Of a stretch of DNA of 64,000 nt, positions 1 through 64,000 are shown piece by piece; the first letter of the stretch is position 1, and each line of letters opens with the position of its first letter. The stretch comes from Candidatus Methanomethylophilaceae archaeon. GTDB taxonomy: Bacteria; Cyanobacteriota; Vampirovibrionia; Gastranaerophilales; Gastranaerophilaceae. The notes under the pieces were generated by a model. That model saw only the letters and a list, made by a program, of their open reading frames with translations. It had not been told where the DNA came from and made no database searches. The stretch is taken from assembly GCA_963590665.1 (NCBI GenBank), contig CAVAPR010000004.1, positions 10,492 to 74,491 on the forward strand. The letters run 5' to 3'. The position numbers and the translations under genes were made by a program.

Positions 1-502
1 TGGCTGTTTTATGAGGAGTTTGAGCAACCCGTTTTGGTTTAACTTGAGCAGGTTTTGCGGGTGCAGGTTTTGGAGTTGTTTTTGTAGGAGAAGGTTTATC
101 TGCTGTTGATTGGGTCTTATTCGTAGATTGAGGTTTGTTAGCAGATTTGCCAAGTCCATTTATGATATAAAACTTTTCACCTTTCTTCGGATTATATTCT
201 CTATATGGAGCTGGAATTTTATTAAGCTTACAAAATTCCGTGAAATCCATATTATATTTTTGTGCAAGAGCCATAATTCCTCTATGCGCTGGAACTTCAT
301 CCGTTTTGAATTTCAAAACAGTACCAGTTTTCAAGGTTTTGACACCAGTCAACGCTTGAAACTGTTCAACAGTTAAACCCATATTTCTTGCAAGATTAGA
401 TATAGTATCACCTTGTTTTACTTTATACTCTTCTACTTTCTTAGGCTGTGCCATCGGTTTCGGAGTTTGGATATTTGCGGAATTATTAACTTTTGGAGTC
501 AT
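1..502 (-). CDS. LysM-domain protein, N-terminal part (C-terminus runs off the left edge)
   Basis: Minus-strand frame is open from ATG at 502-500 (AGGAG about 5 nt upstream) to position 1. It is absent from the ORF track because no stop lies in the window. My translation is MTPKVNNSANIQTPKPMAQPKKVEEYKVKQGDTISNLARNMGLTVEQFQALTGVKTLKTGTVLKF..., i.e. a LysM repeat, then a second LysM-like repeat, then a P/T/K-rich linker. Confidence 0.6.
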   Translation of the reverse strand, partial: MTPKVNNSANIQTPKPMAQPKKVEEYKVKQGDTISNLARNMGLTVEQFQALTGVKTLKTGTVLKFKTDEVPAHRGIMALAQKYNMDFTEFCKLNKIPAPYREYNPKKGEKFYIINGLGKSANKPQSTNKTQSTADKPSPTKTTPKPAPAKPAQVKPKRVAQTPHKTA

Positions 503-606
503 AGGCTCTCCTATTGATTACACACACGTATAATAAGTAACGGCATATTTTAACTTTTTCTTTAAAACATGCCGTTAGTTGTGTTAAAAAAATTTACAAT
601 TCCCAA

Positions 607-1257
607 TTAAGTATTGAAAATTCTATCACCTGCATCACCCATGCCTGGGACAATATAACCCTTTTCGTTCAAATGGTCATCTACTGCAGCCGTAATAATT
701 TCAATATCTGGATAATGACTTTGAATATTTTCAATTCCTTGCGGTGCAGCAATAATACACAAGCATTTTATGTTTTTGATTGGAATACCTTTTCCTGCGT
801 ACAAATCAATTGCTGCAAGTAAAGAATTACCAGTAGCAAGCATTGGGTCTGTAATATATACATAAAAATTTTCTGGATTTGGAGTATCCATAGGAACTTT
901 GTTGTAATACCAAACAGGTTTCAATGTCTTCTCATCTCTATACATTCCAATATGTCGAATTGTTGCCTGTGGAAGAATATCAATCGCTTCATCTGTAAAA
1001 ATTAAACCCGCTCTTAAAATTGGAGAAATAACTATGTTAATATTTGGATCAACAGTTTTTGCCTTGAAAGTAGTCAAAGGAGTAGTTACTTCTTTTTCAA
1101 CAAGCGGAAGATTTTTAGCAGCTTCATACAAAAGACATCTTGTAATCTTTCTTGTCGCAATTCTAACACCTTGACTATCAGTATCCTTGTCACGCATTGT
1201 ACACAAATTCAAAAGTACAACAGGATTATTTATTACTCTTACTTTCTCCAGATTCAT
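607..1257 (-). CDS. upp: uracil phosphoribosyltransferase
   Basis: ORF 607..1305. PRPP loop YITDPMLATGNS and C-terminal GMGDAGDRIFNT are typical of Upp. Start moved to ATG 1257 (MNLEKV...), which is preceded by AGGGGTGA. Confidence 0.9.
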   Translation of the reverse strand: MNLEKVRVINNPVVLLNLCTMRDKDTDSQGVRIATRKITRCLLYEAAKNLPLVEKEVTTPLTTFKAKTVDPNINIVISPILRAGLIFTDEAIDILPQATIRHIGMYRDEKTLKPVWYYNKVPMDTPNPENFYVYITDPMLATGNSLLAAIDLYAGKGIPIKNIKCLCIIAAPQGIENIQSHYPDIEIITAAVDDHLNEKGYIVPGMGDAGDRIFNT

Positions 1258-1882
1258 CTTTTTCACCCCTATTAAATTTTTCCTTAAAACTTCTTTCAGC
1301 GTCAATTACAGCATCAATATTTTTCTCAAACTTAATTAGACCTTCTTTTGCATCCGCTGGAGTTACAACATTCTTTTTAATATCTTGTTCAAAATCAATT
1401 TGTCTGCCAGCATAATCCAAAGTAGAGAAAATACCATTCAACTCTCTAAATATATCATCAAACAAGCTCATAACTTTGCCAAGTCTTGTTGGGTCTTTTG
1501 TTGCAACAATTTTATCCACTGGTTGCCCTTCTATTGGCGGATAAATTTCAAGAGCTTTTGAACCTCCAAGTCCAGAAGCTTCAACAGTCGCAATTGCCCC
1601 AACTGGCAAAACTAGACCTTTTTGAGTTATTACGAATTTTATATATACAGATGAAGAAACTATTTGAATTTTTTTAACATAACCAATTTGAACCCCCAAA
1701 AATTTTACTGGAGAACCGACAATCAGACCGTCAACATCTTCCATAAAAATTTGGTAACTCTTATACTGCTGTTGTGATTTATAGTGATGGTATCTTATCC
1801 CCAAAACCACAATCGCAACGATAATAAGCCATATAACAAATTCAAGCCAAGCATATACACGCATATTATCAAATTTCTTCAT
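1226..1882 (-). CDS. MlaD/Mce-family protein (N-terminal TM helix plus Mce domain)
   Basis: ORF 1226..1960. Start set at ATG 1882 (MKKFDNMRVYAWLEFVIWLIIVAIVVL = TM helix). VGSPVKFLGVQIGYVKKIQI and ...ASGLGGSKALEIYP match the Mce/MlaD pattern. Confidence 0.6.
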   Translation of the reverse strand: MKKFDNMRVYAWLEFVIWLIIVAIVVLGIRYHHYKSQQQYKSYQIFMEDVDGLIVGSPVKFLGVQIGYVKKIQIVSSSVYIKFVITQKGLVLPVGAIATVEASGLGGSKALEIYPPIEGQPVDKIVATKDPTRLGKVMSLFDDIFRELNGIFSTLDYAGRQIDFEQDIKKNVVTPADAKEGLIKFEKNIDAVIDAERSFKEKFNRGEKDESGESKSNK

Positions 1883-2000
1883 AGCAAATATTATATAATA
1901 AAATTCTGACAGTGTAAATTTATAAAGAATAAATATACCCAAGTTCATAATTTTACACACTACAGATTTTAGTGTATAATCTCAACAAGAGAGGGGTTTT

Positions 2001-3299
2001 ATGCTAAAACAGGAAAATAAAACAGATGTCATAGTTGTTGGTGCAGGACCTGCTGGAATTTCTTGTGCAATCACACTCGCAAGAGGAGGAAAAGAAGTTG
2101 TCCTCATTGAGCGTGGAATGTTTGCAGGAAGCAAAAATATGTTCGGCGGCGCAATTTACACTTCTGCGACAAAAGAACTGTTCCCAAACTTTGAACAAGA
2201 AGCCCCGCTTGAAAGAAGAAATATTGAACATAATTATATGATTCTTGGAGAAGATGATTCTACAACAATTTCTTACCGCAAAGATGACAATTCAAGCTAT
2301 TCTATTATCCGAGGGAAATTCGACCGTTGGATGGCAGAAGAAGCTAAAAAAGCAGGAGTTACACTTGTTGAAGAAACAGTTGTTCGAGAACTTATAAAAG
2401 AAAATAAAAAAGTTATTGGTGTAAAAACAGAATTAGAAGAATATTTTGCGGACATTGTAATTCTAGCTGATGGGGTAAACTCACTCCTTGCAAAACAAAT
2501 TGGACTTAGAACAGAAATTGAAACAAAAGATGTAGCTCTAAGTGTTAAAGAAGTTCTAAAATTAGACCCAGAAACAATCAACCAAAGATTTAATTTAAAA
2601 GATGATGAAGGCGCAATTGGAGAATTATTTGGCGGTCCAATGCTTGGCTCTTTAGGGCTTGGATTTATGTACACAAACAAAGATTCTATAACAATTGGTT
2701 TAGGTGTAACCCTAAATGACCTAGTAGAAAAGAATTACAGACCATTTGAACTTCTTGACCAATTAAAAAAACATCCTAAAATTGCTCCCCTCATTGAAGG
2801 AGCAGAATTAAAAGAATATTCTGCACACTTAATTCCAGAAGGCGGATACAAAAAAATTCCAAAACTTTGTGACAATGGAGTTATGATAGTTGGAGATGCA
2901 GGCATGCTTGTTAATAACCTTCATTGGGAAGGAACAAACCTCGCAATGATTAGTGGAAAACTTGCAGGAGAAACCGCACTCGAAGCTCTAAACAATGGCA
3001 ATTTTTCAAAAAAATTCCTTTCTCGATATGAGAAAAAATTAAAAAATTCTTTTGTCTTAAAAGATATGAGAACATATAGAGATTTGATGGATATTTGCCA
3101 CCAAAGACAAAAAGCATTCCTTGACTACTATTTGAGAAAAGTTAATGCGTTTTTTGAAATGTTTACATCTGCTAACGGAATCCCTAAAAGAACCAACTAT
3201 TGGAACTTTATCAAAAGTATTTTTACAGACAGAAAAATTTCTGAACTAATTAAAGATGTTTTTGCAATTATTCGTTTAATATGGAGTATTTTGGTATGA
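2001..3299 (+). CDS. fixC: FAD-dependent oxidoreductase FixC (ETF-quinone oxidoreductase family)
   Basis: 432 aa with N-terminal dinucleotide fold DVIVVGAGPAGISCA. RBS GAGAGGGG upstream. Directly coupled to a FixX-type ferredoxin gene. Confidence 0.8.
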   Translation: MLKQENKTDVIVVGAGPAGISCAITLARGGKEVVLIERGMFAGSKNMFGGAIYTSATKELFPNFEQEAPLERRNIEHNYMILGEDDSTTISYRKDDNSSYSIIRGKFDRWMAEEAKKAGVTLVEETVVRELIKENKKVIGVKTELEEYFADIVILADGVNSLLAKQIGLRTEIETKDVALSVKEVLKLDPETINQRFNLKDDEGAIGELFGGPMLGSLGLGFMYTNKDSITIGLGVTLNDLVEKNYRPFELLDQLKKHPKIAPLIEGAELKEYSAHLIPEGGYKKIPKLCDNGVMIVGDAGMLVNNLHWEGTNLAMISGKLAGETALEALNNGNFSKKFLSRYEKKLKNSFVLKDMRTYRDLMDICHQRQKAFLDYYLRKVNAFFEMFTSANGIPKRTNYWNFIKSIFTDRKISELIKDVFAIIRLIWSILV

Positions 3300-3571
3300 A
3301 CATAGATAAAAAATTATATACACTAAAATATTCACCAGATACAGAATCGCACCTCAAGCCCGACAAAGAAAAATGCAAGACTTGCAAAACACGCAATTGC
3401 ACTTACATTTGTCCCGCAAAAGTTTATGAATGGAATGACGAAACTCAAGAATTGATTATAAATTACGAAAATTGTTTGGAATGCGGTGCATGCCGCATAG
3501 CATGCGAAAAGAAGGCTATCGATTGGCAGTATCCAAAAGGTACTAAGGGTGTAACCTTCAAACAAGGATAA
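3296..3571 (+). CDS. fixX: ferredoxin-like protein FixX
   Basis: ORF 3281..3571. ATG 3296 overlaps the fixC stop (ATGA) with GGAG 11 nt upstream. Cys clusters CKTCKTRNCTYICP and CLECGACRIAC. Confidence 0.8.
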   Translation: MNIDKKLYTLKYSPDTESHLKPDKEKCKTCKTRNCTYICPAKVYEWNDETQELIINYENCLECGACRIACEKKAIDWQYPKGTKGVTFKQG

Positions 3572-3612
3572 ATTTTTATTATTATTTCAGTATATAAAGG
3601 AGAAAAAGGAAG

Positions 3613-3984
3613 ATGAAAGAAGAATACTCTCAACAACACAGACGTTGGTATGACAAAGACCCAGTATTATCAGAAGCTGTAAGAACATTAGAAGAAACAG
3701 ATGACCAAACTCAAATTAGAGTGGCTTTAAACCTAATCAAAATTATCATCGAACACAACATTGAAGATGAAAAATTTGAAGCAGTTGATGACATCATTAA
3801 CGCTGTTGGTTCAGGACTAGATGATAACAGACGTGGTCGTTGGTACGATATTGATACAACTCTTAGAACAGCTATGAATATGCTTCAAAATTGTCCAGAA
3901 GATACTCAAAAAGTTATCGCAAAAGAAATGGCTAAAATGGTTGTTGATAAAATCAAAAAAGACGACGATGAAGACGAAGAATAA
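3613..3984 (+). CDS. small acidic hypothetical protein with duplicated RWYD motif
   Basis: 123-aa ORF after AAGGAG. Contains RRWYDKDP and GRWYDIDT repeats and an acidic tail DDDEDEE. No family recognised. Confidence 0.55.
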   Translation: MKEEYSQQHRRWYDKDPVLSEAVRTLEETDDQTQIRVALNLIKIIIEHNIEDEKFEAVDDIINAVGSGLDDNRRGRWYDIDTTLRTAMNMLQNCPEDTQKVIAKEMAKMVVDKIKKDDDEDEE

Positions 3985-4071
3985 TTTTACAATTTCCACA
4001 ATTTGGACTATTGAACTTTTAACTCATGTGTAGTTTAATTGTTCTGTAGTCGGGCAATTAGGAATAGTAAA

Positions 4072-5025
4072 ATGTTAGAGATTTCAAAAACCCAAGATGA
4101 TGGATCACTAAAAATCTTGAACTTGAATGAAGCCGTTTCAGGTTCTTGGTTCAATTTGATAAATCCGACAAGAGAAGAAATTCAACAAGTGTCTTTAGTT
4201 TTAGGACTTGATGAGAGTTTTTTAAACAACTCATTAGACGCTGACGAGTTATCACGTATGGATTTTGAAGACGGAAATCTCTTAATCATTACTAACGTGC
4301 CTGTTATGGATGAGGAAGGTAATTTTGACACTTTGCCATTAGGTTTAATTTTTACCCCAGAAAGTGTTATTACCGTTTGTTCTCACGAAAACAAGATTAT
4401 TAATTCATTCAATACAGATACAGCAAAGTTTTTTGACACTCGTCATAAAGCGAATTTTATGCTTAGCATTTTGTTTAGAGCTGCAAAGTTCTATTTGAGA
4501 TACCTAAATATTATCAACAAACAAACTGAAAGTATTGAAGATTCTCTAAGAAAAACAACAAATAACAAAGCCCTATTCCAATTGATGGAAATTCAGAAAT
4601 CTTTGGTATATTTTACAACTGCATTGAAAGATAACCAACTTGTACTTCAAAAACTTTTGAGAATGGTGCATACCGCAAACTTACAGAGAATTTTGAAGTT
4701 TACAGAAGATGATATTGATATGCTTGAAGACGTTATCATTGAAAACAAACAGGCATCTGAGATGGTTGAAATGCACAGAACAATTCTAGAAAGTATGATG
4801 GACTGTATGGCTTCAATCATCAACAACAATCTTAACTTGGTAATGAAATTCTTAGCAGCAATTACAATCATCATGTCTATTCCGACAATGATAGGTAGTT
4901 TCTGGGGAATGAATGTACCAATGCCGTTTGGACAAAATCATTTTGGATTTTTGATTGTTATTACAATTTCAATTGTTGCAACATTTATTGCCGCAGTATT
5001 CTTCAACCGTAAAGGTATGATGTAA
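4072..5025 (+). CDS. corA: magnesium/cobalt transporter CorA
   Basis: GMN signature (SFWGMNVPMPF) between two C-terminal TM helices. Start set at ATG 4072 after AGGAA (the ORF track starts at an upstream TTG, 4039). Confidence 0.9.
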   Translation: MLEISKTQDDGSLKILNLNEAVSGSWFNLINPTREEIQQVSLVLGLDESFLNNSLDADELSRMDFEDGNLLIITNVPVMDEEGNFDTLPLGLIFTPESVITVCSHENKIINSFNTDTAKFFDTRHKANFMLSILFRAAKFYLRYLNIINKQTESIEDSLRKTTNNKALFQLMEIQKSLVYFTTALKDNQLVLQKLLRMVHTANLQRILKFTEDDIDMLEDVIIENKQASEMVEMHRTILESMMDCMASIINNNLNLVMKFLAAITIIMSIPTMIGSFWGMNVPMPFGQNHFGFLIVITISIVATFIAAVFFNRKGMM

Positions 5026-5032
5026 TTCAAAA

Positions 5033-5140
5033 GTGTATAAGTTGATAAGTCTATAAGTCTATAAGTCTATAAGTTGGTTTCAAGGAAATAGGGGAATAAG
5101 TTCGTTACAAAAGGCTTTAAGACACTGAGTTCTTTATGTA
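5033..5140 (+). repeat. left terminal inverted repeat of the 5033-7385 unit
   Basis: GTGTATAAGTTGATAAGT (5033-5050) plus TTCGTTACAAAAGGCTTTAAGACACTGAGTTCTTTATGTA (about 5101-5140). Both recur inverted at 7329-7385. Confidence 0.8.
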
Positions 5141-5426
5141 TTTAATGTTATTCTGAAGGATAAACTGTTGAATAGGTAAAATAACATTGCAAATTTGCTT
5201 GAAGAATCTCAAACCAAGCGCACCAGCTTGAGATACTTCGCTTCGCTCAGTATGACGTAACCCGTGTAGTCATTCCGAAATGCGGATTTTGGCAAGAGCG
5301 AAGCTCGTCATGGGGAGGGTTGCGTTGAGCCAGCCGACCCGCCAATAATCCAAGACGGTTTCGGAATCTCTATCCAAATGCACTAGTTAGAGATGCTGAA
5401 ATAAATTCAGCATGACATATTGGAAT

Positions 5427-5536
5427 AGGGGTTCGGGGGCAAAGCTCCTGATGACTCGAACCATTCAATCATTCGTGTTTTTCTTTTTCGGTTCTACTTT
5501 TTCTTTTTTCATCGAAATAAAAAAGAAAAAGTGAAC
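5427..5536 (+). repeat. F module copy 1 (110-nt interspersed element)
   Basis: AGGGGTTCGGGGGCAAAGC.CCTGATGACTCGA.CCATT..ATCATTCGTGTTTTTCTTTTTCGGTTCTACTTTTTCTTTTTTCATCGAAATAAAAAAGAAAAAGTGAAC. Near-identical to 6787-6896, 24826-24935 and 52880-52991. Confidence 0.9.
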
Positions 5537-5700
5537 ATTATAATAATCAACCCCTCTCCCTAGCCCTTAACCTCTCACAAAACAATTCACTGGATTGTTT
5601 TGCTCGGCAGAGTCCTTGGAGAGGGAATGATATTTCTACATTTTACAAGTTGCTTTGTTTATCTGTCAGCTTAGTAAAGCCGACATTTTATTTTCAATAC

Positions 5701-6414
5701 TTACTTCTTTCTTTTCCAAACTCTATCATCAATTTTCCAATTATTACTTTTTACGTATGCCAAACACCAATACCCATCACCACTCAAGCAGTTATTTTCA
5801 ATTTCTTCTTTCGATTTGTCATAACCCGCAGGAAGTAATGCTTCTCTATTTGGGTCATAAACCATAATATAAATATCTTTTCCTATAATATTTGGCTTTT
5901 TGTCCCCATTAGCATCAAAATAAAATTCTAGTGTAGTTTGAGTTGTTTTGACTCCAAAGATACTCCAAGCCTTACTTGCACTATAACCATCAAGACTATA
6001 ATATGCACCTTTTGCGGTTTTAAATGTAAATTCATATCCCATACCATACTTACTTTGCCAATAAGGAGTACCACCATTTAAAGTTTTCACAATCCCGCTA
6101 TTGTGCCAACATCCAGCTTGTTGAAAACAAACTTGTTCAACCTTCATATATGGGGCAATATAAATATCATACCAATCTTTCATTCCTTGAGTTGTCTGAA
6201 TTATGGGAATAATTTCTACATCATCATTTTGAGCCATTCTCATTGTTTGAGCAATATTAGTGTAATTTTCTTTTAATTGGGATTCAATTTGCGCTTTCTG
6301 AACTTTTGTTATCAATGTTGGAATTGTCATAGCTGCAACAACTCCAATAATCCCAAGTGTAATAAGAACCTCTGCGAGAGTAAACCCTAAATTACGTGAA
6401 TTGTAATCAAACAT
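5701..6414 (-). CDS. prepilin-type N-terminal cleavage/methylation domain protein (type IV pilin-like)
   Basis: N-terminus MFDYNSRNLG|FTLAEVLITLGIIGVVAAMTIPTL fits the class III signal peptide (G-F-T-L-x-E plus hydrophobic helix). Shares the paralog motif FDANGDKKPNIIGKDIYIMVY. Confidence 0.85.
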   Translation of the reverse strand: MFDYNSRNLGFTLAEVLITLGIIGVVAAMTIPTLITKVQKAQIESQLKENYTNIAQTMRMAQNDDVEIIPIIQTTQGMKDWYDIYIAPYMKVEQVCFQQAGCWHNSGIVKTLNGGTPYWQSKYGMGYEFTFKTAKGAYYSLDGYSASKAWSIFGVKTTQTTLEFYFDANGDKKPNIIGKDIYIMVYDPNREALLPAGYDKSKEEIENNCLSGDGYWCLAYVKSNNWKIDDRVWKRKK

Positions 6415-6428
6415 ATTTGCCCCATTTC

Positions 6429-6447
6429 TACTGGATATTATCCAGTA
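6429..6447. promoter_or_regulatory. 19-bp perfect palindrome, candidate XRE operator
   Basis: TACTGGATA-T-TATCCAGTA lies between the divergent pilin-like (ATG 6414) and XRE (ATG 6481) genes. An extra half-site TTCCAGTA sits at 6463-6470. Confidence 0.55.
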
Positions 6448-6480
6448 AGATTATGTTATCATTTCCAGTAAAATTGTCAA

Positions 6481-6696
6481 ATGAATGAAGCAGAATTTTA
6501 CCAAAAATTAGGACGACAAATAAAAACCTTGAGAGAAAATGCACATTTAACCCAAGAAAAACTTGCCGAAAAATCTGGCATAAGTCTTGATTATTTAGGA
6601 AAAATTGAAGTTAACATAAATAAACCAGGATTAAAAACACTTTTAAAAATTGCAAACGCACTAAATTTACCCATTAAAAAACTTTTTGATTTTTAA
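6481..6696 (+). CDS. XRE-family helix-turn-helix transcriptional regulator
   Basis: 71 aa. LRENAHLTQEKLAEKSGISLDYLGKIE is a classic Cro/C1-type HTH. Confidence 0.85.
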   Translation: MNEAEFYQKLGRQIKTLRENAHLTQEKLAEKSGISLDYLGKIEVNINKPGLKTLLKIANALNLPIKKLFDF

Positions 6697-6786
6697 TATT
6701 TTTTATTGACAGGCATGACCATTCTAGTATGGTCTTTGCGAACGTGTAGAGATACTTCGCTTCGCTCAGTATGACAAAATTTGATA

Positions 6787-6896
6787 AGGGGTTCGGGGGC
6801 AAAGCCCCTGATGACTCGAGCCATTTAGTCATTCGTGTTTTTCTTTTTCGGTTCTACTTTTTCTTTTTTCGTCGAAATAAAAAAGAAAAAGTGAAC
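6787..6896 (+). repeat. F module copy 2
   Basis: Near-identical to 5427-5536. Confidence 0.9.
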
Positions 6897-7328
6897 AGTT
6901 ATTTTTTTGTCGGATTAGTAAATCCGATCTACATTACTAATCTGACATTAAAAAATAAGCTGGATTGCTTCGCATTCGCTCGCAATGACTGGATTTGAGA
7001 AGAATTTTTCATATTCATCATACTGAGCGGAGCGAAGTATCTCAAAGTTAACAAATATGTCACCCTGAATTTAGTTCAGGGTCTCTAACTGGTGCGTTCT
7101 GATAGAGATGCTGAAACAAGTTCAGCATGATGTATTTATATGGCTCTCTCCAAGGGAGAGAGTGAAATTGTCTTTGAGCTTTAGCGAAAAAGTACAATTT
7201 CGAGAGAGGGTTTTTCTTTTTTCTAATCAACCCCTCTCCTAACCTCAGCCATACGGCACGCAGTTTCACACAACTCAACTTCGTTTCGTTGGTTCAGCTA
7301 GTGTCCCTAGGAGAGGACATAATTTTAT

Positions 7329-7385
7329 TACATAAAGAACTCAGTGCCTTAGAGCCTTTTGTAACAAACTTATCAACTTATACAC
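7329..7385 (-). repeat. right terminal inverted repeat of the 5033-7385 unit
   Basis: The reverse complement reads GTGTATAAGTTGATAAGTTTGTTACAAAAGGCTCTAAGGCACTGAGTTCTTTATGTA. Its first 18 nt are identical to 5033-5050. Confidence 0.8.
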
Positions 7386-7397
7386 TTATTGACTTTA

Positions 7398-8237
7398 TTA
7401 AGGCAATGACATTTTGATACGTTCAATATCATTAAAATCAGAAGGTTTTGATTTCTTTTCACTATTACCCAACATTACAACTGCATCAACTTTCGCAGTT
7501 ATCCTTCTTGAATTTGCAGGGAAAATTGTTATATCTTGGTACTCGTTACTTCTAATTAGATTTTCTACCCTCTGTTTATCTATAGTGCTCAAATACGGAG
7601 AACGTACCGTTATATCCCTTATCGCACCATCAGAAGTTACGATAAATGAATAATAAAACCAAGTTCCAACACCATAATCATCTAGGGATGTTATAGACAT
7701 ACTCTCGTCTAAAATTTTATTGATAAATTCACTCTTCCAAGTGTTCCAGTCAATATTTTTGATTACATAGCTACCAGAAGTTCTTTGATTATTGGTTCTT
7801 GTTGAAGCATTGTTAAGTTGGGTTCTTGCGTTTTCCAAACGTTGTTTACGATTTTTGAAATCATCAAAGTTTTTGTAATAATTGCTTTGACCATTACCAG
7901 AAGTATTTTGATTACTATAACTTGTATCTTGGTTATCAAATGGTTCAAAATCAATATCCGTTCTCTCAGATTGTACCCTTGAACCATTTACCTTCATGCC
8001 TGTATCTTGAAGATTAACTCCTGTATTATTAGCTGAAAGATTTTTATTAGAGAATTTTGAATTAGTTGAATTTACATTTGCGCCCTTGTTTTCAATATTT
8101 GCATTCTCGTTATTCAACGACAAACTCTGATTTGTAAATGAAACCTTTTTGCGTTGAGAAACATCCATTGACATCGCAATAATAGTCAACAAAACAAACA
8201 AAACTATTCCAACTATTACAAAATTCTTTTTATTCAT
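7398..8237 (-). CDS. membrane-anchored N/S/Q-rich protein with possible TonB_C-like C-terminal domain
   Basis: N-terminal TM helix (FVIVGIVLFVLLTIIAMSM), a long low-complexity Asn-rich linker, then a ~90-aa C-terminal globular region (YYSFIVTSDGAIRDITVRSPYLSTIDKQRVENLI...FPAN). Domain call is tentative. Confidence 0.45.
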   Translation of the reverse strand: MNKKNFVIVGIVLFVLLTIIAMSMDVSQRKKVSFTNQSLSLNNENANIENKGANVNSTNSKFSNKNLSANNTGVNLQDTGMKVNGSRVQSERTDIDFEPFDNQDTSYSNQNTSGNGQSNYYKNFDDFKNRKQRLENARTQLNNASTRTNNQRTSGSYVIKNIDWNTWKSEFINKILDESMSITSLDDYGVGTWFYYSFIVTSDGAIRDITVRSPYLSTIDKQRVENLIRSNEYQDITIFPANSRRITAKVDAVVMLGNSEKKSKPSDFNDIERIKMSLP

Positions 8238-8245
8238 AATTTGTA

Positions 8246-9853
8246 CTAATCTAACATTGCTAACAATTCATTATAATTACTGATTTTGCACATTGTAGAA
8301 CTCAAAAGGTGAGTTTCTGCAATCAACAAAGCTGTAGGAACAAGTGCTGTAACAAAACTCAAGAACATACCTTGAATATCACCACCAATTTCAGTAATGA
8401 AATATGATACGTTCATTGTAAATTCAATCAAAATAATGAAACAAGCAATGAACATTACAGTATTTTTTTCTTTGCCTAAGCTGTGCATAGAATCTAGACC
8501 GTAAACAGTAACACCATGGCTATTATAATCATGGAAACCATCAAATTTAATAATTTCAGATCCTTTGATTTGTTTTGAAATTGTGAATGCTCTTACGAAA
8601 GAGAAAAATGCGAAAATAATCAAAAATGTTGCAAGTACTAAGAATATCGGGCTAAATCTTAAGCCAGAAATTCTAACCCAGCTTGCAGCTTCTGGGAAAC
8701 AACTTGCCAAAGTGTTAGAAACACCATAAGCTAGGAATGGAGCTGTTAACAAACCAATAAATACTTCAACAATCATTTTTAATTGATTATTCAAAAGGCT
8801 TCCTCTTACAGTAGCAATTCTATTTTGACTTAATTGGTTAACAAAAGTGTTAATCATTGAGCGATAACGTTTCATAACATTTTCAAAATCTTCTCTATAT
8901 TCACAATTTGTCAATTGTTGATTGTAATTTTTCAACTGGAATTTGAAATAACCACTCGCAACACAAACTGTAGCTAAAGCTCCAGCAAACAATAATGAAA
9001 TAAAGAATGATGCCCCGAAAAATCCAGGGATTTCTTTATAATAAAATAAGTTGATTATATAAATAATGAACATAAATATTGCAGAAACAGCAGTAATAAA
9101 TTTTTGTGCAATATCTGTATCACCATATTTTTTCGAACTGTTGAAATCTAACAATGAATAAACACCGTGCTTCATAATCAAAGAAACAGCAAGAACGATT
9201 GCAGAAATTGCAACCAAAAATCCTGCGTTAGTAGTCAAATTCAAAACAGAACTAGAGTTATCTATCTTCAAACCTAACAAAAAGTTAGTTACGCCAAATG
9301 AACACACAACAGACAAGATAAAAATTGATGCGTTCAAAAGTAGATTTGTAATATTCGCAGACCAAATAGCCCCTTTTAATTCTGTTATTTTATAACCAAT
9401 TTCTTTAATAATTGCAATTCTATTTTTTTCAACATCGTTATTAAAAATATCATTCGCATTTGACGTTGTAGTTTTTATCATTGTAGAAGCTCCTCCAGCT
9501 TTATTTTGTTCAATAGTTTCGGATTGTTGACTTTTCTTTTCCTCAGAATGATGAATTTGTTCTGTATCAACTTCAACAGTAATTTTCCCATTCAAACCCT
9601 TCACTTCTAAAAAGAAATGAGCTGGAGTCAAAACTTTAGAAAAATTTCTGTTATTGACTAAAACATCACTTGAACCAGAAGAATTTATCAACACATAGTT
9701 TTTAAATTTTTCATTATAAATAAACTTAATCTCAACACCTTCAGCAAGATTATTTATTACAAAATCGGAAGACTCATCTCTCCCGATTGTAATATTATGC
9801 TTATCTTCAAAAACTTTGGATTCATCCAAATATTTTATAATAGCTCTCATCAT
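8246..9853 (-). CDS. FHA-like N-terminal domain fused to a multi-pass membrane domain
   Basis: N-terminus ITIGRDESSDFVINNL...YVLINSSGSSDVLVNNRNF resembles an FHA fold, though the S-x-x-H signature is not evident. At least 8 hydrophobic helices follow. 8-nt and 15-nt gaps to its neighbours suggest an operon. Confidence 0.5.
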   Translation of the reverse strand: MMRAIIKYLDESKVFEDKHNITIGRDESSDFVINNLAEGVEIKFIYNEKFKNYVLINSSGSSDVLVNNRNFSKVLTPAHFFLEVKGLNGKITVEVDTEQIHHSEEKKSQQSETIEQNKAGGASTMIKTTTSNANDIFNNDVEKNRIAIIKEIGYKITELKGAIWSANITNLLLNASIFILSVVCSFGVTNFLLGLKIDNSSSVLNLTTNAGFLVAISAIVLAVSLIMKHGVYSLLDFNSSKKYGDTDIAQKFITAVSAIFMFIIYIINLFYYKEIPGFFGASFFISLLFAGALATVCVASGYFKFQLKNYNQQLTNCEYREDFENVMKRYRSMINTFVNQLSQNRIATVRGSLLNNQLKMIVEVFIGLLTAPFLAYGVSNTLASCFPEAASWVRISGLRFSPIFLVLATFLIIFAFFSFVRAFTISKQIKGSEIIKFDGFHDYNSHGVTVYGLDSMHSLGKEKNTVMFIACFIILIEFTMNVSYFITEIGGDIQGMFLSFVTALVPTALLIAETHLLSSTMCKISNYNELLAMLD

Positions 9854-9868
9854 ATCTCCAGTATAAAC

Positions 9869-10534
9869 TTATCTACCTATTGAAGTCAAAAAGTTTCTCA
9901 ATGCTTTATTTGAATTTGCTTCAGTACCGATAACTAGGTCTTTCTCCCCTAAAACTGGAGTTAATTTTTCTTTAACAACATCCAATTTTTCTGGAGCTGC
10001 AAACAAGAACATCATTGAGAAGTTACCAGTTTGTTTTTTAACTTGTGCAACTTCATTAGGAAGAGTGTTCCAGTTGATTTGTTTTGAAACATCACCTTCA
10101 TTTTCAAGGTCACCAATAACTACAACTGATGGGATATAACCTTCCTTGTGCATATTTATAGCGTGATTAAAAGCTTTTTTCAAAGACAAACCATAAGCAG
10201 TACCGTATTCTTTTGAATTAAACTGGGTAAATTTTTCCATTGATTTTCGAACTTCAGCACTTGATTGTGGAGAACCTTCGTAAATAATATAGGCATCTTG
10301 AGATACACGAAGAATTTTAATTTGATCTTCGGGATCAAGCATAGAACACAATTGTCTAATTGCCTTTTTCTGTTCTGGTAATTGCTTCTGGTTAGAAGCA
10401 GATGAATCAACCACAAAAATAACCGCAGCCTTATGAAAATCATCAACCTTGACCTTTGACAAGCCAAATACTGCTGCACATAACAAACCTAATGCAAATA
10501 TTGCAAATAATATAATTTTTAACGTATTACTCAT
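9869..10534 (-). CDS. membrane-anchored von Willebrand factor A (vWA) domain protein
   Basis: Start set at ATG 10534 (MSNTLKIILFAIFALGLLCAAVFGL = TM helix). MIDAS-type DxSxS motif in VIFVVDSSASNQ. ORF track extends to 10615. Confidence 0.7.
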   Translation of the reverse strand: MSNTLKIILFAIFALGLLCAAVFGLSKVKVDDFHKAAVIFVVDSSASNQKQLPEQKKAIRQLCSMLDPEDQIKILRVSQDAYIIYEGSPQSSAEVRKSMEKFTQFNSKEYGTAYGLSLKKAFNHAINMHKEGYIPSVVVIGDLENEGDVSKQINWNTLPNEVAQVKKQTGNFSMMFLFAAPEKLDVVKEKLTPVLGEKDLVIGTEANSNKALRNFLTSIGR

Positions 10535-10584
10535 AATAAAAAAATACCATAAAAATTTAATATTAGTAATCGTATAAATGATTG

Positions 10585-10620
10585 AATAAAAAAGGTTGAA
10601 GATTAATTTCTTCAACCTTT
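10585..10620 (-). terminator. intrinsic terminator after the hydrogenase gene
   Basis: 11-bp stem AAAGGTTGAAG/CTTCAACCTTT (10591-10601 / 10610-10620), followed on the minus strand by TTTTTTATT. Confidence 0.7.
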
Positions 10621-10644
10621 AAAACATTTTATTATTATCAAAAA

Positions 10645-12111
10645 TTAGTCTTTGATAACATCTTTGATTTCAGGACTTTCTTTAACATAATTAGTCAACT
10701 GTTTCAAAGCTGGTTTGTAAGCGTTGATTGTGCTTGAACCACCCAAACAACCACCAGTACAAGCCATGATTTCAATTAAGTTGCCTAAATCACATTTTCC
10801 ATTTTTAGCATACTTTTTCAAATCACGAACAGCTTGTTTATCAAGTCCATCAATTACAACTGGAGTAGCTTTTTCTCCTTCATCAAGTAATGCATTAACT
10901 GCACCTGCAACCCCACCTGTAACAGCAAAGTTTCTTGCTTCTGCTGAAGATTCAACTTTAAATTCAGATTCTTCGCAATCAGAAAGTTGAACATTCATTG
11001 CAATAAACCATGCGCCAAGTTCTTCATAATTCAATACATAATCCATGTTTGGATTTTGTAATGCTTCACGTTTTTTAGCTACGCAAGGGCTAAAGAATAC
11101 AGTAATTGCATCTGGATTTTCCTTTTTAACAAGTTCTGCTGTATAGTAAGCAGGAGTTTTTGTATCAGAACGGAATGGTTTCAATTCTGGGATATGCTTA
11201 TCAACAAGCTCGTTGTAACCAGCACAGCAAGAAGTTGTCATAAACGCATCGCCTTTTTCCATTCTTTCTTTAAATTCAGCTGCTTCATTTTTAGTTGTAA
11301 TATCTGCACCTTGAGCAACTTCTACAACATCAGCAAAACCTAAAGATTGAATTGCTTGTTTCAATTGTTTTGGAGTACAAGGAAGTTGACCAAATAATGC
11401 TGGAGCAACCATTGCAACTAATTTTTTACCTTCTTTAATTTGTTTTAAAATATCAATGATTTGGCTCTTTTCATGAACAGCGCCAAATGGACATGCTGCA
11501 ACACATCTACCGCAAGAAATACATTTATCAAAATCAATTCTTGCATGACCATCATCATCTTTCGCAATAGCTCCAACAGGACAAGCATTTTCACAAGGAA
11601 CAATAATTCTTTGGATAGCTTGGTAAGGACAAACTTGAGCACACATACCGCAATTTTTACATTTTTCTGGGTCAATGTGTGATTTTCCATCATGAACAGA
11701 AATTGCTTTCAATCTACAAGCGCTTTCACAAGGTCTAGCAACACAACCTTGGCAAAGGTCAGTTACGAAAATTCTTGAAGGAACACAACCTTTACAAGCT
11801 GTAGTAAGAACTGTCAAAGGATGTTCTTCTGGTTGAACTCTTTCTTCTGCTTTTTTAGCAATATCAGATAATAATATGCTATCATCAGTTTCTTCAATTG
11901 ATGTTCCTAAACCTGCAATTGCTCTATCTCTAAGAACTGCACGTTCTTTATAAATACAACAACGGTATGGAACTTCGCTACCTTTTGGACGCATATCATA
12001 AGGGATTAATCTTGTATTTTCTTCAAAATTGTCGCTCAAATATGCTTTGATTAATCTAACTAAAATTTCACGTTTCAAATGTGAAGTTTGTCTTGGAGTA
12101 TTTACTGCCAT
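10645..12111 (-). CDS. [FeFe]-hydrogenase catalytic subunit (two [4Fe-4S] ferredoxin motifs plus H-cluster domain)
   Basis: CKNCGMCAQVCP and CISCGRCVAACP ferredoxin motifs. H-cluster signatures are present but deviant: TTSCCAGY, SPCVAKKRE, EIMACTGGCLGGSS. Confidence 0.85.
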   Translation of the reverse strand: MAVNTPRQTSHLKREILVRLIKAYLSDNFEENTRLIPYDMRPKGSEVPYRCCIYKERAVLRDRAIAGLGTSIEETDDSILLSDIAKKAEERVQPEEHPLTVLTTACKGCVPSRIFVTDLCQGCVARPCESACRLKAISVHDGKSHIDPEKCKNCGMCAQVCPYQAIQRIIVPCENACPVGAIAKDDDGHARIDFDKCISCGRCVAACPFGAVHEKSQIIDILKQIKEGKKLVAMVAPALFGQLPCTPKQLKQAIQSLGFADVVEVAQGADITTKNEAAEFKERMEKGDAFMTTSCCAGYNELVDKHIPELKPFRSDTKTPAYYTAELVKKENPDAITVFFSPCVAKKREALQNPNMDYVLNYEELGAWFIAMNVQLSDCEESEFKVESSAEARNFAVTGGVAGAVNALLDEGEKATPVVIDGLDKQAVRDLKKYAKNGKCDLGNLIEIMACTGGCLGGSSTINAYKPALKQLTNYVKESPEIKDVIKD

Positions 12112-12128
12112 TTTTCTATTCCTTTTCC

Positions 12129-12392
12129 TTAATTATTACTTTCTAATTTTGCGTTAATTGCTATTAAAACTTTTTCTACAGTAGCTTCTTTGATAATTTC
12201 ATCTCCAACTTTTACATAAGGAGCATTTGAAAATTCCCAATCCGCAGAGCATAAGCCAAGACAAGGAACTCCAGAAACATCAACCTTATCTCCGTATCTT
12301 TCAGGAACAATGTCCATTAATTCCTGCAAATTTGCAGAACCCATGATAAAGCACGTCGTTCCTAAACATACTTTCACGCTGATTTTTTCCAT
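12129..12392 (-). CDS. thioredoxin-like [2Fe-2S] ferredoxin (NuoE/HydC-like)
   Basis: 87 aa with Cys pattern CLGTTC ... CLGLC. Lies immediately upstream of the hydrogenase gene. Confidence 0.7.
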   Translation of the reverse strand: MEKISVKVCLGTTCFIMGSANLQELMDIVPERYGDKVDVSGVPCLGLCSADWEFSNAPYVKVGDEIIKEATVEKVLIAINAKLESNN

Positions 12393-12413
12393 TTTTACCT
12401 TCCTATTATGCTA

Positions 12414-12908
12414 TTAGATATACTGTACATTAACTTTTTTTGAATATTTATCTTGCAAAATCAAAGACATTTCATCAATAATTTCTTTCCTTGATTTTAG
12501 CTTTAAAACATTGATTTTATTCATATTCAACCCTGTACCCACAACAAAGCTGATATAATCATTGTCTATTAAAAATTCTACCAACTTTCCAGCTGGGTTG
12601 TCAATACCTGTAACTCTGTTAGTTTTTAAATATTCTAAAGCCTTTGATAAAGTTAAAACTCCCTCTGTAACAAGATTTACTCCATTCATAACAAAACTTG
12701 GAGGTAAACCTTCAACACTCATTATATTATTAGACATTTTTATTGGAATGTCTAATTCCCTAGAAATTAGATTTGCAGTAGAACCTCCACAAATGATTTT
12801 TTCACCTTCAAAATTTTTAAAAAATTTCGCATACTCAAAATCTTCCGAACTAACACTTGGAGTCCCAGAAAAAATCAATAAATTTTTAATTTTACCGTCT
12901 GTATTCAT
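12414..12908 (-). CDS. hypothetical protein, first gene of the hydrogenase operon
   Basis: 164-aa ORF, 21-nt gap to the next gene. No family recognised with confidence. Confidence 0.55.
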   Translation of the reverse strand: MNTDGKIKNLLIFSGTPSVSSEDFEYAKFFKNFEGEKIICGGSTANLISRELDIPIKMSNNIMSVEGLPPSFVMNGVNLVTEGVLTLSKALEYLKTNRVTGIDNPAGKLVEFLIDNDYISFVVGTGLNMNKINVLKLKSRKEIIDEMSLILQDKYSKKVNVQYI

Positions 12909-13026
12909 AAAAGACCATCCAAAATTATTTTATAGCATATACATATATGTATCAAGTCATTAGTAGATTGTAAACAATTTGTTAACCTAGTTACTTTTGT
13001 GCTATACTATAACTATATTTGAGTAG

Positions 13027-15594
<2,568 letters not shown>

Positions 15595-15615
15595 TATTTT
15601 ATAAATATATTAGAT

Positions 15616-15649
15616 AAAGTGCGGAATTTGTAAACAAATTCCGCACTTT
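15616..15649. terminator. bidirectional terminator between gyrB and the convergent gene
   Basis: 15-bp perfect stem AAAGTGCGGAATTTG/CAAATTCCGCACTTT with loop TAAA, flanked by A/T runs. Confidence 0.8.
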
Positions 15650-15651
15650 GT

Positions 15652-16218
15652 TTATAAAATTTCACCCTCAACAAAATCAAACCTATTTTCTTTGATAGCT
15701 TGAATTGCATCTTTGGCATGAATAGTTTTGATGTCATTTGCAACATCATACCCCATGACTTCTGCCAAATGCCTACGACCTTCAACAAATCTATCTATCA
15801 TAAAATCACAAAAACTACTTATCCCTTCAAATTGCGCCCTAAAATATTCACTCAATTTTGCGACCTGCTTTTGTTCTAAAGCATTTGTGTACTCATAAAT
15901 ATCTTTATACTTTTCAGAAGATTTTTCTTCATTTTCAAATTTTTTACGTCGATAAGCCCGCACAATATCTGCATCATCATTTGTGGCATGCAAACTTTCA
16001 GCATAATCTTGGTTGGGAGAAAATTTAGGGATTAAAACTTCTTCTTCCCATCCCCAAAACTTGTCGGGATTTTTCAAATTTACAAACCCGTATGAATCAT
16101 CAATATGATTAGCATGTATAAGTTTGCTAAATTTTTCAATTGATTTTATATCACCTTTTACTATATATCGACCGTTAAAATTTATTGAATTATTATTATT
16201 TATTTGCATTATTTTCAC
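15652..16218 (-). CDS. hypothetical protein
   Basis: 188-aa ORF with a terminator downstream. No recognisable family. Confidence 0.5.
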   Translation of the reverse strand: MKIMQINNNNSINFNGRYIVKGDIKSIEKFSKLIHANHIDDSYGFVNLKNPDKFWGWEEEVLIPKFSPNQDYAESLHATNDDADIVRAYRRKKFENEEKSSEKYKDIYEYTNALEQKQVAKLSEYFRAQFEGISSFCDFMIDRFVEGRRHLAEVMGYDVANDIKTIHAKDAIQAIKENRFDFVEGEIL

Positions 16219-16271
16219 TTTAAAATTTCTTCCATCTATACAAAATCCCTAAATAAAATTTTTTGCACAAA

Positions 16272-16297
16272 AAAGAGGAGAATAAATCTCCTCTTTC
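16272..16297 (-). terminator. terminator after hpf
   Basis: Stem AAAGAGGAG/CTCCTCTTT, followed on the minus strand by TTTTTTGTG. Confidence 0.7.
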
Positions 16298-16323
16298 TTA
16301 TTAAATATCTTTTGAAGTAGAAA

Positions 16324-16704
16324 TTAGTCTTCCATAGCCTTTACTTCAACTGTTTCTTCTTCATCTTTTTCGTTTTGAACATCAGTACGGATTGAAGCTT
16401 TATCAGAACCGATATTTTTATCTTTGAATTTTGTAATTTGTCTAGCTAATTTGTCAGCTAACAAATCGATACTAGCATACATTGATTCAGCAGCTTCTTC
16501 ACATCTGATAGTACCAGTTGACATTTTGCATGTAACTTCTGCAATATGCTTTCCTTCAGCAGCAGGATTTTTAATTACAGACAAAACTACGTCAATACCT
16601 TGAATTTGGTCATAACGAGTTGCAACTTTACCAATTTTTTCTTTAACGTAAGCTTTAATAGCTTCTGTAATTTCAATGTTTCTTCCGTTTACATGAATGT
16701 GCAT
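16324..16704 (-). CDS. hpf: ribosome hibernation promoting factor (short HPF/RaiA family)
   Basis: MHIHVNGRNIEITEAIKAYVKEKIGKVATRY... is the typical sigma-54 modulation/S30AE family N-terminus. Confidence 0.85.
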   Translation of the reverse strand: MHIHVNGRNIEITEAIKAYVKEKIGKVATRYDQIQGIDVVLSVIKNPAAEGKHIAEVTCKMSTGTIRCEEAAESMYASIDLLADKLARQITKFKDKNIGSDKASIRTDVQNEKDEEETVEVKAMED

Positions 16705-16777
16705 TTAAAACCTCCAATTTTTCAATACTGCTTTGTCAGTATAGCACAGATTTAATAATTTTTAAAGGGTATATTAT

Positions 16778-16999
16778 CTATTCATCTGCTAAAAATTGTG
16801 GTAATTCAACATCTGGAGTACCAATAACTCTAACAAGTTCCAAAACAGATGCCTTCATTTGACATTTTTGCGAAGAACCACTAAAGAAATCTCTATAGAA
16901 ACAACCTTCGCAGTTGCATCCTCTTTTATAACATTCTAACGCTGTTGTAGTCCATCTTCTTACTGCAACGGCTCTTCCCATATCCCTACTTCTAAACAA
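16778..16999 (-). CDS. small Cys-rich hypothetical protein
   Basis: 73-aa ORF with a TTG start (GGAG 11 nt upstream), or ATG at 16981. Motif CYKRGCNCEGC ... C. Confidence 0.45.
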   Translation of the reverse strand: MFRSRDMGRAVAVRRWTTTALECYKRGCNCEGCFYRDFFSGSSQKCQMKASVLELVRVIGTPDVELPQFLADE

Positions 17000-17213
17000 T
17001 TTTATATAATCTCCACTTTTCTATCTTATCAATCAATATCCCAAGAAATATACTCTTATATCTCCCCTAAAGCCATAATATCAAGGCTTCCGACTTCATA
17101 TAATAATTATAAAAAATAAGAGTTTTTTTTCAAGGTGGAAACATGTAGTTATGAAGTTTTGTAACATGAGGTTAAATTTAAGGAATAGCAAGGGTTTTAA
17201 GAAGTCAATATCC

Positions 17214-17287
17214 CTAAAAACCATGATATGACATGCTCTTTAGATTTTTACCCATGGAAAACCATGATATGACATGCTTTTCCATGG
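17214..17287. promoter_or_regulatory. twin stem-loops displaying an identical 21-nt sequence
   Basis: AAAACCATGATATGACATGCT at 17217-17237 and at 17258-17278. The first copy is closed by CTAAA/TTTAG. The second is closed by a perfect 10-bp stem CCATGGAAAA/TTTTCCATGG. Confidence 0.5.
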
Positions 17288-17359
17288 TTTTGAGTGGTAT
17301 TAAGAATTGTAAAAAATTTTTATAAATAGCCTAACTGGGCATGCCAGCACTATGTAAAT

Positions 17360-17587
17360 CTAAATGCTAATATGTTCACTAACCAATTCTTGTAATTCTA
17401 CTTCTAAAATTTGAGCCAAATTTCTAAGATATATTATTGTCGGATTTGTTAATCCACGCTCAACTTTACTATAATAACTTTTATCAATATTTAATTTACT
17501 TGCAATATCATCCTGCGAAAGTTTCTTTATATTTCGTAGAATTTTAAGTTTTATTCCTAATCGTTGTAAATATTCTTCATTAGTCAT
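17360..17587 (-). CDS. XRE-family helix-turn-helix transcriptional regulator
   Basis: 75 aa. LRNIKKLSQDDIASKLNIDKSYYSKVERG is an HTH motif. Homologous to the regulator at 6481..6696. Confidence 0.85.
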   Translation of the reverse strand: MTNEEYLQRLGIKLKILRNIKKLSQDDIASKLNIDKSYYSKVERGLTNPTIIYLRNLAQILEVELQELVSEHISI

Positions 17588-17620
17588 CTTATAATTTTAA
17601 AAAGTTGACTAATCTAATAC

Positions 17621-17669
17621 AATAGTTTATATTAACAATATGATGGTTTATAAACTATTATATTGTTAA
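17621..17669. promoter_or_regulatory. interleaved dyad symmetries in the XRE/pilin divergent promoter region
   Basis: AATAGTTTAT (17621-30) pairs with ATAAACTATT (17650-59). TTAACAATAT (17632-41) pairs with ATATTGTTAA (17660-69). Confidence 0.45.
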
Positions 17670-17725
17670 TAAAGTAATATTTTTTATGAAAGTAAACTAA
17701 TATAAAAAATCTTGAAAGGTTTAAA

Positions 17726-18418
17726 ATGAAAAATATATTTCCTTATCCTTCTAAGAACAGGTGCGCATTTACACTTGCAGAAGTTCTTATCACCATTGGA
17801 GTAATAGGTATAGTTGCAGCAATGACAATACCGACACTAATGCACAAATACTATGAAAAACAAACAGTTAGCCGATTAAAAGAAACATATTCAATACTTG
17901 CACAAGCCATCAAACTTTGTGGAGAAGAAAATGGGTATCCAGAAGATTGGGGCTTAACAGGAAGAAATGCAGAAAGTACAGCGATTGTTGCAGAACAAAT
18001 TATTCCTTATTTAAAAATCAACATTGACTGTGGAATGGGAATGGAGAAAAGTGACAAATGTTTTCCAAATGCAATACAAAGCTTAAATGGGGTAAGGAAA
18101 GCCAATTTAATGAACTCAAGTCAATACTATGTATCATTGTTAAATGGTTCATCTATTGCAATAGAAAGTGCCGAAGTTGAGGCTGATATGTATTTATATT
18201 TTTTAATTGACACAAATGGCACAGCCAAACCAAATACGTGGGGCAAAGATATTTTTGAATTCACATATAGAGGTAGTTTAGGACTTGTCCCATCAGGACA
18301 CCCCGATACACCATCCAATTCCTATAAAACAACATGCCATAGCTCTGAAGATTATGGTTGGGGATGTGCATATTACGTAATGAACTATAATAATATGGAA
18401 TACTTACGCAGAAAATAG
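17726..18418 (+). CDS. prepilin-type N-terminal cleavage/methylation domain protein (type IV pilin-like)
   Basis: KNRCA|FTLAEVLITIGVIGIVAAMTIPTL, with Ala instead of Gly at position -1. Paralog motif IDTNGTAKPNTWGKDIFEFTY. Confidence 0.85.
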   Translation: MKNIFPYPSKNRCAFTLAEVLITIGVIGIVAAMTIPTLMHKYYEKQTVSRLKETYSILAQAIKLCGEENGYPEDWGLTGRNAESTAIVAEQIIPYLKINIDCGMGMEKSDKCFPNAIQSLNGVRKANLMNSSQYYVSLLNGSSIAIESAEVEADMYLYFLIDTNGTAKPNTWGKDIFEFTYRGSLGLVPSGHPDTPSNSYKTTCHSSEDYGWGCAYYVMNYNNMEYLRRK

Positions 18419-18479
18419 TATTAAAAAAGAGCGGTTTTAGATTCCGCCCTTTTTATAATTTTATCAAACTTTTTACTTA

Positions 18480-19337
18480 TTAAAAAGTTCCTGCTGGTTT
18501 CTTTTGAGGAGTTGCACCAGGGATTGATTGCCAATTTGCAGCCATGATTTTTTTGAATGATTTCAAAGCTGTATCTTCTAATTCGCCTAATTCTTCAGCT
18601 TCCATAATCAATTCTCTCAATGGCATCAAAGCTCTTGGGTCTCTCAAAACGCCTAATGCAGCAGCTGCACCAGCTCTAACTAATTCATTTTCTGAACGGT
18701 TTTTCATAACGTCAATCAATGCAGGAACAGCTTTTGTATCGTTCAATTTACCTAATGAAGTAACTGCATAAATTCTTACGTTAACCCATTCGTCGTATAA
18801 CATATTGATAATTTTATCAACAGCTTTTTTGTTACCGATTTCACCTAAAGCTCTTGTTGCATCACATCTTACGTTAACTTTTTCATGATCCAAAGATTCA
18901 ATCAAAGCGTCAGTTGCAACATCACCAATTTCGATTAAAGCATCAGTTGCAGTGATACAAACTTGAGGGTTTTCATCGTTCAATGCTTCAACAAGTGGTT
19001 CAACAACGATTGCACCGCCTAAACGACCTAATGCACGTGCTGCACGAACTCTAACGTCAACGTTTCTGTCTTCACGTAAAGATTCAATCAAGTGAGTTGT
19101 TGCAGCTGAATCACCTAATTCACCTAAAGCTCTTGCTGCATACAATCTTACAGAACCGTTTTTGTCGTGTTTCAAAACATCAATTAAAGGTTCAACAGCT
19201 TTTGAATCGCCCATTTCACCTAAAACACGAGCTGCATTGTATCTAACTTTTTCAGAATTGCTTGTTCTTAAGTCATTCAATAACTCGTCAAATGTTTTTT
19301 TCACTTGTTTTTTCTTACTGTTCACACTAATTGTCAT
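18480..19337 (-). CDS. HEAT-repeat protein (PBS-lyase HEAT-like repeats)
   Basis: About eight tandem ~31-aa repeats of the form VR..AA.ALG.(L/I)GD..A(V/T)..LI..L.D. Confidence 0.8.
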   Translation of the reverse strand: MTISVNSKKKQVKKTFDELLNDLRTSNSEKVRYNAARVLGEMGDSKAVEPLIDVLKHDKNGSVRLYAARALGELGDSAATTHLIESLREDRNVDVRVRAARALGRLGGAIVVEPLVEALNDENPQVCITATDALIEIGDVATDALIESLDHEKVNVRCDATRALGEIGNKKAVDKIINMLYDEWVNVRIYAVTSLGKLNDTKAVPALIDVMKNRSENELVRAGAAAALGVLRDPRALMPLRELIMEAEELGELEDTALKSFKKIMAANWQSIPGATPQKKPAGTF

Positions 19338-19670
19338 TATTTTCCTCCGACACTACAATAAATATTCACACCTTACTTTTATATAAAAAATTTTCTGCGA
19401 ATATAATTGCCTTTTTTATAATATATTTGTTAATTTTGTTTACAATTCATAAATTATGTTTTTATTTTCCTACTACTTGTAAGTTATAGTCAGAAATTTT
19501 ATTAAGGGTAATACTGACACTTAATTAACTTGTACTACTATAATAACACATTTTTCATATCTTTTCCTCAATTAGATAAATTATTTTAAAAATTTTTATA
19601 AATGTTTTTCTAAAAATAATCATAATTGAGTAATAATTAAAACCCTCATGTTACATTTCGTAACAATTTA

Positions 19671-21347
19671 TTACTCACCCTTGATAGTAATAATAAATTC
19701 TGTTCCAACACCAACTTCACTATTTACTTGGATTTTGCCGTGATGTTTGTCAATTATCTTTTGACTTATTGCAAGCCCCAAACCAGTGCCAACCCCTACA
19801 CCTTTTGTAGTATAGCCAACCGTAAAAATTTTATTCAAATTCTCTTTAGGTATGCCCTGACCGTTGTCCTGAATTTTTACAATCAAGTTTCCATCTTTAT
19901 AATCGGTCGTAATTACAATTTTACCCACCTCGGCAATTGCCTGACAAGCATTCACCAAAATATTTGTAAAAACTTGATTAAGCATATTTGGATAACATTT
20001 TATTGGTGGAATATCGCCATAATGTTTTTCAATTTCAATTCTATTTTTTGTTTCATGGCTAATTAAATCTAGAGTCAAATCAATTTCTTTATTAATATTA
20101 GCTTCTTGGAGTTCAGCTTCATCTAGTCTAACGAACTTTTTAAGAGAAACTACAATATTACTAATTCTAGCAATCGCTTCTTTATCAATAGAATTAATTT
20201 GACTAAACATTTCTTTCAAATCTTCTTGTTCAATCTGCGGTATGAGTTTAGAAATTATAGAATTATTTGACTTGATAGAAGCAACAGGAGTATTAATTTC
20301 GTGCGCAACTCCAGCTACTAATTGACCTAATGATGCCATTTTTTCAGAGTTTATCAATTGTAATTGAGTTTCTTTCAACTCATTCAATGCAGCCTTCAAA
20401 TCTTTAACGTTCTTTGCGTTCTTTTGATAAAGTTCCGCCCTAATAATTGCATTACCCAACTGAGATGAAACGGCATCAAGAATTTCGATTTCTTCGTTCA
20501 ATTCACGTTTTTGGTAGCTTAGTAAAACCAAAACTCCAATCATTTTATTCAAATGATATACAGGAACAATAATTCTCAAAACAGACTGTTTAAAAGGTTC
20601 AGCCCCAACATATTCTAATAGGGAATAACTAATAGAAATATTTCCAGAATTTAATTTTTTCATCACATGTTCATCAAATGAAATTTTTAAATCTTTTTCA
20701 TAGCGATTTTCGCCATAAACTTCTTTTATAGAAAATCCATCATCACAAGCAGAAGCATAATAAGCTCTAAAACAGCCAAACATTATCGCCAATTCTTTCA
20801 ATGCAGAATTTAAAATCATAGAAATATCCATTGATGCTCTTATAATATTTGATACTTTATTAATTAATGCAATTCTAAAAGCTTGAGATTGAGCCTTTTG
20901 ACGAATTTTCTGTAATTCATCGTTCTCTTCTTGTAATTTTTGAAGTTTATCTTTGTACAATTCGCTTTCTTTTTGGTTATCTTTAAGCAAAACATCTGAA
21001 CTCACATCAACCAAAAAGATAATTGTATAAAGTCCACGTTTCACAGCGGTCATATCATAATACGAAGTTCTACCCAATGCAGAAGTATATGAAACTCTAG
21101 CGAAAAAATTCTGTTTAGAAACTATTGCTTGAAAGATTGGAGAATACAAATCAACATTTTCACTATCCATAGGGCAGAAATCAAAATTCATCTTATGCGC
21201 AAATTTTCTTATATCTCCAAATTGAGTGAAAACACGACAAAAAGTGTTGTTTTTGAAAACAACCTCCTCATAATCCCTAATCACAATAACTGGATCTCTA
21301 TACTGATTAAAAAAGTCGAACTTTTTCATAACAAAATTATAGGTCAA
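19671..21347 (-). CDS. sensor histidine kinase with GAF-like domain and coiled coil
   Basis: H-box VAGVAHEINTPV. N, G1 and G2 boxes NILVNACQA, DNGQGIP, GVGVGTGLGLAIS. No response regulator gene is adjacent. Confidence 0.85.
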   Translation of the reverse strand: MTYNFVMKKFDFFNQYRDPVIVIRDYEEVVFKNNTFCRVFTQFGDIRKFAHKMNFDFCPMDSENVDLYSPIFQAIVSKQNFFARVSYTSALGRTSYYDMTAVKRGLYTIIFLVDVSSDVLLKDNQKESELYKDKLQKLQEENDELQKIRQKAQSQAFRIALINKVSNIIRASMDISMILNSALKELAIMFGCFRAYYASACDDGFSIKEVYGENRYEKDLKISFDEHVMKKLNSGNISISYSLLEYVGAEPFKQSVLRIIVPVYHLNKMIGVLVLLSYQKRELNEEIEILDAVSSQLGNAIIRAELYQKNAKNVKDLKAALNELKETQLQLINSEKMASLGQLVAGVAHEINTPVASIKSNNSIISKLIPQIEQEDLKEMFSQINSIDKEAIARISNIVVSLKKFVRLDEAELQEANINKEIDLTLDLISHETKNRIEIEKHYGDIPPIKCYPNMLNQVFTNILVNACQAIAEVGKIVITTDYKDGNLIVKIQDNGQGIPKENLNKIFTVGYTTKGVGVGTGLGLAISQKIIDKHHGKIQVNSEVGVGTEFIITIKGE

Positions 21348-21519
21348 GCTCCAGATTTAAGCAATTTGTTACAAGAAAGAATAGACTTTTCACCCAAATT
21401 TCAAAAAAATTTTTACTAAATTGCTTGTATAGTTTTAAAATTTATAGTAGAATGATTACAATAAATGGTTTTAGCGTATTCTGTACACTTTATATTTGGT
21501 AGTAGAAAGGGAGTAAATT

Positions 21520-23169
21520 ATGACTACAAAAGAATTTTTTACCAATTCAGAAGAATTGAAACAAATGATGTCTGCAGCACGTGCGACTATTACAGCTCCA
21601 TTCTTTGGCAACAATGTTGAAGAAATCAAAACTGTATCAGAAGCATACAAATTAGCAAGAACATCTCCAGGAACAGTTGAATTGACTGGAATGCCTGTAT
21701 ATAAACCAGAAAAATTAGGTTTGCCACAAGGTGCTAACCAATTGTTATTCAACGATGGTGCTGTTGTTGGACGTTGCGCCGCAGCTAGAAAAATCGTTGG
21801 CGAACCAAATTGTGATTTAAAATACTTATTACCAATCATCCGTGAAGCTATCTACAAAACACGTGATAAATTGATGTATAAAACAGAAGTTGTTGTAGGT
21901 TTGGATAAAGATTACATGGTAAAAGCTCACTTGTTAATTCCAGAAGGCTTTGAAAATATTATGTACTCTTGGATGTTAAACTTCCAATACATCAACGAAG
22001 CTTACGCAAATATGTATGCAGATTCTAAACCATACGCAGAAGGAGATATTTTCGTATTTTCTGACCCAGATTGGTCACACCCAGATTTCCCATACGGTTT
22101 GACATTCTTCGATCCAGAACATAACTGCGCATGCATTTTGGGTATGAAATACTTTGGAGAACACAAAAAAGGTACATTAACTCTTGCTTGGGGTTGTGCG
22201 GCTCGTAACGGTTTTGCTTCTTGCCACGGTGGTATGAAACGTTACAATCTTGCAGATGGAAAATCTTTCCAAGTTGCAGTATTTGGTCTATCTGGTTCAG
22301 GTAAATCAACAATTACTCACGCAAAACACAACAACAAATACAATATTACAGTACTTCACGATGACGCATTTGTTATCAATATGAAAGACAAATACACAAT
22401 TGCTCTTGAACCAGCATACTTTGATAAAACAGCAGATTACCCAATCGGCTGCGAAGATAACAAATTTATCTTAACTCAACAAAATGCTGGCGCAATCGCT
22501 CTTGCTGATGGAAAAGTTGTTTCTGTAACAGAAGATATTAGAAACGGTAACGGTCGTGCTGTTAAATCAAGATTATGGTCTCCAAACAGAGTTGATAGAA
22601 TTAACGAACCAATCAACGCTATTTTCTGGTTGATGAAAGACCCTACAATTCCACCTGTATTGAAATTGTCAGGAGCTTCATTAGGTTCTGCAATGGGTGC
22701 AACTCTTGCAACAAAACGTTCTTCAGCAGAAAGACTTGCAGCTGGTGTTGACCCTAACGCATTAGTTGTTGAACCTTATGCTAACCCATTCAGAGTTTAC
22801 CCACTTGCAATGGATTACGAAAGATTCAAAGAATTGATTGCAGAAGGTGTTGATTGTTATATCTTGAATACTGGTGAATTTATGGGTACTAAAGTTCAAC
22901 CAAAACACACTTTAGGCATCATTGAATCAATCGTTGAAGGTACAGCTAACTTCCACAAATGGGAAAAATTCTCTGACATCGAAATTATGGATGTTGAAGG
23001 ATTTGATGCTTCATTTGCTAACAAAGAATACGCAGAACAATTTATCGCTCGCATGAACGATAGAATCAACTTCGTAAAATCAAGAGATACAGAAAAAGCA
23101 GGTTTAGACAAACTTCCTGCTGATGCTCTTGAAGCTCTAGAAGCTGTAATCAAAGAAGCACAAGCTTAA
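21520..23169 (+). CDS. pckA: phosphoenolpyruvate carboxykinase (ATP), divergent
   Basis: Kinase-1a loop VFGLSGSGKST. Colinear with the PckA layout (LHDDAF..., ...YILNTGEF...) but several signatures diverge. Confidence 0.75.
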   Translation: MTTKEFFTNSEELKQMMSAARATITAPFFGNNVEEIKTVSEAYKLARTSPGTVELTGMPVYKPEKLGLPQGANQLLFNDGAVVGRCAAARKIVGEPNCDLKYLLPIIREAIYKTRDKLMYKTEVVVGLDKDYMVKAHLLIPEGFENIMYSWMLNFQYINEAYANMYADSKPYAEGDIFVFSDPDWSHPDFPYGLTFFDPEHNCACILGMKYFGEHKKGTLTLAWGCAARNGFASCHGGMKRYNLADGKSFQVAVFGLSGSGKSTITHAKHNNKYNITVLHDDAFVINMKDKYTIALEPAYFDKTADYPIGCEDNKFILTQQNAGAIALADGKVVSVTEDIRNGNGRAVKSRLWSPNRVDRINEPINAIFWLMKDPTIPPVLKLSGASLGSAMGATLATKRSSAERLAAGVDPNALVVEPYANPFRVYPLAMDYERFKELIAEGVDCYILNTGEFMGTKVQPKHTLGIIESIVEGTANFHKWEKFSDIEIMDVEGFDASFANKEYAEQFIARMNDRINFVKSRDTEKAGLDKLPADALEALEAVIKEAQA

Positions 23170-23200
23170 TATTTGGACTACCTCCAAATTAACTACTACA

Positions 23201-23231
23201 AACAAGGATGGACAAATTGTTCATCCTTGTT
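23201..23231 (+). terminator. terminator after pckA
   Basis: 10-bp stem AACAAGGATG/CATCCTTGTT with an 11-nt loop, followed by a T-rich tract. Confidence 0.6.
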
Positions 23232-23329
23232 TCCTATTTATAAAAGAAATCGCCCACTTGAAAACAGGGGTAAAAAGTTGTATAATTGATTTATAAGTTT
23301 ACAGCTAGAAACAGGATATTTATAAGAGT

Positions 23330-23989
23330 ATGAGAAAAGGTCTTACTATTAGTGAATTGCTTGTCGCAATGGCGATTATTGGAGTTATTGCAGTACTTGT
23401 TATTCCAGGATTTTTGAAAGATTATCATAAAAAGTTATATACAACACAGCTTAAAAAAACGTACGGAATGATATACAGCGCAATTGAACAAGCTTGTGGC
23501 GATTATAATGTAACTGCTTTTAGCCAAACACCTTATTATACAGCAAATGCAAGCACTGAAAAACAAGGCGAATTTTTGAATAAATATTTTAAAGTCGTTA
23601 AGCCAGCAAATGATTCAATAACAGGAAAATTCAATGCAAAATATAGATCCCTTACTGACACTGATACAGAAAAAGATATTTCCATTGAAAGTTCTGCAGC
23701 AAAAGCTACATTAAAAAGTGGGGAATCTATTGGATTATATTGTTTTTCAACTGATGTTGCACCAAAACATAGATGTCATGTAACACTCGATATTAACGCA
23801 ACCGATGGACCAAATATTGGTGGACGTGACATGTTTAGATTTACTATTGATACAGATACAAATGAACTGTATGGTGCAACAGGTTGGACACAATGTCAAC
23901 CAGATAATGATAAAAATCCAACTGGTGATCAAGGCGGGCATGGTTGCTTGGCACGTATTATGAAAGACAATTGGGTAATGGAATACTAA
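23330..23989 (+). CDS. prepilin-type N-terminal cleavage/methylation domain protein (type IV pilin-like)
   Basis: MRKG|LTISELLVAMAIIGVIAVLVIPG, with Leu at +1. Paralog motif LDINATDGPNIGGRDMFRFTI. C-terminal DNWVMEY. Confidence 0.85.
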   Translation: MRKGLTISELLVAMAIIGVIAVLVIPGFLKDYHKKLYTTQLKKTYGMIYSAIEQACGDYNVTAFSQTPYYTANASTEKQGEFLNKYFKVVKPANDSITGKFNAKYRSLTDTDTEKDISIESSAAKATLKSGESIGLYCFSTDVAPKHRCHVTLDINATDGPNIGGRDMFRFTIDTDTNELYGATGWTQCQPDNDKNPTGDQGGHGCLARIMKDNWVMEY

Positions 23990-24005
23990 TTTGAAAGGAT
24001 ATATA

Positions 24006-24707
24006 ATGAAAAAAGGTTTTACACTATCAGAAGTTTTAATTACATTAGGAATTGTTGGAGTTGTTGCAGTTTTGACAGTCCCTGGAGTTATGAAAAACTA
24101 TAAAAATAGATTATATACAGCGCAACTTCAAAAAGCTTATGCCCAAATTGCCGACAGCGTTCAAGCAATGATGAATGACCAACATGTAGATAATTTATAT
24201 GAATCAACAATTGCCAACCCAAATTCTTGTACTAATGCCAATAATGGGATTTGCGAAAAAGGTGTTGGGGTATTTTTGAACAACTATTTCAAGGTTTCAA
24301 AAAGAAATTGTAAATCTGACGATAAAACAAAAAGATGTATTGCTGGTACAGGGCAAGGAAGTTACACAACAATCAATTCCAATGCAGCTAGTGCAATTGA
24401 TACGGAATATTGTATTCAAAATACAAATGGCGCAGCAATTTGCGGACAATGGGATGCAACAAATAAAATGGTACACTTGCTAGTTGATGTAAATGGAACA
24501 GCTTCACCAAACATGGTTGGAAGAGATTTGTTTGCAATTGATATTAAATCAGATGGTTCATTAAGTGATTATGGTTCAAATAGCCCAGATCCAACGGTTA
24601 CAGCCAATAAAACCACATGTGATGATTCTTCTTCTGGGTCACTTAACTCTTTAGCATCAGGCTGTTTAAATACAATCATCAACGCTGGTTGGAAAATGGA
24701 ATATTAA
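24006..24707 (+). CDS. prepilin-type N-terminal cleavage/methylation domain protein (type IV pilin-like)
   Basis: MKKG|FTLSEVLITLGIVGVVAVLTVPG. Start set at ATG 24006 after AAGGA. VDVNGTASPNMVGRDLFAIDI. C-terminal AGWKMEY. Confidence 0.88.
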   Translation: MKKGFTLSEVLITLGIVGVVAVLTVPGVMKNYKNRLYTAQLQKAYAQIADSVQAMMNDQHVDNLYESTIANPNSCTNANNGICEKGVGVFLNNYFKVSKRNCKSDDKTKRCIAGTGQGSYTTINSNAASAIDTEYCIQNTNGAAICGQWDATNKMVHLLVDVNGTASPNMVGRDLFAIDIKSDGSLSDYGSNSPDPTVTANKTTCDDSSSGSLNSLASGCLNTIINAGWKMEY

Positions 24708-24719
24708 TACAATTTCATT

Positions 24720-25368
24720 TGGTAGCTGCAGGTAAGTCCCATCTTGCTATGTTCTTACTAGGAATTTCAACTAATGCGTATGGATAGAAATTCCGAAACG
24801 GTCTTGAATTATTGGCGTACTCAATAGGGGTTCGGGGGCAAAGCCCCTGATAACTCGAGCCATTTTATCATTCGTGTTTTTCTTTTTCGATTCTACTTTT
24901 TCTTTTTTCATCGAAATAAAAAAGAAAAAGTGAATATTAGAACAATCAACCCCTCTCCATGGAATATAGAACTACGTCACCTTGAACTTGTTTCAGGGTC
25001 TCTAGCTGGTGCGTTCGGGTAGAGATTCCGAAACTAGTTCGGAATGACAGTACGAGTTTGTGTCATACTGAGCGGAGCGAAGTATCTCTATCTAAACTTG
25101 TTAGGTTTACCCCTCACCTCAATCCTCTCCCCAAGGAGAGGAAGATTTTTTATAGATTCTTTGCATTCGCTCAGAATGACTGAATTTGCTATAGCTAAGC
25201 CCCTTATTCTGTTAAAAACATAAAGAACTCAGTGCCTTAGTGCCTTAAAGCCTTTTGTAACGAACTTATAGACTTATCCACTTATAGACTTTTATTCAAT
25301 CAACCCCTCACCCTATCCCTCTCCCTCGGAGAGGGAAAATGTTATGTAACCAACTTATAGACTTTTGA
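24720..25368. repeat. mosaic palindromic repeat block 3
   Basis: Contains F module copy 3, GTCACCTTGAACTTGTTTCAGGGTCTCT and GTCATACTGAGCGGAGCGAAGTATCTC modules, the ACATAAAGAACTCAGTGCCTTAG...GTAACGAACTTATAGACTTATCCACTTATAGAC right-edge module, and CCCTCTCC hairpins. Confidence 0.9.
24826..24935 (+). repeat. F module copy 3
   Basis: Near-identical to 5427-5536. Confidence 0.9.
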
Positions 25369-25421
25369 ATATTTTTCATGCTAAAATCAAGGCATAGTAA
25401 TATTTACAAAGGGATATATAG

Positions 25422-26798
25422 ATGTTTGACAGCTTAAGTGAAAAATTACAAAATATAATTGCAAAAACACATTCTCAAGAGTTAACTCAAGACAATATGC
25501 AAGATGCGTTGCGTGAAATTAGACGTGCATTACTAGAAGCAGACGTCAATCTTAGAGTTGTGAAATCTTTTATTTCTTCAATAAAAGACAAAGCTGAAGG
25601 TGAAAATGTTTTACAAGGGGTAAATCCATCTCAACAACTTGTAAAAATTGTTCATGATGAATTAGTTGAAATATTAGGACACGAATCAAAACCACTTGAT
25701 TTGTCTGGGCACCCAAGTTTAATTATGATGCTTGGTTTGCAAGGTTCTGGTAAAACTACATCATCAGCTAAACTTGCTGTTAAATTAAAAAAAGAAGGTA
25801 AAAACCCATTATTAGTAGCTTGTGACGTTTATAGACCTGCCGCAATTTCACAACTCCAAACACTGGGACAAGAAATAGGCTGTGAAGTATTTACAATCCC
25901 TGATTCACAAGATGTTCAAAACATTGTACAAAAAGCTATTGAGTACTCAAAAGAAAAAGGTTTTAATGTCCTAATCCTTGATACTGCAGGGCGTTTACAA
26001 ATTGATACTGACATGATGGCAGAATTGTTGATTATTGATAGGGTTTTCAATCCTCAAGAAAAACTTCTTGTCATTGATGCTATGACAGGTCAAGAAGCAG
26101 TTCACGTTGCAGAAAATTTTGATGCTCAAATTGGATTGACAGGTTTAGTTTTAACAAAATTGGATGGTGATTCTCGAGGAGGTTCAGCACTTTCTGTAGT
26201 TCATTGCACAGGAAAGCCTATCAAATTAACAGGTACAGGCGAAAAATTGAACGCTTTGGAAGATTTTTATCCAGAACGTATGGCAACAAGAATCCTCGGA
26301 ATGGGCGATATTGTTTCACTTGTAGAACGTGCTCAAGAAGTCTTTGATGAAAAAGAAGCCCTAAAAATGCAAGAAAAAATGAGTAAGGCTGAATTTTCTT
26401 TCAACGACTTTTTAAATATGCAAAAACAAATGAAAATGTTTGGTTCAATGGATCAAATATTAGGAATGCTTCCAGGGGTTAATTTGAAACAATCTGATAG
26501 AGAAAAAATTTCTCACGCAAGCGAAACAGAATTTAAAAAGATTGAAGTATTTATTCAAAGTATGACACCAGAAGAACGTGACAATCCTCAACTAATGAAT
26601 ACAAGTAGAAAAAAACGTATCGCAAAAGGTTGCGGAATGGATATGCATACAATTAACCAATACGTAAAACAGTTTGAACAAATGCGCCAAATGATGGGTG
26701 GAATGAACAAAATGAAAAAAATGTTTGGCGGCTTTGGTAAAAAGAACGAGAAAAAAGCAATGGTTCAAGCTATGAAAATGATGAGAAAATTCAAATAA
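25422..26798 (+). CDS. ffh: signal recognition particle protein Ffh
   Basis: GTPase motifs GLQGSGKTT, DTAGR, TKLDGD, and a Met-rich M domain at the C-terminus. Confidence 0.97.
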   Translation: MFDSLSEKLQNIIAKTHSQELTQDNMQDALREIRRALLEADVNLRVVKSFISSIKDKAEGENVLQGVNPSQQLVKIVHDELVEILGHESKPLDLSGHPSLIMMLGLQGSGKTTSSAKLAVKLKKEGKNPLLVACDVYRPAAISQLQTLGQEIGCEVFTIPDSQDVQNIVQKAIEYSKEKGFNVLILDTAGRLQIDTDMMAELLIIDRVFNPQEKLLVIDAMTGQEAVHVAENFDAQIGLTGLVLTKLDGDSRGGSALSVVHCTGKPIKLTGTGEKLNALEDFYPERMATRILGMGDIVSLVERAQEVFDEKEALKMQEKMSKAEFSFNDFLNMQKQMKMFGSMDQILGMLPGVNLKQSDREKISHASETEFKKIEVFIQSMTPEERDNPQLMNTSRKKRIAKGCGMDMHTINQYVKQFEQMRQMMGGMNKMKKMFGGFGKKNEKKAMVQAMKMMRKFK

Positions 26799-26824
26799 GA
26801 AATATATTTTGAGATTATATAAAA

Positions 26825-26853
26825 AGCGGTGATTAGAAAATCTAATCACCGCT
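26825..26853. terminator. terminator hairpin between convergent ffh and the ferredoxin gene
   Basis: 12-bp perfect stem AGCGGTGATTAG/CTAATCACCGCT. The T-run is on the minus-strand side. Confidence 0.7.
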
Positions 26854-26879
26854 TCTAGTATTTTAATCTATCGCTTTAA

Positions 26880-27056
26880 TTATTCAACTTCGATAGCAGC
26901 AACTGGGCATGAATCAGCAGCTTCTTTAACTGCATCCATGTTATCAGCTACAGCAGCTTCGTTAACAACTGCTTTATCATCAATTGAGAATACAGCATCA
27001 CAAATTGATTCACAAGCGCCGCAAGCGATACAACTATCATTAACTTTAACTGTCAT
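26880..27056 (-). CDS. small 4Fe-4S ferredoxin (58 aa, below the ORF-track size cutoff)
   Basis: My translation is MTVKVNDSCIACGACESICDAVFSIDDKAVVNEAAVADNMDAVKEAADSCPVAAIEVE. CxxCxxCxxxC...CP pattern. AAGGAG 8 nt upstream of ATG 27056. Terminator downstream. Confidence 0.8.
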   Translation of the reverse strand: MTVKVNDSCIACGACESICDAVFSIDDKAVVNEAAVADNMDAVKEAADSCPVAAIEVE

Positions 27057-27145
27057 TTTGTTTTCTCCTTATTATTTACAACCCGTAGGCATTAAAACCT
27101 ACAACAAAATTATATAACAAACAATTTAAAAATTCTACAACAAAA

Positions 27146-28333
27146 TTAAATCCAATCACGAATAAAACTTGCAATAGAATCAAATCCTTCAATTTCACCC
27201 AAGTTTCCTTGTGATGGAAGAGATTTTGAATACATCAAGAATGGAACTTTTTCTCTTGTGTGGTCAGTTCCAGCAACAGTCGGATCGCAACCATGGTCAG
27301 CTGTAATTATAAGTAAATCGTATTCTTCCATTGCATCAATAATTGGTTTTAAGTATGTATCAATTTCTTCAATTGCCTTTCCATAACCTTTTGCATCGTT
27401 TCTATGTCCGTATAACATATCTGTATCAACAAGGTTTGTGAAAATTATTTCTTGGTTATTATATTTTTTTCCTTTAACATAAGCAATATCTTCTAGAGGA
27501 AGCTCATGCTTAACAGCTTTTAGAGTCAATTCTAAACCTTCTTTATTAGAACCCGTGTGAATAGCATGGGTGATACCAGATTTTGAGAAAATATCTTCAA
27601 TCTTACCAATACCAATAACTTTACCACCGTTATCTTTAACTTCGTTTAACAAAGTTGGAGCAATTGGTTCAATTGAATAATCTCTTCTATCTTTTGAAAT
27701 TCTTGTGGGCTTGCCATCAATAATTTTATATGGTCTTGCAATTACTCTTGACACATAATAATTATCTTCTGTCAAAATTCGTCTTGCAATTCTGCACCAT
27801 TCATACAATGTTTCTAAAGGAATTAAATCAGTATCAACTGCAATTTGGAAAACACTGTCAGCAGAAGTGTAAACAATTGGGAATTTTGTAGCATGATGTT
27901 CATCATTAAGTTCTGCAATAATAGCAGTACCACTTGCGGGATGATTTGCCAAAACTCCACCACATTTTGTTTCTTTTATAAATTTATCAATAAATTCTTG
28001 CGGAAAACCATTTGGAAAAGTTGCAAATGCTCTATCCAAAGTAATACCTGCAATTTCCCAATGACCTGTTGTTGTATCTTTTCCTTTAGATTTTTCAACA
28101 AGGGTTGCATAAGTTGCAGTTGGATTTTCAACTTTTTTAATACCCATAAAGTCTTGTAAATTACCAAGTCCCATTTTTTCTAAATTTGGCACATACAAAC
28201 CATGATTAAATTCGCAAACATGTTTTAATGTATTGCAATCTGGAGTATCTCCAAAGTCTTTACAATCTGGCATTGCACCAATTCCCATAGAATCAATAAC
28301 CATTATGATAGCTCTAACACTAATATCTGACAT
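27146..28333 (-). CDS. deoB: phosphopentomutase
   Basis: Start at ATG 28333 (MSDISVRAIIMVIDSMGIGAMPD). Metal-binding TADHGCDPT near the C-terminus. ORF track extends to 28414. Confidence 0.9.
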   Translation of the reverse strand: MSDISVRAIIMVIDSMGIGAMPDCKDFGDTPDCNTLKHVCEFNHGLYVPNLEKMGLGNLQDFMGIKKVENPTATYATLVEKSKGKDTTTGHWEIAGITLDRAFATFPNGFPQEFIDKFIKETKCGGVLANHPASGTAIIAELNDEHHATKFPIVYTSADSVFQIAVDTDLIPLETLYEWCRIARRILTEDNYYVSRVIARPYKIIDGKPTRISKDRRDYSIEPIAPTLLNEVKDNGGKVIGIGKIEDIFSKSGITHAIHTGSNKEGLELTLKAVKHELPLEDIAYVKGKKYNNQEIIFTNLVDTDMLYGHRNDAKGYGKAIEEIDTYLKPIIDAMEEYDLLIITADHGCDPTVAGTDHTREKVPFLMYSKSLPSQGNLGEIEGFDSIASFIRDWI

Positions 28334-28591
28334 AATAATCTCCTTTTTCTTGTATTCTAGCATAAAATGCCCAAAATCAAATACTTTAAAATTCCTATAA
28401 AAAGAGGATACCAAACCACGAAAATTATTTTATCATTATAAAACGGTTAGGATTAAATAATGAAAAAGTTACTAATAATACTTGGAATTTTGGTTTGCAT
28501 AAATTTGCTGATAATGACAATCAGCAAAGTATTCGCTGCAACTTTGATGTAAGTTAGACTCCAATTTATTTTTATTTTTTAGGATTAGTAA

Positions 28592-30070
28592 CTATATTTC
28601 ACCAAGGCTATCAATTTTGAATGTACAGCCAATTTCTTCTTGTGCAAGTACTGTAATATCATTGATATACATAGATAACAATGTAAAGAATATTTGTCTG
28701 TAATCCATTGGAACAATCAATTTTGGAGAATAAATATTTAATTTTTTAGCTTTCTTTTGGATTTTTAATGCCAATTTTTCAGCAACTTCTCCATCAATTT
28801 TAATCAATGAATCTTCAGTTTCATCACAGCCTAGAACAATATCAGAATATGTTTTTTCTGAAAGTTCAAATGCGCTAATAGTTTCACCATCTTCGTTTGT
28901 ATATTTTCTACAAATTTGTCTTGATAAAGATAACCTAATTTTGTTCAGTATGTCTGCCTTGCTGCCTTCTTCTGCAAAATCATTAATTTTTTCAAAAATG
29001 TAGGTGATATTTTTAATTGAAACTTTTTCTTTTATCAAACTTGTCATAATATATTTCAAATCTGAATATGTTAGCAAATCTGGAATAATATTTTCAATCA
29101 AGAAATCATTTTCCTTTTCAACAACTTCTAAATATTTATCAATATCATCATAATCAAGCAAATCATCAACATACTTTATAGCAACATACTCTAAAGCTTT
29201 TGAAATATATTCAGATGAAGTTATACCTTTTTGCCAAAAATCTTTGGTTTTGTCTTTTTCTACCCAAGTAACCTTTCTTCCTGTAATTTCATCAACAGCA
29301 GAAATTGAGTTCTTAATCTTATGTTCTGTATGAAGTTCATCAGCATAAAACATCAAATATCCTGGGCAAACACCAGCTCTAAAAACTTCCATTCCACGAA
29401 TGCGAATACTAAATTCACAAGAGTTTAGATTTTCATCATCTTTAAATACAACTTTTGGAATAATATAACCAACTTCTTCTGTCAATTTCAATCTAGATTT
29501 AACAGTTTCAGCAATAAGTTCTTCGCCAGAATTATCTCTTTCAGAATCAACAAATCCCAAAAGTTCTTCACTTAAATAAATAGTAAGTTTTTCTTCATGA
29601 AGTTTTGAATACATCAAATCTGGTGAAGTTGCTTTGTTCAAATGAGCTTTCAAATCATCTAATTCTTTCAAACCTGCAGAAATTTTATCGTTCAATTTGT
29701 TTCTTGAAACAGTTGCAGGAGCTTCGTTATCCAATTCAGCTTTGATTTTATTTATCTTATTTTTCTGAGAACGAATTTGAGATTGAATTTCAAGACATTT
29801 TTCATATTCGGTCAATTTTGGAGAAAGCATTTTTTCCATTTGACTTTTAAAATCAGAAATATTGATTATGTCACTATCAGAATTGTTTTCAGGTTTAGAT
29901 GGTCGCATAAAAATACAATTCATCTGAGGATTTTCTTCATCTCCAGATTCGTGCATACTATATAATTCCCAACCATTCATTGACATTTCGTTGAGTAAAT
30001 TTTGTAAATCCTGAGCATTTTCTGTTGAACATGTTTTAATCACATATTCCATTCTATTTTTACCGAACAT
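28592..30070 (-). CDS. soluble protein with FlhA C-terminal (FHIPEP cytoplasmic) domain, N-terminal DUF4177-like domain and coiled coil
   Basis: Residues ~160-490 are colinear with FlhA_C. VGYIIPKVVFKDDENLNSCEFSIRIRGMEVFRAGVCPGYL matches the FlhA pattern G(F/I)V.P.VRIRDN..L.P.EY.IKIKG.EVA.GE. LIKEKVSIKNITYIFEKINDFAEEG matches Bacillus-type LLKEKVSIRNLVTIFETLADYG (recalled from memory). No TM segments. Confidence 0.75.
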   Translation of the reverse strand: MFGKNRMEYVIKTCSTENAQDLQNLLNEMSMNGWELYSMHESGDEENPQMNCIFMRPSKPENNSDSDIINISDFKSQMEKMLSPKLTEYEKCLEIQSQIRSQKNKINKIKAELDNEAPATVSRNKLNDKISAGLKELDDLKAHLNKATSPDLMYSKLHEEKLTIYLSEELLGFVDSERDNSGEELIAETVKSRLKLTEEVGYIIPKVVFKDDENLNSCEFSIRIRGMEVFRAGVCPGYLMFYADELHTEHKIKNSISAVDEITGRKVTWVEKDKTKDFWQKGITSSEYISKALEYVAIKYVDDLLDYDDIDKYLEVVEKENDFLIENIIPDLLTYSDLKYIMTSLIKEKVSIKNITYIFEKINDFAEEGSKADILNKIRLSLSRQICRKYTNEDGETISAFELSEKTYSDIVLGCDETEDSLIKIDGEVAEKLALKIQKKAKKLNIYSPKLIVPMDYRQIFFTLLSMYINDITVLAQEEIGCTFKIDSLGEI

Positions 30071-30075
30071 AAAAT

Positions 30076-30837
30076 CTATCCTTTTATTAATATTTTAATC
30101 GCTTCAATAGCTGTTTTAATCGCTTTTTCCGTATCGTGAACAACGGGATTTTCAAGTCCTTGTTTTTCTCTTTCTTGGTTTGCAACAACCAAAAATACAG
30201 AACCGACTTTAACTTTCAAAAAACTTGCAACAACAAATAATGCCGCAGATTCCATCTCAGAAGCCAAGCAACCTAAACGTTTCCAAGCTTCCCATTTGTT
30301 TTGCAATTCATAAGATACTGGCATTATTTCTGGATTATGTTGACCATAAAAAGCATCCTTGCACTGAACAACCCCTGTATGACAAGGATAACCCAGATTT
30401 TTAGAAGCTTGAACCAAAGCATTTGTTACATCCAAATTTGCAACAGCTGGAAATTCAATTGGAGCATACTCTTTAGAAGTTCCTTCCATTCTAATTGCAC
30501 CAGTTGCAATAACAATATCACCACCCTTGATGTCAACTTGCATTCCACCACAAGTTCCAACACGAATAAATGTTTTAGCTCCGCATTTTACAAGTTCTTC
30601 CATTGCAATTGAAGCAGAAGGACCACCAATACCAGTAGAAGTTACACTAACCTTCACACCATCTAAATAACCAGTATATGTGACAAATTCTCTTCTATCT
30701 GCCACAAGTTGAGGATTATCAAAATACTGTGCAATCTTTTGACATCTTTTGGGGTCACCTGGCAAAATTACATATTCACCAACATCACCAGCTTTAATAC
30801 CAACATGATACTGTGTTCCATCTTCTGAGTATTTCAT
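30076..30837 (-). CDS. udp: uridine phosphorylase
   Basis: 253 aa. [22 protein letters not shown] and EMESAAL blocks match the Udp/PNP-UDP_1 family and are closest to the Udp pattern. Confidence 0.85.
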
Positions 30838-30857
30838 ATTTCTCCTTTATAAGTTAA

Positions 30858-30912
30858 AAAGCGGATAAGTCAAAATAAATTTTATCTAAAAATCTATAAA
30901 CTTATCCACTTT
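30858..30912. repeat. minimal repeat unit (two inverted 8-mer ends only)
   Basis: GCGGATAAGTC ... AACTTATCCAC: inverted GGATAAGT/ACTTATCC ends about 35 nt apart, related to the edges of the large blocks. Confidence 0.5.
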
Positions 30913-30920
30913 AACAAATA

Positions 30921-31364
30921 CTATTTTAATTGTTGAATAATCAAATCAGTTACATCAACACCACCAACAAAAATTACTTGGTCAGATAAGATTGCATCCA
31001 ATCTTTGTGAAACCATAACTGATTTTGCAGCAGCTTGAACTTGGTTTAAAATTTGAGTTTCTTTGTCGCTTCTCAATTTATATAAAGCATCTTGTTTTGC
31101 TTTAAATTCATTAGCTGTTTGAGTTTCAAAATTTTGTTTCTTTAATGGAGTATCCAAAGTTTTGTATTGTTTTTCTTTTTCAAGCATATATTGTTGAAGT
31201 TCAAGACCTTTTGCATCAATATCTTTTACAGCTTGTTGAGCAGCAGGATAATTGTCTAAAACTTTTTGGTAATCTAAATAACCAACTTCAGCGTTAGCAC
31301 TTGTACCAATTGAGAAAGTTAAACCTACAGCTGCTAATAGAGCCATCAATTTTATTTTTTTCAT
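30921..31364 (-). CDS. OmpH/Skp-family periplasmic chaperone
   Basis: 147 aa with a signal peptide (ALLAAVGLTFSIGTSANA) and coiled-coil-rich body. Lies immediately downstream of bamA, the canonical arrangement. Confidence 0.7.
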   Translation of the reverse strand: MKKIKLMALLAAVGLTFSIGTSANAEVGYLDYQKVLDNYPAAQQAVKDIDAKGLELQQYMLEKEKQYKTLDTPLKKQNFETQTANEFKAKQDALYKLRSDKETQILNQVQAAAKSVMVSQRLDAILSDQVIFVGGVDVTDLIIQQLK

Positions 31365-31389
31365 AGTTCCTCCTATTTATTTTTTATAA

Positions 31390-33399
31390 TTAATATAATA
31401 AATCACCTACACCAAATGTAAAGTATCCATTTTTAGAACCGTTATTACCAGGGTTAGTAAGTGGAATACCATAATCAATTGATAATGGTCCCATTCCAGG
31501 GATAAATACCTTCAACCCAACACCAGCAGATACTGCGTACATTGGTCTATCATATAGCTTGTTGGTAATTGTACCATCAAATACTTTACCAGCATCAGCC
31601 CAAACTGTGAATCTCAAATTGTTTAAGAACGCAATTCTTGTTCTATCCAAGAAAGGAATTGGTGTTGCAAATTCAGCAGAACCCATTACAAAAGCGTTAC
31701 CTGTACCAACACCGCTCATCTTGAAACCTCTAACAGTATAAGGTCCACCTAAACGATATGCCATAACTTCTGGAATATCACCATGAATTGCACCGCCGCC
31801 CTTAACTGTGAAAGATAAAGATGACTTCTTCGCAACTGGAACATACTGTTTAATCATACCAGTAAGTTTACCGTTAGTTTTGTCAAATCCATTTAGCCCA
31901 ATATTTTCATCAAATCTCAAACTTGCCATTGTACCGTGTCTTGTTACTGTAGCAGAATCACGTGTATCATATAACAATGCTGGGCTCAAAGATAAGAACA
32001 ATCCGCCTTCCAATTGTTTTGCACGGTCAGAAATTGGAATATTATATCTTCTATATAATGCAGAAATACCATTGAAATCGCCTTCTTTAACATCAATATT
32101 TTCTGCACCTAAACTGAATGTTGCAGTTGCGTGTCTGTTAAATTTAAGCTTGTGAGCCAAAGTAACTTCACCGCCATATCTTCTTTCAACCGCCAACGGA
32201 ACTTGGTACGAACCAAAATCTCTGAAGAAAATTCTAGTGTTTAAAGAAGTATCAGCATTATAAAAATATGGTTTGAAATAACTCAATTCAGCTTGAATAT
32301 TCATGTGGTCTTTAACAGATGAATCGTTAAGAATTACACCAGTACCAACTAAACCAGTTAATGAAAGTCTTTCACATCTGCCACGGAAATTGTTTTCTGT
32401 AATCCCCATAGAACCGAACAAACCAGTAACTGTATCCAAACCACCACCAACAGAAATACTTGCAGTTCTTTGTTCTTGAATTTTGATAGTAATATCATAC
32501 GCATCTGGAATATCTTCACTCGGTTCAATTTCTCTTGTTACATCTTTGAACGCTTGAGTTGCATATAATCTTACCAAATCTTCTTTAATAAGATTTTCGT
32601 TATAAATCATTCCTGGTTCTGTCAAAATGTTTCTAGCAACGATATAATCCTTAGTTTTTTCGTTACCTTCAATCATAATTTTGTCGATGATACCTTCTTT
32701 GATACTAATATTGATTGTACCATCTGGGTCATCTGTAACAGAATCAATTCTTGCAAGAATATAACCTTTCTCTTGGTATAAATCTTGAATTTTGGAGATT
32801 GCAATGTTTAGTTGAGTAATATTTTGAGGTTTTCCTTTCATGCCAGTCAAAGTAGCTAAAATATCTTCAGTAGGAATTACGGAATTACCCTCAATAGTAA
32901 AATCTTTTACAGGAATGTTTTCTTCCACAACAATTTTTACAGAAACTGTTCCGTCTGGATTAGTTGTCGGAATAGCTTTCATCTTTTCGGTAAAATATCC
33001 TGTTTCGTAAATAGTTTTCAAATCTGTTTGCATTTTTTCACGAGTATATTCTTCACCCGCTTTCATTTGCATTTTATCTGTAATTTCAGATTGTGGAACA
33101 GAATTTAATCCATAGAATTCAATACTCTTAATAGTTTTGTTTTCTTTACTTACAGAAGAGGTTGTTGTTTGAGTAGATAAATTTGTTGGATATTGTTTTG
33201 TTGAAATATCTGGAGTTTGATTATTTGATGGAGTTGTATATTTTTCAAACACTGTATTAGCGTAATCATTGTTATACTGCACAGAATCGTCAGAAAGACC
33301 CATTCCTCCCCAAACATCATCCACAGCAAAACTTGAATTTTGAGATAAAAATACCAAAATAGCCGCAAATACTAACTTTTTTGTAACATTAAAGTTCAA
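31390..33399 (-). CDS. bamA: outer membrane protein assembly factor BamA
   Basis: Signal peptide, POTRA-like repeats (IKSIEFYGLNSV..., VKDFTIEGNSV..., IDKIMIEGNEKT), and a C-terminal beta-barrel ending in aromatic ...FGVGDLLY. Confidence 0.9.
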   Translation of the reverse strand: MNFNVTKKLVFAAILVFLSQNSSFAVDDVWGGMGLSDDSVQYNNDYANTVFEKYTTPSNNQTPDISTKQYPTNLSTQTTTSSVSKENKTIKSIEFYGLNSVPQSEITDKMQMKAGEEYTREKMQTDLKTIYETGYFTEKMKAIPTTNPDGTVSVKIVVEENIPVKDFTIEGNSVIPTEDILATLTGMKGKPQNITQLNIAISKIQDLYQEKGYILARIDSVTDDPDGTINISIKEGIIDKIMIEGNEKTKDYIVARNILTEPGMIYNENLIKEDLVRLYATQAFKDVTREIEPSEDIPDAYDITIKIQEQRTASISVGGGLDTVTGLFGSMGITENNFRGRCERLSLTGLVGTGVILNDSSVKDHMNIQAELSYFKPYFYNADTSLNTRIFFRDFGSYQVPLAVERRYGGEVTLAHKLKFNRHATATFSLGAENIDVKEGDFNGISALYRRYNIPISDRAKQLEGGLFLSLSPALLYDTRDSATVTRHGTMASLRFDENIGLNGFDKTNGKLTGMIKQYVPVAKKSSLSFTVKGGGAIHGDIPEVMAYRLGGPYTVRGFKMSGVGTGNAFVMGSAEFATPIPFLDRTRIAFLNNLRFTVWADAGKVFDGTITNKLYDRPMYAVSAGVGLKVFIPGMGPLSIDYGIPLTNPGNNGSKNGYFTFGVGDLLY

Positions 33400-33480
33400 A
33401 ATTTATTCCTTAACAAACTCTCACTACTCTCCAATAAAAAGTTTAGCATAAATTCATGAAAAAGTACAAAAAATTTACAT

Positions 33481-34293
33481 CTATTTACCTATTGCAAGTT
33501 TGTATATTTTATTTTTGTTAAAACCGTATAATTCAGACAAAATTATAGAAATATCTTTAGCACTGAAACCTTTGTCCTGCAATAGTTTTATCCTAATTTC
33601 AATTTCATTTTCTTCGGAATTTTTTTCACTTCGGAAAATCATTACAACAAATTCCCCTTTTGAAATATTTTCCTCAAAATATTTTATAACATTTTCGATT
33701 TTATCAATAACAACTTCTTCAAAAACTTTAGTTAATTCTCTACCAACGGCAACTTTTGCATCTGGTCGAACATTCTGAATAATTTTAAGTGTATTTATAA
33801 TTCTATTAGGTGATTCATAAAAAACAAAATCGTTATTTATATAATCTTTTGCAATATTTTCAATTTGAATTTGAGTTTTCGGTAAAAATCCTACAAACGA
33901 AAATTTTTCATCAACTCTTGAAACTCTTGAAAGAAAAGTAACAACAGCATTTGCCCCAGGGAGAGATGTTATAGAAAAACCTCTTTCCGTCAATTCTTTC
34001 ACAATTACAGACCCAGGGTCACAAATCAAAGGAGTTCCAGCATCAGAAACAAGCGCCATTTTTCCACCACCTTCTAAAAACTCAACAATTTGTGAAATGC
34101 GTTCTTTTTCATTGTATTTGTGATAAGAAACGCACTTAGTTTTGATATTAAAGTGGTTAAGAAGTTTTTGAGTAACCCTGCTATCCTCGCAAGCAATCAA
34201 ATCAACTGACTTCAAAACTTCAATTGCACGCAACGTAATATCTTCCAAATTGCCGATAGGTGTCGGAACTATATAAAAATCAAATTCTTTCAT
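33481..34293 (-). CDS. rsmI: 16S rRNA (cytidine1402-2'-O)-methyltransferase
   Basis: FYIVPTPIGNLEDITLRAIEVLKSVDLIACEDSR is the tetrapyrrole-methylase-fold RsmI N-terminus. Confidence 0.9.
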   Translation of the reverse strand: MKEFDFYIVPTPIGNLEDITLRAIEVLKSVDLIACEDSRVTQKLLNHFNIKTKCVSYHKYNEKERISQIVEFLEGGGKMALVSDAGTPLICDPGSVIVKELTERGFSITSLPGANAVVTFLSRVSRVDEKFSFVGFLPKTQIQIENIAKDYINNDFVFYESPNRIINTLKIIQNVRPDAKVAVGRELTKVFEEVVIDKIENVIKYFEENISKGEFVVMIFRSEKNSEENEIEIRIKLLQDKGFSAKDISIILSELYGFNKNKIYKLAIGK

Positions 34294-34362
34294 AAGTTGA
34301 TTATAGGATAAAAGGAAACAAGGGACAAGGGAAGAAGGTCAATAAAAGACTATAAGTTAAAA
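34294..34362. repeat. left-edge-type repeat segment
   Basis: AAGTTGATTATAGGATAAAAGGAAACAAGGGACAAGGGAAGAAGG...GACTATAAGT. Related in inverted orientation to the right edge at 35320-35440. Confidence 0.5.
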
Positions 34363-34416
34363 AACAGGTCAGAACATTTGTCCTAACCTGCTTTATTTAA
34401 AATTATCTTATAATTC

Positions 34417-34878
34417 CTAATGAACATCTATATCTTCTGGGTCTTGATTTTTACAATAAATATAAGCAACTAACGCACCCAAAGAACCTAAACCTGGGAT
34501 AACAGCAGGTAAAGTTGCAAGAGTTTGGTCACGTTTAATCTGTTTGATTAACTTTTTATCTTCTTTTAAATCCAAATCAAATTTTTCAGCAATTGTTTTA
34601 TCTGAACGTAAGGCATAATACAAAGTACTAAACCCTTCACCAAAAATTGACCATCCCGCAGCTTTAGCTCTTGCTTTTTGAACAATTGCTTGTTTATCAG
34701 CTTTTGTCAATTCTCTTTTGCCTTCTTTGTGTTGAATTTCAAAAGAATCTTCTGGCATTTCGGCATTCAAAGCAGCTTTTTCATCTACACTATTTGCCTT
34801 TTCTACATTTTCTGTTTTACCTTTAAAATTCACATAATTAACAGGACTATAATTCGAAACCCCAGAAATTTGAGTCAT
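34417..34878 (-). CDS. hypothetical tail-anchored membrane protein
   Basis: 153-aa ORF with a C-terminal hydrophobic helix LPAVIPGLGSLGALVAYIY. Confidence 0.5.
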   Translation of the reverse strand: MTQISGVSNYSPVNYVNFKGKTENVEKANSVDEKAALNAEMPEDSFEIQHKEGKRELTKADKQAIVQKARAKAAGWSIFGEGFSTLYYALRSDKTIAEKFDLDLKEDKKLIKQIKRDQTLATLPAVIPGLGSLGALVAYIYCKNQDPEDIDVH

Positions 34879-35062
34879 ATCAAAACCTTTCTATTTTCAC
34901 ACTACACACTATGATAAAAACAGGTCTTTTTAATTTTTTGCATGAGAATAGATAAATTTCACCCAACCTCATCGTATCATATAGAGCATTATAACTAGAT
35001 TTGCGACTCTTTAAAACTTGTATTTACATTCTGTTACAATTAAAGAAAAACTTAACGCAATC

Positions 35063-35440
35063 GTCATCCTGAGCAGAGCGAAGGATCTCTAACATAGGCG
35101 TTCTGATAGAGATTCCGAACTAAATTCGGAATGACTGTTGCGCACAACTCTCTCCAAGGGAGACACTAGCCGAACAGGTGAAGCGAAGCTGAACCTTGTG
35201 AGACTGCGTACCTTTAGGTTGAGTGAAATTGTCTTTAAGCTGTTGCGAAAAGATACAATTTCGAGAGAGGGTTTTTCTTTTATAATCAACCCCTCTCCCT
35301 ACCCTCTCCCTCGGAGAGGGTGACTTATCCACTTATGGACTTATCAACTCTTTATGTAATGAACTTATTCCCTTATTTCCTTCTTCCTTTTCCCTTGTAA
35401 CGAACTTATCCACTTATCAACTTATAGACCTATAGACTTT
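35063..35440. repeat. mosaic palindromic repeat block 4
   Basis: Contains a GTCATCCTGAGCAGAGCGAAGGATCTCT module, an AGAGATTCCGAACTAAATTCGGAATGAC hairpin, a CTCTCCAAGGGAGA hairpin split by a 57-nt insert (35164-35220), CCCTCTCC hairpins, and an ACTTAT 8-mer array at the right edge. Confidence 0.9.
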
Positions 35441-35444
35441 TTAA

Positions 35445-35924
35445 TTAGTTCATAGACTCCAACAACACAACCGCATTAGCTTCTATCGCAAGTTTTTGAC
35501 CAACCGCATCTAGCTTTTCTTTTGTTTTTGCTTTGATAGAAAAATCATCTGGATTAGTACTTAAAATTTTGCACAAAACTTCTTTCATCTTAGGAATATA
35601 AGGCATCATCTTTGGTGCTTGAGCAATAATATTACTGTCTATATTTACAATCTTATACCCCTTTGACTGAACAAGTTCGTAAACATGTTTAAGCAAAATT
35701 GTACTATCAATATCTTTATATTTTGGGTCTGTATCTGGAAAAAGAGTTCCAATATCATCTAATGCTAAAGCTCCTAGAAGTCCATCTATTATTGCATGGA
35801 TTAACACATCAGCATCAGAATGACCAAGAAGCCCTTTTTCGTGAGTAATTTTCACACCGCCAAGTATCAAATCTCTTCCTTCAACAAGTTTGTGAATATC
35901 ATATCCAATGCCGATTCTATACAT
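35445..35924 (-). CDS. ispF: 2-C-methyl-D-erythritol 2,4-cyclodiphosphate synthase
   Basis: [13 protein letters not shown]...[14 protein letters not shown]...DIG..FP motifs. Confidence 0.95.
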
Positions 35925-36005
35925 TTTTGAACTCTCCTTTTTATTAAAAAATTATAGCACGGATTGAGTAAATATGTTATAATTAGAAAAGAATAGAGGA
36001 TTAAA

Positions 36006-36356
36006 ATGGATTTCCAAGCTCCACCAAGTTCAGTTGTCGTATCAAGACCCGCTGCGCAAGAAACATCTACAGGATGTGCAGTTTGTGATGGCGATTATGA
36101 ATACGATTATGATTTACCATTTTATTATTCACCATCTGGAGTTTTCACCGTATTTGGTTATCTTCTTCTTTTTCTTGTTGGGCTTTTCATTATTTCACAA
36201 GCCATAATATTATCTCTCATTGGCATTATTGCATTCTTTAGAAAAAATATTATCAAATGTCCAAAATGTAAAAAAGTTTTCAAAAAAGAGAACAAAAATC
36301 TTACACATTGTCCATTCTGCGGAACAGAGTTATACCCACAAAAACATCCAAACTAA
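36006..36356 (+). CDS. small membrane protein with C-terminal zinc ribbon
   Basis: 116 aa. TM region FGYLLLFLVGLFIISQAIILSLIGIIAFF, then CPKC...CPFC. Confidence 0.5.
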   Translation: MDFQAPPSSVVVSRPAAQETSTGCAVCDGDYEYDYDLPFYYSPSGVFTVFGYLLLFLVGLFIISQAIILSLIGIIAFFRKNIIKCPKCKKVFKKENKNLTHCPFCGTELYPQKHPN

Positions 36357-36364
36357 ATATAAAA

Positions 36365-37165
36365 TTAGTCCAATGGTTGAATTACAAATTTATTTATAGC
36401 TTTTACAAATCCGTCATTTTCAACAGTGTCAGTAATAAAGTCTGCGCATTCTTTTAATTCTGGAGTGGCATTCCCCATTGCAACACCAATTCCACCGCAT
36501 TGCACAAGATCAATATCATTATTTTGATCACCAATTGTTAAAACATCTTCGGGCTTAATTCCCCACATGTGACACAAAAAATGAACTCCGTTTGATTTTT
36601 TTGCATCTTTACTGCCAATTTCGCAGAAGTATGGAGTTGACTTAACAATATACAAATCTGGGTATTTTTCTCTCAACAAATTTACCCAACCAGTAACTTT
36701 TTCTGGGTCGTTTAAATCAATTGCAAGAATTTTATTTACATTTTTAATCTCTAAATCATCAAATGAACAAACCGTATAATCAATAAATTTTCCATCTGTA
36801 TAACTTTTCACAATTTCGTTATCATGTTCAACATACAATTTGTCATCCAAGTACAAATTGATATGAATATCATTTTCTCTAGCCCATTGAATAATTTCTT
36901 TTGCGTAATCTTCATTCAATGTTTCTTGAAAAAGAGTTTCGCCATCTATAGTTCTAATAAGTCCGCCTTGATATGAAATAATCGGAGTATCTAACCCAAG
37001 TTCTTTTGCAACAGGTAAAGTTGCGCAGTGCATTCTTCCTGTGACAAGAACCATTTTGATTTTCGCATCCTTCAATCTTTTCACACAATTTTTCATTGCA
37101 GAAGAAAAATCCAATCCCCATTTGAGAATTGTTCCGTCAATATCTGTTGCAATCATTTTTATCAT
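36365..37165 (-). CDS. Cof-type HAD-IIB family hydrolase
   Basis: IATDIDGTIL (DxD nucleophile motif), VLVTGR, and GDQNNDIDL. Confidence 0.85.
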   Translation of the reverse strand: MIKMIATDIDGTILKWGLDFSSAMKNCVKRLKDAKIKMVLVTGRMHCATLPVAKELGLDTPIISYQGGLIRTIDGETLFQETLNEDYAKEIIQWARENDIHINLYLDDKLYVEHDNEIVKSYTDGKFIDYTVCSFDDLEIKNVNKILAIDLNDPEKVTGWVNLLREKYPDLYIVKSTPYFCEIGSKDAKKSNGVHFLCHMWGIKPEDVLTIGDQNNDIDLVQCGGIGVAMGNATPELKECADFITDTVENDGFVKAINKFVIQPLD

Positions 37166-37178
37166 ACCAAACCTCTTA

Positions 37179-37712
37179 TTAATCTTTTAGCATATCTGCT
37201 CTTGCAATTGTACAGATTGTTTTTGCATCATTAATCTTTCCACTCTTAATCATATTTTTTACTTCAACAAGTGGAAATTCAAAACATTTAATAATTTCAC
37301 CCTCGTCAGGATGTTCACCAACAAACTCTAAACCTGTAGCAAGATACAAGTACAATTTTTCAGTACAAATCCCAGGAGTTGTATTGATATAACCTAAAGA
37401 AGTCCAATTACGTGCTTGATAACCAGTTTCTTCTTCTAATTCTCTTTTGCAAGCATCGTCTGGATTTTCACCAACTTCTAATTTCCCAGCTGGGAGTTCA
37501 TAAACAGTTTCTTTCAATGGATAACGATATTGTTTAACAAGAAGAATTGTATCTTCATCCTTCTTTGCCAAAATTACAACACCGCCAGAATGTAAAATCA
37601 CTTCTCTAAAAGATTTGTGACCATCTGCAACTTCAACGTCATCTTTTATTACAGTAATAACTTTTCCATCATAAACAACTTTGGAATTTAATGTTTTCTC
37701 TTCAAAATTCAT
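37179..37712 (-). CDS. NUDIX hydrolase (ADP-ribose pyrophosphatase-like)
   Basis: Nudix box GKLEVGENPDDACKRELEEETGY. Confidence 0.85.
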   Translation of the reverse strand: MNFEEKTLNSKVVYDGKVITVIKDDVEVADGHKSFREVILHSGGVVILAKKDEDTILLVKQYRYPLKETVYELPAGKLEVGENPDDACKRELEEETGYQARNWTSLGYINTTPGICTEKLYLYLATGLEFVGEHPDEGEIIKCFEFPLVEVKNMIKSGKINDAKTICTIARADMLKD

Positions 37713-37764
37713 AGAAAGATAATAACATAAATCCCTATAATGAGAAAAGTATTTTTACAAAAAA

Positions 37765-38586
37765 TTACACCTCAGAAACATCTGGTAAATCAATACTTTT
37801 TAATCTTTGCTCAATACGACGATACCATTTTAGATGTTGTTTAAACAAAATCTTGTAGTCATCCATATTACCTTGAGAAATATTTTTAAATTGCTCATCA
37901 GAAGTTTGAGTTAATGCAGCTTCTAAGAATTTTGTATATTCGTGTCTATTGATATTTTCATCAGTTAATTCAATACGTTTACCAAAATCAACAATTACTT
38001 CTGGTCTATTATCACGCAAGAAGCAATAATCAATTGAAACAGGAATTAAATTAACTTTACCATATCTTTTCACTGCATTGTGAGCAATATAAGCTAAACC
38101 TGTTTGGAATTTGTATGGTCTGAAGTGAGGTGGTCTAATAATACCTTGAGGGAAAATACATAAAACATTTCTCAAATCCCCAAGAACATCTACTGAATAT
38201 TGCAAAGCTTTCATTGCAGATTGAGCAGATTTTTTGTTAACAGAATAAGCACCACCACGTCTAAGAAGTGGAAATCTATTCAACTCTTCAACCATCAAAC
38301 GAATTTCTTTATGGCAAATTCTGTGAGTAATATTGTACATAACAATACCATCCCACCAGTTACAATGAGGCGCAAAAAGAATTGTTGGGGTATTTTTATC
38401 TCTTTCAGTATAATTTTCTTCCCCTGTATATCTAAATGCGTAAAATCTATTTTGAAGCATATTAAAGAAGAACAAACTCGCAATAGTAAGCCAAAAGCGA
38501 TTTGTCTTTGCTGGTTTGAATTTCTCCTCTTTATTCCTTAATTTTGTAGGCGGAATATCTGAATATAATTTTTCCTCTGTTGCCAT
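37765..38586 (-). CDS. lysophospholipid acyltransferase (PlsC family)
   Basis: HxxxxD motif HCNWWD and FPQG(I)IRPP block. Confidence 0.75.
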   Translation of the reverse strand: MATEEKLYSDIPPTKLRNKEEKFKPAKTNRFWLTIASLFFFNMLQNRFYAFRYTGEENYTERDKNTPTILFAPHCNWWDGIVMYNITHRICHKEIRLMVEELNRFPLLRRGGAYSVNKKSAQSAMKALQYSVDVLGDLRNVLCIFPQGIIRPPHFRPYKFQTGLAYIAHNAVKRYGKVNLIPVSIDYCFLRDNRPEVIVDFGKRIELTDENINRHEYTKFLEAALTQTSDEQFKNISQGNMDDYKILFKQHLKWYRRIEQRLKSIDLPDVSEV

Positions 38587-38701
38587 AAATCTATTGTACC
38601 CTAACTAAATAAAAAATAAAATATTCACTTAAGAAAACTTAACCCTTATATCATACGCTTATGGCACAAAAAATGCAAGCTGTCCAAAAGGATTAATTAA
38701 A

Positions 38702-38738
38702 AAAAGGTGAATAGATTTAGCAAAATCATCCACCTTTT
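38702..38738 (-). terminator. terminator after speE
   Basis: Stem AAAAGGTG/CACCTTTT, followed on the minus strand by a T-run. Confidence 0.6.
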
Positions 38739-38756
38739 AAAATTATTTTCTCAAAA

Positions 38757-39608
38757 TTATAATAATTCTTTCAAATAATTTGGCAATGCGAAACGAGCAT
38801 TGTGATATTCTTTGTTGTAAATCTTACAAGTTGGAATAATTTCATTTGCTCTTTCATCATTAAAATATTCCAAAGGTTTTACATCAACTGAGCAGAATGC
38901 CCAAGCCCAATATCCACCAGGGTATGTTGGAATATTTGAAGTGTAGGTTGAAACTGTTGGAAATACTTTTTTCAACAAGTCATACATTTTTTTGATTTCT
39001 TCTTTATTTGTAAAAGGTGATTCTGATTGAGCAACCATAATACCACCTTTTTTAAGAGCATTTTTAACATTAGTGTAAAACTCTTCGGTGAATAAACCTT
39101 CCCCAGGACCCATTGGGTCAGTTGAATCAATCAAGATAATATCAAATTCATCTTTTTTATCTTTAATATACTCAATTGCATCTTGAACCAAAATTTCAAC
39201 TTTCGGATTGTCTAATTCGCAAGCAATAGTTGGAAGATATTTTTTACAAGCTTCAATAACCATACCGTCGATTTCGCATAGAACAGCTTTTTCAACAGTC
39301 TTGTGTTTCAAAACTTCTCTGATTGTACCGCCATCGCCACCGCCAATTACAAGAACTGATTTTGGACAAGGATGTTGCATCATAGGAATATGCGCAATCA
39401 TTTCGTGGTAATGATATTCATCACCTTCAGTTGTCATCATCAAATCATCAAGAGTTAAAACTCTGCCTAATTTTGAATCAGTTTCAAAAACTTCTACCTT
39501 TTGGAATGGAGATTGTTCAGAAAACAAAACTTTTCCAGCTTTGATAGCAATTCCGTATCCTCCAGGGGTAATTTCATGATAATAACCATTTTCTATACCA
39601 TTTTTCAT
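38757..39608 (-). CDS. speE: spermidine synthase
   Basis: VLVIGGGDGGTIREVLKH, DIILIDSTDPMGPGEGLF. Confidence 0.92.
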   Translation of the reverse strand: MKNGIENGYYHEITPGGYGIAIKAGKVLFSEQSPFQKVEVFETDSKLGRVLTLDDLMMTTEGDEYHYHEMIAHIPMMQHPCPKSVLVIGGGDGGTIREVLKHKTVEKAVLCEIDGMVIEACKKYLPTIACELDNPKVEILVQDAIEYIKDKKDEFDIILIDSTDPMGPGEGLFTEEFYTNVKNALKKGGIMVAQSESPFTNKEEIKKMYDLLKKVFPTVSTYTSNIPTYPGGYWAWAFCSVDVKPLEYFNDERANEIIPTCKIYNKEYHNARFALPNYLKELL

Positions 39609-39645
39609 TATTAATTTCCCTTTCTTAGTTTGTATTTATATTTTA

Positions 39646-39963
39646 TTATTCGGCTTTTCCCATAACGTGAATATGCAAGTGCATAACTTCTTGTCCAGCT
39701 TCTTTGCCAGTATTTATTTGAACTTTATATGCTTTTAGCCCAGCTTTTTTAGCAGAATCTTTGACAGCTTGCATAAGTTCAGCCATCAAATTTTTATCAT
39801 CTAATTCAATTAAAGATTGAATATGTTTTTTAGGACACACAAGCAAATGAACTGGAGCTTTAGGATTTATGTCTTTAAAAACAACAGTATTTTCTGTTTC
39901 ATAAACAAACTCTGTTCCAAAATCCCCGTTAATAATCTTACAAAAAATACAATCTTCACTCAT
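39646..39963 (-). CDS. histidine triad (HIT) family protein
   Basis: CIFCKI N-terminus and HLHIHVMG triad. Confidence 0.9.
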   Translation of the reverse strand: MSEDCIFCKIINGDFGTEFVYETENTVVFKDINPKAPVHLLVCPKKHIQSLIELDDKNLMAELMQAVKDSAKKAGLKAYKVQINTGKEAGQEVMHLHIHVMGKAE

Positions 39964-40363
39964 CTTGATTTCTCCTAACTAAAATTAAATAACCAATACG
40001 AAAAACCCGTATATTGATAAATATAACATAAATAAAGTCTATAAGTCTATAAGTTGATAAGTGAATAAGTCTATAAGTTCGTTACGTAAATTTTCCCTCC
40101 CCAAGGGTGGAGGGATTAAGGGAGAGGGGTTGATGTATAAGGAAAAAGGGACAAGGGAAATAGGGAAATAAGTTCGTTACATAACATTTTCCCTCTCCAA
40201 GAGACACTAGCGGAACCAATAGTTTTACCCTCTCCTTGAGGAGAGGGCTAGGGTGAGGTGGTAAACAGAACAAGCCGAACCTATGAAACTGAGTGCCGTA
40301 TAACTAAGGGCAGGGAGAGGGGTTAACTCAATGCATAGGATATAAAATACTACCCAGAATGAA

Positions 40364-40541
40364 GATACAGCTGTTTCCCCTCCACTTTGAGGGAGGGGAA
40401 GAATTTCAATACGAACTATGTGAGTATTAGAAATTCAGGGGAGGGGGATATTTAATTTCAAACCCCTCCTCGAAATCAAAGATTTCGGTCCTCCCACAAT
40501 CTGGGGAGGACATTATTCTTGGAGTATCAATTGTATGGTCT
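40364..40541 (-). repeat. K element copy 1 (148-nt multi-hairpin core at 40364-40511)
   Basis: Its reverse complement differs from copies 2 and 3 at one position of the 148-nt core (CTCAAAGTGG versus CTCAGAGTGG). Confidence 0.9.
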
Positions 40542-40830
40542 TAATCTGTTTTCTTCTTTGAGAGAGAAGATTTATCTAAACGCATAGGATAGAGATTCTT
40601 CGGGTAAATTTGTAATATTGTTTTTTACATTCAATTATTTACCCCTCAGAATGACTGAACTCTATTTTCCCTCCCCAAGGGTGGAGGGATTAAGGGAGAG
40701 GGTTCTTTTTTTCTAATAAACCCCTCTCCTAACCTCTCCCTCGGAGAGGAATTATGTTCAATATCTTAACAAGCCCGTCATACTGAGCGGAGCGAAGTAT
40801 CTCAAGCTGAACGAGTTCAGATTAACCCCT
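40364..40830 (-). repeat. left arm of the long inverted repeat flanking the pilin-like gene
   Basis: Its reverse complement aligns with 42097-42546 from AGGGGTTAATCTGAAC... to ...GGGGAAACAGCTGTATC. The alignment is interrupted only by module-sized indels. Confidence 0.85.
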
Positions 40831-41794
40831 ATCTATAGTTAATATAATCAGTCCAGTAGTTGTTATGACGAGTTACAGTCTTACCTTTTGCAGAAGTACC
40901 TGTATCTTTTTTATTTCCTAATCTATCAGCCCAGTCCATAGCGGCAATATTTTCTACAGGTTCATTAAAATAGCAATAATCAACCGCAGACCCAGAACCT
41001 TTTCTGTATCCAGTTTGACTTGGCATTTTATTCCCCCAACTATCACTAGAGATTTTATTTATATCACAAAGAACAAATTGACCAGAATAATTGCCAACAT
41101 GCGGGTCATCTGGGTTTTCATTATTTATATATATAGCTATTTCTTTAGCTGTCATTGGTTTAAAAATAAATGTATCTATATTCATTCTATTTGGCGCAGC
41201 TGTTCCATTTATATCAACACAAACGAACTGATTTTCACCATTGAAAGTCCATATACGACCTTTTGAATCAGTCCAAATTCCACCGTTATCACAAACAATT
41301 CCTGGAGATCCTGTTTTATCTTCAGTTTCAGTATTATGAAACCATTTTGGTCCTTGCGGAGCACCAGCATCTTTATATATTTGTTTTAACCTCCCACTTA
41401 TACCATTACTTGAATTAGCATTCTTATCAAAAGGTGCACCTCCTGCTAAATATGACATAAATTCACTTGCCCAACGTCTTGTATCACCATAGACATTTTT
41501 ACCTGCAGCAGTTTGAGTACCACATCTAAAGTTTGGGGCTTTTGACATATCAGTATATACACATTTATAAGCGAACTCACCAACATCGCCATTTTCATAG
41601 TTCATTCTAGCGCCAATTTCTTTGACTTCGCTATATGTTGAGCGGAACTGTTGTTCCAAAACTTTTCCACGGTAATTGTATGCCAAAGTTGGGATTGTCA
41701 ACGCTGCAACAGACCCCAAAAGCCCAATCGCTATCAACAATTCCGCCAATGTAAAACCAGATTTTTTATGCCAAAAACTCACGATTATAACCAA
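40829..41794 (-). CDS. prepilin-type N-terminal cleavage/methylation domain protein (type IV pilin-like, long form)
   Basis: HKKSG|FTLAELLIAIGLLGSVAALTIPTL. Paralog motif VDINGTAAPNRMNIDTFIFKP. 321 aa. Confidence 0.85.
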   Translation of the reverse strand: MVIIVSFWHKKSGFTLAELLIAIGLLGSVAALTIPTLAYNYRGKVLEQQFRSTYSEVKEIGARMNYENGDVGEFAYKCVYTDMSKAPNFRCGTQTAAGKNVYGDTRRWASEFMSYLAGGAPFDKNANSSNGISGRLKQIYKDAGAPQGPKWFHNTETEDKTGSPGIVCDNGGIWTDSKGRIWTFNGENQFVCVDINGTAAPNRMNIDTFIFKPMTAKEIAIYINNENPDDPHVGNYSGQFVLCDINKISSDSWGNKMPSQTGYRKGSGSAVDYCYFNEPVENIAAMDWADRLGNKKDTGTSAKGKTVTRHNNYWTDYINYR

Positions 41795-42096
41795 TCCTCA
41801 TAAACTTCCAATAACATGTTTATTATAACGTATTTTTTGCCTAAAGTCTAGAGGAGGGTGAGAAATGTTGTGAGGAACTTGTTTTAGAATTTCTGGCTAA
41901 ATGCACCAGTTAGAGATGCTGAAACAGCTAATGGCTTCGTCAACGCATACAGACTCACACGTTTCGCCTACAGCTCAACGGTTCGCTTTGTAAAGTTCAA
42001 CATGACAAGTGTGTTCGGTTTACCTCCTCACCCTAACCCTCTCCTCAAGGAGAGGGAAATTCTGTGTTCCTTCTCCCTTGGGAGAAGGTTAGGATG

Positions 42097-42546
42097 AGGG
42101 GTTAATCTGAACTTGTTCAGCTTGAGATACTTCGCTCCGCTCAGTATGACAAACTTGTTAAGATATTGAACATAATTCCTCTCCGAGGGACACTAGCTGA
42201 ACCAACGAAACGAAGTTGAGTTGTGTGAAACTGCGTGCCGTATGGCTGAGGTTAGGAGAAGGGTTGATTAGAAAAAAGAAAAATCCTCTCCCTTAGTCCC
42301 TCCACCCTTGGGGAGGGAAAATAGTGCTATTATTCTGAGGGACAAGTAATTGAATGTAAAAAACAGGCTAAGACTATACAATTGATACTCCAAGAATTGT
42401 CCTCCCCAGATTGTGGGAGGACCGAAATCTTTGATTTCGAGGAGGGGTTTGAAATTAAATATCCCCCTCCCCTGAATTTCTAATACTCACATAGTTCGTA
42501 TTGAAATTCTTCCCCTCCCTCAGAGTGGAGGGGAAACAGCTGTATC
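42097..42546 (+). repeat. right arm of the long inverted repeat flanking the pilin-like gene
   Basis: See the left arm. Contains a 59-nt insert (42191-42249) that is absent from the left arm. Confidence 0.85.
42371..42546 (+). repeat. K element copy 2 (core 42399-42546)
   Basis: The 148-nt core is identical to copy 3. Confidence 0.9.
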
Positions 42547-42591
42547 CTCATTCTGAATAGTATGAAAATGTTATGTAACCAACTTGTAGAC

Positions 42592-43164
42592 TTATCTTAT
42601 CCTTTTACCCAAAGACAAGCCTGCAGGAAGTGGTAAAACTACATTTTCGAAATCAGGGTCTGCATCAATTGCATCTAAAAATGTCTGTACTTTTGCTGCG
42701 TGAGAAATTACATTATCACAAGCAATATAACCACCTACGTTTAAATGTGGTTTTATAAATTCGAAAAACTTAATATATTGCGATTTATTCGCATCAATAA
42801 ATGCGAAATCTATCCTAAAATCCTCTGGCAAATATTCCAAAATCGTTGCGGCATCGCCTTTTCTGGTTTCAATAATATCCCCAACTCCGCATTTTTCAAA
42901 ATTTTCTTTTGCGACATCTAATCTCTTATCGTAAAACTCAATTGTAGTCAACTTACCACCAGTTTTTTTAAGAGCTTTGCCTAACCAAATTCCAGAATAA
43001 CCGTTAGAAGTTCCAACTTCTACAACACTTTTTGCTTTGGAATCAACAATCAAATTGTACAAAAATTCCGCAGTTGGTCGTGAAATATTCCAAAATTGTT
43101 TTTGGGTTTTTTCTAATTCTTTCAAGACTTCTTGAGTCGTGTTATCAAATGTTTCTATAATCAT
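42592..43164 (-). CDS. class I SAM-dependent O-methyltransferase (family 3, caffeoyl-CoA OMT-like)
   Basis: VVEVGTSNGYSGIWLG SAM motif, and IDANKSQY. Confidence 0.8.
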   Translation of the reverse strand: MIIETFDNTTQEVLKELEKTQKQFWNISRPTAEFLYNLIVDSKAKSVVEVGTSNGYSGIWLGKALKKTGGKLTTIEFYDKRLDVAKENFEKCGVGDIIETRKGDAATILEYLPEDFRIDFAFIDANKSQYIKFFEFIKPHLNVGGYIACDNVISHAAKVQTFLDAIDADPDFENVVLPLPAGLSLGKRIR

Positions 43165-44576
43165 TTTATTGTTTTAACCTTATCAACAACAACAATTGAA
43201 CGAACTGGAACATCAAGCGGACTTGTTTTCACAATTTCTTTTGTTGCTGTATCTATAACTGAATACAAACCAGAACGAGCATTTGTAACCATAATCATAT
43301 CAGTATTTTCAATAGGTGTAATATTTGTTGCAAATGCGTTTGTGTTTAAAAATAATTTATCTGTAATTACATCTTCTTTAGTATCAAGAACTTCAACTAA
43401 ATTTTCCGCAGCCCCCAAAATATACAATTCATCGTTTTTAGCATACAAATCAACAGGTTTTTCACAAACCTCTAATTCTGCTTGCAATTCCAATGTATCA
43501 TAATCCACAATTGCAAGTCTATTTTGAGTTCTACTTATTATATAAATTTTTCCATTTACGTAAGCAATTTTTGAAATATTTGGGAAGCTACCAATATTTT
43601 TCAACATGTAATTATTATCCAATTCCATTGCCCAAATATTATTAGTATTTCTATCTACGTAAAAGATTTTTGAACCATCTTCAGACAAAGTCAACTTTTC
43701 GCACATTCCATTAACTTTCAACTGTCTTTTTAATGTCATCGTTTCTAGGCTAAATACATAAATACTAGAATTTGAACCAGATGAAATATATGCAAGTTTA
43801 TGATTATTATCAATCAAAATTTGCTCTGGACAAACATCAAAAGGTATTTGTTTGATAACTTTTTCATCCATCAAAGAAATAATATTCATTGTTTTTGAAT
43901 CAAAATATGTTACCAACAAAAATTCTCCATTATAAGATTTAATATCATTGATAATTGCATCTTGCGCTAGAGAATATTCAGCAACTTTTGAATTTGATTG
44001 AATTACTTGAATATTTTTATTTATACCTGTTGCGATATAAAAAGTTTTGTTATTCAACTCTTGAACTGGAGAAACTGTTTTTTTACCTTTAGTTCTAGTA
44101 TTGTTAATTTTTAATCCAGTATCTTTTGTAACATTTACATCAACATCACCGATAATACCCTTCAAAGTTTCTGGAATAACCAAACCTTTTGGAAGCATAA
44201 TATCTTGTGGCAAAACACCAGATTGAAGTTCATCTGGCGGATTCATCAAGTTAATAACAGTCTTTTTACCGTTTGTATTTATTACCTTCAAAAGTACATA
44301 TCTATTATTCAAAATTACCATATCTGGTTTTTGTTTAAGTGATTGATTTAGAGGGTAAGTACTTTTGATGCCAACTTTTTCAACTTCTTCAACTTTCGCA
44401 GGGAAAACTGGTAAATACATTGTGTTATCTGGCAAAACAATTACCCCATCAAAACGGAAATTTGTTTGAGGGAAAGTTTGATTTACAAAATCTTGAATAT
44501 CTTGTGAAACTTGGGTAGCATAAGCATTTCCAGATATTGCAAAACATAAAATTAAAGATAACAACAATTTACGCAT
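43161..44576 (-). CDS. secreted beta-propeller repeat protein (YVTN-like)
   Basis: Signal peptide MRKLLLSLILCFAISGNAYA and repeated ~40-aa blades (...IYVFS..., ...IFYVD..., ...IYIIS..., ...LYILG...). Overlaps the OMT gene by 4 nt. Confidence 0.6.
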   Translation of the reverse strand: MRKLLLSLILCFAISGNAYATQVSQDIQDFVNQTFPQTNFRFDGVIVLPDNTMYLPVFPAKVEEVEKVGIKSTYPLNQSLKQKPDMVILNNRYVLLKVINTNGKKTVINLMNPPDELQSGVLPQDIMLPKGLVIPETLKGIIGDVDVNVTKDTGLKINNTRTKGKKTVSPVQELNNKTFYIATGINKNIQVIQSNSKVAEYSLAQDAIINDIKSYNGEFLLVTYFDSKTMNIISLMDEKVIKQIPFDVCPEQILIDNNHKLAYISSGSNSSIYVFSLETMTLKRQLKVNGMCEKLTLSEDGSKIFYVDRNTNNIWAMELDNNYMLKNIGSFPNISKIAYVNGKIYIISRTQNRLAIVDYDTLELQAELEVCEKPVDLYAKNDELYILGAAENLVEVLDTKEDVITDKLFLNTNAFATNITPIENTDMIMVTNARSGLYSVIDTATKEIVKTSPLDVPVRSIVVVDKVKTIK

Positions 44577-44578
44577 GG

Positions 44579-45703
44579 TTATTTAAAAACTCCCTTAACT
44601 TTGGACATAATAGATTTTTGTGGTTTCTTACCTGTTTGAATTTCATACAATTTTTGGTAAAGTGCTTTTTCTTCTTCATTCAAACGAGTAGGAACTTTCA
44701 CTTTTAATACTACAATATGATCGCCTCTTTGTGAAGGTCTTGTAAGAATTGGAACACCAGCACCTTTAATTTTCACAATATTACCGTGCTGAGCACCAGC
44801 TGGAACTTGAATAGTCTTTTCACCGTCTAGAGTTTTGATTGTAACATTGTCACCAACAACAGCTTGAGCTGGAGAAATTTCAAGTTCAGTAAATACATTT
44901 ATACCATCACGTTTGTAATAATCAGATGATTCAACACGAACAACTACGAACAAATCTCCGTTTGGTCCGCCATTTGTACCGCAATCACCACCGCCAGAAA
45001 CACGAATTTTAGACATATTGTCAACACCAGCAGGTATTTTTATTTCAATTTTCTTTTCTTTGTTTAATTGACCATGACCGTTACAAGTTTTACAAGGCTT
45101 GTCAATAACTTGTCCAGAACCGTGGCAGTGCGGACATATCGTAACTTGTGCAAAATTACCTAGTGGAGTTCTCGTAACTGTTTTCACTTGACCAGAACCA
45201 TTACATTGAGGACAAGTTTTTTTAGCACTACCTTTTTCAGCACCAGTACCGTTACAATCTGGACAAAGTTCAAGGTGGTCAAATTTAATTTCTTTATTGC
45301 ATCCAAAGACAGCTTCTTCAAATTTCAATTTGATGTCATATCTTAAATCATCACCACGTTGAGGAGCATTTGGGTCAACACCTCCGCCAAATCCGAAACC
45401 ACCAAATCCGCCAAAGAAAGATTCAAAAATATCATTTATATCACCAAATCCACCAGCGAAAGGTCCATTTGTATCAAAACCTGCATTTTTCAAACCATCT
45501 TCGCCATATTGGTCATAAGTTGCACGTTTGTTTTCATCAGATAAAGTTTCGTAGGCTTTACCTAATTCTTTAAATTTTTCTTCTGCATCTGGAGCTTTGT
45601 TAACGTCTGGGTGTAATTCTCTAGCTTTTCTACGAAAAGCCACTTTTATTTCTTCTTTGGTCGCCTCTTTAGTGACCCCTAATATATCATAATAATCTGC
45701 CAT
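44579..45703 (-). CDS. dnaJ: molecular chaperone DnaJ
   Basis: J domain with HPD (ELHPDVNK), G/F region, and four CxxCxGxG zinc-finger repeats. Confidence 0.97.
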   Translation of the reverse strand: MADYYDILGVTKEATKEEIKVAFRRKARELHPDVNKAPDAEEKFKELGKAYETLSDENKRATYDQYGEDGLKNAGFDTNGPFAGGFGDINDIFESFFGGFGGFGFGGGVDPNAPQRGDDLRYDIKLKFEEAVFGCNKEIKFDHLELCPDCNGTGAEKGSAKKTCPQCNGSGQVKTVTRTPLGNFAQVTICPHCHGSGQVIDKPCKTCNGHGQLNKEKKIEIKIPAGVDNMSKIRVSGGGDCGTNGGPNGDLFVVVRVESSDYYKRDGINVFTELEISPAQAVVGDNVTIKTLDGEKTIQVPAGAQHGNIVKIKGAGVPILTRPSQRGDHIVVLKVKVPTRLNEEEKALYQKLYEIQTGKKPQKSIMSKVKGVFK

Positions 45704-45748
45704 TGTTCTTTTTTAATACTTCCTTCTAGTCCTCAAATCTGTAAAATT

Positions 45749-46324
45749 CTAACCTTGAGTTGCAACGTTAACTAGCGTTGGACGCAAGATTTTATCCCCT
45801 ACCTTGTAACCTTTTTGTAATTCGTTGATTACAGTGTGTTCTGGGTGTTCAGTTGTTGGGGTTTGCATTACAGCTTCGTGGAAATTAGGATCAAATTCTT
45901 CACCAACAGCTTTGATTTCTTCTAGACCTAATTTTGACAAAGTATCCCATACTTGTTTGTGAACAAGTTGAAAACATTCTTTAACTTTTGCACTATCTTC
46001 AACACCTTCAAGCGCCTTTTGTCCACGTTCAAAGTTATCCAAAACTTCAAGCATTTTTTTAAGGGCAGTTTCTGTTCCGTATTTTACAAGACTTTCACGT
46101 TCTTGTTCTTGACGTTTTCTATAATTGTCAAAATCTGCAGCAAGTCTTATGTACTGTTGATTTAATTTGTCATAAGCTTCTTGCAATTTTTTATTGTCTT
46201 CTGATTTTGTTTCTTCTTTTTTAGATTCATCTTCTACAGGAGTTTCTGTTTCTTTAGATTCTGTAGTATTTTCATCTTTAACTATATCTTCGTTTTTGAA
46301 CGGATTAGAACTTTTATCTGTCAT
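45749..46324 (-). CDS. grpE: nucleotide exchange factor GrpE
   Basis: YIRLAADFDNYRKR and C-terminal GYKVGDKILRPTLV. Confidence 0.95.
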   Translation of the reverse strand: MTDKSSNPFKNEDIVKDENTTESKETETPVEDESKKEETKSEDNKKLQEAYDKLNQQYIRLAADFDNYRKRQEQERESLVKYGTETALKKMLEVLDNFERGQKALEGVEDSAKVKECFQLVHKQVWDTLSKLGLEEIKAVGEEFDPNFHEAVMQTPTTEHPEHTVINELQKGYKVGDKILRPTLVNVATQG

Positions 46325-46356
46325 AGCTTTTCCCCTTCATAATATTATATACATAT

Positions 46357-46384
46357 ATTATAGAGTATCAATGTGATTTCACAA
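46357..46384 (-). promoter_or_regulatory. candidate sigma-70 promoter of grpE
   Basis: On the minus strand TTGTGA (46384-46379), 16-nt spacer, TATAAT (46362-46357), about 33 nt upstream of the grpE ATG. Confidence 0.4.
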
Positions 46385-46418
46385 GGGAAATTTATTTTTT
46401 TTTAATAATTCAAAATAG

Positions 46419-46575
46419 AAGGGACAGGTTTCCAAATAGTCACCAGTCCCTTTTTTATCGGTTGTTATCCTGACAGTCCATGCAAACCTGCCAGACAACC
46501 GTCTTTATCCTGCCGCATTTTTGCATGCCCGCTTCGAGTCGCGGGGTGACTCGGCTATCGGATAGAAAATTGTTT
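46419..46575 (-). ncRNA. candidate structured small RNA of unknown class, ending in a terminator hairpin
   Basis: GC-rich island (55 G+C in 46461-46560 by hand count, in AT-rich surroundings). Multiple mutually exclusive helices are possible. Terminator-like hairpin AAGGGAC...GTCCCTT at 46419-46452 has U-runs on both strands. Strand assignment is tentative. Confidence 0.4.
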
Positions 46576-46701
46576 TCTTTCTTATAAAATATCGATTTTT
46601 GCGAGATTTTTCATTACCTAAAATGCCTATTTATTCTTAAACTTTTAGACAATAGAATTTCCTCTTTTATTTTGAATAATTAGTTAAAAAAGGAGAAAAA
46701 T

Positions 46702-47724
46702 ATGGCTTGCAAAATGCTCATTTTTGACTTGAGAGAAGCAGAAAAGAATTTTTTTAACGAAAATAAATTTGAAAATTTTGAGATTAAATTTTTCACAGAT
46801 AGTTTAAATGAAAAAACAGTTGAAAATATCCCCGAAGAAGATTTAGAAAATGCAATGATTATCAGCGTATTTACAACATCAGAAATCACAGAAAAAGTTA
46901 TAGAAAAATTTAAAAATCTACGAATTGTTTCTACACGCTCAACAGGTTGTGAGCATATTGATTTCAAACCTTGTATTAGTAAAAATATTGCGGTAATTAA
47001 TGTTGAAAAATACGGAAATAATTCAGTTGCGCAATTCACTTTTACACTAATTTTGGCACTCGTTAGACAACTATTCCCTGCAATTTTAGCCGTCAAAAAT
47101 TCAACTTGCCTAAAAAATAATTTTACTGGTAGAAATTTATCAAACTTAACTCTAGGAATTGTCGGAACTGGTGCAATTGGAGCAAGTGTATGTAAAATCG
47201 CACACACTTTTGATATGAATATTTTAGCCTGTGACATAAACCCAAAAGAAGAATTAAAAGAAAAATACTGCGTAAAATATGTAGAAAGGGATGAACTTTT
47301 AAGAAATTCAGATATTGTATCCCTTCACCTTCCATACAACAAAGATACTTATCACATAATATCTGGAAATGAATTAAAAAAAATGAAAAATAATTCATAC
47401 TTTATCAATGTTTCAAGAGGAGAACTCGTTGACCTTGATGCACTTCTTAAATATGTAAAAAATGGCAAGCTTCAAGGAGTCGGACTAGATGTCGTTGCGT
47501 GCGTAGATTCTAATTGTCTTGAAGATGTCAAAAAAATTGAACGCACATCCCTACAATGTTTGGAAGAATCAAAAGTTGTTATGGAATTAAATTCATATTC
47601 AAATGTTTTAATTACTCCGCACATGTCTTTCGAAACTCAAGAATCCGTTGACTTTATTCTAGAAAAAACTTTTGATGGGTTGAAAGATTTCGTAAGCGGA
47701 GGTCATAAATATAGAATAATCTAG
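46702..47724 (+). CDS. D-isomer-specific 2-hydroxyacid dehydrogenase family protein
   Basis: NAD-binding GIVGTGAIGASV. Catalytic region ...NVSRGELVD... and ...TPHMSF.... Confidence 0.8.
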   Translation: MACKMLIFDLREAEKNFFNENKFENFEIKFFTDSLNEKTVENIPEEDLENAMIISVFTTSEITEKVIEKFKNLRIVSTRSTGCEHIDFKPCISKNIAVINVEKYGNNSVAQFTFTLILALVRQLFPAILAVKNSTCLKNNFTGRNLSNLTLGIVGTGAIGASVCKIAHTFDMNILACDINPKEELKEKYCVKYVERDELLRNSDIVSLHLPYNKDTYHIISGNELKKMKNNSYFINVSRGELVDLDALLKYVKNGKLQGVGLDVVACVDSNCLEDVKKIERTSLQCLEESKVVMELNSYSNVLITPHMSFETQESVDFILEKTFDGLKDFVSGGHKYRII

Positions 47725-48407
47725 CGACGTTTTTCCATAATTTGCATTGAAATTACACCAAACAAATAATCACATCTGGCAACATATTTAAACCCAGCAT
47801 CTTCAAACTCCCTAATCAAATTATCGGGTTCTGGAAATTCATTTTTTGAATTTATTAGATATTTGTAATGATTTTCATTTGCCCCAGTAATTTTTGCAAA
47901 CAATGGAACAATAAAATCAAAAATTCGACTTATAAAATTGTGTTTACCAAAATCTAATTGCAAAAATTGCCCGCCATTATCCAAAACTCGATAAATTTCA
48001 GCAAGAGTTTTCTTTCTGTCTTGAATATTGCGTAAACCAAAACCCATTGTTACATAATCAAATTCTGCATCTTCAAACGGCAAATTTGTACAATCACCTT
48101 TCATAAAAACACCGATAGGATTTTTAGCTTTTGCAAGTTTCAACATTTCTTCTGAAATATCTAAACCTATAACCCTAACTCTTGGATAAAACTTTGAAAT
48201 AATTTGGGTAAAATCACCTGTTCCACAACACAAATCCAAAATCATTGAACGAGGTTTTAAGTTTAATTTCCTTATTGCCAAAAATTTTATAATATAATGA
48301 CAACCCAAAGATATTATATTGTTCATCTTGTCATAATATTTTGAAATTTCATCGAACATTTTTTGAATACGTTCTACATTTTTATCACAAGTCATTATTT
48401 TCTCCAT
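47721..48407 (-). CDS. ubiE: demethylmenaquinone/ubiquinone C-methyltransferase (UbiE/MenG family)
   Basis: QKMFDEISKYYDKMNNIISLG and SAM motif ILDLCCGTGD. Confidence 0.85.
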   Translation of the reverse strand: MEKIMTCDKNVERIQKMFDEISKYYDKMNNIISLGCHYIIKFLAIRKLNLKPRSMILDLCCGTGDFTQIISKFYPRVRVIGLDISEEMLKLAKAKNPIGVFMKGDCTNLPFEDAEFDYVTMGFGLRNIQDRKKTLAEIYRVLDNGGQFLQLDFGKHNFISRIFDFIVPLFAKITGANENHYKYLINSKNEFPEPDNLIREFEDAGFKYVARCDYLFGVISMQIMEKRR

Positions 48408-48441
48408 TTACACATCATATATTTTAGCATACAATTAAAAT

Positions 48442-49785
48442 ATGAAACTTGCATTTGTACCAATTGACAATAGACCAGTTTGCTACACACTTCCAAAGTT
48501 GTTAGCAGAAATTGATGAGAGCATAGAATTTTATATTCCAGATAGAAAATATCTTGGCGGATTAAAAAAAGAAGCAGAAATTGACCACCTTTTTGAATGG
48601 TTAATTTCTTTACCTAAACTAGATGCTATAATTTTATCACTTGATACACTTGCATACGGAGGGCTAATTCCATCAAGAAGATGCCCAGAAACTTTTGAAC
48701 AAATAAAAGAAAGAATTGACACACTCAAAGAAATTTTGGAAGGTAAAGAAGCAAAAATTTACGCATTTTCTAGTATTATGCGAATTTCGAATAATAATTA
48801 CAACGAAGAAGAAAAAGAATACTGGTCAAAATGGGGCAAAAAGATTTTTGCATATTCATATCACACCCACGAAGGTAATCGTGAAAGCTGTATAACAAAT
48901 TTAATTCCTTCTGAAATTTTGGATGATTATATTGAAACTCGTAGAAGAAATTTTGAAATAAACAAAGTTTACCTCAAATGGCAAAAAGAAGGACTATTTG
49001 ACACCCTAATTTTTTCAAAAGACGATTGTGCCGAATATGGATTTAATGTTCAAGAAGCACAAGTACTAGAAAAAATGGGCGCTTACACAAAAACAGGCGC
49101 AGATGAAATTCCATTGAGTTTACTTTCTCGTGCAATTCAAGGGGAAATCAAAATTTGTCCAAAATTTTTAGAACCAGAATATAAAGATTTAATCTCAAAC
49201 TACGAAGATGTTTCAATTGAAAAAAGTGTTCTTGGACAAATTGAACTTGCTGGCTGTAAAGCAACAGATGAAGAAAATGCAGACATAATTTTATACATCA
49301 ATAATTTCAAAAACAATCAAGGTGAAATTGTTATGAAAGTGGGAACAGAAAGTTTTTCAAAAACTTTCCAAACACCAGACCGCCCATATATGATTGCAGA
49401 TGTAAGATTTGCCAATGGAGCAGATAACAATTTTGTAAAAGAATTATTTAAAAATAAAATTGATTATAAAAATTTCTATGGGTATTCAGCTTGGAACACT
49501 TCTGCAAACTCACTCGGCAGTTTGATTTGTGGAGCAAAAATGAAATTCTTTGCAAAAAAATATAATGAAAAAGCATTCAAAAAACTACAAATAACAAGAT
49601 TTTTAGATGATTGGGCATACCAAGCAAATACTCGTCAAAAACTAGAAAAACCAGATATTGAAAAAACAACAGAACTTATGAAAGATTTTGAAAAAACTTT
49701 AGAACAAGTTTTGAATACCGAAATCTCTGTAAATTATAAATTCCCTTGGGAAAGATTGTTTGAGGTAGAAGTTGACTTTAATTGA
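48442..49785 (+). CDS. DUF4127-family protein
   Basis: N-terminus MKLAFVPIDNRPVCY and the size resemble DUF4127 as I recall it. No experimental function is known. Confidence 0.55.
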   Translation: MKLAFVPIDNRPVCYTLPKLLAEIDESIEFYIPDRKYLGGLKKEAEIDHLFEWLISLPKLDAIILSLDTLAYGGLIPSRRCPETFEQIKERIDTLKEILEGKEAKIYAFSSIMRISNNNYNEEEKEYWSKWGKKIFAYSYHTHEGNRESCITNLIPSEILDDYIETRRRNFEINKVYLKWQKEGLFDTLIFSKDDCAEYGFNVQEAQVLEKMGAYTKTGADEIPLSLLSRAIQGEIKICPKFLEPEYKDLISNYEDVSIEKSVLGQIELAGCKATDEENADIILYINNFKNNQGEIVMKVGTESFSKTFQTPDRPYMIADVRFANGADNNFVKELFKNKIDYKNFYGYSAWNTSANSLGSLICGAKMKFFAKKYNEKAFKKLQITRFLDDWAYQANTRQKLEKPDIEKTTELMKDFEKTLEQVLNTEISVNYKFPWERLFEVEVDFN

Positions 49786-50311
49786 TATAATCTTGCTTGC
49801 AATTGCCTTAGGAATTGATTGTTTTATCGTTTCTTTTTCACAAGGTTTAATTTTCAAAAACAATAGACTAAAAAATTCTCTTAATTTAGCACTAACAATG
49901 GGATTTTTTCAAGGATTCATGCCCGCAATCGGTTATGTTGGAACAAATTCTCTTTACAAATTAATTGTCCCATTCAGCAAATGGATTGTTTTTGGAATCT
50001 TTTTAATTTTAGGGTTAAAATTTATTGTTGATTCTTTTGCGCCAAAAGAAGAAGAGGTTCAATGTATCGGCTGGAAATGTTTGTGCGGATTAGGAATTGC
50101 AACAAGCATTGATGCACTTGTTTCTGGTGCAACAATAAGACTAACTGGAACAAGTTTAATTCTTTCAGTCAGTTTGATTGGTTTAGCATCATTTTTGATG
50201 TCAATTTGTGGTTTTTGGAGCGGGAATTTTATCAAAAATATTCCATCAAAATACTTGGAAATTACAGGCGGTGTAATTCTAATTTTACTTGCGAGCAAAT
50301 CCTTATTCTAG
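49772..50311 (+). CDS. mntP: manganese efflux pump MntP
   Basis: Six TM helices with duplicated motifs LGIDCFIVSFSQG and ATSIDALVSGA. TTG start overlaps the upstream gene. Confidence 0.8.
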   Translation: MTLIDIILLAIALGIDCFIVSFSQGLIFKNNRLKNSLNLALTMGFFQGFMPAIGYVGTNSLYKLIVPFSKWIVFGIFLILGLKFIVDSFAPKEEEVQCIGWKCLCGLGIATSIDALVSGATIRLTGTSLILSVSLIGLASFLMSICGFWSGNFIKNIPSKYLEITGGVILILLASKSLF

Positions 50312-50313
50312 AA

Positions 50314-51021
50314 TTAATAATTCATTCTCCAGCCAGCTTGCATAATTTTATTCAAACAACCAGCAGACCATTCGTGCCAAGCAGTACTAATATTCTTTCC
50401 ACAATTTTCGGGAGGAACACCACCACGACCATAATCTGCAACTGTGCCATCTGTCATTAAGTCAACAGTAAAGAAATCACGACCCGCCATATTTGGTTCA
50501 GCTGGACCATTTGTATCAATAACATACGATGGAATACCATTAGCTTGATTATAACCACCACAAATAGTAGCCCCATTTGTTGTTTGGATACAATAACCAA
50601 AACTTGTTACAACACCAGCCTCACCAGTAGTATCAGAAGCATTAATTTTTGTTTTATGAGCGCCATCCATAGTTTGATAATAATCACCCAAACAAACATT
50701 GTTAGGAGAATATGCTTTTGTTCCACAACCTTTTTTAGTTGTTTTAAAATATTTTGGAAGGAAATAACAAGCGCCTTGAGCCTTATCAGTTCCACAATAT
50801 GCATCATTGGTAGCTAAACGAGTTTTGTACAAACTATCAGCCATTTCATCTGCCATAATAGCTTTTGTCGCATCAGATAGTTGAGAATAAGTTTTCTCAA
50901 TAGATGCAGCCATAACTTTATTTTTATAATCTTTCATAATTGCAGGTATAGTTAATGCTGAAATCAATCCAACAATACCCATAGTTACCAAAACTTCTGA
51001 TAGTGTAAAACCTTTTTTCAT
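50314..51021 (-). CDS. prepilin-type N-terminal cleavage/methylation domain protein (type IV pilin-like)
   Basis: Start at ATG 51021: MKKG|FTLSEVLVTMGIVGLISALTIPAI. IDTNGPAEPNMAGRDFFTVDL. C-terminal AGWRMNY. Closest paralog of 24006..24707. Confidence 0.88.
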   Translation of the reverse strand: MKKGFTLSEVLVTMGIVGLISALTIPAIMKDYKNKVMAASIEKTYSQLSDATKAIMADEMADSLYKTRLATNDAYCGTDKAQGACYFLPKYFKTTKKGCGTKAYSPNNVCLGDYYQTMDGAHKTKINASDTTGEAGVVTSFGYCIQTTNGATICGGYNQANGIPSYVIDTNGPAEPNMAGRDFFTVDLMTDGTVADYGRGGVPPENCGKNISTAWHEWSAGCLNKIMQAGWRMNY

Positions 51022-51089
51022 ATTCCAATCGCCCCGTGAATAAACCATATAAACAATTATACTATTTTTTTTGAATATTTTCAAGTGGG

Positions 51090-51700
51090 AAGTTTTTGTT
51101 AAGGTTGATAGGTCTATAAGTTAGTTACAAGGGGATAGGGAAATAAGTTCGTTACATTGCATTTTTACCCTCTCCTTGGGGAGAAGAAACTTAATATTCC
51201 CCTTCTCCTTGAGGACACTAGCTGAACCAACAACTTTTCCCTCTCCGAGGGAGAGGGACTAAGGGAGAGGGGTTGATTAAGAAAATAAAGACGTCATTCT
51301 GAGGGATTTACATTAGAATAGCAAGATAACATTGCAAATTTACCCGAAGAATCTCAATCCTATGCGTTTAGATAAACCTTCTCTCTCAAAGAAGAAAACA
51401 GACTAAGACCATACAATTGATACTCCAAGAATAATGTCCTCCCCAGATTGTGGGAGGACCGAAATCTTTGATTTCGAGGAGGGGTTTGAAATTAAATATC
51501 CCCCTCCCCTGAATTTCTAATACTCACATAGTTCGTATTGAAATTCTTCCCCTCCCTCAGAGTGGAGGGGAAACAGCTGTATCTTCATCCTGGGTAGTAT
51601 TTATATCCTATGTGTTTAGTTTAACCCCTCTCCCTGTCCTAACCCTCGGAGAGGATAACCAACTTATAGACTTATCCACTCATTGACTTATAAACCTAAA
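51090..51700. repeat. mosaic palindromic repeat block 7 (no gene inside)
   Basis: Bounded by inverted 8-mer edges (GGTCTATAAGTTAGTTAC... and ...AACTTATAGACTTATCCACTCATTGACTTATAA). The interior is largely the reverse complement of block 5 and includes K core copy 3. Confidence 0.9.
51406..51583 (+). repeat. K element copy 3 (core 51436-51583)
   Basis: Core identical to copy 2. Flanks match the reverse complement of 40320-40660. Confidence 0.9.
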
Positions 51701-51753
51701 AAAATAACCGACGTAAAAACATCGGTTATTTTCATCAATTCAAAAAACTTTTA

Positions 51754-52413
51754 TTAGTCGTTGATAACTTTCAAAAGTCTTTCCCATACTTCATCAATTG
51801 AACCTTCTGCATTGATTGTTTTCAACAAGTTTTTATTTTTGTAATAATCAAACAATGGTGCAGTTTCTTTGAAATATGTATCAAAACGAGCTTTTGCTGT
51901 TTCTTCGTTGTCGTCTTTTCTTTGAGTCAATTCAGCGCCACATTTGTCACAAATACCTTCAACTTTTGTAGGTTTGAATTTCAAGTTGTAGATTTCTCCA
52001 CATTTTGGACAAGAACGACGGTTCACAATTCTTGAAATCAAAATTTCAGTATCTAAATCAAAATAAATTGCTCTAAAATCAGCTTCAATATCGCCATCGA
52101 TTTCTTTGTTAATTTCTTCTAACAAGTCAGCTTGTTCAACACTTCTTGGGTAACCATCCAAGATATAACCGTTTTTGCAATCTTCTTGAGATAGTCTATC
52201 TTTGATGATAGAAGCAACTAAAGAAACTGGAACTAATTCACCTTTGTCGATGAAAGATTTAGCGATTTTACCATTTTCAGTTCCGTTTTTGATTTCAGCT
52301 CTTAATAATGAACCAGTATCAACATGTGGAAAACCTAAAGATTCAGCAAGTCTTGAAGTTTGAGTACCTTTACCACAAGCTGGAGGTCCTAAAAAAATAA
52401 GTTCTTTTTTCAT
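51754..52413 (-). CDS. adk: adenylate kinase
   Basis: Start at ATG 52413: MKKELIFLGPPACGKGTQ P-loop, and a zinc-lid CPKCG...CDKCG. Confidence 0.97.
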   Translation of the reverse strand: MKKELIFLGPPACGKGTQTSRLAESLGFPHVDTGSLLRAEIKNGTENGKIAKSFIDKGELVPVSLVASIIKDRLSQEDCKNGYILDGYPRSVEQADLLEEINKEIDGDIEADFRAIYFDLDTEILISRIVNRRSCPKCGEIYNLKFKPTKVEGICDKCGAELTQRKDDNEETAKARFDTYFKETAPLFDYYKNKNLLKTINAEGSIDEVWERLLKVIND

Positions 52414-52504
52414 AATCATTTCACTCTTTCTATTTTTTATACCAAATATTTTAATCTCGTTAAAACCAACAGAACAATTGTACATCAAGGATTTTTATTA
52501 TTCA

Positions 52505-53165
52505 AGAAGGTTTTAATAAAGTGGATAAGTCAATAAGTCTATAAGTGGATAGGGTGGTTAAAAGGGATAAGGAAGAAGGGAATAGGGGAATAAGTTCTTT
52601 ACATTGCAATTTACCCTCTCCTTGAGGAGAGGGCTAGGGTGAGGTGGTAAACAAAACGCATTGGTCACCCCGAACTCGTTTCAGCATCTCAATCCTATGT
52701 GTTCAGTTTAACCCCTCACCTCAATCCTCTCCCCAAGGAGAGGAAGATATTTTATTGAGATACTTCGCTTCGCTCAGTATGACTAACACCGAACAGTCAT
52801 TCCGAATTTAGTTCGGAATCTCTATCCAAACGCACTAGTTAGAGATGCTGAAACAAGTTCAGCATGACATATTTGAATAAGGGGGGTTCGGGGGCTATGC
52901 CCCTGATGACTCGAGCCATTTAATCATTCGTGTTTTTCTTTTTCGGTTCTGCTTTTTCTTTTTTCATCGAAATAAAAAAGAAAAAGTGAACAATTATTTT
53001 ATATCGGATTTAATAAACCGACAAACATTTCTTTATTAAATCAACCCCTCTCCCTTACCCTCTTCCCTTGGAGAGGGTATAAAATTGACGGTTCTGAACT
53101 TATTTCCCTATTCCCCTGTTCCTTCTCCCTTTTAACCAACTTATTGACCTATAGACTTTTAGTGA
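52505..53165. repeat. mosaic palindromic repeat block 8 (no gene inside)
   Basis: Inverted edges at 52520-52600 and 53095-53160. Interior holds the same modules as block 1, including F module copy 4. Confidence 0.9.
52880..52991 (+). repeat. F module copy 4
   Basis: Near-identical to 5427-5536. Confidence 0.9.
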
Positions 53166-53245
53166 ATATTCCCTTTAAATATTCCTTTTTTGTAGTAAAA
53201 TGTTCCATGTAATACGGTATGTACAAAAGGAAAGGACTTAAATAC

Positions 53246-54928
53246 ATGACAAAACTTTCACCATTACAAATTGAAAGACTTAAGTATCAACCAAAACTTC
53301 CTCAAAGCCTACAAAACGGTGTTAATGGACTAAGAATGGTTGAAGGATCTGCTACTCAATCTGTTAGAGATCAAGAGCAAATCAATGCTTTATTCCCAAA
53401 TACTTACGGAAAACCAACTGTAACTTTTGAAGCTTCAACTGTTTCAAAAGAATCTGAAATCAGAAACGTTGGTGTTATCCTTTCAGGTGGTCAAGCTCCT
53501 GGTGGACACAACGTTATCGCTGGTTTATATGACGCTTTAAAAAATGCTAATTCAGCTAACAAATTATACGGTTTCTTAGGTGGACCTTCTGGTATCATCG
53601 ATGGAAAATATGTAGAATTTGATGATGAATTTATCAATGCTTACAGAAACACTGGTGGTTTTGATATTATCGGTTCTGGTAGAACTAAATTAGAAACAGA
53701 AGAACAATTTGAAAAATCATTAGCTGTATGTAAAAAATTAAACATCTCTGCTGTAGTAATTATCGGTGGTGATGATTCTAATACAAACGCTGCAATGCTT
53801 GCTGAATGGTTTGTAAAACACAATGCTGGTATCCAAGTTATCGGTTGTCCTAAAACAATTGATGGTGACTTGAAAAACGAACAAATCGAAATTTCTTTCG
53901 GTTTCGATACTGCAACAAAAACTTATGCTGAACTTATCGGAAACATTGAAAGAGATGCTAATTCCGCTAAGAAATATTGGCACTTTGTAAAAATCATGGG
54001 TAGAAGTGCTTCTCACGTAGCATTAGAAGCTGCATTACAAACTCAACCAAACATCACATTAATTTCTGAAGAAGTTCAAGAAAAGAAAATGTCATTGTCT
54101 TCAATCATTGATTACATGACAGACATTATTGTTAAACGTGCTGATGCTGGTAAAAACTTCGGTATTGCAGTAATCCCTGAAGGTTTGATTGAATTTATTC
54201 CAGAAATGGGTTCAATGATTTCTAACTTAAACGATATTATGGCAACTCTTGAAAATGACCCAGATTTCGTTAACGCTACAACAATCAGAGATAAATTCGA
54301 CATCGTTGAAAATAGATTAGAAGATGAAAACGCTAAGGTTTATAAATCATTACCTGCTTTGATTAAAGGTCAATTACTAGCTGACCGTGACCCACACGGT
54401 AACGTTCAAGTTTCTAAAATTGAAACAGAAAAATTGTTAATCGAAATGATTTCAACAAGATTGGCTGAATTGAAAGAAGAAGGTTCATTCATTGGTAAAT
54501 TCTCAGCACAATCACACTTCTTCGGATATGAAGGACGTTGCGCATTCCCATCTAACTTTGATGCTGATTATTGTTATTCTTTAGGCTATAACGCATTTGC
54601 ATTGATTAGCTTCGGAATGACTGGTTACTTATCATCAGTTAGAAACTTAACTGAAAGCGCTGACAAATGGATTGCTGGTGGTGTTCCACTTACAATGATG
54701 ATGAACATGGAAAAACGTCATGGTGAAATGAAACCTGTTATTCAAAAAGCTCTAGTTAGACTTGATGGTCCTGTATTCAAACAATTGCAAGACAACAGAG
54801 AAGACTGGGCTATGAACGACAGATACTTGTTCCCAGGAGCTATCCAATACTTCGGACCAAGCTCTGTTTGTGACATCACAACAGTTACACTTCAATTAGA
54901 AAGAAGCAAAGAACTAGCTTCTGTATAA
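53246..54928 (+). CDS. pfp: pyrophosphate--fructose-6-phosphate 1-phosphotransferase (long-form PPi-PFK)
   Basis: GGDDSNTNA and PKTIDGD. The Asp and Lys variants are those associated with PPi rather than ATP specificity. About 560 aa. Start at ATG 53246 after AAAGGAAAGGA. Confidence 0.9.
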
Positions 54929-54954
54929 TTTGAAAAATAATTCAAAAAATGAAG

Positions 54955-54991
54955 ACGGCTTTTTCGATGAAACGAAAAAGCCGTTTTTTTA
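54955..54991 (+). terminator. intrinsic terminator after pfp
   Basis: 12-bp perfect stem ACGGCTTTTTCG/CGAAAAAGCCGT followed by TTTTTTT. Confidence 0.85.
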
Positions 54992-54997
54992 TATATT

Positions 54998-55378
54998 TTA
55001 AAACAAATGATAATATTTCATATAGTTTGCCATAATTTCAGAACTAACTCCATTTGCAACATTGGCTTTTACAACTTGTTCTTTATCTTGATTAGTTTTA
55101 TCATCAATCTTAGAAGACTCTTCATTTTGGGTTTGAGATTGCTCTTGTTGCTGTATTTCTTGAAGTTGTTCTGCAACTTGCTCAACTTGTTTCATCAAAT
55201 CTTCATGAAGTTTTACATCGCCAGAAAATGAGCCCGTAGATTGAATACCAACGGTATCTAAATCCTCAAGGATTTGTTCCCATTGAGAATAGTTTGTGAT
55301 ACTCGTACCTTGTGCTTGTGCAGCAGCTTGCGCTTTCCGCAGTTCTTCAACTGATTTAATCTCTTCTACATTATCCAT
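54998..55378 (-). CDS. acidic Q/E-rich hypothetical protein
   Basis: 126-aa ORF. No family recognised. Confidence 0.5.
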   Translation of the reverse strand: MDNVEEIKSVEELRKAQAAAQAQGTSITNYSQWEQILEDLDTVGIQSTGSFSGDVKLHEDLMKQVEQVAEQLQEIQQQEQSQTQNEESSKIDDKTNQDKEQVVKANVANGVSSEIMANYMKYYHLF

Positions 55379-55505
55379 AATGCGCCTCTTCTTTTTAGCT
55401 TTATATATTAATTAAGTAGAAAAAATTTTCCCAATTTCAAATATAAAATTTTTTGTAACAAATGTTTATATTCGTGAAAGATATTTACAATACTTAGGTA
55501 AAAGT

Positions 55506-55534
55506 TTGACATGAATTTTTGCTTAATTTACTAT
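55506..55534 (+). promoter_or_regulatory. candidate sigma-70 promoter of the 55685-58382 operon
   Basis: TTGACA (55506-55511), 17-nt spacer, TACTAT (55529-55534). Confidence 0.55.
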
Positions 55535-55540
55535 CAAAAT

Positions 55541-55684
55541 AAGAGGAAATGAAGTGAATATCTTCAACTGAAGCCGCAGCCGTAAAAGTCGGAACGCTCG
55601 AAAAAAGAACCAATCCTACGTGCAATTTGGGATTGGGAGATACTTCTTTTTTATAGCGTCCTCTAAAATTTAGAGGATTTTTTA
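55541..55684 (+). promoter_or_regulatory. structured 5' leader with terminator/anti-terminator and RBS sequestration
   Basis: Hairpin TCCTCTA/TAGAGGA (55659-55665 / 55671-55677) followed by TTTTTT, ending 1 nt before ATG 55685. The only SD (AGAGGA, 55672-77) is the 3' half of that stem. An upstream AAGAGGA (55541-47) can pair with the 5' half instead. An internal perfect 7-bp hairpin CCAATCC/GGATTGG lies at 55610-55635. Confidence 0.5.
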
Positions 55685-56398
55685 ATGTCATTAGGTGCAA
55701 CCGCAGTACATACTCATACAGCCAAAACTGGTTCATGCCCGCATGGCTTGCCACAAGGAGCATGCCCAATTTGTAATGGGTTAGCTGGCGGAAACTCCAC
55801 AACAAAAAGAGATATACCAAGAAATGTTGGAGAAATGACATACAACCAATGCGCAGCAATTGGTGCAATGCTCAGAGCGCAAAAACATGCCAGACAACAA
55901 GCTCAATTAGCTCAACAAAATCATTTGCAGGCAATAGCCGAGTTTCAAAAATCGATTGCTACAGCTTACCAAAGAATTATGGATTTAGCTTCTAGTATTT
56001 CTAAAAGTACACCAGCCATAATCGCAAAACCATTAAATTTTGTTTTAACAAATATCATTGGGCGAACTTTAAATATTATTCAAAATATTCCAAATGTTAT
56101 TTCTAATATAACAAGCGCAATTATTCAAAAATTTGCAGACATATCAGATAAATTAACAGCAGTATATGGAGAATTAAAAGCGGCAATCAAAGAAAAAATC
56201 TCTAAATTTACAAATAACTTTAAAAAGAAATTAAAATCTCTCTTCTTTGTTTTCGGAACAGAAGAAACTGATGACGAGGACAAAAAAATTGAAGAAGCTA
56301 AAAGAGCATTTGAATTAAAAACATTTATTCACAAGCTTTTTGGCAAAACTAAAAACCTAAACGAAAAGGAAACAAAAAAGGATGATACCTCCGATTAA
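55685..56398 (+). CDS. hypothetical protein with N-terminal CPHG...CPIC zinc-ribbon-like motif and amphipathic/coiled-coil body
   Basis: 237-aa ORF containing GSCPHGLPQGACPICNG and a K/E/D-rich C-terminus. Confidence 0.6.
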   Translation: MSLGATAVHTHTAKTGSCPHGLPQGACPICNGLAGGNSTTKRDIPRNVGEMTYNQCAAIGAMLRAQKHARQQAQLAQQNHLQAIAEFQKSIATAYQRIMDLASSISKSTPAIIAKPLNFVLTNIIGRTLNIIQNIPNVISNITSAIIQKFADISDKLTAVYGELKAAIKEKISKFTNNFKKKLKSLFFVFGTEETDDEDKKIEEAKRAFELKTFIHKLFGKTKNLNEKETKKDDTSD

Positions 56399-57875
56399 TG
56401 ATGTTGAAATTAAACGGCAGCAACGAAACTTAACTAATTCACAAAAAAAGAATATTACAACTACCAAAGAAGGTGTGTTAGTAAATTCTCTTATCAAAGA
56501 TAAGGAACAAGACGTAAATCTTTCTTCTTCAAAAGATACTTACTTGATTTCGGATAAAATTTCAATGCCCCAAGAACTTTATCAAGATAATAAAATCGTA
56601 GATAAAAAACTACTGCCACTCAGTGGAATTGCATTAGGAGTAATGTCTTCTGTTGCGATAATTACTGGATTTGTAAACCGTAGCGCTAAAGTTGCTCAAA
56701 ATCTCGCAAAAGAAAAATGGCTTCCAGCAGTAACAAGAAACGTAAACCTAAGCAAAGAAACATCCCAAGTTATCTATCAAATGATTCAAAGCCCAAATAA
56801 AAAAACTTTTATTGCTGGAACTGGAGTTTTAGCACTTTCCGTTATGGCATTTATGGGTAAAACATTTTTTGATGGATATAAAGATGTTTGGGTAAAACGT
56901 AAAGAAGCCAATATTCAAAAAAATCTGCAAGAAAATTTGATTGCAGTTGAAACAGAATCATTTGCAGGGAAAATGCAAATCATTAGAAGTATGCTTTCAA
57001 AATACACTCTCGATTTTGAAAAATATATTCAACCCAAAAATGAAAGTGTTCTTCAAAATTTTGGCAAAAACAAATTCTTAACAATGCCTTTTACGTCTAA
57101 TAATGAAAAACAAAATGAAAAAACTTCCAATATTGGAAATATTATGTTAGGAGGTTTAACTTTTGCGGGAATTATTGGTTTAGGCTATTTGTCTTTGAGA
57201 AATTTAACTAAAAGTAAACTACATTTGCAAGAAGGTTTGAAACAAGCACAAAATGCAATTGAAAAGATTGTAGAATCTTCATCTGAAAACTCAAAAAATA
57301 TGGATAAAAATAATCTAGAGCATTTATTTATTTCAATTGAAGGTTCAGAAGATTTTATTCGTGAAAATGTTAACAAATTAAATTGGAACAGTGATAAAGA
57401 AAAAAGAGAATTTATCAAAAGAATTGTAAGCAAAATCAAAACATCTGCTGCAAAAGTTAATCCAAATATTGGTGGTGATGGAACTCCGAAACCAGCATTC
57501 AACTCATTTGTAGATGATTATCGAGCTTTTTTCTATAATTGGTTATTAGATACTTCTAATCCACAATTCCAACAACTTTTCCTTGGCGTAACAGGAGTTA
57601 CAGCTATTGGTTATGGTGGAAAATTAGCAGGTGATGCAATTAAAGAAGTCCAAGTAAAAAAAATAAATGCAGAAACTGAACTAGAACTCCAAAAACGCTT
57701 AGTTTCTACAGAGTTACGCAACTTTAAATCTAAGAAAGATGCCGCAATTCTTCCATTAGTTGAGGAATTTTACAAGCAAGTTGATAGTGGAAAACGTACA
57801 AAAGAAGAATTGAAAACAATGGCTGAAAATGTTTTGTTCGAAATTAAAAATGGACCACCATTTGTTTATTCTTAA
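56382..57875 (+). CDS. hypothetical membrane protein (about 4 TM helices)
   Basis: 497-aa ORF overlapping the upstream gene by 17 nt. Hydrophobic helices include LLPLSGIALGVMSSVAIITGFV, FIAGTGVLALSVMAFMG, IMLGGLTFAGIIGLGYLSL and LFLGVTGVTAIGYGG. Confidence 0.6.
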   Translation: MIPPINDVEIKRQQRNLTNSQKKNITTTKEGVLVNSLIKDKEQDVNLSSSKDTYLISDKISMPQELYQDNKIVDKKLLPLSGIALGVMSSVAIITGFVNRSAKVAQNLAKEKWLPAVTRNVNLSKETSQVIYQMIQSPNKKTFIAGTGVLALSVMAFMGKTFFDGYKDVWVKRKEANIQKNLQENLIAVETESFAGKMQIIRSMLSKYTLDFEKYIQPKNESVLQNFGKNKFLTMPFTSNNEKQNEKTSNIGNIMLGGLTFAGIIGLGYLSLRNLTKSKLHLQEGLKQAQNAIEKIVESSSENSKNMDKNNLEHLFISIEGSEDFIRENVNKLNWNSDKEKREFIKRIVSKIKTSAAKVNPNIGGDGTPKPAFNSFVDDYRAFFYNWLLDTSNPQFQQLFLGVTGVTAIGYGGKLAGDAIKEVQVKKINAETELELQKRLVSTELRNFKSKKDAAILPLVEEFYKQVDSGKRTKEELKTMAENVLFEIKNGPPFVYS

Positions 57876-57890
57876 TATGAGGAATTATTT

Positions 57891-58382
57891 ATGAATGTTC
57901 AACAAATTCAAATGACAAATATTCACCCAATGCCTCAACCAAGGCAATACATTTGCGATTCTTGTATTTTGCCACAGGGAAATAGAAATTATTGCCTAGT
58001 TGATAAAAATGAAGTGGATTATTTTGTTAACCAAAAAGAGAAATCTCTTCCATATTTAGCTGATATTCTCCAACATTCACAAAACGAAGCTCAAGTGACA
58101 GAAACACTTCTTATCATTGATAGAATGATAGATAATGGCACAAAAGGAATTGATAAATTATATCCAGTATTTGCGAAGTTCAATGATACAAAATCTCCAA
58201 ACGTTCAAACTTATTTAGCTGGAATTTATAGAAAAATTCAAGTGCCAGATGCATTTGGACCACTTGTCAAAATGCTTATTCAAAACTCACTTCAACCAGC
58301 GGATAAAAATGCACCATTTGACCCCAATGAAGAAATTGGTGGGGCTATTTTGAGTTATTTGTCAGATAGATTTAGACATTAA
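57891..58382 (+). CDS. hypothetical protein (possibly helical-repeat)
   Basis: 163-aa ORF 15 nt after the previous gene, with AGGAA upstream. Confidence 0.55.
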   Translation: MNVQQIQMTNIHPMPQPRQYICDSCILPQGNRNYCLVDKNEVDYFVNQKEKSLPYLADILQHSQNEAQVTETLLIIDRMIDNGTKGIDKLYPVFAKFNDTKSPNVQTYLAGIYRKIQVPDAFGPLVKMLIQNSLQPADKNAPFDPNEEIGGAILSYLSDRFRH

Positions 58383-59337
58383 TATTGCTATTCAAAAAAC
58401 AGGCAGATTTGTGGACAGGTGTGATATGTTGCAATACTGGAATTTCTTTTGTACAAATATCCATACAATAATTACATCTTGGATGGAATTTACAACCATC
58501 AATTTTCTGAGATAATGATGGTGGTTGTCCTTGAATTGTTTCTAACTTATTCCCACGATTTGAAGGAAGGGATTTTAATAGGGCTTTTGAATATGGGTGT
58601 TGAGGATTGTTAAAAAATTCAGCATTTGGAGCATTTTCAACAATTCGCCCAGAATACATTACAGCAATCTCGTCTGCATTTTCACTCACCAAAGCCAAAT
58701 CATGAGTAATCAGAAGAATAGATGTACCATTATTTAATTTAATATCATTCAAAAGCTTCATAATCTGAGCTTGAATTGTTACATCTAACGCTGTTGTAGG
58801 CTCATCTGCAATCAATATTTCTGCCTTACAAGCTAAAGCCATAGCAATAATTGCTCTCTGTTTCATACCGCCAGAAAATTCATGAGGATAGTTTTTTAAC
58901 CTTGATTTTGCATCAGGAATTTGTACCGCTTCAAAAGCTTCAATCGCCTTTTCTTCTGCTTGAGCCCCGTGTAAATTTTGATGAATTTTGATAATTTCTA
59001 AAAGCTGGTCACCAACTGTATAGAGTGGATTTAATGACGTCATTGGGTCTTGTGGAATAAGTGCGATTTTCCCACCTCGAATTTTTTGCATTTGGCTATT
59101 ATTTTTTAGAAGCAAATTTTCATTATTATACAAAATTTCACCAGAAGTAATCCTTGCAGTTTTTGGAATAAGCCCAAGAATACTCATTGCACTCATTGTC
59201 TTTCCACAACCAGATTCCCCAACAAGTGAAAGCATTTTACCCTTGTGCAACTCAAAACTAACATCATAAAGCGCCTGTCTAAAAATGTCCTCACATTGAA
59301 AACCCAAATTCAAATTTTTAACTTCTAAAATTGCCAT
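58372..59337 (-). CDS. oppD: oligopeptide/dipeptide ABC transporter ATP-binding protein
   Basis: Walker A GESGCGKT, signature FSGGMKQR, Walker B ILIADEPTTALD, and a C-terminal oligopeptide-type Cys motif CKFHPRCNYCMDIC. No partner permease or binding-protein genes are adjacent. Confidence 0.85.
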   Translation of the reverse strand: MAILEVKNLNLGFQCEDIFRQALYDVSFELHKGKMLSLVGESGCGKTMSAMSILGLIPKTARITSGEILYNNENLLLKNNSQMQKIRGGKIALIPQDPMTSLNPLYTVGDQLLEIIKIHQNLHGAQAEEKAIEAFEAVQIPDAKSRLKNYPHEFSGGMKQRAIIAMALACKAEILIADEPTTALDVTIQAQIMKLLNDIKLNNGTSILLITHDLALVSENADEIAVMYSGRIVENAPNAEFFNNPQHPYSKALLKSLPSNRGNKLETIQGQPPSLSQKIDGCKFHPRCNYCMDICTKEIPVLQHITPVHKSACFLNSNINV

Positions 59338-59530
59338 CAAAAATAATTATATATTTCTTTAGAGGATAAGTAAATAGTAAACTAGGCAGACTTGAAAAAT
59401 TTTAGAAATCATTTAAAATAAAAATAGAGGCGGGAATCACTACCCCACCCTAAAATCGGTTAGAGTTTCTTTAAAGAGATGATTGATAAGTAGGATTGTT
59501 ATCATCTCTTTTAGTATTTTTACTTATTAC

Positions 59531-59667
59531 TTGAAAAATATTAAAAATAGTTTATAATATAAACATAGGAAAGAGTGATTAAACTCTCGAACAGTCTAAT
59601 CACCCTGTCGCATCTATAAGAACAGATAAGTTAATAAAAAATCTCTAGTTAAAACTAGAGATTTTTT
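59531..59667 (+). ncRNA. candidate ~100-nt small RNA (promoter, hairpin, terminator) between oppD and metG
   Basis: TTGAAA (59531-36), 16-nt spacer, TATAAT (59553-58). Hairpin GTGATTA/TAATCAC at 59575-59603, extendable to about 59572-59606. Terminator AAAAATCTCTAG...CTAGAGATTTTT at 59636-59667, which is symmetric and can also terminate metG. Confidence 0.4.
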
Positions 59668-59684
59668 ATATGAATTTTAATATT

Positions 59685-61256
59685 CTATTTCTTAGATTTG
59701 TCAGCGAGTTCGCTATCAACTCTCAAAAATACTGGGTGAATTTCTTCTTTTGAAATAAGTTTTCCAACTTTTAGATTTGTTGTTGTAACATCATCCAATT
59801 TTTTAGATATATCATAAGACAATTGTTTTGCCATATCAGAAGCAATATTTGGACAGTATGGATAAATCAATGATGAAATTACACACATAACTTCTAATAC
59901 TGTTGAAAGAACTTGACCACATTCTGTCATTTTTTCTTCTTTTGCAAGTGTCCAAGGCGCATTGTCTGTTACAAATTTGTTTGTAGCATCGACAATTGAA
60001 ATGATGGCTTGCGCTGCTTCTTGAATTTCAAAGTGGTTGAAATGATTTTCAACAATTTTAACTGTTCCTAATGCAGTTCTCAAAAGGCTTTCAGCTTCTT
60101 TTGAACGATTAGTTAAAAATTCTTCTTTAATTTCACCATCAAAATATTTTACAAGCATTGAAAGACTTCTATTTAACAAGTTGCCCATGCTATTTGCAAG
60201 GTGAGCATTAACTTTTTCTTTAAAATCTAAATCAGAATAGTTTCCATCACGACCACAAGGAGCGGATGTTGCCATATAATATCTAAATGCGTCAGGATGT
60301 TCTAAGTTGTAGTGTTCAAGAACAGATGTTGGAGAAACAACGTTACCCAATGATTTTGACATTTTAGTTTCATCTATTGTAATCCAGCCGTGAGCAAAAA
60401 TATGTTTTGGCAATGGTAAATCTAAAGCCATCAAAATTCCAATCCAATAAATACTGTGGAATTTCAAAATATCTTTACCAATTACGTGAACATCAACTGG
60501 CCATAATTTTTTAAATTGTTCAGATGGATTTTCTGTATCGTAACCAATAGCTGTAATGTAATTTGAAAGTGCATCAATCCAAACATAGATTGATTGTTCT
60601 GGGTCATCAAGAACATCAATACCCCAGCCTACATTTGCTTTATTTCTAGAAACAGAAATATCTTGAATATCTTCTAACTGGTTTAGAACTTCATTTGCTC
60701 TAAAACTTGGAACGATAAAATCTGGATGAGATTTGATATGTTCCATAATTGCATTTTTATAAGATGACAATTTAAAGAAATAATTTTCTTCTTTAACAAC
60801 TTCTGGTTTCTTCAAGTGGTCTGGACATAATCCATCTTCTGTCAAATCTTTTGGATTTAGAAAACATTCACAACCAGAACAATATAAACCTTCGTATTCG
60901 TGTTTGTAAATATCACCTTTTTCAACAAGTTTTTTAAAGATTTTTTGAACAACTTTTTCGTGATCTTCATCTGTTGTACGGATAAATCTATTGTAATTAA
61001 TATCTAACGCTTTCCACGCATCTTTGAATTTTTGCGCATTTTCATCACATAATTGTTTTGGAGTTTTGCCTTGAGCTGCAGAGGTTTTTTGGATTTTAAT
61101 TCCGTGTTCATCTGTACCAGTCAAGAAAAACAAATTATCTGTTCTTTGAGAAAAATGTCTTGCGATAATATCTGACAAGATTTTTTCATAAGCGTGACCA
61201 ATGTGTGGAGCACCATTAACATAATCAATTGCGGTAGTTAAATAAAATTTATCCAT
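59685..61256 (-). CDS. metG: methionine--tRNA ligase (short form)
   Basis: HIGHAY and KMSKS motifs and zinc-knuckle CSGCECF...CPDH. 523 aa, without the C-terminal tRNA-binding extension. Confidence 0.97.
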   Translation of the reverse strand: MDKFYLTTAIDYVNGAPHIGHAYEKILSDIIARHFSQRTDNLFFLTGTDEHGIKIQKTSAAQGKTPKQLCDENAQKFKDAWKALDINYNRFIRTTDEDHEKVVQKIFKKLVEKGDIYKHEYEGLYCSGCECFLNPKDLTEDGLCPDHLKKPEVVKEENYFFKLSSYKNAIMEHIKSHPDFIVPSFRANEVLNQLEDIQDISVSRNKANVGWGIDVLDDPEQSIYVWIDALSNYITAIGYDTENPSEQFKKLWPVDVHVIGKDILKFHSIYWIGILMALDLPLPKHIFAHGWITIDETKMSKSLGNVVSPTSVLEHYNLEHPDAFRYYMATSAPCGRDGNYSDLDFKEKVNAHLANSMGNLLNRSLSMLVKYFDGEIKEEFLTNRSKEAESLLRTALGTVKIVENHFNHFEIQEAAQAIISIVDATNKFVTDNAPWTLAKEEKMTECGQVLSTVLEVMCVISSLIYPYCPNIASDMAKQLSYDISKKLDDVTTTNLKVGKLISKEEIHPVFLRVDSELADKSKK

Positions 61257-61374
61257 TTATCATTTTCCTTTATATTACTTAGTGAATTATATCTAAATCT
61301 TAGCACAAACAAGGGTTTTGAGTTGACAAACAAGTGAAAAATGATATATTAAACAATAAGCATAGGAGCTTTTT

Positions 61375-61800
61375 ATGAAGAAAAATTTTATAATAACATT
61401 ACTCGCAATTTTAGCAACAAGTTCAATTGCATTGGCAGATTTTAGTAATTTTAGTCCACTAGCAAAATTGAAAGTTGGGCGATATGTATGTAAATACCAA
61501 GCTCAAAACAGATACTCTAGATCTCTTTCTGACAAATGTATTATAAGTATTGACAAATGGGGTGGAATTAGTCAAGAAAATTGTCCTACTGATTCAACAG
61601 AAACAATGAAACTTGTTCAAGATGGCAAATGTACATATTCGCCAGACCGAAACCAATATTTTACTTGTAAATATCCTCAAGGGACTTGCAAAGTATTAAT
61701 TGCCCCTGAATCTGGCTCATATACAGGATGTTCTGGCACAATTACTGATTTTGATAGAGTCGAAGCTGATGCTAAAGCTGGAAAATGTTCTAAAGAATAA
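61375..61800 (+). CDS. secreted Cys-rich hypothetical protein
   Basis: Signal peptide MKKNFIITLLAILATSSIALA and multiple Cys. Candidate promoter TTGACA (61323-28) / TATATT upstream. Confidence 0.55.
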   Translation: MKKNFIITLLAILATSSIALADFSNFSPLAKLKVGRYVCKYQAQNRYSRSLSDKCIISIDKWGGISQENCPTDSTETMKLVQDGKCTYSPDRNQYFTCKYPQGTCKVLIAPESGSYTGCSGTITDFDRVEADAKAGKCSKE

Positions 61801-61871
61801 AAATTTTTAGGCAATTTTTTTAGACAAAAATACTTTATATATATGTAGGTAAAATATAAAGGAATAGTATT

Positions 61872-62315
61872 ATGTCTGAAAATTGGGTTACAGCCTTAGA
61901 TGGTTTAGCTGCTGGCGGTGTTATTGATTTTGATGCTCCAGCTTATTTACTAAATCAACCTTCAAGATACGTTGGTCATCCGCAATTAGCAGAACTTCCA
62001 ATGACAAATATCGCTCTACTTCCAGAAGGAACAAAGATTAAACCTTTGCCTAAAGAAGACGAGTTTCAACATTCTGACGACACCCTTGTTAAAAATCCTA
62101 AATGGAAAAAAGTTTTGACAAGTTTGCTTGTAGCAGGCGGTGTTGCAGCTAGCGTAGTTGGAATTTTGGCTCATCGTGGCAAAATTGATTTATCTAAAAT
62201 TAAATCAAAAATTAAAATGCCTAAAATGTCTGGTGTAAAAAATGCTGGCAAAACAGTATTAAATTACATCAAAAAGCCATTCCAATTTATCGCAGGTAAA
62301 TTTAAAAAGCCGTAG
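61872..62315 (+). CDS. hypothetical tail-anchored, Lys-rich protein
   Basis: 147-aa ORF with TM helix VLTSLLVAGGVAASVVGILA, followed by a K-rich tail. Confidence 0.5.
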   Translation: MSENWVTALDGLAAGGVIDFDAPAYLLNQPSRYVGHPQLAELPMTNIALLPEGTKIKPLPKEDEFQHSDDTLVKNPKWKKVLTSLLVAGGVAASVVGILAHRGKIDLSKIKSKIKMPKMSGVKNAGKTVLNYIKKPFQFIAGKFKKP

Positions 62316-62322
62316 GTCTTAA

Positions 62323-63669
62323 TTAAATATCTACTCCTTGCATCATATCAACGAGTTGTTTGATTGTACCTTCCATAGTTACGCTTTCAGATGTTCTTTG
62401 CTGAAGAAAAGCGTTAACTTTTGGCATCATTTGGATTGCAATATCCAGTTTAGGATTAGAGCCTGGTTGGTACATACCTACATCAATTAAATCCTTATTC
62501 TCTCTGTACATTGATAATATAGTTCTCAATTTTCCAGCAGCAGCCTTGTGTTCAGGTGTTGCAATTGCACTCATCAAACGGGAAATACTACCCAAAACAT
62601 CAATTGCTGGATAGTGGTTTGATTCCGCAACCTTTCTTGATAAGAAAATATGACCGTCAACAATACCACGCACAATATCTACGATTGGGTCAGAAATATC
62701 ATCACCTTCCATAAGTACGGTATATAGTGCCGTAATTGAACCCTTTGGGCTGTTTCCTGCTCGTTCAAGAACTTTTTGTAGCCATGAGAAAATTGAAGGT
62801 GGATAACCCTTCATTGTTGGAGGTTCACCTAGTGACAAACCTACTTCACGCCCCGCCATAGCACAACGTGTAACGGTATCAGTCATCAAGAAAACTTTTT
62901 TACCTTGATCTCTAAAGTATTCACATACAGCAGTCGCCGTAAGAAGTGCTTTTTGACGAATTAGTGGCGGTTGGTCACCTGTTGAACAAACAAGAACAGA
63001 TTTTGCCATACCAACTTCGCCCAAAGAATCCTCAACAAATTCTTTAACTTCTCTTCCACGTTCGCCAATTAGTGCAACAACGTTAACATCAGCATCAGAA
63101 TTTCTGGCAATCATACCCAATAAAGTACTTTTACCAACCCCAGAACCTGCAAATAATCCCAAACGCTGTCCACAACCCATAGTCATACAACCATCAATAG
63201 CTCGAACACCTGTTGAAAACTGTTCTGTAATAATTGGTCTTTCAAAAGGTCCTGGTGGAGGTCCTTCGATTGGTCGCCAAAGTGCGTTTGTTGTATCAAG
63301 AGGTTTTCCATCAATCGGATTTCCAAGCGGGTCAATCAATCGCCCTAACAAAAAATCCCCAACAGGAACAGTAATTGGGCGTCTTGTTGAAGTTACCAAA
63401 CTTCCTTGACCAATTCCGCTACCATCTAATAAAAGTGATAACTGGGCAACTTCACCTTTGAAAGCTTGAACTTCTGCGGGTTTTAGTTTGCCATCATAAG
63501 TTTCGATATAACACAAATCGCCAATTTTCAGCCCTGGGAGTTTAACCTCAACAGTCAACCCCAAAAGTTTGGAAACTGTTCCTTTATAAGAATACAACTC
63601 TGTTTGAGCTAATTTTTCTTTGACTTTGTGTTTTAACTCTTCTAAATCACTTTTATCAATATCTTCCAT
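62323..63669 (-). CDS. fliI: flagellum-specific (type III secretion) ATPase FliI
   Basis: Walker A GSGVGKSTLLGMI, Walker B VFLMTDTVTR. Overall F1-beta-like layout with an N-terminal beta-barrel. Confidence 0.9.
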   Translation of the reverse strand: MEDIDKSDLEELKHKVKEKLAQTELYSYKGTVSKLLGLTVEVKLPGLKIGDLCYIETYDGKLKPAEVQAFKGEVAQLSLLLDGSGIGQGSLVTSTRRPITVPVGDFLLGRLIDPLGNPIDGKPLDTTNALWRPIEGPPPGPFERPIITEQFSTGVRAIDGCMTMGCGQRLGLFAGSGVGKSTLLGMIARNSDADVNVVALIGERGREVKEFVEDSLGEVGMAKSVLVCSTGDQPPLIRQKALLTATAVCEYFRDQGKKVFLMTDTVTRCAMAGREVGLSLGEPPTMKGYPPSIFSWLQKVLERAGNSPKGSITALYTVLMEGDDISDPIVDIVRGIVDGHIFLSRKVAESNHYPAIDVLGSISRLMSAIATPEHKAAAGKLRTILSMYRENKDLIDVGMYQPGSNPKLDIAIQMMPKVNAFLQQRTSESVTMEGTIKQLVDMMQGVDI

Positions 63670-63719
63670 ATCAATAATTATAACAAAATTTTTGACGTAA
63701 TCAATTTATTAACTCAGTA

Positions 63720-64000
63720 TTAAAAGCGACAGCCCATAACAAGCTCTTTACCATTATCACGAGCTTCTTGCAACGCTGCATCCATAGTTAATTCTTCCAA
63801 ACCGTTTTCGCCCATAACACCACGAATTTGGCAATTTACGTTGTTACCAGCTTTTTGAAGATTCATTTCTTCAAATCTTTTGTTTAATTCATTTACTTTT
63901 ATATATAACTCTTCAAGTTGGGCATTATCAACAGAAATATTGTCGCCATTGTTATTTTCACGATTTTCCATTTGTTCAGCTTTTTGCTTTTCTTTTTTCA
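63720..64000 (-). CDS. hypothetical protein upstream of fliI, possibly longer than the window shows
   Basis: ORF 63720..63971, but the frame stays open (..KKEKQKAEQ-MENREN..) to the right edge. FliH would be expected here by position, but I see no convincing similarity. Confidence 0.4.
   Translation of the reverse strand, partial: KKEKQKAEQMENRENNNGDNISVDNAQLEELYIKVNELNKRFEEMNLQKAGNNVNCQIRGVMGENGLEELTMDAALQEARDNGKELVMGCRF

Follow-up and report, generated by a model that had tools for sequence, protein, structure and literature searches.

Mosaic repeat islands such as BIMEs, NIMEs and BOX elements are well known, but little is understood about their boundaries and their growth. Cyanobacteria, the sister group of the host lineage studied here, carry short tandem 7–8-nt arrays in their intergenic DNA, and small dispersed repeats, STRR heptamer arrays and Nezha MITEs are known there as very small repeats that insert into one another. 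To our knowledge, no STRR array has been reported to bound a mosaic island in a polar manner, and STRR arrays are likened to the present repeats by description, not by sequence. The foldback (FB) transposons of Drosophila have long inverted arms of short tandem repeats, variable in number, and sometimes carry a gene-bearing central 'loop'. FB elements are, however, eukaryotic, and they transpose as a unit with target duplications, neither of which was seen for the islands described here. NIMEs and Correia elements are, like these islands, intergenic arrays of short repeats, and they too adjoin DNA that varies between strains and is swapped by recombination, surface-protein and pilin loci among it. 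NIMEs, however, consist of RS segments between dRS3 palindromes, at which phages integrate; Correia elements carry 26-bp TIRs together with a duplicated TA; and outward-facing 8-mer arrays are found in neither.

The BOX elements of Streptococcus pneumoniae and S. suis are composite repeats of the form boxA–boxB(n)–boxC (PMC3049150). Both they and the islands are composite intergenic repeats with distinct, mutually pairing terminal modules and a variable interior, and both vary in length between strains and cluster or nest with other small repeats (PMC3049150). The minimal, ends-only BOX form (A1C1) has its counterpart in a clear edges-only unit of 116 bp (C40:6571–6686), situated outside the 64,000-nucleotide stretch of DNA analysed here (the window), and clear evidence of target-site duplication is missing for some pneumococcal repeat families, as it is for the islands (PMC3049150, which also mentions Nezha). 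In contrast to BOX, the terminal module of the islands is itself a phased 8-bp array, the same on both sides and inverted; the interior consists of many unrelated hairpin families, whereas that of BOX consists of tandem boxB copies; and the islands reach ~1 kb, sometimes enclose genes and reside in a host of a different phylum. The islands have the BOX type of composite organization (terminal modules, variable interior, ends-only form), the likeness being one of architecture and not of sequence homology. BIMEs and REP clusters, with their REPINs and RAYTs (PMC3116915), are, like the islands, extragenic mosaics of hairpin repeats that favour the 3′ ends of genes. The genome studied here likewise contains one RAYT gene, with its REP on either side and further copies of that REP inside islands. 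The island edges and most of the modules are, however, not the REP of this RAYT, and BIMEs are without a polar boundary array (PMC3116915).

About 200 islands were found in this gut Melainabacteria (Gastranaerophilales) genome, where they make up 4–5% of 2.0 Mb, each being a mosaic of short hairpin modules. Repeat DNA accounts for about 7.3–8% of the window, in agreement with the ~8% estimated in the first-pass annotation. Because the assembly consists of 63 contigs, many of which end in islands, the counts are lower bounds and some edge pairs are split. No edge was detected for 82 internal island calls, many of them small or fragments of split islands. We consider it probable (roughly 0.6) that the family represents lineage-specific composite intergenic repeat islands of the BOX/BIME/NIME kind, with stable polar ends, fast-changing interiors and enclosed genes that are passengers.

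The edge, which usually forms the outer limit of an island, is a specific module of ~46 bp, AAAAGT-CTATAGGT-CAATAAGT-GGATAAGT-CTATAAGT-TNGTTAC, in which an array of 4–5 phased 8-bp units carries TNGTTAC at its inner end. The window contains 19 copies of the pattern ATAAGTNNATAAGT (ATAAGT-NN-ATAAGT), compared with 0.01 expected from shuffles. A second (type-2) array, AAGGnAAT or AAGGCACT, often comes after the first array of an edge. Edges were located with an nhmmer profile built from the clear copies, and the genome-wide census yielded 126 merged copies. It is apparent that they are polar: 110 of the 126 are oriented outward at an island boundary and one is wrongly oriented there, while 12 of the 15 internal edges face the nearer boundary. 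Among the 121 edges that could be tested, 96 have repeat DNA inside and unique DNA outside, and one has the reverse. What is new here is a defined boundary sequence with strong polarity on mosaic repeat islands.

In the edge alignment, information content falls to background directly past TTAC, and beyond that point the sequence splits into many module classes. Of 127 edges, 53 have an exact TTAC at the inner end and another 26 a near variant of it. For insertion of the IS200/IS605 type, in which new DNA would start directly 3′ of a fixed, TTAC-like tetranucleotide, the empty alleles, with GGTTAA(A/C), offer no clean before-and-after comparison. Convergent edge pairs without a gene (n=24) span 116–1083 bp, four or five further pairs enclose 1–4 genes each, and the spacing of edge pairs is bimodal.

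The edges begin a median of 7 bp past stop codons and keep ~84 bp from start codons, and islands are present in 12.6% of convergent, 6.9% of tandem and 5.4% of divergent spacers; the islands thus occupy dispensable spacer DNA. Proximity to stop codons, the 96:1 polarity, the strict 8-bp phasing of the units with position-specific variable dinucleotides, and a near-consensus DnaA box inside each edge (87 of the 150 genomic copies of TTATCCAC lie within edges) would also suit host-functional protein-binding sites, rather than the ends of selfish elements. Such sites might serve as boundaries or insulators, as mRNA 3′-end structures or as DnaA-titrating boxes or, in a variant of this explanation, as Chi-like polar signals that would shield flanking genes from breaks in hairpin-rich islands. 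We regard a host role of this kind as quite unlikely. Triple-ATAAGT arrays number 121 in this genome and zero in 27 of the 36 congeners searched, with widely varying copy number in the remainder, so a conserved host function is not implied; the same pattern read backwards, as a control, gave no match in this genome. In addition, both the number of array units and the presence of an edge differ between strains at one and the same site, and edge-less islands exist. The edge and island family is expanded in this species and missing from most congeners. The 18-base edge pattern was too generic for public genome and viral collections, where it recovered scattered microsatellite-like arrays from many phyla; the related matches came from Gastranaerophilales/Melainabacteria MAGs.

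Two gene-free islands at 51–53 kb, blocks A and B, had been described as bounded by inverted edges, and nhmmer matches at both ends of each, on opposite strands, bear this out:

51086–51139, + strand: left edge of block A (nhmmer 51104–51129, E=0.003)
51140–51655, no strand: interior of block A, a hairpin-module mosaic (families D5, I1, I2)
51656–51697, − strand: right edge of block A, a type-1 octamer array (nhmmer E=5.8e-10)
52519–52604, + strand: left edge of block B (nhmmer 52519–52548, E=2.5e-6; inverted repeat I8)
52605–53072, no strand: interior of block B, hairpin modules (families D1, D3, D6, D11, D14)
53073–53158, − strand: right edge of block B (nhmmer 53137–53158, E=0.0055)

The left edge of block A comprises a weak type-1 octamer array (GTTGATAGGTCTATAAGTTAGTTAC) and then a G/A-rich type-2 array up to AAGTTCGTTAC; the alignment with strain L101 passes through it, reaching 51139. 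The right edge of block A points outward to the adk stop codon and persists as a degenerate copy in L032, L021 and L101 (L021 and L032 being metagenome loci compared by eye). In block B, a type-1 array (52519–52548) followed by a G/A-rich type-2 array up to AAGTTC forms the left edge, and a type-2 array with a weak type-1 array forms the right edge, which points outward to the PFK promoter. The arms of block B (52535–52620 and 53073–53158, I8) are 77% complementary, the G/A-rich segment included. That segment had been assigned to all four edges; it is present in both arms of block B and in the left edge only of block A. Interior modules recur elsewhere: the 179-nt multi-hairpin segment at 51435–51613 of block A is repeated at 42398–42576 and, inverted, at 40345–40624, while a 136-nt D1 module occupies 52879–53014 of block B. 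A scan of the window at Rfam gathering thresholds returned a cobalamin riboswitch only, with no match to any module, and no tRNA gene was found near the blocks.

The interiors are replaced between strains. At site A the edges are kept and the interior is exchanged, with entirely different modules between the edges in L032 and L101. Site B exists in three allelic forms, one of 650 bp with edges, one with ~390 bp of different modules and one with a 52-bp filler. The 220-bp segment 52858–53077 lies in block B in the window and in block A in L101 and L032. It is the outer edge that stays constant and the interior that varies between strains.

Islands and edges elsewhere in the window are associated with genes, as follows:

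5030–5081, + strand: left edge of unit 5030–7395 (nhmmer E=1.8e-11)
5701–6414, − strand: pilin-like gene in that unit (Pfam N_methyl, 25.9 bits)
6481–6696, + strand: 71-aa HTH gene in that unit
7360–7395, − strand: right edge of that unit (nhmmer E=1.3e-7)
23241–23302, + strand: sigma-70-like promoter, TTGAAA...TATAAT (inverted repeat I23, by alignment; without nhmmer match)
24813–25366, no strand: gene-free island 3′ of the tandem pilin genes (nhmmer E=2.6e-11)
30858–30912, no strand: conserved hairpin GCGGATAAGT ... ACTTATCCAC (same arms in 10 of 10 other strains)
34294–34362, + strand: edge-like, G/A-rich type-2 array by the start of a TP_methylase gene (read by eye)
35322–35440, − strand: two right edges, stacked and pointing the same way (nhmmer E=6.2e-5 and 1.7e-12)
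40034–40085, + strand: left edge of unit 40034–42597 (nhmmer E=1.2e-12)
40829–41794, − strand: pilin-like gene in that unit (Pfam N_methyl)
42575–42597, − strand: weak right edge of that unit, GTAACCAACTTGTAGACTTAT (sub-threshold in nhmmer, read by eye)

The edges of the first unit form a consecutive (+,−) pair around its two genes. In the second, the position of the left edge holds an edge in 11 strains, and the right edge is stronger in strains L106–L113. In gene-containing units, the left island is a long inverted copy of the right one (I1, I2, I4, I16). The HIT–methyltransferase slot occupied by the second unit measures 1.7–2.6 kb in 11 strains and 132 bp in L114; in at least 27 of 40 congeners the two flanks adjoin directly, and the slot contains different single modules in different species and a solo edge in one (G051). 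The pilin-bearing unit at 40.0–42.6 kb is a derived insertion, and whole blocks, sometimes gene-bearing, are gained and lost.

Four of six pilin-like genes had been placed inside edge-bounded units. The number drops to two of six (5701–6414 and 40829–41794) because 23277–23302, taken as the left edge of a unit around the tandem pilin genes, proved to be the −10 region of a promoter, common also to the paralogous pilin gene at 50314–51021. The supposed right side of that unit, the 24.8-kb island, has an inner right edge at 25256–25294 (−) and an outer, one-unit edge at 25344–25364 (−), and is polymorphic: four strains have a 91-bp spacer in its place. The outermost one-unit edge is common to all alleles and is the sole remnant in the 91-bp spacer, which looks like a deletion scar. 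The island comes and goes and both pilin genes stay. In the synteny comparison, suggested earlier as a means of detecting gain and loss of whole units, the 40.0–42.6 kb unit behaved as one derived block, and at 24.8 kb the island alone turned over.

Two other sites required reassessment. The hairpin at 30858–30912, thought to be a ~55-bp minimal version of the unit, is only one 8-mer deep; it is no more than a one-unit relative of the edges, and its membership of the family is thus doubtful. The tentative bracketing of a 153-aa gene at 34.3/35.4 kb was correct in that edge arrays are present: the array at 34294–34362 is kept in nine strains, and the stacked right edges (35322–35349 and 35396–35440) have a type-2 array between them, with a weaker edge and a REP at this site in other strains. 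It fails in that the 153-aa gene deletion in L113 has its junction within hairpin modules, not at the edges.

That junction bears on whether each unit is a mobile element of the MITE or foldback type, the edges being its terminal inverted repeats and the whole moving either empty or with genes. Terminal inverted repeats are indeed present, and the tight size range of the 24 gene-free convergent pairs, the 116-bp edges-only copy, the all-or-none occurrence of the 40.0–42.6 kb unit when compared with L114 and other members of the genus, and the long inverted copies in gene-containing units are all as such an element would predict. We nevertheless consider it unlikely. No target-site duplications were seen outside 28 edge pairs, the flanks being unrelated A/T-rich sequence, and the two edges of a given island resemble each other no more closely than edges taken from different islands do (permutation p=0.13), which gives no sign of co-derivation. 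The interiors differ as mosaics, and are unrelated among strains in a slot whose edges are kept. Edges also occur singly (in G051 and in the 91-bp allele), and the same whole unit was not found at two loci. Finally, no transposase with edge-like ends was found among the genes in the longer edge pairs or in genome-wide searches for Y1_Tnp and GIY-YIG. The proposal of one family in several states of loading therefore holds for the forms themselves (solo edge, edges-only, modules-only and gene-containing) and not for a mobile element that loads surface-protein genes.

The pilin-like genes raise a further alternative, namely a platform or hotspot dedicated to the capture of surface-protein genes, in the manner of an integron or a pilin cassette locus. 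N_methyl was matched by all five of the pilin-like genes tested, four of them above the Pfam cut-off. Pilin-like genes have an island as neighbour more often than other genes (28% vs 14%, OR 2.3, p=0.008), particularly downstream (26% vs 9%, OR 3.6, p=2e-4). Of the 10 genes within short edge pairs, 2 are pilin-like (p=0.037), as are 3 of 11 once the weak-edge unit is counted (p=0.004), and the same pilin(−)/HTH(+) cassette is found in two units. The mild enrichment that a capture hotspot predicts was thus observed. However, 42 of the 58 pilin-like genes are without an adjoining island and 256 non-pilin genes have one, most island neighbours being housekeeping genes; other enclosed genes, named by eye from sequence, encode TPR, membrane, ferritin-like and flavodiiron-like proteins, and some are without assignment. 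The tandem pilin genes at 23.3–24.7 kb remain fixed while their island comes and goes. The edges around genes are inverted, not direct like the recombination sites that flank an integrated cassette, and no recombinase ORF adjoins the units within the window. The enrichment would also be expected if monocistronic accessory genes simply tolerate downstream repeats. A dedicated capture system is thus highly unlikely, and the enclosure of pilin genes by islands is only occasional and incidental.

As regards a driver, the single RAYT (Y1/HUH) gene (C36:7338–7886; Y1_Tnp match, 41 bits) has its REP, GTTGGGCAGGTATGCCCAACCTAC, on both sides. This REP (GTAG plus hairpin) is one module type, with ~40 copies, most of them inside islands. 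The edges are 8-mer arrays, not hairpins, and are distinct from it; no link of the RAYT to the edges or to non-REP modules was found. Two other candidates were rejected: the ORFs inside the longer edge pairs comprise the TPR, membrane, ferritin and flavodiiron proteins and unassigned ORFs noted above, with no transposase recognized by eye; and a GIY-YIG ORF lies inside an island in strain L106, but the three small GIY-YIG genes of the genome studied here adjoin neither islands nor edges.

The edges could themselves be polar 'landing pads', directly 3′ of whose TTAC new hairpin modules, and occasionally gene-bearing segments, would be added by a single-strand (HUH/Y1-type) or other insertion system. 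The phased 8-bp array would then probably be coated by a small DNA-binding protein, and islands would grow inward from a stable outer anchor. This is also improbable in our estimation; if true, the edges would constitute a platform on which non-coding modules accumulate directionally, in loose analogy to an integron or a CRISPR leader.

In the composite-island explanation that we prefer, the modules would be non-autonomous elements, inserted in trans and nesting within the space that the edges delimit. The inner TTAC, where conservation ends exactly, may be a preferred landing site. Recombination among dispersed copies would move, swap and delete the interiors, and the pilin and HTH cassettes, with the other enclosed genes, would be passengers of this turnover and not designed cargo. 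As the link to pilins is weak, the islands should not be taken for a surface-variation system. They do affect the assembly and comparison of Melainabacteria genomes, because contigs break at islands, and they mark strain-level gain and loss of accessory genes, as well as the adk–PFK synteny break, in an uncultured gut lineage. A polar edge that recurs at the same slots among strains provides a handle on how such islands are nucleated and limited.

Repeat DNA fills the intergenic spaces on either side of adk, at 51021-51754 (to a pilin-like gene) and at 52416-53219 (to the PPi-PFK gene). A repeat survey of the window counted over 60 families of direct repeats, together with 318 inverted pairs, with clusters at 5.0-5.7, 6.7-7.4, 24.8-25.4, 35.0-35.5, 40.0-40.8, 41.9-42.6, 51.1-51.7 and 52.5-53.2 kb. 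In a self-BLAST of the genome, positions with at least three matches made up 7.3% of the window, and the figure of about 8% given by the first-pass annotation was borne out once low-copy stretches inside the islands were included; the genome-wide repeat fraction is 4-5%. The motif ATAAGT-NN-ATAAGT occurs in 19 copies in the window, versus 0.01 expected from shuffled sequences.

The islands flanking adk, block A (51090-51700) and block B (52505-53165), had been described as bounded by inverted edges with a G/A-rich segment at each. The inverted edges were recovered with an nhmmer profile, as listed below; in block A the G/A-rich segment is present on the left only.

Edges of blocks A and B
51104-51129, plus strand: edge of block A
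51656-51697, minus strand: edge of block A
52519-52548, plus strand: edge of block B
53137-53158, minus strand: edge of block B

The consensus of 84 arrays, anchored on the last ATAAGT, reads AAAAGT-CTATAGGT-CAATAAGT-GGATAAGT-CTATAAGT-T(C/G)GTTAC. Since the variable dinucleotide in each unit also shows position-specific preferences, the edge is a specific sequence of about 46 bp with internal 8-bp phasing, and not a loose microsatellite. Past TTAC the information content is at background at once; what follows is a G/A-rich array of the same period (AAGGnAAT... ending AAGTTCGTTAC), a AAGGCACT array ending GAGTTCTTTATG, or a hairpin module with no intervening array.

Genome-wide, the profile detected 126 edges after merging (plus strand, 62; minus strand, 64). 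The AAAAGT end points outward at an island boundary in 110 of these; one is reversed and 15 are internal. An internal edge usually stands in a stack with another edge or a single module ahead of it, and 12 of the 15 likewise face the nearer boundary. A count that made no use of the island calls gave 96 edges out of 121 with repeat DNA within 200 bp inward and unique DNA outward, and one with the opposite arrangement. Outside the window, at 7670-8675 of contig C13, a 293-bp unit is present in three tandem copies, every copy with a complete edge and all three edges oriented alike; a segment of an island has been amplified here.

Distances between consecutive (+,-) edges in the genome are bimodal. 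Twenty-four pairs of 116-1083 bp are gene-free, including a clean ends-only copy at 6571-6686 of contig C40, and four pairs of 2.0-3.7 kb enclose two to four genes; the remaining pairs are far apart. Of 27 (-,+) pairs, one is shorter than 1.2 kb. It is apparent that the proposed series of unit states (gene-free, ends-only and gene-containing) exists, with (-,+) edges almost never close together.

Gene-containing edge pairs (protein names in the third and fourth were read from translated sequences)
window 5030-7395: cassette of pilin (minus strand) and HTH (plus strand) genes
contig C4, 86361-88362: cassette of pilin (minus strand) and HTH (plus strand) genes
third pair: TPR protein and membrane protein
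fourth pair: ferritin, flavodiiron protein and two small ORFs
window 40034-42597: fifth unit, right edge weak in this genome and clear in other strains

Such pairs might be read as a transposon in which an island moves as a whole with both edges. This is unlikely: inspection of 28 pairs showed no target-site duplications, the two edges of an island resembled each other no more than cross pairs did (permutation p=0.13), and no transposase was found among the ORFs, read by eye, inside any edge pair. The only Y1/HUH transposase of the genome is of RAYT type (contig C36, 7338-7886, outside the window; 182 aa, with HIHLIL and YIHYNP motifs). The REP repeat GTTGGGCAGGTATGCCCAACCTAC lies on both sides of its gene (region 7299-7935), and a third, inverted REP-like copy lies within the coding sequence (7611-7631). 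About 40 REP copies are present, most of them inside islands and some 6-16 bp from an edge, so that at least one module class has a plausible mobilizing enzyme; no evidence was found tying the RAYT to the edges.

The strongest evidence comes from comparisons among strains and species, the strain contigs being metagenome assemblies in which repeats may be collapsed. At the adk-PFK site the junctions are identical across alleles (...TTATTCAAG on one side, TTTAAATATTC... on the other), with the following contents.

Alleles between adk and PFK
window: 650-bp island with edges
strain contigs L032 and L101: about 390 bp of other modules, no type-1 edge (ATAAGT octamer array)
strain contig L021: 52-bp filler

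The adjacency of adk and PFK (window 52416-53219) is specific to the species. In congeners these genes lie on separate contigs or at distances of 2 kb to over 30 kb, and block B therefore sits on a synteny break or rearrangement breakpoint. In L101 and L032 the inverted equivalent of window 60460-63712 directly follows PFK, and 54990-60460, including a cobalamin-riboswitch operon, is missing there; relative to the window, these close strains differ by an inversion and an indel of 5.5 kb at 54990-63712. Between the pilin-like gene and adk, edge positions are the same in L032, L021 and L101 and the interior is unrelated; a 220-bp segment found in block B of the window is in block A of those strains.

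The slot between the HIT and methyltransferase genes (window 39963-42592) spans 1.7-2.6 kb in 11 strains, with a pilin-like gene and both edges, and 132 bp in strain contig L114. When the two flanks were joined and used as a query, at least 27 of 40 congeners matched in a single uninterrupted alignment, so the gene-containing unit at 40034-42597 is derived. The spacer in sampled species consists of 25-50 bp, or of one to three unrelated hairpin modules; colonization of the slot thus took place independently in several species. G051, the closest edge-bearing species, has a solo left edge there and nothing more; an edge can thus exist alone. In one of the 11 strains, strain contig L106 (5285-5581, equivalent to window ~41.8-42.6 kb), an additional 98-aa GIY-YIG nuclease ORF is inserted inside the island on the right-hand side of the pilin gene; in the window's own genome, genes of the GIY-YIG family showed no association with islands.

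The spacer holding island 24813-25366 measures 714 bp in the window; two strains have a 523-bp spacer with other modules, and four have one of 91 bp. An outermost one-unit edge (...GTAACCAACTTATAGACTTTT) is common to all alleles. Both tandem pilin genes are kept in all strains compared, whichever island allele they carry, and are therefore not cargo of this island. The suggested 23.3/25.3 kb bracket around them is not upheld: its degenerate left edge, 23277-23302, gave no profile match, is instead a TTGAAA...TATAAT promoter, and aligns with the sequence preceding the paralogous gene 50314-51021, also a pilin gene (inverted-repeat pair I23 of the survey). At 34.3-35.4 kb, the 153-aa gene is missing in strain contig L113 and, judged from gene spacing, in L354 and L357; in L113 the junction falls between a pair of CCCTCTCC/GGAGAGGG hairpin modules and not at the edges that had tentatively been taken for unit ends. 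The supposed minimal element at 30858-30912, between the OmpH and PNP genes, proved to be a stable hairpin with GGATAAGT/ACTTATCC arms, a ~13-bp stem (AAAGCGGATAAGT / ACTTATCCACTTT) and an A/T-rich loop, kept in all 10 other strains examined. It may be a terminator or regulatory hairpin, and it may be a one-unit relative of the edges, but its behaviour is not that of an element.

This genome has 121 triple ATAAGT arrays, and none when the pattern is read backwards. Such arrays were absent from 27 of 36 congeneric species genomes searched; the others have 28, 18, 13, 6, 5 and 3, two have one each and one has two. Given this distribution, the edge is a lineage-specific expansion of recent origin rather than a conserved regulatory device, and we consider it improbable that edges are binding arrays with a host function. 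Each edge contains a near-consensus DnaA box, TTATCCAC(T) (e.g. window 35331-35339, 35404-35412 and 51675-51683), and 87 of the 150 genomic copies of TTATCCAC are inside edges; this content is treated as a curiosity.

Edges facing the 3' end of a gene start a median of 7 bp past the stop codon, and those facing a 5' end keep a median distance of 84 bp. Among intergenic spacers, islands occupy 12.6% of the convergent, 6.9% of the tandem and 5.4% of the divergent ones. This placement is the pattern of repeats filling any dispensable DNA.

The pilin-like genes of the window have an N-terminal methylation motif, and a motif scan found 58 such genes among the 1852 ORFs called in the genome with our own heuristic. 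An island lies within 250 bp of 28% of them, compared with 14% of other genes (p=0.008), and the excess is on the downstream side (26% versus 9%, p=2e-4). Pilins account for two of 10 genes inside short edge pairs (p=0.037), or three of 11 with the weak-edge unit counted (p=0.004). The enrichment is real but modest. Of six pilin-like genes in the window, two are enclosed by edge pairs, not four. That islands serve as a platform for pilin capture seems very improbable, as they are absent at 42 of the 58 pilin-like genes and present at 256 other genes, among them adk, with one island on each side. The enrichment matches the expectation for monocistronic accessory genes that tolerate repeats.

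Taken together, these results match composite mosaic islands of BOX/BIME/NIME type (PMC3049150, PMC3116915), with a stable, polar, 8-bp-phased terminal module as the new feature. The island interior probably turns over through small-module insertion, deletion and exchange between islands, and genes are now and then enclosed and are gained or lost together with the block. The outward orientation of the arrays would be explained, in our preferred reading, if an edge receives new material on its inner (TTAC) side and whatever extends into genes or promoters is purged by selection.

The present assembly consists of 63 contigs, many ending in islands, and several public assemblies of related strains are broken exactly at islands (contig ends of L102, L103 and L104, equivalent to ~42.6 kb of the window). 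This repeat family therefore sets a limit to how contiguous Melainabacteria MAGs can be, and they will under-represent it.
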